Below, one piece after another: positions 1-32,000 of a stretch of 32,000 bases of DNA. Positions within the stretch are counted from its first letter, which is position 1, and every line of letters starts with the position of its first letter. A model generated the notes under the pieces. It was not told where the DNA came from. It made no database searches and was given only the letters and a program-made list of their open reading frames with translations. Made by a program: the position numbers and the translations under genes. This DNA is from an uncultured delta proteobacterium (GTDB lineage: Bacteria > Desulfobacterota > Desulfobacteria > Desulfobacterales > JAFDCJ01), in NCBI GenBank assembly GCA_963766255.1, contig CAVXZZ010000037.1:16960-48959 (forward strand), written 5' to 3'.

Positions 1-422
1 CCTTTTACTGCTATTTCTTTTAGGAAAATAGCAAACTCTCAAATATAGGCATGACAACTAAGAAACGTGTACTTCAAAGGATTTCAATAAAATAGCCCCC
101 AAGGAGTTTGGATCCCTTGGAGGCTTTTATATTGGAAATTTTAAGATTACCATGCTCATCTTGAGTTGCTCACTGATTTGCTGATATTAATTAGGCAGAA
201 TAAAAAAGCTGGCCTAAATATTCAGTCCAGCTTCAATTCAGATACAGTAGAGGCAACGAGAGCCAAATTCTTTATGAGATAATGCTCATAATTAACACCG
301 CGTAAGAATGAAAGTCAAGAAAAATATTGAAATTCAGAAAAACAACAAACTGAAAACGGTTTTGTGAAAAGTAAAACCATACCTTCATAAATTGATGTTT
401 TTCAAAACTTGTTATCGGCAAA

Positions 423-1124
423 TTAAATAATGATGGTTTCATCCAGATAAGGAATGCTGTCGATGATGGCATCGGGGTTTTCTCTCTCCAGGGCCTTGAA
501 GTCATCAAACCCCGTTAACACACCCACTGTTTTCATACCGGCGGCATTGCCTGCCCTGATATCCACGCGGGTATCACCAACATAGACGCAGTGATCAACA
601 GCCACTCCCAGCTCTTTACTGCCTTTGAGAAGGGGTTCGGCATGGGGTTTTTTGTTGATGACATCATCGGCCGTGATGATGACCTGAAGAAGTTTTTCAA
701 TGCCGGCTTTTCGTAAAGGAGCAAGCTTAAAAGATATATAATCCGTAGGGGTCGAGGTGACCAGTCCGATTTTCATGCCCTGGGCTGCGATCTTTTTACA
801 GATCTCCGCCGCACCCGGGATCAATTTAATCTGCTTGCGAAAAATTGGCGGTGCAATGTCATCGATGATTACCCGGGCTTCTGCGATCAATTCTTCTTTG
901 CGGGGTTTCATGGAGTCGGGAAGCACAAAATCCCAATCGAAGTCGCCATCATCCATGGCCTCCTGCAAAGTTTTCCTGGAAACGGGCGGCACCCCGAGTT
1001 TTTCAAATACAATATCAATGATTTGATAGTAGATCGGCGCTGAATCAATCAGGGTGCCGTCCAGATCAAACAGTACGGCTTCAACTTTTAATTTTTTATT
1101 TACAATTGGCAAGCTGCTCTCCAA
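423..1124 (-). CDS. HAD-superfamily hydrolase, phosphoglycolate phosphatase-like
   Basis: N-terminal FDLDGTLIDS (HAD motif I), later LVTSTPTDY, KPHAEPLLKGSKELGV and YVGDTRVDIRAGNAAGM (motif IV). Confidence 0.88.
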   Translation of the reverse strand: MESSLPIVNKKLKVEAVLFDLDGTLIDSAPIYYQIIDIVFEKLGVPPVSRKTLQEAMDDGDFDWDFVLPDSMKPRKEELIAEARVIIDDIAPPIFRKQIKLIPGAAEICKKIAAQGMKIGLVTSTPTDYISFKLAPLRKAGIEKLLQVIITADDVINKKPHAEPLLKGSKELGVAVDHCVYVGDTRVDIRAGNAAGMKTVGVLTGFDDFKALERENPDAIIDSIPYLDETIII

Positions 1125-1138
1125 AGGATGTCCGTTGT

Positions 1139-1567
1139 TTATGGTATGTTGGCAGTTGTTTTTGATGAAAGCCTATCGATTGCCAAAGTAACCCAATCAC
1201 CGTCCTTAACCCCCAGCGATTCTTTCAGCATTTCCGGCGAAATTATTTCGATAATATTCTTGGCGTGCACCCTGACATCTTCGGCAGGAATGACAATGGC
1301 TGCCGGGAGTCCTTCGATCGAAACCGGGAAGACATGCCCGCTGCAAAAATTCGAATCCGGCGATACCAACTCAAGCCCCTTTGTCGCCTTCAATTCTTCG
1401 ATCACAGCCACGTGATCCATCGCAATTTCCAGATTGAGCGTCCCGGGCCAGGGTGCAAATCCTAATTTGTTCAGACACTGTTCCCGAACCCAATCCAGCT
1501 GAGTGAAAAAGGCGCCCTGTTTTGCACCACTGAGTATTTTTCCGGATATGTTTATTTGGTCTGTCAT
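1139..1567 (-). CDS. DUF120 / CTP-dependent riboflavin kinase-like protein
   Basis: ISGKILSGAKQGAFFTQLDWVREQCLNKLGFAPWPGTLNLEI and C-terminal AIVIPAEDVRVHAKNIIEIISPEMLKESLGVKDGDWVTLAI match the archaeal RibK/DUF120 pattern (LGF-P-PGTLN, LR--L-v-DGD-V). 15 nt from the HAD gene, same strand. Confidence 0.75.
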   Translation of the reverse strand: MTDQINISGKILSGAKQGAFFTQLDWVREQCLNKLGFAPWPGTLNLEIAMDHVAVIEELKATKGLELVSPDSNFCSGHVFPVSIEGLPAAIVIPAEDVRVHAKNIIEIISPEMLKESLGVKDGDWVTLAIDRLSSKTTANIP

Positions 1568-1627
1568 TCTGACTCGCTTCTAAACACAAAATACAAAAAA
1601 CTAAACACCTTGCAACACACTACTTCG

Positions 1628-2215
1628 TCAACTTAATCCTGATTTCCCTTGCCCCCTCTTGGATCTCGATACATTTTCAAATCCGGCGGCTTCGATCATG
1701 GGAACCACATCGCTCTTGCGATAGACGGCTATGGGTTTGTGCAGGCCCAGCAGTCCGAAGATCCATAGGAAAAATCGTTCACGCAAGTTGAGCGATGCCT
1801 TCCATTTTTTTCTATCGATATACTGGATAACATTAGCCGGGTCATATATCCAGGCATCAGCGCCTGGCTTCAAAACCCGGTTGATCTCTTTCAGGACACT
1901 CACCGGCTTTTTAAGAGAATGAAGCATTCCGGTACTGATCACCATATCGAAGACAGCGTCATCAAAGCGCAACCGTGCCGAGTCTCCAACCTCGAAACTT
2001 AGTTGAGATGCGTACCCCGCTTTTTGAGCGTTAGCCCGGGCCATATGAATTAATTTGCGACTCAGGTCCACCCCGGTAATGTTGATTTCCGATGCGCGTT
2101 TGACAATTTCAATCGGCAAGTACCCGGGTCCGGTGCCAAGATCAAGCATGTGACCTTGCCGGATATGGGATATGATTTCATCGGCCACCTGGCTGTAATA
2201 GCCATCAACAACCAT
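1628..2215 (-). CDS. Class I SAM-dependent methyltransferase; true start may lie up to about 65 nt upstream at a non-ATG codon
   Basis: LDLGTGPGYLPIEIVKRA---ITGVDLSRKLIHMARANA (motif I/II); open frame extends upstream of the ATG to about 2281. Confidence 0.85.
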   Translation of the reverse strand: MVVDGYYSQVADEIISHIRQGHMLDLGTGPGYLPIEIVKRASEINITGVDLSRKLIHMARANAQKAGYASQLSFEVGDSARLRFDDAVFDMVISTGMLHSLKKPVSVLKEINRVLKPGADAWIYDPANVIQYIDRKKWKASLNLRERFFLWIFGLLGLHKPIAVYRKSDVVPMIEAAGFENVSRSKRGQGKSGLS

Positions 2216-2738
2216 CCGGCTGGCTTTCTCGTAGGAAGATGCCAGCGGCGCCGGGTATTCTTTCGTATTTAAACCATGGTTTCATAGCTGAAGGTTCAAA
2301 GGTTCTGGGTTCGAGTTCAGGGTTAAAGCGTTACTCCCGCACAACAGGCGCTGTCGCAATGCTCAGAGCTCGCTGATATTGCTGTTTTGTCATTACCGGT
2401 CCTCGATCGCCTTAATCCAGGATGACGGATCCGGAATCCAGTGTTCTTTCTAAATCTTACGTTTCTGGATGCCTGGATTCAAGTCCGGCATGACAGACCG
2501 GAGACTTTATGAGTAAGTTGAAATTCGGACACAGTCTCACAAACAGTGTTCAAAGTGTTTGTCTGAAAGATTCTGGAATAGCATTTGTGTACTAAACCCT
2601 GAACCGATGAACCTGAGCCAGTAAAACAATGCCGCATGGAAAAGTCAATTAATTTGCGGTTTACAATTGCTAATTTATTGTATTAATGTGTCAGTGTTTT
2701 CTAATATCAAATATGATAAAGATGGAAGGATTAATATA

Positions 2739-3218
2739 ATGACAAAGCACCCGAAGTATTTTACTGGCTTCCTTGTACCGTGGTTTTTGTCAGCACCGCC
2801 CACGGGGAAGACGTGACATCATGACAGCCACGGCCATGTTTGTCTCGGAAAAAGAACCATTGCTTATGATCAGCGTCGCCAAAGACCATCTGACAGAGCA
2901 ATTGATCAATCAATCCGGAAAATTTACCCTGGTAATCGCCGGAGAAGACCAGCGCAAGCTGGCCATGCAGATCGGCAGTTATCAAAGGCGAGGCTGCAGA
3001 CAAATTTGAAAAATTTTCCATTCCAACCTTAAGCGAACAATCCGGCAATGCCCTGGTACCGGAAGGTGCGGCCGCCTGGATGGAATGCGAATGTGGAAAG
3101 CAGCCAGGATATCAAAGGGTACCGGCTGTTCATCGGCCGGGTGGTCGATCAACATGACACCGGCACACCGCCATTGATGTGGCAGAAGGATAAGTTTTTT
3201 GGCCTGAAACCGATTTAG
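2739..3218 (+). pseudogene. Decayed flavin reductase-like (FMN-binding split barrel) gene with several frameshifts
   Basis: RBS-like GGAAGG before ATG at 2739. Homology moves between frames: MTKHPKYF / TVVFVSTAHGEDVT / MTATAMFVSEKEPLLMISVAKDHLTEQLINQSGKFTLVIAGEDQRKLAMQIGS / DKFEKFSIPTLSEQSGNALVPEGAAAWMECE / NVESSQDIKGYRLFIGRVVDQHDTGTPPLMWQKDKFFGLKPI*. Confidence 0.7.
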
Positions 3219-3404
3219 GGGATTTGGGATTCGGGATTTCGGATTTTGGATTGTAGAATAAAGCAAATTAATATTAGGTTTCAGGTGTCAGGTTTCAGAA
3301 GAACTGCGGACATTACTGACGACCTTAAACCTGAAACCAATTCATAGGACTTATATATAGAAGCTCTACCAATAGTTATATTTGCATAGCCGGAAAGATA
3401 AATT

Positions 3405-4629
3405 ATGGAAAAACCACCCGCGATTGCCGTCCTTGGAACCTTCGACTCGAAATCCGAAGAGCACATTTTCTTAAAAAACCAGATTGAACAACGGGGAATC
3501 GGAACCTTGACCATCAATGTGGGAACCCGTATGCCTTCCCCGGTGCCGGTGGATCTGGATTTGCTCGAAATCGTCAAAGCCGGCAACCCGGCTATCGCCG
3601 ACGGCCGGGATAATATCATCAATGCCATGCTGCAGGAGGCCAAAGACCAAATCAAGAAACTGCATGGGGATGGCAAAATCAGCGGCATCATATCCGCCGG
3701 AGGCGGCACCGGAACCCATATCTGCACCACCATCATGCATGAACTGCCATTAGGGGTTCCCAAAGTCATGGTATCCACCGTGGCTTCCCGTGACATGTCC
3801 CGGGTCGTCGGCACCAAAGACATCGTTATGATCCACAGTGTCGCCGATTTATTGGGCGTAAACAGTATATCCGGCTTAATACTGGACAAGGCCGCAGCGG
3901 GCATATGCGGCATGGTTAAAAGCCACTGGCAACCGTCAGGGCAAAAAAAACGCATCGCCCTGCCCTTTTTCGGATTCATTACTCCGGGTGCCGAAGCCAC
4001 CCGCCAGGCCTTGGAATCACTGGGGTATGAAGTCATTGCCTTCCATGCCAACGGCATCGGCGGCATGGCGATGGAGGAGCTGGCCGCAGAAGGATATTTC
4101 CACGGCATTCTGGATCTGGCCACCCACGAACTGGCCGATGATTTAATGGATGGCTATTGCGGCGGAATCGGGCCCGCAGCGTTTTGAACCGGTGCCGGGC
4201 AGATCAATTCCCAGGCTGGTGGTTCCCGGGGGACTTGACTGTGCGGTGCTGGAATTTACCCGCACCAGCATTCCGAAACAATACGAAGATCGCAAAATCT
4301 TTTTTTACGACTTTCGCTCTGCCATTCGTTTGAATGAGGAAGAAACTTCTTTTTTAGCAGCTCAACTGGCAGAAAAGCTCAATAAGGACCCTGCTCATAT
4401 CAGGGTACTGGTGCCCACCAGGGGCTGGTCCGGTGCCGATAAACAAAACGGTCCCTTGTACGACCCGGACATGAATCAGGTCTTTCTCCAGAAATTCAGG
4501 CAAGTTATAGATTCTCAAATCGAAATCCAGGAAGTTGAACATCACATTAACGATAAAGCCTTTGGGCAAATTGCCGCAACTGTTATGGATAATATGGTAA
4601 AATGTGCTAAATTAGACAATCATTCATAA
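3405..4629 (+). CDS. Tm-1-like ATP-binding domain protein (UPF0261 family), paralog 1, split by one +1 frameshift (ORFs 3405..4187 and 4150..4629)
   Basis: Joined product ...THELADDLMDGYCGGIGP|QRFEPVPGRSIPRLVVPGGLDCAVLEF... aligns end to end with the 5435 ORF. The frame change is explained by one extra C in ATC GGG CCC GCA GCG. Confidence 0.82.
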
Positions 4630-4757
4630 TACTATATAAGCACACCAAACTCTGATTGTGACCGGTTAATAAACCCTATCAAATACAAAACCTGTTTCCT
4701 TGACAATTGGCTTATGGGATATTAGACGAGTCTTGAACCAGTCTAAGGAGGTCAATT

Positions 4758-4997
4758 ATGGAAACTGTCGGTGCTTACCATGCGAAGACGCATCTGCCCA
4801 AGTTAATAGAGCGCGTACAAAAAGGGGAACGTATTATCATCACAAAGCACGGGGTTCCAGTAGCGGTATTGCAAGCCCCTGATCCTGAAAAAAATTTTGA
4901 TTTCAAATCAGTTGTCGACGAACTGTGCAAATTCCGGGACAGGCACAGCCTCGGCGGGCTTTCAATCCGTGAGATGATTGAAGAAGGCAGACGATAG
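4758..4997 (+). CDS. Type II antitoxin, Phd/YefM (prevent-host-death) family
   Basis: METVGAYHAKTHLPKLIERVQKGERIIITKHGVPVAVLQAPD; start preceded by AAGGAGG; immediately followed by a PIN-domain ORF. Confidence 0.9.
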   Translation: METVGAYHAKTHLPKLIERVQKGERIIITKHGVPVAVLQAPDPEKNFDFKSVVDELCKFRDRHSLGGLSIREMIEEGRR

Positions 4998-5417
4998 ATG
5001 ACCAAACATTTTGTGATCGATAATTCTGTGGTCATGTCATGGTGTTTCAAAGATGAAACAAACAAATATGCCGATGCTATTTTGCACAGGCTTTCCGAGG
5101 CCACTGCTTTCGTGCCTTCGATTTGGCCCTTAGAGGTCGTAAATGTGTTGCTTGTAGCAGAACGTAAAAAGCGTCTTAGCGAGGCCGACAGTGCACGTTT
5201 CATAACCTTGTTAACAAAGCTTCCGATAGTCGTGGAAGTTGACCACCCCGAAAAATCGATGAAAGCGCTTTTATCCTTTGCCAGGGCGAATAGCCTTTCG
5301 AGCTATGACGCTTCATATCTCGACCTGGCAATGAAAAGTGGTTATCCCATAGCCACGTCGGACAAGAAACTAATCCGGGCCGCGAGAAAAATTGATGTTC
5401 CGATTCTATCTGGGTAA
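4998..5417 (+). CDS. vapC: Type II toxin, PIN-domain (VapC-like) ribonuclease
   Basis: FVIDNSVVMSWCFKDE...FVPSIWPLEVVNVLL...LSSYDASYLDLAMKSGYPIATSDKKLIRAARK carries PIN acidic residues; adjacent to the Phd-like antitoxin. Confidence 0.88.
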   Translation: MTKHFVIDNSVVMSWCFKDETNKYADAILHRLSEATAFVPSIWPLEVVNVLLVAERKKRLSEADSARFITLLTKLPIVVEVDHPEKSMKALLSFARANSLSSYDASYLDLAMKSGYPIATSDKKLIRAARKIDVPILSG

Positions 5418-5434
5418 TCTTCAGGAGGGAAATT

Positions 5435-6661
5435 TTGGCGAATTCACCAACAGCGCTGATGGTTGCGACCATGGATACCAAAGGCCAGGAAGCCATGTTC
5501 ATAGTTGAATGCCTCAAGGCCGAGGGCATTACCGTAAAGATAATGGATGCCGGTATTAAAGGTCAATGCCCGACCCCGGTGGATGTAACCCGCGAAGAAG
5601 TCGCCCGGGCCGGCGGAAAATCACTGCAGGACGTCCAAAATTTGGGTCATGAAGGCAAGGCCCTCGAAGTCATGACCAGCGGCGCCATTCAATGCGCCCA
5701 GGAATTATACCGCCAAAACCAGGTCCAGGGGGTCATTGGCCTGGGAGGATCCATGGGGACCACCCTTGGCAGCGGGGTGATGCGCAGCTTTCCGGTGGGC
5801 CTTCCCAAAGTCATGATATCCACCATGGCATCCCGCGACACACGCGCCTTTGTGGGAACCAAGGATATTCTCATGCTGCACTCGGTTTGCGACCTCGCGG
5901 GCCTGAACCGAGTCACCCGGAAAATTCTGCGCAACGGGGCCCTGGCCCTGGCGGGTATGCTGCGCTCGGCAGTACCGGATGACGCAGCCGATCAAAGGCC
6001 CCTGGTGTTTGTCTCCACTCTGGGAACCACCGAAGCCTGTGCCCAGCAGATCCGCAGAACCCTGGAAGAAAAGAACAACGAAGTCGTTATCTTCCACACG
6101 GTGGGATCAGGCGGAAAAGCCATGGAAGAGATGATCCAGCAGGAAGATATCTCAATGCTGATAGATTTATCGCTGCATGAAATGGCAGACCACCGATTTG
6201 GCGGTGACTACGATGCCGGTCCCCAACGCGGAACGGTGGCTCTGGATAGAAGAATCCCCACCATCCTCGTTCCCGGCAATATTGACTTTCTGGTCACCGG
6301 CCCTTTGGAAAACGCGCAAAAGCAATTTCCCAACCGCCCCTATCACTGTCACAATGCGGCCATTACGGTTGTCCGAACGAAGCAGGAGGAGATAAAGATA
6401 ATGGGCGAAACCATCGCCAGCCTGTGCAACAACGCCCAGGGACCTGTGAAGATTTTAGTCCCCATGAACGGTTTTTCGGCCTTTGATCACAAGGAAGGCC
6501 CTCTGCACGACCCCGAGGCGCCTGGGATCTTTATAAAAAGCCTGGAGAAAAATCTTAATGATAAATCCTGTTTGGAAGCATTGCCTTTCTACATCAATGA
6601 TTCCGAATTTGCCCGGGAAATTATAGATACGTTGTATCGCATCAACCCTGATATCTCATAG
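5435..6661 (+). CDS. Tm-1-like ATP-binding domain protein (UPF0261 family), paralog 2
   Basis: ALMVATMDTKGQEAMFIVECLKAEG...VIGLGGSMGTTLGSGVMRSFPVGLPKVMISTMASRDTRAFVGTKDILMLHSVCDLAG...; similar to ORFs at 3405 and 16996. Confidence 0.88.
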   Translation: MANSPTALMVATMDTKGQEAMFIVECLKAEGITVKIMDAGIKGQCPTPVDVTREEVARAGGKSLQDVQNLGHEGKALEVMTSGAIQCAQELYRQNQVQGVIGLGGSMGTTLGSGVMRSFPVGLPKVMISTMASRDTRAFVGTKDILMLHSVCDLAGLNRVTRKILRNGALALAGMLRSAVPDDAADQRPLVFVSTLGTTEACAQQIRRTLEEKNNEVVIFHTVGSGGKAMEEMIQQEDISMLIDLSLHEMADHRFGGDYDAGPQRGTVALDRRIPTILVPGNIDFLVTGPLENAQKQFPNRPYHCHNAAITVVRTKQEEIKIMGETIASLCNNAQGPVKILVPMNGFSAFDHKEGPLHDPEAPGIFIKSLEKNLNDKSCLEALPFYINDSEFAREIIDTLYRINPDIS

Positions 6662-6868
6662 AAATCATTAAAATCAGCTTCCAAACAAAAAAATTTCGAA
6701 AAAAAGCACATACGGGTCGATAGTAATAATGCTTATTAATATCAAATTCTAAAAAGATATTCTTATCTCCGAGCGCCATACTGTTGACCTTTTGCGCCAT
6801 TATCGATAGCTGTTTAACATACTGAAATAAATAAAAAGAAAGGCAAGTCTAAAAAGGAAAATCAGCAT

Positions 6869-7906
6869 ATGGCTGTAACGCATCCTTTATCTCCAGCAGA
6901 TATTCTATGGAATATATTAGAAGACTATGGCCATGACGCCGAATCTATATTTCTTGAGGAGGGCATCGATCGTGAAATGATTTTAAAACCGGGGGCGCGT
7001 ATTACCCACGCGAGGGTTGACAGCCTTTGGTCTAAAGTAAACGAACTGATAGACGATCCATGTTACGGGGTGCGGGGCGTAAAATTTTGGCACCCTTCCC
7101 ACTTTAATGCCTTAGGTTATGCCTGGCTTGCAAGCGGTACTTTGCGCGAAGCTCTTAGCCGTGCTGCCCGCTATGCTCACGTTATCGGGGAAGATAGGGA
7201 ACATCGGCTGGAGGATACGGCTGAAGGACTGACCGCTACGTTGTCCCATTCTCTGAAGCTGCCCGCCTTCATGGATTTGTCAATGGCAATTTTGATGTCT
7301 ATGTGTCGGCTTAATTACGGAGCGGAGTTAAACCCGGTGAATGTCAATTTTATCCACGCCAAGCCTGCCTGTGCCAGCGAGCACGATTCCTATTTCAATG
7401 CTCCGGTTAAGTTCAACGCTGATACCGACTGCCTTGCCTTACCGGCAGATGCTGTTGATAAACGCCTGCCGATTGGCAACCCACAGCTTGCCAAAATTCA
7501 CGACCAATATATCATCCGTTATTTAGCAAGATTGGACAAAAATAGCATTGTCCAGCACGTTAAAGGCGTGATTATTGACATGCTGCCTTCGGGTGGGGTT
7601 TCCAATGAAAAGGTGGCAAAAAGATTGAACATGAGTAAGCGAAACCTGCAGCGCAAACTGCAACTCGATCATACTACTTTTCGAACACTGCTGGGCAAGG
7701 TACGCCAGGAGTTTGCAGAAAATTATGTACACGATTCAGCCGTCAGTCTGATGGAGGTGGCATTTATTTTAGGATATTCGGATTACAGTTCTTTTTCGAG
7801 AGCTTATAAGCGTTGGACGGGGGTGTCGCCTGGTGAGGGAAGGCATGAGGCGTTGAATTCAAATCACAATCCACATACAGATATCATCGATCAGTACCGA
7901 GATTAG
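6869..7906 (+). CDS. AraC-family transcriptional regulator with large N-terminal ligand/dimerisation domain
   Basis: C-terminal VSNEKVAKRLNMSKRNLQRKLQLDHTTFRTLLGKVRQEFAENYVHDSAVSLMEVAFILGYSDYSSFSRAYKRWTGVSPGEGR is a canonical AraC double HTH. Confidence 0.93.
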   Translation: MAVTHPLSPADILWNILEDYGHDAESIFLEEGIDREMILKPGARITHARVDSLWSKVNELIDDPCYGVRGVKFWHPSHFNALGYAWLASGTLREALSRAARYAHVIGEDREHRLEDTAEGLTATLSHSLKLPAFMDLSMAILMSMCRLNYGAELNPVNVNFIHAKPACASEHDSYFNAPVKFNADTDCLALPADAVDKRLPIGNPQLAKIHDQYIIRYLARLDKNSIVQHVKGVIIDMLPSGGVSNEKVAKRLNMSKRNLQRKLQLDHTTFRTLLGKVRQEFAENYVHDSAVSLMEVAFILGYSDYSSFSRAYKRWTGVSPGEGRHEALNSNHNPHTDIIDQYRD

Positions 7907-8474
7907 CCGTTTTTTCGCCTTCACGCTTACCCAGTTTTTCTGAAGCCACCTTCCTGGCAGTCACCGTAAAAAACCATCCGGATAGGTTGGATCGCAGCCT
8001 ATCTAACCCTTCCCCATGTGATTCACCGAATCTGTCGATGTCGGTATAAAAACCGGATTTAGTGTAACGCCAGAGTTTATCAGCGTCTTTAACGATCATG
8101 TCATTTAGCGAACGCGGCTTTTGGCGGGAATCATGACCGTCGATGATCTCCAGAATCTTTTCCGTTTTAGAAGAATCATATTTTACTTGCTGCAGTATTT
8201 CCTGGGCGATTTTTACCCCTTCCACTTCATGGAGCCGATTTAACTCGGGTCTGCTTGTGTTGGGACCGAATGCCTTGAGATGCATATCGGCCGGCACGCC
8301 TTTCCAGCCGGTATCGTGCAGGATAATGGCCGGAATCACAATATCTTCTTCACCGCCTTCCCGTTCCAATAGCTCAAAAGCCAGCAGAGTCGATATTTCG
8401 GTATGAACATCATTGTGACGGGTGTTCAGAAAAGGCCTGGCAAGTTGCCGGATTTTTTCGAAAACAGATTTCAT
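7884..8474 (-). CDS. HD-domain phosphohydrolase-like protein
   Basis: TRHNDVHTEISTLLAFELLEREGGEEDIVIPAIILHDTGWKGV ... IDGHDSR...NDMIVKDADKLWRYT: HD motif. Start overlaps the lysR-like stop (8471..8474), suggesting translational coupling. Confidence 0.75.
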   Translation of the reverse strand: MKSVFEKIRQLARPFLNTRHNDVHTEISTLLAFELLEREGGEEDIVIPAIILHDTGWKGVPADMHLKAFGPNTSRPELNRLHEVEGVKIAQEILQQVKYDSSKTEKILEIIDGHDSRQKPRSLNDMIVKDADKLWRYTKSGFYTDIDRFGESHGEGLDRLRSNLSGWFFTVTARKVASEKLGKREGEKTANLGTDR

Positions 8475-9430
8475 TTGGCAGCTGTTCTTCGTTGGGCAAG
8501 TATTTTAGTCATCATCGCGCCTATACCCATGGGATCGATATCTGATGCCCTCAATTTTATCAAGGTATCCACAAAGGCCTTAGCGGGCGGCGAAAGGGGT
8601 TGATTTTTTAAATACGCAATGCTGACATCCAAATATATTTGCGGATTTTTTAATGGCACAGAAGCCAGTTTTTTTTCCCTCAACTCTAATGCGACGGCCT
8701 CTTTTACCACCATCGAGATACCGTCACTGCGCTGAACCAGCTGTTTGATAAATTCGGTATTACTGGTCTCCATTAAAATATCGGGCTCACAGTTCGCATT
8801 CGCAAATGACTGCTCTACCAGTTTCCGCGTTCCCGATCCTTTTTCTTTCATAATAAATGGCTCTTTCGCCAGATCTTCGAAAGACACAGCCTTTTTGCGC
8901 CTAAAAGGATGTTCGGGCGCTACGATGAGCGCCATTTCCTCTTTACTGAAGGGATGGAAATTAACTTCGGGCACGTCCTCTGCTTTGGCAATCACGGCTA
9001 CTTCATTTTTAAATTCAAGAAGGCTGTAGGTCATGTCCAGGGAACTGCCTTCATTTAACTGGATTTTGATGTCGGGGTGGCTTTCGTGAAAGCTAGTCAG
9101 CATCAGCGGCATGAAATAGCGGGCGTAGGCTTTAGTGGTTCCCAGGCTGAGGACTCCCCGCTTGAGTTCGTGCATGTCTTCAATGGCATTTTCGATTTCT
9201 TTTTCATGTTTAAAAATTTTTTCCGCATACCCATAAAGTGTCCGCCCCTCGTCGGTCAGGAACAAATTGCGTCCTTTTTTCCTGAACAGCTTTAAATTGC
9301 AGACCTCCTCAAAAGCCTTCATCTGGGCGGTCACGGCCGGCTGGGTGATAAAAAGCTCACCGGCCGCAACCGTATAATTCAAATTTTTGGCCGCGTGGTA
9401 AAAGACGCGCAATTGGTTGAGGTTTAGCAT
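8471..9430 (-). CDS. LysR-family transcriptional regulator, divergent from the PpsA-like gene
   Basis: N-terminal MLNLNQLRVFYHAAKNLNYTVAAGELFITQPAVTAQMKAFEEVCNLKLFRKKGRNLFLTDEGRTLYGYAEKI, typical LTTR HTH; periplasmic-binding-like C-terminus. Confidence 0.95.
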   Translation of the reverse strand: MLNLNQLRVFYHAAKNLNYTVAAGELFITQPAVTAQMKAFEEVCNLKLFRKKGRNLFLTDEGRTLYGYAEKIFKHEKEIENAIEDMHELKRGVLSLGTTKAYARYFMPLMLTSFHESHPDIKIQLNEGSSLDMTYSLLEFKNEVAVIAKAEDVPEVNFHPFSKEEMALIVAPEHPFRRKKAVSFEDLAKEPFIMKEKGSGTRKLVEQSFANANCEPDILMETSNTEFIKQLVQRSDGISMVVKEAVALELREKKLASVPLKNPQIYLDVSIAYLKNQPLSPPAKAFVDTLIKLRASDIDPMGIGAMMTKILAQRRTAAK

Positions 9431-9650
9431 GTTTCTCCAGAGATCAGATGGCAGAAGACAGAAAACAGATGGCAGATGCCATTGAATTCAGAAGGGTCTG
9501 GCTTTCACCGCGTAACCCGCAACGCGCAACCCGTAACAGAATCCAGTGGCCAGCAGCCACTGACAAGTGACGAAAAATTTTGCCTAAAAATTATTTATAT
9601 ATCCAATTGATAGATAAGCTGAGCTTATGGGTAACATAAATTTAATTGGT

Positions 9651-9679
9651 TTGACAGTTTTATTTTAATTGTTCATAAA
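9651..9679 (+). promoter_or_regulatory. Candidate sigma70-like promoter for the synthase/carboxylase cluster
   Basis: TTGACA (9651-9656), 17-nt spacer, CATAAA (9674-9679), in the divergent lysR/synthase region. Confidence 0.35.
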
Positions 9680-9868
9680 AAACTGAACGTTATTTAACAA
9701 TCCATGGATTTCAAAAAAGTGCGCACTTTTGTTTTGTGGTTCTGACCGGTGTCTTGTTCTCTGTCACTATCTCTTCCTGGTTTGATGGGCGCAATCAAAC
9801 ATCTCTATTCAAGCCGCTTGAGGCTTTTTCAAATATGAATCAATCTCACAACGCAAAGGAGGACGACA

Positions 9869-11725
9869 ATGGCAGATGACAAAGGCAGATTTCCGGATCC
9901 TCACGAGTTTAAAGTCCCCCCGGAGCTTGAAGGCTGGGAGGAAATGTATCCAACCCATCACCTGTTTTCGGAAGATCGGGCTGATTGGGAAAAAGCCCAA
10001 TTCTGGTATGCAGACAAAATCCACGCACCCGAACCTTTGCCTCCTCTGGACCTGATCTTTCAGGAAGCATGGCAGATCTCCCTGTCCCAGTATACGACCC
10101 GCGTATTTTGCATCCCCCCTGCCCAGGGAATTGCCCAGCGACTGGTGGGCTGTTATCTGTACATCTGCGCCATTGCCCCACCGCCCGATGAAATTATCGG
10201 TGAAAAAGCCGCACATTTTGAAAAACGGGTATTTTATGTCTTTGAACACTACGATGAATTGTGGGACAAATGGCTGACCAAATTTAAGGCCCTGGGGGAG
10301 GAAATGCGGGCGGTTAACGTGCCCTCGGAATTGCCTAAATATGTTGCCGATGACAAGGTTTTTCCAGCCCCCACGGGTTACTATGAAAGTTACGACCTGA
10401 TCGAGTCTTTCGACAAACTGGTCAACCAGATGTTCAAAGGCTGGCAGTATCATTTTGAAATGCTCAACTTGACCTACCTGGCCTATCTGATGTTTGCCGA
10501 TGTGTCCCGCAAGCTTTTCCCCGGAATCAGCGAAAGCGCCATCGGAAAGATGGTCGCCGGCGCCTATGTCTCCATGTTTCGACCGGAGGAGGAACTTTGC
10601 AGACTTTCCCGGCTGGCGGTGTCGTCTGATGGTGTCGGTGCTATTCTTGGCAGCGAAAAATCCGCCGCCGATAAGATTGCCGAGCTTCAACAATCAGAAG
10701 CCGGCAAGAACTGGCTGGCCGAATATGATAAATCAAGTGATCCCTGGTTTTATGTATCCAACGGCAGCGGCTGGTATCACCATGAGGGCAGCTGGCTGAC
10801 TGATCCTGACATTCCCTACAGTTATATCAAAGGCTACGTTCAAAGGCTGGAAAAAGGTGAGACCATTGAGCGCTCCCTGGATGAGATCGAGAAGGAACGC
10901 GATGAAATTGTCGCCGAGTACACCAAAATGATACAAACCGACGACGACCGCAAAGCCTTTGACGATGCCTACAACACCATTCGAACCATCTACCGCTACG
11001 CCGAGGATCATCTTTTCTGGGTGGAACATTGGTTTCACACCATCTGGTATAAAAAAATCAGAGAAATTGGATCCGTCCTGGTAGCCAGCGGAATGCTTAA
11101 TGATGTGGACGATATATTTATGTTCAACCGCTACGAAATTCCGCAGCTTCTGACGGAAGTGGCAACCGCCTGGGCCCTGGGTGTGGATATACCGACCCGG
11201 GGGGATCAGTATAAGGCCAAGGCCGCCAAACGCCGCAAAATCCTCGCGGCTGCCGCCGAATGGAACCCGACACCGGCGTTGGGCGTACCACCCGAAGAAG
11301 TGGCCGAGCCCTTCACCATCATGCTCTGGGGTATTACCACCGACAAGGTAAAAGAATGGCTCAAAGGTGTCGATGCAACCAGTGGCGCGGATGTCTCTGA
11401 AATCAAGGGGTTTGCCTCTTCGGCCGGCGTGGTTGAAGGTCCGGCCCGGGTCCTCAAGAGGCTCAAGGACATCACCAAGCTGCAACCGGGTGAAGTTCTG
11501 GTGTGTCCGTCAACCAATCCATCCTGGGCACCGGTTTTCACCAATATCAAGGCCGCGGTAACCGACATCGGTGGATTGACCAGCCATGCAGCAATTGTCT
11601 GCCGTGAATACGGCGTCCCGTCGGTAACCGGCTGCGGTTACGCTACAGCGGCTATCAAAACTGGAGATATTGTTAAAGTCGATGGTGATACCGGTGTTGT
11701 CACGATTGTCAAAAGAGCGGGTTAG
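9869..11725 (+). CDS. PEP-utilising enzyme with phosphohistidine domain; phenylphosphate synthase PpsA (70 kDa)-like
   Basis: 618 aa. C-terminus: GEVLVCPSTNPSWAPVFTNIKAAVTDIGGLTSHAAIVCREYGVPSVTGCGYATAAIKTGDIVKVDGDTGVV (PEP-utiliser mobile domain with TSHAA histidine). Large unique N-terminal region and separate ATP-grasp partner downstream. Confidence 0.8.
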   Translation: MADDKGRFPDPHEFKVPPELEGWEEMYPTHHLFSEDRADWEKAQFWYADKIHAPEPLPPLDLIFQEAWQISLSQYTTRVFCIPPAQGIAQRLVGCYLYICAIAPPPDEIIGEKAAHFEKRVFYVFEHYDELWDKWLTKFKALGEEMRAVNVPSELPKYVADDKVFPAPTGYYESYDLIESFDKLVNQMFKGWQYHFEMLNLTYLAYLMFADVSRKLFPGISESAIGKMVAGAYVSMFRPEEELCRLSRLAVSSDGVGAILGSEKSAADKIAELQQSEAGKNWLAEYDKSSDPWFYVSNGSGWYHHEGSWLTDPDIPYSYIKGYVQRLEKGETIERSLDEIEKERDEIVAEYTKMIQTDDDRKAFDDAYNTIRTIYRYAEDHLFWVEHWFHTIWYKKIREIGSVLVASGMLNDVDDIFMFNRYEIPQLLTEVATAWALGVDIPTRGDQYKAKAAKRRKILAAAAEWNPTPALGVPPEEVAEPFTIMLWGITTDKVKEWLKGVDATSGADVSEIKGFASSAGVVEGPARVLKRLKDITKLQPGEVLVCPSTNPSWAPVFTNIKAAVTDIGGLTSHAAIVCREYGVPSVTGCGYATAAIKTGDIVKVDGDTGVVTIVKRAG

Positions 11726-11852
11726 TATTTAGTTGAAGTGTTGATTGGTTGATTAGTTGTGGCCGTAGCTGAAATTCAGCTGAATCATACCGATTCGATT
11801 TCAACCAATTAGAAAATGCGCAAAACCTTCTAATCCAAAACGATAGTTCTCT

Positions 11853-11888
11853 CCCGGTTCCCGCCCCCTGATGGGGCTGGGAACCGGG
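11853..11888. promoter_or_regulatory. Strong intercistronic stem-loop between the PpsA-like and PpsB-like genes
   Basis: CCCGGTTCCCGCCCC (11853-11867) / CTGAT loop / GGGGC-T-GGGAACCGGG (11873-11888): 15 bp stem with one bulged T; no following T-tract. Confidence 0.6.
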
Positions 11889-11947
11889 AAGAAGGTGATT
11901 AACTTGCGCACTTTCAAAGATCCCCTATAATTTGCGGGAGAACGCTA

Positions 11948-13018
11948 ATGGACTTAATCCTGGATTTTAAAAAGCTCAATAAAAGTTCCCTGCCATTGGT
12001 CGGTGGTAAAAATGCCAGCCTGGGAGAAATGATCAATGCCGACATCCGGGTGCCTCCGGGCTTTGCCGTCACCACCGACAGCTATGCGGTGTTTATGGAA
12101 AAAGCCGGCATTAATGATACGATATTTAGTCTGCTGGCGGACCTGGATCCGGATAATATCGATGCACTCAACCAGGCCGCCGAAAAAGTCCAGGAAATGA
12201 TCAGAACTGCGGTCATCCCCGATGATGTCCAAAAAGGCATCAGCGACGGGTATTCTCTGCTGTGCGAACAATGCAAAGTTGATGCCCTTCCGGTGGCTGT
12301 AAGATCCAGCGCAACCGCCGAAGATCTGCCCACGGCCAGTTTCGCCGGGCAGCAGGACACGTATCTCTGGATAATGGGCGCTGACCGGGTTATTGAAAGC
12401 GTCCGCAAATGCTGGGCCAGCCTGTATACGCCGCGGGCCATCAGCTACCGGGTCAAAAATGACTTCCCCCATGAAAAGGTTCTGATCAGCGTCGGTGTTC
12501 AGAAAATGGTGAACTCAAGGGCAGCCGGCGTGATGTTCACCCTGAATCCCACCGACGGTGATATTTCCAAAGTTGTGCTTGAAGGCAGCTGGGGACTGGG
12601 AGAAACAGTCGTATCCGGTTCGGTCAACCCGGACAAATTCGTCGTCGACAAGGTCATGGGGGAGATCAATGACCGAACCATCTCTACCAAACACATCGAG
12701 TGTGTCTTTGACGTTGAAAAAGGAGAAACCATCGACGCCGATGTGGACGAAGACATGCAGTGCACCTGCTGTCTCGAGGACGAGGAAATAAAAGAACTGG
12801 TCAAAATAGCCAAAACAATAGAGGCCCACTACGGCCGCGCCATGGATATCGAGTGGGCCATCGACAAGGATTTTTCGTTCCCGGAAAGTATTTTCATTGT
12901 CCAGGCACGCCCGGAAACGGTCTGGAGCCAGCGCAAGGTAGAATCCAAGCTCGGCAAAAAAACCGGATATCAATTGTTGATGGATCAGGCCATGAAACGG
13001 ATTAAACTGCCGGGATAA
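11948..13018 (+). CDS. PEP/pyruvate-binding (PPDK N-terminal) domain protein; phenylphosphate synthase PpsB (40 kDa)-like
   Basis: 356 aa: LPLVGGKNASLGEMI...VPPGFAVTTDSYAVFM...RSSATAEDLPTASFAGQQDTYL...VKVMVNSRAAGVMFTLNPTDGD-type motifs...VLEGSWGLGETVVSGSVNPDKFVVDK...GRAMDIEWAIDK; lacks swivelling and PEP-binding domains. Confidence 0.85.
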   Translation: MDLILDFKKLNKSSLPLVGGKNASLGEMINADIRVPPGFAVTTDSYAVFMEKAGINDTIFSLLADLDPDNIDALNQAAEKVQEMIRTAVIPDDVQKGISDGYSLLCEQCKVDALPVAVRSSATAEDLPTASFAGQQDTYLWIMGADRVIESVRKCWASLYTPRAISYRVKNDFPHEKVLISVGVQKMVNSRAAGVMFTLNPTDGDISKVVLEGSWGLGETVVSGSVNPDKFVVDKVMGEINDRTISTKHIECVFDVEKGETIDADVDEDMQCTCCLEDEEIKELVKIAKTIEAHYGRAMDIEWAIDKDFSFPESIFIVQARPETVWSQRKVESKLGKKTGYQLLMDQAMKRIKLPG

Positions 13019-13360
13019 CGAAACAAAGAATTCGGAAGTAGGAATGCGGAATGTGGAAATCAAGGGAGGGTAAAGGGAGAAGGGCTTAGAATGCAAAATG
13101 GTAAAGGCCGCCAGCTAACGTCACGTTAAAGCCTGAGTATGTCACAGCAGGCAAGTGTTAAAACCCAGAAGTAAAAAACCAGATACGTGGCCTTTTGTAA
13201 TTCCACATTCCATATTTCAACTTGCGAATTCAAATACATCTGACATCTGTTTTCTGTCTTTGCTTGAGAGATACTTATGCATCTCCGAAGTAAGACCCAC
13301 TTAGGATAGAAATAAATATAATTCGTTAACTAAAAAATAAGAGAGGAGAACTGTATCAAA

Positions 13361-14794
13361 ATGAAAGACATGAGAGATTTTGTAGCAAAGGGCGAAGAAG
13401 TTGGTTTGTGCCAAAGGATCACCGCCGAAGTCGACTGGAACCTGGAACTGTCGCATATTGCCAAGCTCAATGAAGAGGCCGGCGGCCCGGCGCTTCTTTT
13501 TGAAAACGTGAAAGATTATGATACGCCGGTTATTACCAGTGTATGCACCACAACTAACAGGCTGGCTTTGATAATGGGCCAGCCCCTTGGATCCTCTCTG
13601 ACCGAGCTTTACGAAGAATGGGCCCGGCTCGGTGAAAACCTGGTTAAACCCAAAATGGTGGAATCCTCAGCCGCCCCCTGTAAGGAAAATATCCTGACGG
13701 GTGATGACATCGATCTTGCAAAGTTTCCGGTGCCGCACTGGTATCCCCGGGACGGCGGACGCTATATGGGCACCGCCCATTTCATCATCAGCAAAGACCC
13801 CGAAACCGGCTGGGTTAACCTGGGAACCTACCGCGGCCAGATGCTTGGCAAAGATAAGATGGGCACTTTGTTTATCAAGGGCAAACATGCCGACATCATG
13901 CTGAAAAAATACCAGGCCATGGGCAAGCCCATGCCGGTAGCTTCGGTAATCGGCTGCGATCCCTTGCTGTTTATCCTGGGCGCGGCCCGGGTCTCGGCAT
14001 TTACATCGGAATATGACGTCGCTGGGGCATTGCGCGGTGAACCCGTGGAAGTCGTCAAGGGGGAAACCGTGGACCTTCCCATACCGGCCCACGCGGAGAT
14101 CGTCATCGAAGGCGAAGTGGATGCCGACAAATTTATGGAAGAAGGCCCCTTCGGCGAATACACCGGGTATTATTCCGGTGTCGGCACGAACCCGCGCAAT
14201 TTCATCGATGTCAAATGCATAACCCACAGAAACAACCCCATTTTTTGGGGAACCACCGTGGGCCGGGCCGTCACCGACACCCATATGACCATGGCGCTTT
14301 CATACGGCGCAACCCTGTGGCAGCAGCTGCTGGCTATGAAAATTCCCGGACTCAAAGCGGTGTACTGCCCGCCCGAAGGCTCCGGACGATTCCTGGCCAT
14401 CATCTCCATTAAGCAGATGTATCCCGGACACGCCGACCAGGTACTCACCGCCGCCATCTCAACCGAGATGGGTGCCTACGGGCTCAAAACCGTCATCGTG
14501 GTGGACGAAGATATCGACCCCTGGGATATTCCCCGGGTCATGTATGCACTAAGCTTCCGCTTCCAGCCCAACCGGTCCCAGGTTATCAAACGCGGCCGGT
14601 CAACACCCCTGGATCCCTCGCTGCCCATCAGCGCCAGAGACATCACCGGCAGGTTGCTGCTGGATGCCACCATACCTTACGACTGGAAAGAGAAACCAAT
14701 CCCCATCAAATTGGATCCGGAAATGGTTGAAAAGGTCAAAGGCCGATGGAAGGAACTGGGCTTGGATAAAATTTCTTCGGATAAATACTTATAG
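13361..14794 (+). CDS. UbiD-family prenyl-FMN-dependent decarboxylase/carboxylase
   Basis: 477 aa: FPVPHWYPRDGGRYMGTAHFIISKDPETGWVNLGTYRGQMLG, IGCDPLLFILGAA, EGPFGEYTGYYSGV, GHADQVLTAA, VDEDIDPWDIPRVMYAL; upstream RBS GAGAGGAG. Confidence 0.9.
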   Translation: MKDMRDFVAKGEEVGLCQRITAEVDWNLELSHIAKLNEEAGGPALLFENVKDYDTPVITSVCTTTNRLALIMGQPLGSSLTELYEEWARLGENLVKPKMVESSAAPCKENILTGDDIDLAKFPVPHWYPRDGGRYMGTAHFIISKDPETGWVNLGTYRGQMLGKDKMGTLFIKGKHADIMLKKYQAMGKPMPVASVIGCDPLLFILGAARVSAFTSEYDVAGALRGEPVEVVKGETVDLPIPAHAEIVIEGEVDADKFMEEGPFGEYTGYYSGVGTNPRNFIDVKCITHRNNPIFWGTTVGRAVTDTHMTMALSYGATLWQQLLAMKIPGLKAVYCPPEGSGRFLAIISIKQMYPGHADQVLTAAISTEMGAYGLKTVIVVDEDIDPWDIPRVMYALSFRFQPNRSQVIKRGRSTPLDPSLPISARDITGRLLLDATIPYDWKEKPIPIKLDPEMVEKVKGRWKELGLDKISSDKYL

Positions 14795-14865
14795 CCGATA
14801 GCCCATAGCCCCGCCTTAGGCGGGGCTCATAGCAAAGGATTTCACTGCTATGGGCGTCAGCTATT
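14792..14865. promoter_or_regulatory. Nested inverted-repeat structure after the ubiD-like gene
   Basis: Inner hairpin AGCCCCGCC-TTA-GGCGGGGCT (14807-14827), outer arms GCCCATAG (14801-14808)/CTATGGGC (14848-14855). Confidence 0.5.
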
Positions 14866-14972
14866 GTTTAATAAATATCTTAGGCTATTTGCTTTCATTC
14901 AAAGTTAAAAGACCGCTGTTCTAACAATCAGATTACAGCTATGAACTATGGGCTTCTACTAGGAGGTATTAA

Positions 14973-16628
14973 GTGAAACCAATTCGCTATACACAGGAAA
15001 TGGTGGATGAATTTTTAAATGACGGATATTGGACCCAGGAGCTTTTTTATGATTTCTGGGAAAGAAACGCCCGCGAATTCGGCGACCAGGAAGCCCTGGT
15101 GGATTCAAAGTACCGCGTCACCTGGGCCGAGGCTAAAAAATTGGTGGATGCCATCGCCTACACCTGGGTACAGATGGGCATTCCCAAATCGTCCCGCATT
15201 ATTATTCAGTCGCCCAACAGTGTCTATGGATTCCTGGCACGCATCGCAGCTGAAAGGGCCGGTCTTATTTCTCTGACCGTCTACCCCTATTTGCGGGAAA
15301 GAGAATTGACCTACATGGTGGAGAGAACCGAGGCATCCGCCGTTGTTATTTTGAATGAATACCGCAATTTCAATTATCTTGAAATGTACCGCGATCTTCA
15401 GAAGAAATTCCCCCATCTGGAAAAGATTTTTCTCTTCGACGATGAAGTTCCGGCCGGAGCACCGGAAGGAACCTATTCGCTAACCCAACTGGCCCAGGCG
15501 GCGGCTGAAAAGCCCATCGACGAAGAGGCCCTTAAAGCACGCCGATTGGACCCAATTTGGGATATCGCCCTGCTGACAACGACATCGGGAACCACCGGCA
15601 TACCCAAACTGGTGGAATGGCCCACCGCCCCCCGGGTATGCACCTCGAAAGGCCGGGTGGATATCTGGGGCCTTACCAACAAAGATACCACCATGGCGAT
15701 TGCACCCCACGCCGGTGGTGCCGCCGGCACCCTCACCTATTTTGCCGCTCCCATAGCCGGTGCCAAGACGGTCATGCTGGAGGAATTCAATCCGGAAGCC
15801 GCTTTAGCCCTGATTGAAAAAGAGAAAGCCACCGCCATCGGGGTGGTGCCGACCCATCTGGTGCGAATGCTCGAAGTAGATGCCTCCAAGTACGACTTGA
15901 GCTCCCTGCGCTTTATCCGTTCCGCCGGTGGCTATCTCTCTCCCCAGATTGCTGAAGAAGCCGAAACCGCCTTTGGTGCCAACATTACCAGTGACCTGGG
16001 CACCCAGGACATGGGATCGGTTTCGGGTTGCCGGGTGGAGGATTCCAAAGACCTTCGCCGCCGAACCGTCGGGCGCATGCTACCGGGCAACAAGGTGAGA
16101 CTGCTCGACAAGGACACCAACGAGCCGGTGGCCGATGGCGAACCCGGGGTGTTGTATTTCAGAGGCCCCCATGCACCGGCCGGCTATTATCGCGACGAAG
16201 AATTGACGTCCACGGTTTTCGATCCCAAGGGCTGGACCACTACCGGTGATATTGTGAAATTTGACCAGGAATGCCTGTGGATCCTGGGCCGGGCCAAGGA
16301 CATGATTATTCGCGGCGGTCAGAATATTTATCCCGCGGAAATCGAAGGCCTGCTCAATGATCATCCCAAGGTCGCCTCGGTGGCCGTTGTGGGATATCCG
16401 GACCGGGAAATGGGGGAACGGACCTGCGCTTATGTCATCGCCAAAGGCGGCCAGGATTTCAGTTTTGAAGAAATGGTTGAATTTCTCAAGGGCAAAAAAC
16501 TGGCCATGTACAAACTGCCCGAACGCCTCGAAGTCGTTTCCGAATTCCCGGCCGTAGGTGATTCCGGGAAAGTAAATAAAGAAACGCTCAAAAAGGAAAT
16601 TGCAGAAAAAGTAGCCAAGGGCGAATAA
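14973..16628 (+). CDS. AMP-dependent (acyl/aryl) ligase, 2,3-dihydroxybenzoate-AMP ligase / aryl-CoA synthetase-like
   Basis: LLTTTSGTTGIPKLVEW (P-loop), LGTQDMGS, GWTTTGDIVKFDQECLWILGRAKDMIIRGGQNIYPAEIE, GKVNKETLKKEI. Confidence 0.87.
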   Translation: MKPIRYTQEMVDEFLNDGYWTQELFYDFWERNAREFGDQEALVDSKYRVTWAEAKKLVDAIAYTWVQMGIPKSSRIIIQSPNSVYGFLARIAAERAGLISLTVYPYLRERELTYMVERTEASAVVILNEYRNFNYLEMYRDLQKKFPHLEKIFLFDDEVPAGAPEGTYSLTQLAQAAAEKPIDEEALKARRLDPIWDIALLTTTSGTTGIPKLVEWPTAPRVCTSKGRVDIWGLTNKDTTMAIAPHAGGAAGTLTYFAAPIAGAKTVMLEEFNPEAALALIEKEKATAIGVVPTHLVRMLEVDASKYDLSSLRFIRSAGGYLSPQIAEEAETAFGANITSDLGTQDMGSVSGCRVEDSKDLRRRTVGRMLPGNKVRLLDKDTNEPVADGEPGVLYFRGPHAPAGYYRDEELTSTVFDPKGWTTTGDIVKFDQECLWILGRAKDMIIRGGQNIYPAEIEGLLNDHPKVASVAVVGYPDREMGERTCAYVIAKGGQDFSFEEMVEFLKGKKLAMYKLPERLEVVSEFPAVGDSGKVNKETLKKEIAEKVAKGE

Positions 16629-16633
16629 ATTGA

Positions 16634-16745
16634 GGAATGGATTCTGTTTAAATTTAAAAAAGTAGACAGGATTTACAGGATTATTAGGATTATTTTATTC
16701 CCGGTTTCCTGAAGAAACCGGGAATAGCCTATCCGCTTCGCGGAA
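16634..16745 (+). repeat. Dispersed repeat copy 1: GAATGGATTC ... GACAGGATTTACAGGATT ... hairpin
   Basis: GGAATGGATTC (16634-16644); GACAGGATTTACAGGATT from 16665; hairpin ATTCCCGGTTTC-CTGAA-GAAACCGGGAAT (16697-16725); then TCCGCTTCGCGGA. Confidence 0.75.
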
Positions 16746-16800
16746 GGAGTATCTTGTCACTACCAAACCTTCTAAACTAATATAGGATGTGGTCTTAACT

Positions 16801-16912
16801 CTTTTCCGCCGGCAGGCGGATGATACTTTCACGGTTTCTTCTGGAAACCGTGAAAATCTTGTAGATCCTGTTAATCCTGTCAAAATGTTTTTTAAAAATA
16901 GAATCCATTCAT
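16801..16912 (-). repeat. Dispersed repeat copy 2, inverted relative to copy 1
   Basis: Minus strand: GAATGGATTC (16910-16901), GACAGGATTAACAGGATC (16881-16864), hairpin TTTCACGGTTTC-CAGAA-GAAACCGTGAAA (16855-16827), TCCGCC-TGCC-GGCGGA. Confidence 0.75.
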
Positions 16913-16995
16913 TTTTCTATCTCAGATATGCTGGACCGCTTCTCATTACCTTGTGGCATCCAATAAATTCTTAACCGCGTATAGCAGGAAAATTT

Positions 16996-18207
16996 ATGCC
17001 AAAACCAGTTCTAGTTATTTCTACTCTGGATACCAAGGGGCAGGAGACCCTGTATCTCAAAGACAAATTAAGCGCCATCGGATTATCGCCCGTTGTAATG
17101 GACATCTCCGGGCGCGGCAGTGATATTGCCGGAATCGATGTTCCTGCGGCCCGTGTCGCGGAAGCGGGCGGCGGCGACTTTGAAGAAATGAAAAATTCCC
17201 GCGATCGAACCCGCATCACCAACATCATGATGGCAGGCGGTGCCCAGATTGCAGCTGATTTGCTGGCCGGGGGAAAGCTCGCCGGGGTTATTGCCCTGGG
17301 GGGATCAACGGGTTCTTTGATGGGCTCCGAGATAATGAGGTCACTGCCCTTCGGGATTCCCAAAGTGATGATTTCATCGACAGCTGCCCTGCCCGGTCTA
17401 TCCACCCGCTACATCGGGACCGGGGATATCGCCCTCTTCCATTCGGTGGTCGAAATATCCGGCGTTTCCAATCTGCTTAAAAATGTCATGGACCGCGCAG
17501 CCCACGCTTTAGCGGGAATGGTTGCCGATGATATCTCCTCACCCAAGGCTGAAAAGGGCAAAGCCATTGCCCTGACCATGCTGGGACCCTGTGAAAAATG
17601 CGCCAGTGCGGTGCGAATGGCATTGGAGCAGCACGGTTATCAGGTCATCGGATTTTCAGCCGCCGGCATAGGCGACCGCGCCATGGAAGACATGATCGCA
17701 GCAGGTTTTTTCCAGGGTGTCATCGATCTGGCACCGGGTGGTGTCGGCGAACATCACTTCGGTTTTATGCGGGATGCCGGCCCCCATCGTCTGGAAACCG
17801 CCGGGAAATCAGGCATCCCCCAGATTATTTCCACCTGCAGCGTAAACCACATGACCCCGGCCCGGTCCAAGTATAAATCGGAATACCACGAACGGCGCAA
17901 GTTCGATCTGGACAAATTGCGCACCTGGATCCGGCTGTCCCCTGATGAGTTAAAAGAGGTTGCCGGCATTTTTGCCGAAAAACTGAACCAGGCCAAAGGG
18001 CCGGTAACCGTCATAATCCCGACGGATGGATGGTCGGCAGCGGATTTACCCGGCAACGACACCCATGACCCGGCCGAAGACCGACTTTTTATTGAAGTGT
18101 TGCGGGAAAAACTCAAACCCGATGTTCAAATACTGGAAGTTGATGCCAACATGGAAGATCCCGAGTTTGCCAAAGCAGTGGTTGAAAACGCGTTAAAAAT
18201 ATTTTAA
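16996..18207 (+). CDS. Tm-1-like ATP-binding domain protein (UPF0261 family), paralog 3
   Basis: LVISTLDTKGQETLYLKDKLSAIG...VIALGGSTGSLMGSEIMRSLPFGIPKVMISSTAALPGLSTRYIGTGDIALFHSVVEISG...; 35 nt upstream of the ubiX-like gene. Confidence 0.88.
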   Translation: MPKPVLVISTLDTKGQETLYLKDKLSAIGLSPVVMDISGRGSDIAGIDVPAARVAEAGGGDFEEMKNSRDRTRITNIMMAGGAQIAADLLAGGKLAGVIALGGSTGSLMGSEIMRSLPFGIPKVMISSTAALPGLSTRYIGTGDIALFHSVVEISGVSNLLKNVMDRAAHALAGMVADDISSPKAEKGKAIALTMLGPCEKCASAVRMALEQHGYQVIGFSAAGIGDRAMEDMIAAGFFQGVIDLAPGGVGEHHFGFMRDAGPHRLETAGKSGIPQIISTCSVNHMTPARSKYKSEYHERRKFDLDKLRTWIRLSPDELKEVAGIFAEKLNQAKGPVTVIIPTDGWSAADLPGNDTHDPAEDRLFIEVLREKLKPDVQILEVDANMEDPEFAKAVVENALKIF

Positions 18208-18242
18208 TATGGGACACAGATAAATAACGACAAGAGGTTGTC

Positions 18243-18848
18243 ATGAACAAACGATTAGTTGTTGGAATATCAGGTGCCAGCGGGGTGACCTATGGCGTCA
18301 GGTTACTGCAGGTGCTTCAAGATACGGATTATGAAACCCATTTGATCATTTCAAAATCCGGTGAGTTAAATATCCAAATTGAAACGGATTATGATCCGGC
18401 TGATGTTAAAGCCATGGCCGATTATGTCTACGATCACAAAAACATCGCGGCATCCCTGGCCAGCGGATCCTTTTTGACCGCCGGCATGGTGGTGGTGCCG
18501 TGCACCATCAAGACCCTGTCGGGAATTGCCAACTCCTACAACGAAAACCTGCTGGTAAGAGCGGCCGACGTGACCTTGAAGGAAAAACGTAAATTAGCGC
18601 TGGTAGTCAGGGAAACCCCGCTGCACAAAGGGCATCTGCGATTATTGACCATGGCCGCCGACATGGGCGCCCATATCCTGCCCCCGGTGCCCTCCTTTTA
18701 CCACATGCCCAAGACCATCGAAGATATAATCGATCAAACCATCGGCAAAATTTTCGACTTCATGGGCATCGAGCACAATCTTTTCAACCGCTGGGGGGAA
18801 GAATCGAAAAATGCCGGGAAAAACGGCTCGCCGTTGAAGGCGGTTTAG
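18243..18848 (+). CDS. ubiX: UbiX-family flavin prenyltransferase
   Basis: VVGISGASGVTYGVRLLQVL...SGSFLTAGMVVVPCTIKTLSGIANSYNENLLVRAADVTLKEKRKLALVVRETPLHKGHLRLLTMAADMGAHILPPVPSFYHMPKTIEDIIDQTIGKIFD. Confidence 0.93.
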   Translation: MNKRLVVGISGASGVTYGVRLLQVLQDTDYETHLIISKSGELNIQIETDYDPADVKAMADYVYDHKNIAASLASGSFLTAGMVVVPCTIKTLSGIANSYNENLLVRAADVTLKEKRKLALVVRETPLHKGHLRLLTMAADMGAHILPPVPSFYHMPKTIEDIIDQTIGKIFDFMGIEHNLFNRWGEESKNAGKNGSPLKAV

Positions 18849-18893
18849 CACAAGCCGTCATATGAGATGATTATTTGAGATATGGAAGAATGT

Positions 18894-19319
18894 TTATTTC
18901 CGATCTTCTACTTTGATCTCCATCGCGATGTGTCCCCAGCCCCCGCATTGGATACCCACGTCGAAACAGCCGACCCGGTTCAGTCTCATATCGTTGGGGT
19001 CTATCCCCGCATAAAACAGCTCATTAACAACAACCATGGGGCCGGAAAGGACACTCAGCGCGTGAACACATATACGCTTGGGATTCAATTTGGTTATCAG
19101 GTTTCCGGCGCCGTCAAAATAGAATTTATCACCGACATGATGTTGACTGGCGCATCCATGTGATGCGACGACTTCAGCAACAATGGTTTTATTCATTAAG
19201 TCGGGCGCTTTTGACATGATTTCTACGTTCTTGGGATTACTGCGAAATTTTTCCAGTTCCTCATCGGTATATCCAAGATGCTGCTGCATGAATTTCCAGG
19301 TCTCTTCATTAACTTCCAT
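18894..19319 (-). CDS. Conserved hypothetical protein, possibly TIGR04076-type Cys/Gly-containing family
   Basis: VAEVVASHGCASQHHVGDKFYFDGAGNLITKLNPKRICVHALSVLSG...DPNDMRLNRVGCFDVGIQCGGWGHIAMEIKVE; family name is from memory, not verified. Confidence 0.45.
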   Translation of the reverse strand: MEVNEETWKFMQQHLGYTDEELEKFRSNPKNVEIMSKAPDLMNKTIVAEVVASHGCASQHHVGDKFYFDGAGNLITKLNPKRICVHALSVLSGPMVVVNELFYAGIDPNDMRLNRVGCFDVGIQCGGWGHIAMEIKVEDRK

Positions 19320-19322
19320 TTA

Positions 19323-19961
19323 TCATCTCCTTTTTTGAATATCCTCCAATTTTTCTAAGAGCCTCTCGATATTTTTCTGCTTCTCTTTATCTCTCATTTT
19401 TTTCTGGGACTCGGTATAATATTGATGGTTGGTTATAACTGCCAGTGTACCCTGGTACCATTTTTCATCATCACTGACATCGATCCCCCTTATCCGCCGC
19501 CCTTCCCTTAACTTTCCATCCAATTCGAAAAAATCCTCCCGGCCGAAGTGGTCGAGATCGGCATCACAAAGAATCTTCTCCACATGGGTCTGCGGTTTTA
19601 CCGCAAGATCGGTTGCCAGTATCATTTTCTGGATCTTTTCGATTTCGTCCGGCTTGTAGCCGATCAATTTAAGAATTCTGCCTGCCATGCGAGCGGCTAT
19701 GGGCTCATTGGGTGCATATTCTCTTATATAACCCGAGTCATGAAAATAGGCTGCAGTTAGAAGCAATTCCCTATCATGATCTGAAATCTTCTCGGATAGG
19801 GCAATACGGTTCGCAGAAGCAACCACGCCCTTGGTGGGATGAAGGGTATGCTTGGCATCATGATATTTCAGTCCGCGGATCAACTCATCTTTGAATAAAT
19901 CCCGAATATACTCATCCACGACTTTCAGCCGGGGTGTGTGGGGCTTGTAATATGGATTCAT
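19323..19961 (-). CDS. HD-domain phosphohydrolase-like protein
   Basis: LKYHDAKHTLHPTKGVVASANRIALSEKISDHDRELLLTAAYFHDSGYIREY...GRILKLIGYKPDEIEKIQKMILATD...CDADLDHFGREDFF. Confidence 0.78.
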   Translation of the reverse strand: MNPYYKPHTPRLKVVDEYIRDLFKDELIRGLKYHDAKHTLHPTKGVVASANRIALSEKISDHDRELLLTAAYFHDSGYIREYAPNEPIAARMAGRILKLIGYKPDEIEKIQKMILATDLAVKPQTHVEKILCDADLDHFGREDFFELDGKLREGRRIRGIDVSDDEKWYQGTLAVITNHQYYTESQKKMRDKEKQKNIERLLEKLEDIQKRR

Positions 19962-20299
19962 ATCTAAACCTGTATTAATTTTGCTTATGTTGGATTTTTA
20001 ACAGAAACGCTGTACCAGATGAGAGGCAAAACTTGATTCAGTAGTTAGAAAACCGCTTCAGGTCAGGTAGAATAGGTGCTTCAGCAATTGATTAACTTCG
20101 TTTATAAACAAATCGATGGCATTTAGTCAATCATAATTGAGGGAACGGAAAATGGCGAGCCAATAAATCCTGATATGAGCAACTGCTGATACACTGGACG
20201 GCCATCTGTAAAGCAAAAAAAGGCAGTGCCGAACTTGGCCCTGCCTTTAATTGAGGAACTCTTTAATTTCTTTGATAGTTGGAAACCTAAATGATTAAT

Positions 20300-20941
20300 C
20301 TATTTATTCTTACCGCCCTTGCCGCCTCCATTACCGCCGCCTTCGCCACCCCCATTGCCACCGCCGTGACCACCACCGCGATTGCTGCTTTTGTTTTTGC
20401 TATGTCCTAACGCAAGTCCTTTGCCTTGATTATTCTGGCGGCTGTCGGCATAGGCTATATCAGAATCTTTTTGCACCATTTTCGCTTTGGATTTCATACC
20501 TGAATGTTTTGAGTGATGAACGCTCTCTTCGAAAGATTTTGGAGAATGACCCAATCCCAGCACAGAAGGATGTAAGTCGTAATTATACTCTCTATTTATT
20601 TTATGTACGATATCCCCCCAACCCATGCCGGCGGCTCGCATACGTGTAATCTGCCGGGAAATCGTCTCCACTTGCTCACGATAAACCGCTCTGGCGGCTT
20701 TATAGCGCCCAAGCTCAATTAACTCAATAACTTTAGGGTCTTGCAACGCGGCCTGTCTGGCAACATTGTCTGCATGCTGAGCCTGGGCAGCGTTCTGAAA
20801 TGTCACTTCAGGTTCATCAGCCCTCAGGTCAGTTAACCCGAACCAAGCAACCATAGAAATACAGACGAAAAAGACTAGAAGCAAATATTTTGCGGAAATT
20901 TTCAATTTGTTTTTTTCTGCTGATAACAGCTCAATCATCAT
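20300..20941 (-). CDS. Hypothetical exported protein with Gly/Asn/Lys-rich low-complexity C-terminus
   Basis: Signal/TM segment YLLLVFFVCISMVAWFGLTDLRA; C-terminus RGGGHGGGNGGGEGGGNGGGKGGKNK. Confidence 0.6.
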   Translation of the reverse strand: MMIELLSAEKNKLKISAKYLLLVFFVCISMVAWFGLTDLRADEPEVTFQNAAQAQHADNVARQAALQDPKVIELIELGRYKAARAVYREQVETISRQITRMRAAGMGWGDIVHKINREYNYDLHPSVLGLGHSPKSFEESVHHSKHSGMKSKAKMVQKDSDIAYADSRQNNQGKGLALGHSKNKSSNRGGGHGGGNGGGEGGGNGGGKGGKNK

Positions 20942-21172
20942 TTTCCTCCCTCAATATCAGGATAAGTTTCGGCTTTTTGGAAAATCAATTTAATTCTTAG
21001 CAAGCAAAAATCATGCAAACATTTGGTCGTAACGGACAATCATTTAATATCAGGTGGTTAGCTCAAAATAGTTGAAATCTATGGAAAAACATAAGAAAAA
21101 AAGTAAACAAAAGGGGTATATTTTTTTCACAGCTGCAATAAAGGGGGGGATTCCATTTTGATCAATTAAATG

Positions 21173-21309
21173 AGCAGTCGGGGAGTTTTTCCCGTCTTAC
21201 CCTCAAATGCGAGCATCGGGAGGCAGCCAGAAAAGCCGACAAACATATTCTGGATTCCAGCCTTTGCGGGAATGACAAGGAGTGAATGAAAAACTCCCCG
21301 ACCCCTCAG
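21173..21309. mobile_element. Short non-coding element bounded by the same end sequences as the adjacent IS (MITE-like or IS remnant)
   Basis: Left TGAGCAGTCGGGGAGTTTTTCCC (21173-21195), right AAACTCCCCGACCCCTCAG (21291-21309), versus IS ends TTGAGGGGTCGGGGAGTTT/AAACTCCCCGACCCCTCAA. Confidence 0.5.
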
Positions 21310-21374
21310 ATATATACAGTTCAAACTATAAGGCAGAGCAACTGAATGACTCTGCCTTTTAGGTGATTAATTAT

Positions 21375-22530
21375 TTGAGGGGTCGGGGAGTTTATCCCAA
21401 AACCCGCTCTTTGATATTCCAAGTTGATTTACCTAGTTTAAATGCTTCGAGTTGATGCATTTGGATAGTCAAACCCATTGCTGCGAACAACCAGCGGTTA
21501 TTTTCATCACCGCGCATCCAGCAACGGTTTAACTCGAAAATATCTTTTACCAATCCTTGCATGGGCTCGACTTTAAACGATCTTTCACGGTAGATCTTTT
21601 TATGTTTTTTCTTTTTCATAAACTTGATCATCTTTTTTCGGTGCGGCGACTTATCCATGTTTTCACGACACCAAGTAATCAAGTTTATTTTACGTTGTCT
21701 TTGAACTCTCGAAATAAATCGAAATCGTCAGCTTTGGAGTCCATGGCAACGTAGTCAAGCTGATCTTTGATATGAAAAGTTTCAAGCCACATGCGCTTGG
21801 CTTCACTGGCAGAGTTTTTCATCCATACAAAACAGCCCAAAACAGGGTGCTGATGTGAAGTCAATGAAAATGAACCATGGCCATAAACCCACCCATCGGC
21901 ATTTGATTTACACCAAGTCGCTTGTTGGTCCAGACCGCGCAGGCCCTTGGGGATAAAGCCTTTTTCCTTATGTTTTTTGTGCCAAACAGGGCCTTTGGCT
22001 TTGTTCATCATTTTATCAGCGCTGATGATGTTGTCTTTACTCAAGCTCAGGAAATAGCTGAAAAATGAACGCTGCTGGTTTTCCAGGGAAATGACGGATT
22101 TTTTTTAAACGCTCTCGCAGTTGTCTTTCGCTAATCGGCGTTAAATCTAATCCTTGTGCTATCACGTCCCAATATTTAGTAGCAGTTTTATGAATCTGTA
22201 CATATGTTTTGATTTTCAACTTTACTGACAAAATAGCGATGAACATAATCAACCACTCAGGATATTTGAAATTCGGTCCACGCTCACCCATTCTTTGTGG
22301 ATCCGGGAAATCAGTTTCATCTAAAAAGGCCCTGAAATCATTGCGGGTTTCACGAATCCAGCGGGTTGAAATTTTGTTCGATTTTATGCCCATGAATAAT
22401 CTCCTTTGTTATTGAATTTATTGAGATTATTCATAACAATTACAAAAGCTTATGTCTAGTTATATTTTTGCATTAATATTAATAAGTTACGGTCGGTGGC
22501 AGAGTTCTAAAAAACTCCCCGACCCCTCAA
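21375..22530 (-). mobile_element. Insertion sequence, 1156 bp, 19-bp perfect terminal inverted repeats, candidate 4-bp TSD (TTAT)
   Basis: TTGAGGGGTCGGGGAGTTT (21375-21393) and its reverse complement AAACTCCCCGACCCCTCAA (22512-22530); TTAT at 21371-21374 and 22531-22534. Confidence 0.85.
21392..22393 (-). pseudogene. DDE-type transposase, disrupted by two frame changes (ORFs 22037..22393, 21685..22044, 21392..21682)
   Basis: Three consecutive minus-strand fragments inside the IS; PKGLRGLDQQATWCKSNADGWVYGHGSF and YRERSFKVEPMQGLVKDIFELNRCWMRG resemble transposase blocks; first and third fragments share a frame, middle is shifted; T3A8 tract lies near the first junction. Confidence 0.7.
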
Positions 22531-22543
22531 TTATTTAGGTTGC

Positions 22544-22990
22544 CTACAACTCTGATGTACAAAAACCACATCGGGTAGCTTTGATGGAAATTTCTGAAAA
22601 ACAGTGGGGGCATTCCTTAGTGGTTGGCTCTTCCGGTGGCGCTTCTTCTTGTTTCTTCATATTGTTTAAACCTTTGATTAGGAGAAAAACAGCAAAGGCA
22701 ACAATCAGAAAGCTGATTATGGTATTAAGAAACATGCCATAATTAATGGTGACCGCTCCGGCCTTCTGAGCCTCCGCCACAGTGGCAAATGATCCGGCAA
22801 CCGCGCCCTCTTTAATAACAACGAATAGATTTGAAAAATCGACATTCCCAAGCAGCAGACCGATCGGGGGCATAATCACATCTGCAACCAGCGATTTGAC
22901 GATGGTACCGAAAGCTGCACCGATAATAATGCCGACAGCCATATCAACGACATTGCCCCTCATTGCAAATTCTTTAAATTCTTTAAACAT
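22544..22990 (-). CDS. mscL: Large-conductance mechanosensitive channel with C-terminal zinc-ribbon-like extension
   Basis: [48 protein letters not shown]...[25 protein letters not shown], then CPHC...CGFC tail. Confidence 0.95.
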
Positions 22991-23156
22991 ATAAATTCTC
23001 CTTTCGTTGCCTAATATTCTTGTGGATTCTATGCCTCAACTTGAGCTACATCAGATATAGGTTGATGTCAAACAATTATCCAAATAGGACATTTAGAGCT
23101 ATCTGAATTCTTGCAATAGTAAAGAGAGTGAACTAAGAGCTGGCCTTTTCAACCCC

Positions 23157-23546
23157 CTAATTAAAAAGCTTTTGATCTTCATAAACCGTATGGCCAACAA
23201 ACCAATCTGTTAAAAAGCCAAGGAACTGCCCCACAGATATCAAACCTTTTTTTAAATCTTCAGCATGATGATTAAACTCCTCAAGGAGTTCTAAGTGACG
23301 CTGATGGTGACTACTGACTCCTTGGAGATCACAGGATGTCGCTATATTCTCCTCTGAAGTAAAATGAAAATCAGCGTACTTCCTTAACTCGCTTATCAGG
23401 TTTTGTGTATAAGCAGCATCATCGGTTTCTTTAAAATTTTTCCCGACGCGGTTTATCAGGTCCACAAAAAAGCGATGCTGTAAATCGACATTTTTATTGC
23501 CGGTCTCAAAATTTGATTCCCATTCTAATTCCATAATTGCTTCCAA
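23157..23546 (-). CDS. Bacteriohemerythrin
   Basis: NVDLQHRFFVDLINRV...KYADFHFTSEENI...HHQRHLELLEEF...LTDWFVGHTVYEDQKL: hemerythrin His/Glu/Asp ligand pattern. Confidence 0.9.
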   Translation of the reverse strand: MEAIMELEWESNFETGNKNVDLQHRFFVDLINRVGKNFKETDDAAYTQNLISELRKYADFHFTSEENIATSCDLQGVSSHHQRHLELLEEFNHHAEDLKKGLISVGQFLGFLTDWFVGHTVYEDQKLFN

Positions 23547-23853
23547 TTGGCAGGGCGTCTGCGAAAGAAAAAATCCCCTTATCCCGCTTCTGGCAACCTG
23601 TTTTCAAAGGGGAGAAATTGAATGGGGACTTCCCTATCCAAAGTAGGGCGGGCCACCGTGCCCGCCTTTAAGGGAGGTTACATTCTAAATTTTGGAAGGT
23701 GGGTCCTTTCCTGGATGTTCCCCCCTTTGGAAAAGGGGGGCCAGGGGGGATTTTGAACACCGATCAGACAGAGCAATTTTCTGATATTTGCTATTGTTGC
23801 ATCTATTTTTTGCCGGAAGTGGCCATACTTTTCGTTGATAACTGCTTATCAGA

Positions 23854-25284
23854 TCAACCACAGCGACGGGGCGTCTCCCACCAGGCGATGATGGAGCCAA
23901 GTCGCTTAAAACAAAGTTTTTCCCTGCGCTCAATCTCCCTGATCCATTGCCCCAGTCCCGATGCGTGGTGGATGATCAGGGGGGTGCTGTGAGGAGGTAA
24001 GATATCGTTTTGCAAGCCATAAAGGGCAATGTTTTTTTGAATGCTTGCTGCCGTCTCGCCGGTATCCCAGGGCGTGGGGTGTATGAATCCGTGGATGGCA
24101 CCCTCTCTGGACGCGTATCCCAGCTGCTTGGGGAATTCTTCTTTCAACTGCCTGATATGACGAACCGTGTCGATATTTTTCCTGACATCCAGTCCCTTAT
24201 TGAGATTTTTCAGAATGGTATCGTCAAAGGATTCAAATCCAATGGAACTCAAAAGCACATAAACTCCCTGTTCACCGCCTATCATCAGCGCCTGCTTTAA
24301 ATGCCGGATCCCTGTCATCAGCCAATCCGCCCTTAGGGTGAGGTTTATTTGTGAAAGTTTAATGCCCCGGGAACTGACTTCTCTCATTATATCGGGCAAA
24401 CCCGGCAGCGGGTTCTCATTGATGAGTTCAAAGGGGATTTTCCTGCCATCTGCGGCTTCGGGCAGACACTGAATTTGACTGAACACCGTCTCGCCGTCCA
24501 GTTTTCCGAAATACCCTTTGTCAGCGGCCACATCACAGAAGCTGCACCCCTTTAAAGATAGTTTGATAGGCTTTCCCTGACCTTCGTTAATGGAAACAGG
24601 GTAATCGATCTCCAGCGGGGTTGTCCTGGTGGCGTGGGGGCATCCAATGTGCTGCAATACTTGACCCAGGCCGATATCAATAGGCACAAGCCCCTCCCCT
24701 GCTGCTTTGTATATATTATTCCAGCGAACTTTTCCCAGATACTCGGAATTCCATTCATTTGGCGGATTTTGTATGAAGTTGCCGTTGGGGTCGATATACA
24801 AAAGACCGGGGATCCGTGGCCATTCTTCTTTTCCATCGAGGTGATCTAAAAGCTCGACTACCTGCTCCGCCGGCCCCTGCAAACCAAAGTGGAAATTTTC
24901 AGACAAACCCTGAAATCGATGCGGATGATCCTGCCATCCCTCCTCGCCGACAAAATCAACATTGGCCTGGGGTCCTGCAAGCAGGGTGACGGCACCTTCA
25001 CCCTTAAGCTCTTTTGCCAGGCCGAAAAGGTCCTCGCGGCCACTCAGAGCAGAAAATCCAACCAGCGGCCTATTGGTGCCAAAGTAATCCGCCAGGTGTT
25101 TCTTGAGAACGGCCCGGTCATATTCCCGGGTAACAGCGATGACGATACACTCATAGGGGCTATGATCCTGAATAATGGTGGCGGCCATTTGAGGACCCAG
25201 GAGGCCATAATTTTCATTTTCAAAATAGCCAACGATAATGGCCATTTTCTTCCCGGAGCGGTTGTCTTTGTTGAACTTTATCAT
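23854..25284 (-). CDS. Radical SAM-like protein with N-terminal B12-binding-like region (atypical Cys motif)
   Basis: Overall B12-binding/radical SAM layout; KLSLKGCSFCDVAADKGYFG, ISLRAD-like LTLRADWL, TVRHIRQLKEEFPKQLGY. Canonical CxxxCxxC not found. Confidence 0.6.
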   Translation of the reverse strand: MIKFNKDNRSGKKMAIIVGYFENENYGLLGPQMAATIIQDHSPYECIVIAVTREYDRAVLKKHLADYFGTNRPLVGFSALSGREDLFGLAKELKGEGAVTLLAGPQANVDFVGEEGWQDHPHRFQGLSENFHFGLQGPAEQVVELLDHLDGKEEWPRIPGLLYIDPNGNFIQNPPNEWNSEYLGKVRWNNIYKAAGEGLVPIDIGLGQVLQHIGCPHATRTTPLEIDYPVSINEGQGKPIKLSLKGCSFCDVAADKGYFGKLDGETVFSQIQCLPEAADGRKIPFELINENPLPGLPDIMREVSSRGIKLSQINLTLRADWLMTGIRHLKQALMIGGEQGVYVLLSSIGFESFDDTILKNLNKGLDVRKNIDTVRHIRQLKEEFPKQLGYASREGAIHGFIHPTPWDTGETAASIQKNIALYGLQNDILPPHSTPLIIHHASGLGQWIREIERREKLCFKRLGSIIAWWETPRRCG

Positions 25285-25299
25285 CAGATTTTTTTAAAA

Positions 25300-25393
25300 G
25301 GAATGGATTCGATTTTTATTAACAGCTTTTTGACAGGATTTACAGGATTTACAAGATTTTTTTCTTTTTCATTTCCCTGAAGGAAATGAAAAA
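25300..25393 (+). repeat. Dispersed repeat copy 3
   Basis: GAATGGATTC (25301-25310), GACAGGATTTACAGGATTTACAAGATTTT from 25332, hairpin TTTTTCATTTCC-CTGAA-GGAAATGAAAAA (25365-25393). Confidence 0.75.
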
Positions 25394-25498
25394 ACTTCAT
25401 GCGATCTATCGAATAATATACTGCCAGATCGGAAATGGAATGGTTCTGGGATGTCTGCCGGTCGGAGGAAGAGATAGGAAGCGGCAATGAACTATAAA

Positions 25499-25529
25499 GG
25501 GAGGTCTCCGCACAGAACAGAGACCTCCC
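25499..25529 (-). terminator. Candidate stem-loop terminator downstream of the ferredoxin/AOR genes
   Basis: GGGAGGTCTC / 11-nt loop / GAGACCTCCC; only a weak T-tract (CCTTTATAG) in the minus direction. Confidence 0.45.
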
Positions 25530-25568
25530 CGGTAATTTAATTAAGAACTCTGGGCTGAAGATTATCAG

Positions 25569-26066
25569 CTAAATCTGGGCCTGCAAATCAGCAGCCTGCT
25601 TGCCGGCATCCGATACCCGCTGGGCAGCCTTTCGGCTTTTTCGAATGGCCACTTCGCCCGCGTCAATAAATTCTACGGCCTTCACGTCACAGAACCTGAC
25701 GCACTGGGGATCACCGTCACAGACGTCGCATTTGAGAACCCGCCGATCGGTGGTATTAAAATTCATGGCGCCAAAGGGGCAGACGCTGACACATGACCGG
25801 CAGCCAATACAGGTATTGTGGTCAACGGACACGCGGCCCAGCTCCTCATCCCGGGAGATGGCCTTGACCGGACAAACAGTTAAACAGGGAGCATCCTGGC
25901 ATTGCTGGCATGTCATCGGAATGTAAAGGCCTATGGCCTCCCATTTAAGCACCCGGATCCGACTCCTGGCAGGATTGGATATCCCATCATGGGAAACAGA
26001 GCATACCAGCTCACACAGCCTGCAGCCTGTGCATTTCTCGTGATCGACAAATAATACTTTAGCCAT
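25569..26066 (-). CDS. 4Fe-4S dicluster ferredoxin-like electron-transfer protein
   Basis: CTGCRLCELVCSVSH, CQQCQDAPCLTVCPVKAI, CIGCRSCVSVCPFGAM, CDVCDGDPQCVRFC: four iron-sulfur Cys blocks. Confidence 0.92.
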   Translation of the reverse strand: MAKVLFVDHEKCTGCRLCELVCSVSHDGISNPARSRIRVLKWEAIGLYIPMTCQQCQDAPCLTVCPVKAISRDEELGRVSVDHNTCIGCRSCVSVCPFGAMNFNTTDRRVLKCDVCDGDPQCVRFCDVKAVEFIDAGEVAIRKSRKAAQRVSDAGKQAADLQAQI

Positions 26067-26276
26067 TTATTTTCTCCTATCATATAGGCAAAAAACGTTC
26101 AATTAGAGTCTTAAGTGAAAGTTCTTTGCATTTTATGAAAAAACGTATTTCACCACAAAGGGCACGAAGTTTCCGAAGAAGGTACAAATTCAAATAATCA
26201 ATTATTATCTTTGTGCTCTGCGTGTTCTTCGTGATTTAATTCCATTTTGGTTGCCAATTTTTTAACTTAACTGGGA

Positions 26277-28217
26277 TCACACCAAATGTGACGGCTCATT
26301 CTCAAGGCCGAGGGCTTCGAGGGTCTCCGGTTTCGGAACACCGTTTTTATCCAGGCCCTGATGCCCATATAATTCATCCACCATCTTGACAAATTTTTTC
26401 TTATCAATCGTTGTCCCGATAACATCAAGGGCACCCCTTCTGCAGGGTTCATCGAAATAACGGTGGTTGAGCATATCGCCTTTTTCCAAATCATTTCTTT
26501 TCAGCCCTTCCCTCAGATTGAAAAGCCTTTCGATCATATTGCAACGTCGGGCCACTTCCCAGATTTCCTCGGGGGTCATTTCGATGCCGGTATTTAAATA
26601 CAGGACTTTGGACCACTCTTCAAAAGTCGGCAGGGTGACACCCAGAAAAACCGTATGATATTTACAGATACCCAGGCTATCGACTCCCATATACAGGTTT
26701 TCCTGCCAGAATACCTGCCAGGGTTTACCGATGTATTCCGTATGCTCGGAGCTCAACGGCCCGTCATAGGCGACCGGGTTGCTGTAGATCTTTCTTAAAA
26801 CCTCTTCGGGTAAGTGATAAAGATCAATGGCCGGCCGGCTTCTCAAATGATCCGAACCTCTGGATGCCGTGGCGACGTTGAGTGCCAGCGCAGGGGTGGC
26901 TCTTTCATCCGAATGCAGATTGCTCATCCCTTTGACCTGGACGAGATAATCAAATGATTTTTTGCCAATCTTCTTGGAGGCCGGAATGCCGCCATCGGCA
27001 AGGGCATCTCCGATAAAGCCTTTGCGGTAAGCGATCCGTTCGATCATCTCAAGGACGGCCTCGTCATTGCCCCAGCTTAAATCCAGTCCATCGGTCTCCT
27101 TGTCGGTGATAATGCCCAACTCGTAGAGCTCCATGGCCCAGGAAATCAGGCTGCCGGTTTCAAGATTATCCATCCCGTACTGATCGACCAGGTGATTGCC
27201 GGTGAGAACCGTCGTTGACCGCGGGGTATCTGTTTCCGCCCCGAAAGCACCCAGCGAAGTGTACTCCGGCCCTTCGTCATATCTTCCCGCCAGGGGACCA
27301 TCCGGAATTTTATACTGGGCCCGGCAATGCACCTGACAGCCAAAGCAGCCCGTCATATGATAGGGCCCCATGGTCTCTTCACAAATTTCATCGATGCGCT
27401 CGGGCTCGATATCATCGGAATATTCACACTGGTTGTACTGGAAATTACGGGTTCTAACACCGCCCCAGGAATTCGTGGCACCCCAGATAAAGGGAGTTCC
27501 CAGGGTTCCCTGGGTTTGACTTACCTTGGCGCTGGTGATCTGGGAGATGAAGCTTTTGTTGTATTCCAGGGCCTCGACCGGGTGAGCGATCTGGATATCC
27601 ATGGTGCCACGGGCCGAGACGGCCTTGAGGTTTTTAGATCCCATGACACACCCCATGCCGGTACGGCCGGCGGCATTTTTTACCCCGGTCATCACATTGG
27701 CAAACCGCACCAGGTTCTCACCGGCCGGTCCGCATACGCAGCTTTTGATTTCCTCATCCCCCATCTCCTGCCGGATGGCCCACTGGGCATCGGTGACGGA
27801 TTGCCCCCAGATACCGCGGGCATCCCGAATCTCGATCTCGCCGTTGTTGATGTAAATATAAGAGGGATTTTTGGCCTTGCCTTTAATGACAAGGTGGTGA
27901 AACCCGGCCCAGGCCAATTCGGGGGCGAAAAAGCCACCCATATTGGCGCTGCCGAGCATATTGGTCAGGGGCGATTTGGCCATGACGTGCGTTCTTGCGG
28001 TAGCAGAAGCACAGGTGGCCGTCAGGATACCCGCACTGATAATAAGGGCATTGTCCGGCCCCAGGGGATCACAGCCTTTTTTTGTGTGGTTGTAAAGTAG
28101 ATATGCATCCAGACCCCGGCCGCCCAAAAATTTCTTTCTGACCTCGAGCGGGATAGCTTTTGTCTGGATATCACCGGTGGTAAGATCGATATATGCTATC
28201 TTCCTGTTTAAAGCCAT
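26277..28217 (-). CDS. Aldehyde:ferredoxin oxidoreductase family tungsten enzyme
   Basis: 646 aa: IAYIDLTTGDIQTKAIPLEVRKKFLGGRGLDAYLLY, GPDNALIISAGILTAT, ARTHVMAKSPLTNMLGSANMGGFFAPELAWAGF, GPAGENLVRFA, GRTGMGCVMGSKNLKAV, CFGCQVHCRAQY. Confidence 0.92.
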   Translation of the reverse strand: MALNRKIAYIDLTTGDIQTKAIPLEVRKKFLGGRGLDAYLLYNHTKKGCDPLGPDNALIISAGILTATCASATARTHVMAKSPLTNMLGSANMGGFFAPELAWAGFHHLVIKGKAKNPSYIYINNGEIEIRDARGIWGQSVTDAQWAIRQEMGDEEIKSCVCGPAGENLVRFANVMTGVKNAAGRTGMGCVMGSKNLKAVSARGTMDIQIAHPVEALEYNKSFISQITSAKVSQTQGTLGTPFIWGATNSWGGVRTRNFQYNQCEYSDDIEPERIDEICEETMGPYHMTGCFGCQVHCRAQYKIPDGPLAGRYDEGPEYTSLGAFGAETDTPRSTTVLTGNHLVDQYGMDNLETGSLISWAMELYELGIITDKETDGLDLSWGNDEAVLEMIERIAYRKGFIGDALADGGIPASKKIGKKSFDYLVQVKGMSNLHSDERATPALALNVATASRGSDHLRSRPAIDLYHLPEEVLRKIYSNPVAYDGPLSSEHTEYIGKPWQVFWQENLYMGVDSLGICKYHTVFLGVTLPTFEEWSKVLYLNTGIEMTPEEIWEVARRCNMIERLFNLREGLKRNDLEKGDMLNHRYFDEPCRRGALDVIGTTIDKKKFVKMVDELYGHQGLDKNGVPKPETLEALGLENEPSHLV

Positions 28218-28218
28218 A

Positions 28219-28479
28219 TCACAGTACTCCCTTCTCTTTTAATTTTTCTTCCGCCAATTTGCGGTTTACATCCCAAACCGGTCCCCGAATGCGGGGCAAG
28301 GTGGGATTGACCCAGTGAACCCGGTATTCCATGCCGCAGGTCGGGCATTTGGCGGTCTTATCACCCTTGCCCGGCTCAATTCGTTCCATGCAGCTGGGAT
28401 TATGGCATCTAAACTTACCATAGGTCCGCTTTTTGAGCAGGCTTGCGGATGTTGACTGGCCTTTTTTCTTGGTTGCCAT
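28219..28479 (-). CDS. Small zinc-ribbon-like protein next to AOR
   Basis: FRCHNPSCMERIEPGKGDKTAKCPTCGMEYRVHWVNP; ORF abuts the AOR start (28217/28219). Confidence 0.6.
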   Translation of the reverse strand: MATKKKGQSTSASLLKKRTYGKFRCHNPSCMERIEPGKGDKTAKCPTCGMEYRVHWVNPTLPRIRGPVWDVNRKLAEEKLKEKGVL

Positions 28480-28680
28480 GATCGCCTCCTTTATGTCTTT
28501 TATCTTCGCTGAGGTTCATTATCCTGAACTTTTTAATCAACCATTTTCATACCACGACAAACCCCACAGATCAAGAGAAAATATCTGTTTTAGTTATTTT
28601 TAAGGCAAATTTTACGATTATACTTATATTTTTCAACCGCTGATTAGAATGTTATTTGGTTGGGAGAAGTCTATAATCAT

Positions 28681-28710
28681 CAAGTTTGTTCATCTGAATG
28701 AACAAACTTG
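28681..28710. promoter_or_regulatory. Perfect 13-bp-arm palindrome in the AOR/iclR divergent intergenic region (candidate operator)
   Basis: CAAGTTTGTTCAT-CTGA-ATGAACAAACTTG. Confidence 0.5.
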
Positions 28711-28949
28711 CTTGGTTGCATCAAAATCCGTAAACAGAATGGCTTTTTCAATCTATTCTGTTCATTATTATGAATTAATTTTTTGTACGATCTAATTCTT
28801 AATTTATGATTCAGTGCTAAAATGGATATTCATTTTCCCTGGAATTTAAACCTAACCTATTAATTTTAAGCAGAATTTAAAAGGTTATTGACAAATCCGG
28901 GCATGGATTATATCCTTCAAAAAAAAGTTTATAATGGTGAACGCTAATT

Positions 28950-29723
28950 ATGAAAAAGTATGGAGCACCTTCGGTAAAAAAGGCCTTTGCAATTCTTAGC
29001 GCCATTTCGTCATCCAAAGACGGGATGGGCGTCAGCGATCTGGCAAAGAAACTCAAAATGGCCAAAAGCACGGTCCATGGCATGACCTCGGCCCTGGAAG
29101 AGCTGGGTGCTGTCATGCGATACCCTTTGACAAAAAAGTATAAGCTGGGCTTTGCCCTTCTTGAAATCGGCCGCTCGGCCTATTCCCAGATCGATCTGCA
29201 AACTTCGGCCAGACCGGTCACCGAAGAACTGATGGAAAAAACACAGACCTCGGTTTTTTTGGGCATTTTGAACTGGGACCAGGTGACCATCCTGGACATC
29301 GTTGAAGCGCGAGGGGATCTTAATATTACCGCCCCGGTAGGATCAACCATCCCGCTGTTCGCCGGAGCTGCCGGCAAAGTCTTTCTGGCATCCATGCCCG
29401 ATGAACAGGCGGAAAAAATAGTCCAATCAAAAGGGCTGCCGCAATTTACCGACAATTCCATTGTGGACCCGCAAATGTATTTCAATGAATTGAGGCAGGT
29501 CAGAGAAAAAGGCTATGCCGTCGATGACGAGGAATACATCATGGGTGTCAGGGCGGTGGCATCACCATTGATCGGATTGGGGCAATTGCGGTCAGCCATC
29601 TGGGCGGTGGGGTTCAAGGCCAGTTTGGATGAGAAAAAGATGCAGGTGCTTACCAGGGAAACCCATTTGGCGGCCCAAACAATCAGCCGGCGGATTCAAG
29701 ATCAACTCCTTGGCAAACAATAG
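28950..29723 (+). CDS. IclR-family transcriptional regulator
   Basis: VKKAFAILSAISSSKDGMGVSDLAKKLKMAKSTVHGMTSALEELGAV...KYKLGFALLEIGRSAY; effector domain with GRLRSAIWAVGF-like block. Confidence 0.93.
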   Translation: MKKYGAPSVKKAFAILSAISSSKDGMGVSDLAKKLKMAKSTVHGMTSALEELGAVMRYPLTKKYKLGFALLEIGRSAYSQIDLQTSARPVTEELMEKTQTSVFLGILNWDQVTILDIVEARGDLNITAPVGSTIPLFAGAAGKVFLASMPDEQAEKIVQSKGLPQFTDNSIVDPQMYFNELRQVREKGYAVDDEEYIMGVRAVASPLIGLGQLRSAIWAVGFKASLDEKKMQVLTRETHLAAQTISRRIQDQLLGKQ

Positions 29724-29815
29724 AACCCAGCCGAATTAATTCAATAATACCTCGAAGCAAAAATAAGTCACTTTTCGATTTTCTAATATAGCCTTACACT
29801 GGTGGGATAAATATC

Positions 29816-30238
29816 ATGCATAAACATATTATATTCGTTCTAATAATAGCCGCCGCACTGTCGTGCGGACGAAATGAGCCGCTGAGAACTTACGAGCCCA
29901 AATCCCCCCAGGAACAAGCACTGAAAAGCGTTTTGTTAGATTTTCAAGATGGCGTAAACAAACGGGATTCCAAAAAAATTGAAAACCTTATCCACGAAAA
30001 CGCTTCGCTAATGACCGGCAGGGATCGAAAGATACTTTCCAAGACTGAGTATACTAAAATTCTTCCTAAAAGACTTGCTGAAAATCCTTCTATCGCGTTG
30101 GGAATCCCCAAGATAAAAGTTTCCGGCGATGCAGCTGAAGTAAAAATTTATATGACACGTGGCAACTATAATGGACTAATTGTTTACAATATGAAATCAG
30201 AAAACAACAAATGGTATATTCGAAGCTGGAAATATTGA
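29816..30238 (+). CDS. Hypothetical lipoprotein
   Basis: MHKHIIFVLIIAAALSCGRNEP: lipobox-like LSC; no family recognised. Confidence 0.5.
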   Translation: MHKHIIFVLIIAAALSCGRNEPLRTYEPKSPQEQALKSVLLDFQDGVNKRDSKKIENLIHENASLMTGRDRKILSKTEYTKILPKRLAENPSIALGIPKIKVSGDAAEVKIYMTRGNYNGLIVYNMKSENNKWYIRSWKY

Positions 30239-30253
30239 TATAGGGAAGGCGCT

Positions 30254-30814
30254 TTGCCAACAATCATAACCCATTCAGTCGTTGCTGGTTCCGCGGCGTA
30301 TGGCTTTCGCCCCGGAAAGGAATCCTTGAAATTCTGGATTTTGAGCATCCTATGTTCGAGCCTTCCGGACGCAGATGTCATCGGCTACCGCTGGTTTTAC
30401 ATATCGTCCTATGAATTGTTCGGGCATAGAGGTTTCTTTCACTCTCCAGTTTTTGCAATACTGCTCAGTATCGTAATAGTTTGCATTTTTTATCGAAAAG
30501 AAGCGTGTTTTTCAAATAGGTGGTGGAAATATTTTCTCTATTTTTTTCTTCTCACTGCCAGCCACGGACTGCTGGATGCTCTTACCAATGGTGGCAACGG
30601 AATTGCCCTGCTATCACCGTTTACCAATGAAAGGTATTTTTTCCCGTGGACGCCCATCGAAGTCTCGCCTCTGAGTATTAAAGGATTTTTAAGCCAACGC
30701 GGTTTCACGGTTCTAAAAAGTGAACTGGTATGGTTATGGGTGCCTTGCCTTTTGATCGTTCTTCTGTTGGGAATAAAACGCAGGAGTTCTAAAGCTCACC
30801 GTATTAGGAATTAA
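30254..30814 (+). CDS. Membrane-bound metal-dependent hydrolase, YdjM-like
   Basis: MPTIITHSVVAGSAAYG...ILCSSLPDADVIGYRWFY...LFGHRGFFHSPVFAILLS...TASHGLLDALTNGGNGIALLSPFTNERYFFPW. Confidence 0.82.
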   Translation: MPTIITHSVVAGSAAYGFRPGKESLKFWILSILCSSLPDADVIGYRWFYISSYELFGHRGFFHSPVFAILLSIVIVCIFYRKEACFSNRWWKYFLYFFLLTASHGLLDALTNGGNGIALLSPFTNERYFFPWTPIEVSPLSIKGFLSQRGFTVLKSELVWLWVPCLLIVLLLGIKRRSSKAHRIRN

Positions 30815-30946
30815 GAGATTCAGGAATTTAGAAATTCTGGTATCGGAGAATTAAATCTGCAGATGACAAATAATTCCTAAATGCCCGGTACGGTGATTCC
30901 CTAATTAAAAGATAGCTGAAACTTGATATGAAATGCCTTTAAATAA

Positions 30947-32000
30947 CTACTCACCGTGAAAAACTAATGACTTTACCGTAACCGGAAACACCTGATCACC
31001 TACCAGGGGCTCGCCTATGTCAATCCAATCGCCTTCTTTCAGCTTCAGCTCGTCAAGTGACAGTAAATTTGTTTTGACCTGGGTTTCGCGACGAATGACA
31101 TTTCCCACACTGCATGCAATGTCCGTTTCAAAGATCAAAATGACGGGCAGGTTGTTCTTAATCGTGCTGGCAAGCGCCGCTTCAATGGATTTGGCAAACA
31201 GCTCCATCTGCGGATAAGAAACCCGGACGGGATCCTTGAAATATAAGGCAATAATTTCATCGCCTTCCTCCAGATCAAATCGCTGGAAGGAGGTATTTAT
31301 CTGGGATATCACATGCTCAAAACTTAATTGGGCTTGATCGACATCCACCCGTATGACGGGAACATTCCTGATTGGAAACGATACCTTGTCATCCCTGAAA
31401 CCCGAGCAACCGGAAATTGACAATGAATAAGCACCCGCACCAATGACGGTTGCCCTGATCTTATTGGGCAGCTCAATGACGGGGGCGGATAATTCTAGAG
31501 CCGACAATTTTATTTTATCGGCCAAGAGGTGCCCGATATCGTCAAAATTGTTCAATCCCCCATACATCAATTCAGCCACGCCCCCTGAAAAAGAATATTC
31601 ATCTATGCGGCCCGGGAAATTGAGGTCGGCCGTCTGCATGAGCTGCCGGGCCAGCGGGGAACTAGCGGGACCCGTCATGACCTCAAGCAATATGTCAGCA
31701 AATTTTCCAGCGATTCTTTCGATATCAGCTTTGGAGATGCGGTCTCCGACTTGATGCTTCAATCCAAGATCTGCCATCACCGTTTTTGCCGGCTCGTCCA
31801 TGCGCCAGATTTTTCTTTTCGAATCGATGCCCAGCAAGCGGCCCCCGACCGATACGCAACTGGTCGATAGCGTCTCACCATTTCTGGATATGGCGATATT
31901 GGAGGTTCCACCGCCGATATCGCAGGATAATATGGTTTTGTTTTCATTCTTTGAGCGGGCTGCCGCTCCCGAGCCCATGGCGGCTATTAAACTCTCGAAA
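30947..32000 (-). CDS. eutA: Ethanolamine ammonia-lyase reactivating factor EutA-like protein, truncated by window edge
   Basis: KTILSCDIGGGTSNIAISRNGETLSTSCVSVGGRLL...GAGAYSLSISGCSGF...; frame stays open (FESLIAAMGSG...) to position 32000. Confidence 0.72.
   Translation of the reverse strand, partial: FESLIAAMGSGAAARSKNENKTILSCDIGGGTSNIAISRNGETLSTSCVSVGGRLLGIDSKRKIWRMDEPAKTVMADLGLKHQVGDRISKADIERIAGKFADILLEVMTGPASSPLARQLMQTADLNFPGRIDEYSFSGGVAELMYGGLNNFDDIGHLLADKIKLSALELSAPVIELPNKIRATVIGAGAYSLSISGCSGFRDDKVSFPIRNVPVIRVDVDQAQLSFEHVISQINTSFQRFDLEEGDEIIALYFKDPVRVSYPQMELFAKSIEAALASTIKNNLPVILIFETDIACSVGNVIRRETQVKTNLLSLDELKLKEGDWIDIGEPLVGDQVFPVTVKSLVFHGE

Follow-up and report, generated by a model that had tools for sequence, protein, structure and literature searches.

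The described system nearest to the locus analysed here is the phe (phenol) cluster of Desulfatiglans anilini DSM 4660 (H567DRAFT_02049-02059; Xie & Muller 2018, PMC6114531; Xie et al. 2020, PMC7500099), an organism that, like the host of our DNA, reduces sulfate and lives strictly anaerobically. In the published proteome tables UbiX, the UPF0261 protein, the ligase and Ppc-beta all increase on phenol; in particular, the UPF0261 protein 02057 (403 aa) was detected almost only with phenol (areas in replicate 1 of 0, 5.0e7, 5.3e7 and 2.5e9 on 4-aminobenzoate, aniline, benzoate and phenol, respectively) and the ligase 02058 (552 aa, "DHB-AMP ligase") was 15-19 fold up (PMC6114531; PMC7500099). 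In the same papers the UPF0261 protein is not discussed and the function of the ligase is called unknown. The ani (aniline) cluster of this organism encodes Pas-beta, a UPF0261 protein (03869) induced with the pathway substrate, an acyl-CoA synthetase (03870), Pas-alpha and Ppc-beta (03872); its substrate is an amine and its intermediate a phosphoamidate.

The denitrifying Rhodocyclales type (cf. Thauera aromatica) is represented by the PGAP-annotated ppsABC-ppcBDAG phenol cluster on plasmid pAZKH of Azoarcus sp. KH32C (NC_020548.1). Related dikinases, CreHI for 4-cresol and HpeHI/AcvAB for hydroxyphenylethanones, are likewise composed of separate ~70-kDa swivel/substrate and ~40-kDa ATP-grasp proteins, as in the DNA studied here, and are followed by a P450 or a biotin carboxylase and then a phosphohydrolase, in contrast to the UbiD/UbiX of our locus. 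In the UPF0261 family, MarK (Saro_1862, PDB 9MPY), the multiple aromatic kinase of Novosphingobium aromaticivorans, is the first member with a known activity, and the aryl-OH phosphorylation reported for it in 2025 is still the only one; its phenol-binding residues His219 and His304 are >90% conserved among MarK homologs (PMC12624787).

Gene content and gene order

The window, the whole stretch of 32,000 nucleotides analysed, comes from an uncultured member of the Desulfobacterales and contains the following features:

423..1124, - strand, HAD-IA phosphatase (HAD_2), syntenic with the riboflavin kinase gene, role uncertain
1139..1567, - strand, DUF120 / CTP-dependent riboflavin kinase (PF01982)
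2741..3215, + strand, frameshifted flavin reductase remnant
3405..4629, + strand, UPF0261 paralog a, split into two ORFs (N- and C-terminal halves)
5435..6661, + strand, UPF0261 paralog b, intact, MarK-like, both Pfam domains
7884..8474, - strand, HD-domain phosphohydrolase, beside the LysR gene
8471..9430, - strand, divergent LysR-type regulator (HTH_1, LysR_substrate)
9613..9679, + strand, operator and promoter: LTTR-type palindrome GATAAGCTGAGCTTATG (9613-9629), -35 TTGACA (9651-9656), -10 CATAAA (9674-9679)
9869..11725, + strand, PpsA-like alpha subunit, 618 aa, C-terminal PEP-utilizers mobile domain
11948..13018, + strand, PpsB-like beta subunit, 356 aa, PPDK_N ATP-grasp
13361..14794, + strand, PpcB-type UbiD, 477 aa (UbiD_N, UbiD, UbiD_C; TIGR02724)
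14973..16628, + strand, adenylate-forming ligase, 551 aa (AMP-binding, AMP-binding_C)
16996..18207, + strand, UPF0261 / Tm-1-like protein, "c-type", 403 aa (N- and C-terminal UPF0261 domains)
18243..18848, + strand, UbiX flavin prenyltransferase, 201 aa (NF004685)

An earlier note, made from the letters alone, had described the last six genes as a run on one strand; ORFs and domain or profile matches confirm them at these coordinates with the families it named. The arrangement is far beyond chance: among related loci with enough downstream DNA PpsB adjoins PpsA in 63 of 66 and UbiD is present in 51 of 57, and of the 35 loci for which 8 kb or more of downstream sequence is available, 23 show the full PpsB-UbiD-ligase-UPF0261-UbiX order and a further six lack the ligase and otherwise keep the order. 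Dozens of MAGs from the Desulfobacterales and Desulfatiglandales, strict anaerobes by taxonomy, carry the same succession behind PpsA, with or without the ligase, and the cluster is extremely widespread, occurring in marine and other sediment MAGs and also in an Olavius symbiont. Intergenic gaps of 179-368 bp contain hairpins and, a single transcript being an assumption, were counted against the reading preferred below.

The LysR gene lies upstream of ppsA in most loci (identity 57-89%), whereas the regulator of the denitrifier cluster is of the sigma-54 type. The -35 and -10 elements are separated by 17 nt, an 80% consensus of CATAA-N7-TTAT...CATAAA...AATT...TTGACAG...CATA emerges when the region is aligned across 44 loci, and a ribosome-binding site AAGGAGG is located at 9856-9862. 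The regulator would act at the conserved palindrome beside this sigma-70-type promoter.

Compared by annotation, order and length only, the D. anilini phe cluster holds the same protein set (Pps-alpha 615, Pps-beta 358, Ppc-beta 468, "2,3-DHB-AMP ligase" 552, "UPF0261 family" 403 and UbiX 193 aa, against 618, 356, 477, 551, 403 and 201 aa in the window), with consecutive locus tags from Ppc-beta through ligase and UPF0261 to UbiX, and neither cluster includes PpcC or PpcD. The Tm-1-like paralogs of the earlier note are real, but the arrangement that it took for a possible variant of the known system is already in this published cluster. Only the phe cluster includes a PaaK-like ligase (02049) and a receiver-domain protein of 165 aa (02050), neither of which has a counterpart in the 32-kb window, as well as genes for 4-hydroxybenzoyl-CoA reductase, which stand between its pps pair and its ppc block; the window in turn has the LysR regulator and two extra UPF0261 paralogs. 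No 4-hydroxybenzoyl-CoA reductase is encoded within the 32 kb, so the onward route to benzoyl-CoA is not visible here. The ani cluster shares the module logic of dikinase pair, Ppc-beta-type UbiD, acyl-CoA synthetase and UPF0261 in another gene order.

The window and Azoarcus KH32C are alike in the succession of pps genes, ppc and then ubiX, with identities of 41.5% for PpsA, 53.8% for PpsB, 48.8% for PpcB and 53.1% for UbiX; the experimentally supported D. anilini proteins show 42, 38, 49 and 56% to those of Thauera, three of the four being similar to these values (PMC6114531; PMC7500099). The CBS-domain PpsC, PpcA, PpcD, PpcG, the ORF7-type UbiD, the NUDIX hydrolase and the PaaK-like ligase of Azoarcus are absent from the window, whose UPF0261 proteins and DhbE-like ligase lack denitrifier counterparts.

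The dikinase pair

Pfam recognizes a single domain in the 618-aa protein (854 bits on NCBIfam NF006153, cutoff 578), the PEP-utilizers mobile domain (residues 539-609), and no PEP/pyruvate-binding domain was found in this subunit by Pfam or fold. Its motif TDIGGLTSH, whose His does not vary among 40 members of the family, conforms to T-x-x-G-G-x-x-S-H, with Ser directly before His as reported for PpsA and CreH; two residues before the His the window clade has Thr and the Cre/Hpe dikinases have Met. From sequence and model, the catalytic residue is inferred to be His573 in a C-terminal His-swivel domain, with the N-terminal domain binding the substrate. The AlphaFold model (AF2, pLDDT 90.8) has a full-length structural match only to rifampin phosphotransferase (RPH; 5fbt, E 8.5e-19, TMq 0.63), its N-terminal ~500 residues being folded like the rifampin-binding domain, whereas PEP synthases and PPDKs align over the ~120-residue swivel domain only. 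The same outcome is published for HpeH (PMC12167813), and RPH-like fold and catalytic His motif are common to the window, CreHI and HpeHI/AcvAB (identity 39.9% to CreH and 46.8% to Rhodococcus CreI). The 356-aa protein is a PPDK_N ATP-grasp (E 6e-122); its PDB match 9goj, a 387-aa single-chain ATP-grasp deposited as "phosphoenolpyruvate synthase", is cited once in the HpeHI paper (PMC12167813).

A split PEP synthase, one of the outcomes that would have spoken against the earlier note by its own account, was considered as a gluconeogenic enzyme lying by chance beside UbiD/UbiX genes of quinone biosynthesis, with no aromatic catabolism. The beta subunit indeed scores best against PEP synthase N-termini (421 bits) and the alpha subunit is annotated "pyruvate, water dikinase" in the sources, but this explanation is contradicted by the present data and deserves practically no weight, given the RPH-like alpha subunit, the six-gene order kept as a unit, and a UbiD that passes the PpcB equivalog but stays below those for UbiD (PRK10922; 252 bits against a cutoff of 788) and for menaquinone (TIGR03701; 276 bits against 496).

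In a neighbour-joining tree the window alpha subunit is sister to a haloarchaeal/metagenomic group in 99.5% of 200 bootstraps and Azoarcus PpsA is never the sister of the window clade, so the substrate cannot be read from alpha phylogeny. The sister group occurs in aerobic "phosphorylate then oxidise" contexts, adjoining metallophosphoesterase, HAD phosphatase, Rieske oxygenase and aldehyde dehydrogenase genes. These neighbours would suit a Cre/Hpe-style route, in which phosphate serves as a protecting or handle group, the HD hydrolase later removes it and UbiD decarboxylates or acts on a side chain; the MarK and HpeHI pathways do phosphorylate before side-chain carboxylation, and the HD protein, a candidate aryl-phosphate phosphohydrolase by sequence, shows 41% identity with the HD protein from the cre locus of Rhodococcus ruber and 31% with the one at the CreD position. 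The HD gene is syntenic in six related loci, and five others have a relative with 32-35% identity between their UPF0261 and UbiX genes. Such a route is nevertheless improbable, because the window and related loci have no oxygenase, P450, biotin carboxylase or dehydrogenase module, the hosts are anaerobes and the UbiD is above the PpcB cutoff. One related locus (L038) encodes a PpsA 79% identical to that of the window, after which come a canonical PpcB (653 bits), a pair of PpcD-like genes and PpcA; this ties the window PpsA clade to a bona fide phenylphosphate carboxylase.

Carboxylase, flavin supply and ligase

UbiD scores 504.8 bits on TIGR02724 ("phenylphosphate carboxylase subunit beta", phenyl_P_beta; cutoff 468.95) and is closer to Azoarcus PpcB (48.8%) than to PpcA (34.6%) or the ORF7-type UbiD (30.2%), in answer to the concern of the earlier note that it might belong to a clade with non-aromatic substrates. 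No other gene of the cluster is as well conserved: identities between loci are mostly 85-94%, with 73-83% in the remotest ones. Starting at 13388 instead would shorten the protein to 468 aa, the length of most homologs. The sequence points to a PpcB-type, prFMN-dependent (de)carboxylase, to which UbiX (260.8 bits on NF004685, cutoff 188) would supply prFMN. The DUF120 riboflavin kinase, probably the FMN source for UbiX, is syntenic in four related loci and 32.4% identical to the Azoarcus protein, whose gene directly follows ubiX. The neighbouring HAD-IA protein is phosphoglycolate-phosphatase-like with a score below cutoff, and its gene is syntenic in two loci and weakly so in four others. The flavin reductase remnant was recognized by tblastn with the intact 159-aa Flavin_Reduct protein of locus L001, as fragments in two frames with several indels relative to L002.

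The ligase, counterpart of D. anilini 02058 by annotation, position and length, passes no NCBIfam equivalog cutoff. Its top PDB matches are DhbE and salicylate-AMP ligases (249 and 224 bits; benzoate-CoA ligase 123 bits), yet H234, N235, Y236 and S240 of DhbE are replaced by G, G, A and T, and the dihydroxybenzoate/salicylate-binding residues of the closest solved relatives are absent, for which reason CoA-ester formation is inferred. The pocket is unlike that of every characterised aryl-acid ligase compared, which was counted against the preferred reading; the enzyme is putatively a hydroxybenzoate-CoA ligase with an unusual pocket.

Proposed route and the UPF0261 proteins

The cluster is best read, with a probability of about 0.7, as an anaerobic activation of phenol or a very close analogue by phosphorylation, UbiD carboxylation and probable thioesterification in an uncultured sulfate-reducing member of the Desulfobacterales. 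In the first step, proposed from sequence and model, the ATP-grasp protein would present ATP to His573 of the 618-aa protein, from where the beta-phosphoryl would be transferred to the phenolic hydroxyl (ATP + phenol + H2O -> phenylphosphate + AMP + Pi). To judge by the PpcB equivalog match and by D. anilini and Thauera biochemistry, prFMN-loaded UbiD, with FMN probably from the nearby DUF120 kinase, would then carboxylate the ring para to the oxygen with phosphate leaving, yielding 4-hydroxybenzoate, which the ligase, to judge from its position, may turn into the CoA thioester. The fold, the PpcB equivalog, the Azoarcus identities and the D. anilini gene set support the PpsA/PpsB-type phosphorylation and subsequent carboxylation that the earlier note had proposed; of its four substrates phenol is favoured, with catechol, cresol and hydroquinone as less likely candidates.

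The same chemistry on another phenolic or an aromatic amine (catechol, hydroquinone, o-cresol, aniline or a natural marine phenolic), the ligase acting on the matching substituted benzoate, is possible but clearly less probable. Family members that act on different substrates have alpha subunits ~55-60% apart, with PpsA, CreH and others all equally far from the window clade; the ligase is overall closest to ortho-hydroxybenzoate-activating enzymes, phenol need not dominate in the sediments or the Olavius symbiont, and D. anilini uses a paralogous set with UPF0261 and acyl-CoA synthetase for aniline. Against this stand the coupling of the 79%-identical PpsA to canonical PpcABD, the response of the corresponding D. 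anilini cluster, which is induced on phenol but on neither aniline nor benzoate, the missing DHB/salicylate-binding residues and, as regards aniline, the far more divergent Pas-alpha (28% to Thauera Pps-alpha, compared with 41.5% between the window alpha subunit and its Azoarcus homolog).

UPF0261 comes after UbiD in 31 of 31 informative loci and is missing from L038, the one locus with PpcA/PpcD in its stead; in this form of the carboxylase module it is obligatory. The operon protein matches MarK (9mpy) over its full length (E 5.5e-52), sharing the two-domain family and the tie to an aryl-phosphate/carboxylation pathway, although MarK feeds a biotin-dependent side-chain carboxylase in an aerobe and the operon protein accompanies a ring carboxylase of the UbiD type in anaerobes. 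It keeps the D-T-K ATP-site triad and Gly195, and MarK His219 and His304 are replaced by Ser and Leu. Paralog b (40% to MarK; syntenic in eight loci) keeps D14, T15, K16, G195, T196, H219, F283 and H304, with I285 changed to Val and H348 to Phe, and is by sequence a candidate ADP-forming aryl-OH kinase. Paralog a, with a D-S-K triad, is a pseudogene or an assembly error: its halves are 72% and 71% identical, in two reading frames, to the intact ortholog of L001, and a 1-nt insertion near 4175 is evident against L002 and L003.

The pathway type is already known, and the locus is a sulfate-reducer version of "phosphorylate phenol, then add CO2". The denitrifier subunits PpcA, PpcC and PpcD are absent from the window cluster; UPF0261 most likely takes their place and deals with the aryl phosphate's phosphoryl group. 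The interesting remainder of the locus is UPF0261, an uncharacterised kinase-family protein in the place where the classical carboxylase has subunits.

Gene cluster and probable control region

All six genes that the earlier note had proposed as an aryl phosphorylation and carboxylation cluster are present on the + strand in the order claimed; they are listed here with their Pfam content, together with the genes upstream.

9869-11725, + strand: PpsA-like (alpha) protein, 618 aa, with the PEP-utilizers mobile (swivel) domain alone (residues 539-609)
11948-13018, + strand: PpsB-like (beta) protein, 356 aa, a stand-alone PPDK_N ATP-grasp
13361-14794, + strand: UbiD-family protein, 477 aa, with all three UbiD domains
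14973-16628, + strand: ANL-type adenylate-forming ligase, 551 aa
16996-18207, + strand: UPF0261 (Tm-1-like) protein, operon copy, 403 aa, with both UPF0261 domains
18243-18848, + strand: UbiX-family flavoprotein, 201 aa
8471-9430, divergent from ppsA: LysR regulator
7884-8474, upstream, adjoining the LysR gene: HD-domain protein
upstream of the pps genes: AraC regulator
5435-6661: second UPF0261 gene (paralog b), intact
4998-5417, between the two upstream UPF0261 paralogs: PIN-domain (toxin-like) gene
3405-4629: third UPF0261 gene (paralog a), split in two ORFs
upstream, opposite strand: methyltransferase, DUF120/CTP-dependent riboflavin kinase and HAD phosphatase

A scan of species-representative genomes with the alpha protein found relatives in 269 stretches; the loci compared here (L001-L080) are the best 80 of these 269, with an alpha identity of at least 77%, and nearly all belong to Desulfobacterales, Desulfatiglandales and unclassified "Deltaproteobacteria" MAGs, with a few bins labelled otherwise and one Olavius-associated Delta-1 symbiont bin. 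All window proteins were compared with these loci by tblastn: PpsB is directly 3' of PpsA in 63 of 66 cases and UbiD, the most conserved gene of the cluster (mostly 85-94% identical), is present in 51 of 57. The sequence 3' of the pps genes reaches at least 8 kb in 35 loci; of these, 23 have the order PpsB-UbiD-ligase-UPF0261-UbiX and 6 the ligase-less order PpsB-UbiD-UPF0261-UbiX, and a UPF0261 gene is located after UbiD in all loci having this UbiD and enough sequence (31/31). The gene arrangement is conserved and not accidental.

Some loci depart from this organization. In L001, a complete Desulfobacterales MAG of 7.2 Mb (CP070771), UbiD is cut to 237 aa with hisG directly next (13603-14941); the carboxylase/ligase/UPF0261/UbiX part is lost and LysR, PpsA, PpsB and the upstream UPF0261 paralogs are kept. 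The same locus carries two unrelated hypothetical genes at the place of the window PIN-domain gene (4998-5417), a difference in content that suggests an insertion hot spot. In L080, a Desulfatiglandales MAG, a second divergent PpsA/PpsB set is encoded on the opposite strand upstream of the main ppsAB, with one alpha 46% identical and two beta-like genes 35% and 41% identical, and the 10 kb 3' of the main pair contain no UbiD; by analogy with the aniline enzyme Pas of the sulfate reducer Desulfatiglans anilini, the second set may be paralogous and serve another substrate.

The spacer between the LysR gene and ppsA is 438 bp long and contains a block kept in the alignment of 44 loci. In this block, the palindrome CATAA-N7-TTATG occupies 9613-9629 of the window, an invariant TTGACAG supplies the -35 element (9651-9656) and CATAAA follows after 17 nt (9674-9679), which would be the expected layout of a LysR-controlled sigma-70 promoter. 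A generic promoter and terminator scan of the window gave no excess over the shuffled expectation. The intergenic gaps of the operon are unusually long, 179-368 bp (11726-11947, 13019-13360, 14795-14972 and 16629-16995), and several of them have GC-rich hairpins, such as CCCGGTTCCCGCCCCCTGATGGGGCTGGGAACCGGG, CCCGGTTTCCTGAAGAAACCGGG and AGCCCCGCCTTAGGCGGGGCT; their sequences are weakly conserved in the closest loci and contain neither small ORFs nor Rfam matches.

Two upstream genes are damaged in the window: UPF0261 paralog a is broken by a single-base insertion at about 4175, and a flavin reductase gene remnant at 2741-3215 has several indels in comparison to L002 and L003, due to either gene decay or assembly indel errors. 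The flavin reductase, a frameshifted remnant in the window, is intact in L001 at that site, and the DUF120 riboflavin-kinase-like gene is found near both the window cluster, beyond the UPF0261 paralogs, and the phenol cluster of Azoarcus; together they could provide the FMN/FMNH2 supply for UbiX.

On the 3' side of the six genes there are seemingly unrelated genes and an AOR/Fe-S pair. The latter belongs to a - strand block (23854-31978) that comprises a 476-aa protein matching neither Pfam nor NCBIfam (23854-25284), a 165-aa poly-ferredoxin (25569-26066), an AOR-family W/Mo enzyme (26277-28217) and an EutA-like ATPase (30947-31978); it recurs beside the pps cluster in L003, L016, L058 and L062, and L009 has the 476-aa gene alone. 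The pair was considered as BamBC, the class II benzoyl-CoA reductase, and rejected, the match being 312 bits with the Pyrococcus AOR vs 207 bits with BamB. This block may be tied to aromatic aldehyde or acid metabolism.

The predicted dikinase pair

The catalytic motif of alpha, T565-D-I-G-G-L-T-S-H573, lies in a separate protein of 618 aa and fits the pattern T/S-x-x-G-G-x-x-x-H; His573 is invariant in the alignment of 40 family sequences and is preceded by Ser, as in PpsA and CreH. The residue two positions before the catalytic His is Thr across the window clade and its sister P0123 (GGLT[S/C]H, residues 569-573) and Met in most other family members.

By sequence, the swivel domain is the sole part of alpha matching solved structures. 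The AlphaFold2 model generated from the 40-sequence alignment (pLDDT 90.8, pTM 0.90) resembles over its full length the rifampin phosphotransferase RPH-Lm (5fbt; E 8.5e-19, TMq 0.63, 632 columns); with PEP synthase, PPDK or enzyme I the alignable stretch is only about 120 residues. In the model, the N-terminal domain has the rifampin-binding fold of RPH. The PEP/pyruvate-binding TIM barrel is absent from both alpha and beta, the latter being a separate ATP-grasp protein (PPDK_N, E 6e-122), and TIGR01418 covers only residues 512-612 of alpha and 3-334 of beta. The paper on HpeH describes the same structural pattern for PpsAB, CreHI and HpeHI, all of them two-component aromatic dikinases (PMC12167813). 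The possibility, foreseen in the earlier note, that the two ORFs are a split PEP synthase or an unrelated dikinase was weighed on these data: the split PEP synthase is excluded because of the RPH-like fold of the alpha model and the PpsA/CreH-type motif, and the original reading held. The pair is predicted to be a two-component aromatic dikinase of the PpsAB/CreHI/HpeHI type, which would use ATP to phosphorylate a phenolic OH and release AMP and Pi.

Over 1,800 homologs of alpha are found in the databases; the best 120 are 80-93% identical, and those with a name belong to MAGs of Desulfobacterales or "Deltaproteobacteria". When homologs are grouped at 50% identity, the window clade forms a group of its own; the representatives nearest to it (45, 42 and 39% identical) have a PpsB partner or none, and UbiD and UPF0261 are absent from all their contexts. 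A neighbour-joining tree (200 bootstraps) gives the window clade, with 99.5% support, a sister group including a Natribaculum plasmid gene, whose neighbours encode a Rieske oxygenase, an aldehyde dehydrogenase and a phosphatase, and the Azoarcus PpsA is never sister to the window clade; beta, unlike alpha, is closest to Azoarcus PpsB. Since alpha groups with this oxygenase-context set and not with Azoarcus PpsA, its phylogeny alone is no proof of phenol as substrate.

Putative carboxylase and ligase, and comparison with known phenol clusters

The window UbiD passes the equivalog model TIGR02724, "phenylphosphate carboxylase subunit beta", with 504.8 bits (cutoff 468.95) and is below the cutoff of the NCBI curated models for PpcA (TIGR02723, 230 bits vs 564.6), VdcC, UbiD proper and menaquinone decarboxylase; UbiX passes the subfamily model NF004685 (260.8 bits, cutoff 188). 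The 32-kb window has this single UbiD gene, with no PpcA as second UbiD-family subunit, and no KdsC-type PpcD or gamma-like PpcC/G ORF, its intergenic gaps included; the long gaps also contain no genes or remnants of PpcC/PpcD-like, receiver-domain, low-molecular-weight phosphatase or PAC_bac proteins. Of the Thauera-type alpha-beta-gamma-delta carboxylase (Ppc), the window has beta and UbiX, and alpha, gamma and delta are missing.

The ligase passes the cutoff of no NCBI equivalog model. Among proteins of solved structure it comes closest to DhbE and salicylate-AMP ligases (249-224 bits), benzoate-CoA ligase reaching 123 bits. With TIGR02275 it scores 262 bits for a cutoff of 724, outside the DhbE/EntE type, and the DhbE pocket residues H234, N235, Y236 and S240 are replaced in the alignment by G, G, A and T. 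Because the residues binding dihydroxybenzoate or salicylate are not kept, the best PDB matches were dropped as evidence for a gentisate/salicylate-type ligase, which belonged to a hydroquinone hypothesis; by its sequence, the window ligase is a distinct subfamily. Its slot is occupied by an acyl-CoA synthetase in the aniline (ani) cluster of D. anilini and by PaaK-type ligases in Azoarcus and in L038, a Desulfobacteraceae MAG; given this shared position, the simplest assignment is that of a putative hydroxybenzoate-CoA ligase.

Denitrifiers are the textbook case of phenol degradation without oxygen, and tblastn against plasmids led to their canonical cluster on pAZKH of Azoarcus sp. KH32C, with the order sigma-54 regulator, ppsA, ppsB, CBS-domain ppsC, ppcB, ppcD, ppcA, ppcG, an extra UbiD, UbiX, DUF120, NUDIX and PaaK-like ligase. 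The window proteins are 41.5% (PpsA), 53.8% (PpsB), 48.8% (PpcB), 53.1% (UbiX) and 32.4% (DUF120) identical to their counterparts, and the window UbiD is only 34.6% identical to PpcA and 30.2% to the extra UbiD. The identity to PpcB and the TIGR02724 match answer the earlier doubt about a UbiD clade with non-aromatic substrates. In contrast to the window, the Azoarcus cluster has PpcA and PpcD and lacks UPF0261. The phenol-induced proteins of D. anilini are 42, 38, 49 and 56% identical to those of Thauera (Xie & Muller, PMC6114531), values near the window-Azoarcus identities for three of the four proteins.

The window and D. anilini were compared by annotation, order and protein length from the published proteome table, and the published masses match none of the ORFs exactly. 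The 120 matches listed for each of the window alpha, the window UPF0261 and a Desulfatiglandales ligase are all close homologs from MAGs. The same six families are found in both, with a contiguous Ppc-beta, ligase, UPF0261 and UbiX block: the consecutive H567DRAFT tags 02056-02059 are UbiX (193 aa), "UPF0261 family" (403 aa), "2,3-dihydroxybenzoate-AMP ligase" (552 aa) and Ppc-beta (468 aa), and Pps-alpha and Pps-beta are 02052 (615 aa) and 02051 (358 aa) (PMC7500099). All these proteins peak with phenol; replicate 1 gives, for 4-aminobenzoate, aniline, benzoate and phenol, areas of 0, 5.0e7, 5.3e7 and 2.5e9 for 02057 and 8.5e8, 8.0e8, 6.6e8 and 1.26e10 for 02058 (PMC7500099). The authors called the function of 02058 unknown and left 02057 unmentioned in the text (PMC6114531; PMC7500099). 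Shared families, lengths and phenol proteomics place the window cluster in the published D. anilini kind and support its assignment as a D. anilini-type anaerobic phenol activation cluster, published but partly understood. As regards the variant with Tm-1-like proteins suggested earlier, the UPF0261 genes are real, but the arrangement itself is not novel, since D. anilini already has it.

In L038 (6028-14819), the PpsA, 79% identical to the window alpha, is accompanied by a complete Thauera-like carboxylase module, composed of PpcB (653 bits), two PpcD-like genes, PpcA, an extra UbiD, UbiX and a PaaK-like ligase; UPF0261 and the DhbE-like ligase are both absent. The proposal of phosphorylation and carboxylation of a phenolic compound gains support, by homology and analogy, from the D. 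anilini proteomics, the PpcB match and L038; phenol is favoured as substrate by the same proteomics, by L038 and by the low similarity of the D. anilini aniline enzyme Pas-alpha (28% vs Thauera).

UPF0261 proteins and the phosphoryl group

No UPF0261 protein had a known activity before MarK of Novosphingobium (2025), which phosphorylates a phenolic OH with conversion of ATP to ADP; across the homologs of MarK, D14, T15, K16, G195, H219 and H304 show a conservation of more than 90% (PMC12624787). MarK residues 6-398 were rebuilt from a HMMER alignment and aligned with the window paralogs. All three copies are two-domain UPF0261 proteins, with the N-terminal triad D-T-K in the operon copy and paralog b and D-S-K in paralog a; the positions G195/H219/H304 are G, S, L in the operon copy, G, H, H in paralog b and G, H, Y in paralog a. 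Paralog b (5435-6661), 40% identical to MarK, keeps every signature residue, which makes it a good candidate for an ADP-forming aryl kinase. In the operon copy (16996-18207) D-T-K and G195 are kept and both phenol-binding His are replaced, by Ser and Leu; a Gly-Pro...Ser pattern is common to this copy and its Desulfatiglandales counterparts. A third subtype, with Arg replacing Lys16, characterizes the ligase-less loci. In the aniline cluster of D. anilini, the UPF0261 protein 03869 adjoins the acyl-CoA synthetase and was detected only in cells grown on 4-aminobenzoate and aniline.

The HD-domain protein encoded beside the LysR gene shares 41% and 31% identity with HD proteins of Rhodococcus cre clusters; in the cre pathway, the HD protein CreD takes phosphate off an aryl phosphate. 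In variant clusters a stand-alone receiver-domain protein of about 170 aa occurs instead of the ligase, and a PAC_bac protein (PF21758) of about 128 aa is added in several ligase-less ones. Extra genes are located between UbiD and UPF0261 (L015, L016, L011, L050, L055, L071, L074) or after UPF0261 (L016, L041, L071, L075); L071 also has a ligase, further downstream, 3' of UbiX. L067 (Desulfatiglandales) encodes a homolog of low-molecular-weight phosphotyrosine phosphatases between ligase and UPF0261 (16781-17422). A receiver-domain protein of the same kind in D. anilini (02050, 165 aa) increases about 6-fold on phenol, by the replicate 1 values (PMC7500099). These accessories (UPF0261, HD, receiver, phosphatase and others) all come from families making, carrying or removing phosphoryl groups.

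In the loci compared, UPF0261 and PpcA/PpcD exclude each other behind PpsAB, the former occurring in 31 loci and the latter in one (L038), plus the Azoarcus reference. From this exclusion and from the families of the accessories, we infer that UPF0261 and its partners may be an alternative to the phosphoryl-handling part of the carboxylase. In vitro, two Pas and two Ppc-beta proteins sufficed to convert aniline to 4-aminobenzoate; turnover thus does not strictly depend on UPF0261. A more far-reaching proposal, to which we give roughly one chance in four, is that in strict anaerobes UPF0261 is an integral, previously unrecognised component of phenylphosphate carboxylase, which would replace PpcA, PpcC and PpcD of denitrifiers and take over the handling of the aryl phosphate's phosphoryl group. 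In its most attractive version, the operon copy would run the MarK reaction backwards, converting phenylphosphate and ADP to phenolate and ATP, with phenolate passed to UbiD and one ATP regained; in the same reading, the MarK-like paralog b would be an ADP-forming phenol kinase bypassing PpsAB at high substrate.

What is known of anaerobic phenol degradation by sulfate reducers comes from one organism, and its authors left open the energy cost and the role of the "DHB-AMP ligase" (PMC6114531). The window and about 80 loci indicate that the D. anilini type prevails among the uncultured Desulfobacterales and Desulfatiglandales of sediments and of a worm symbiont; what the comparison adds is UPF0261 as constant partner of the PpcB-type carboxylase, missing where PpcA and PpcD occur. 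Since aryl-OH phosphorylation is the one known activity of UPF0261 (2025), these "hypothetical" genes become a testable hypothesis of phosphoryl handling and ATP economy. Read through MarK, the pattern bears on the energetics of phenol activation in sulfate reducers and, if the proposed role of UPF0261 is true, would answer how these organisms afford an AMP-forming activation of phenol.
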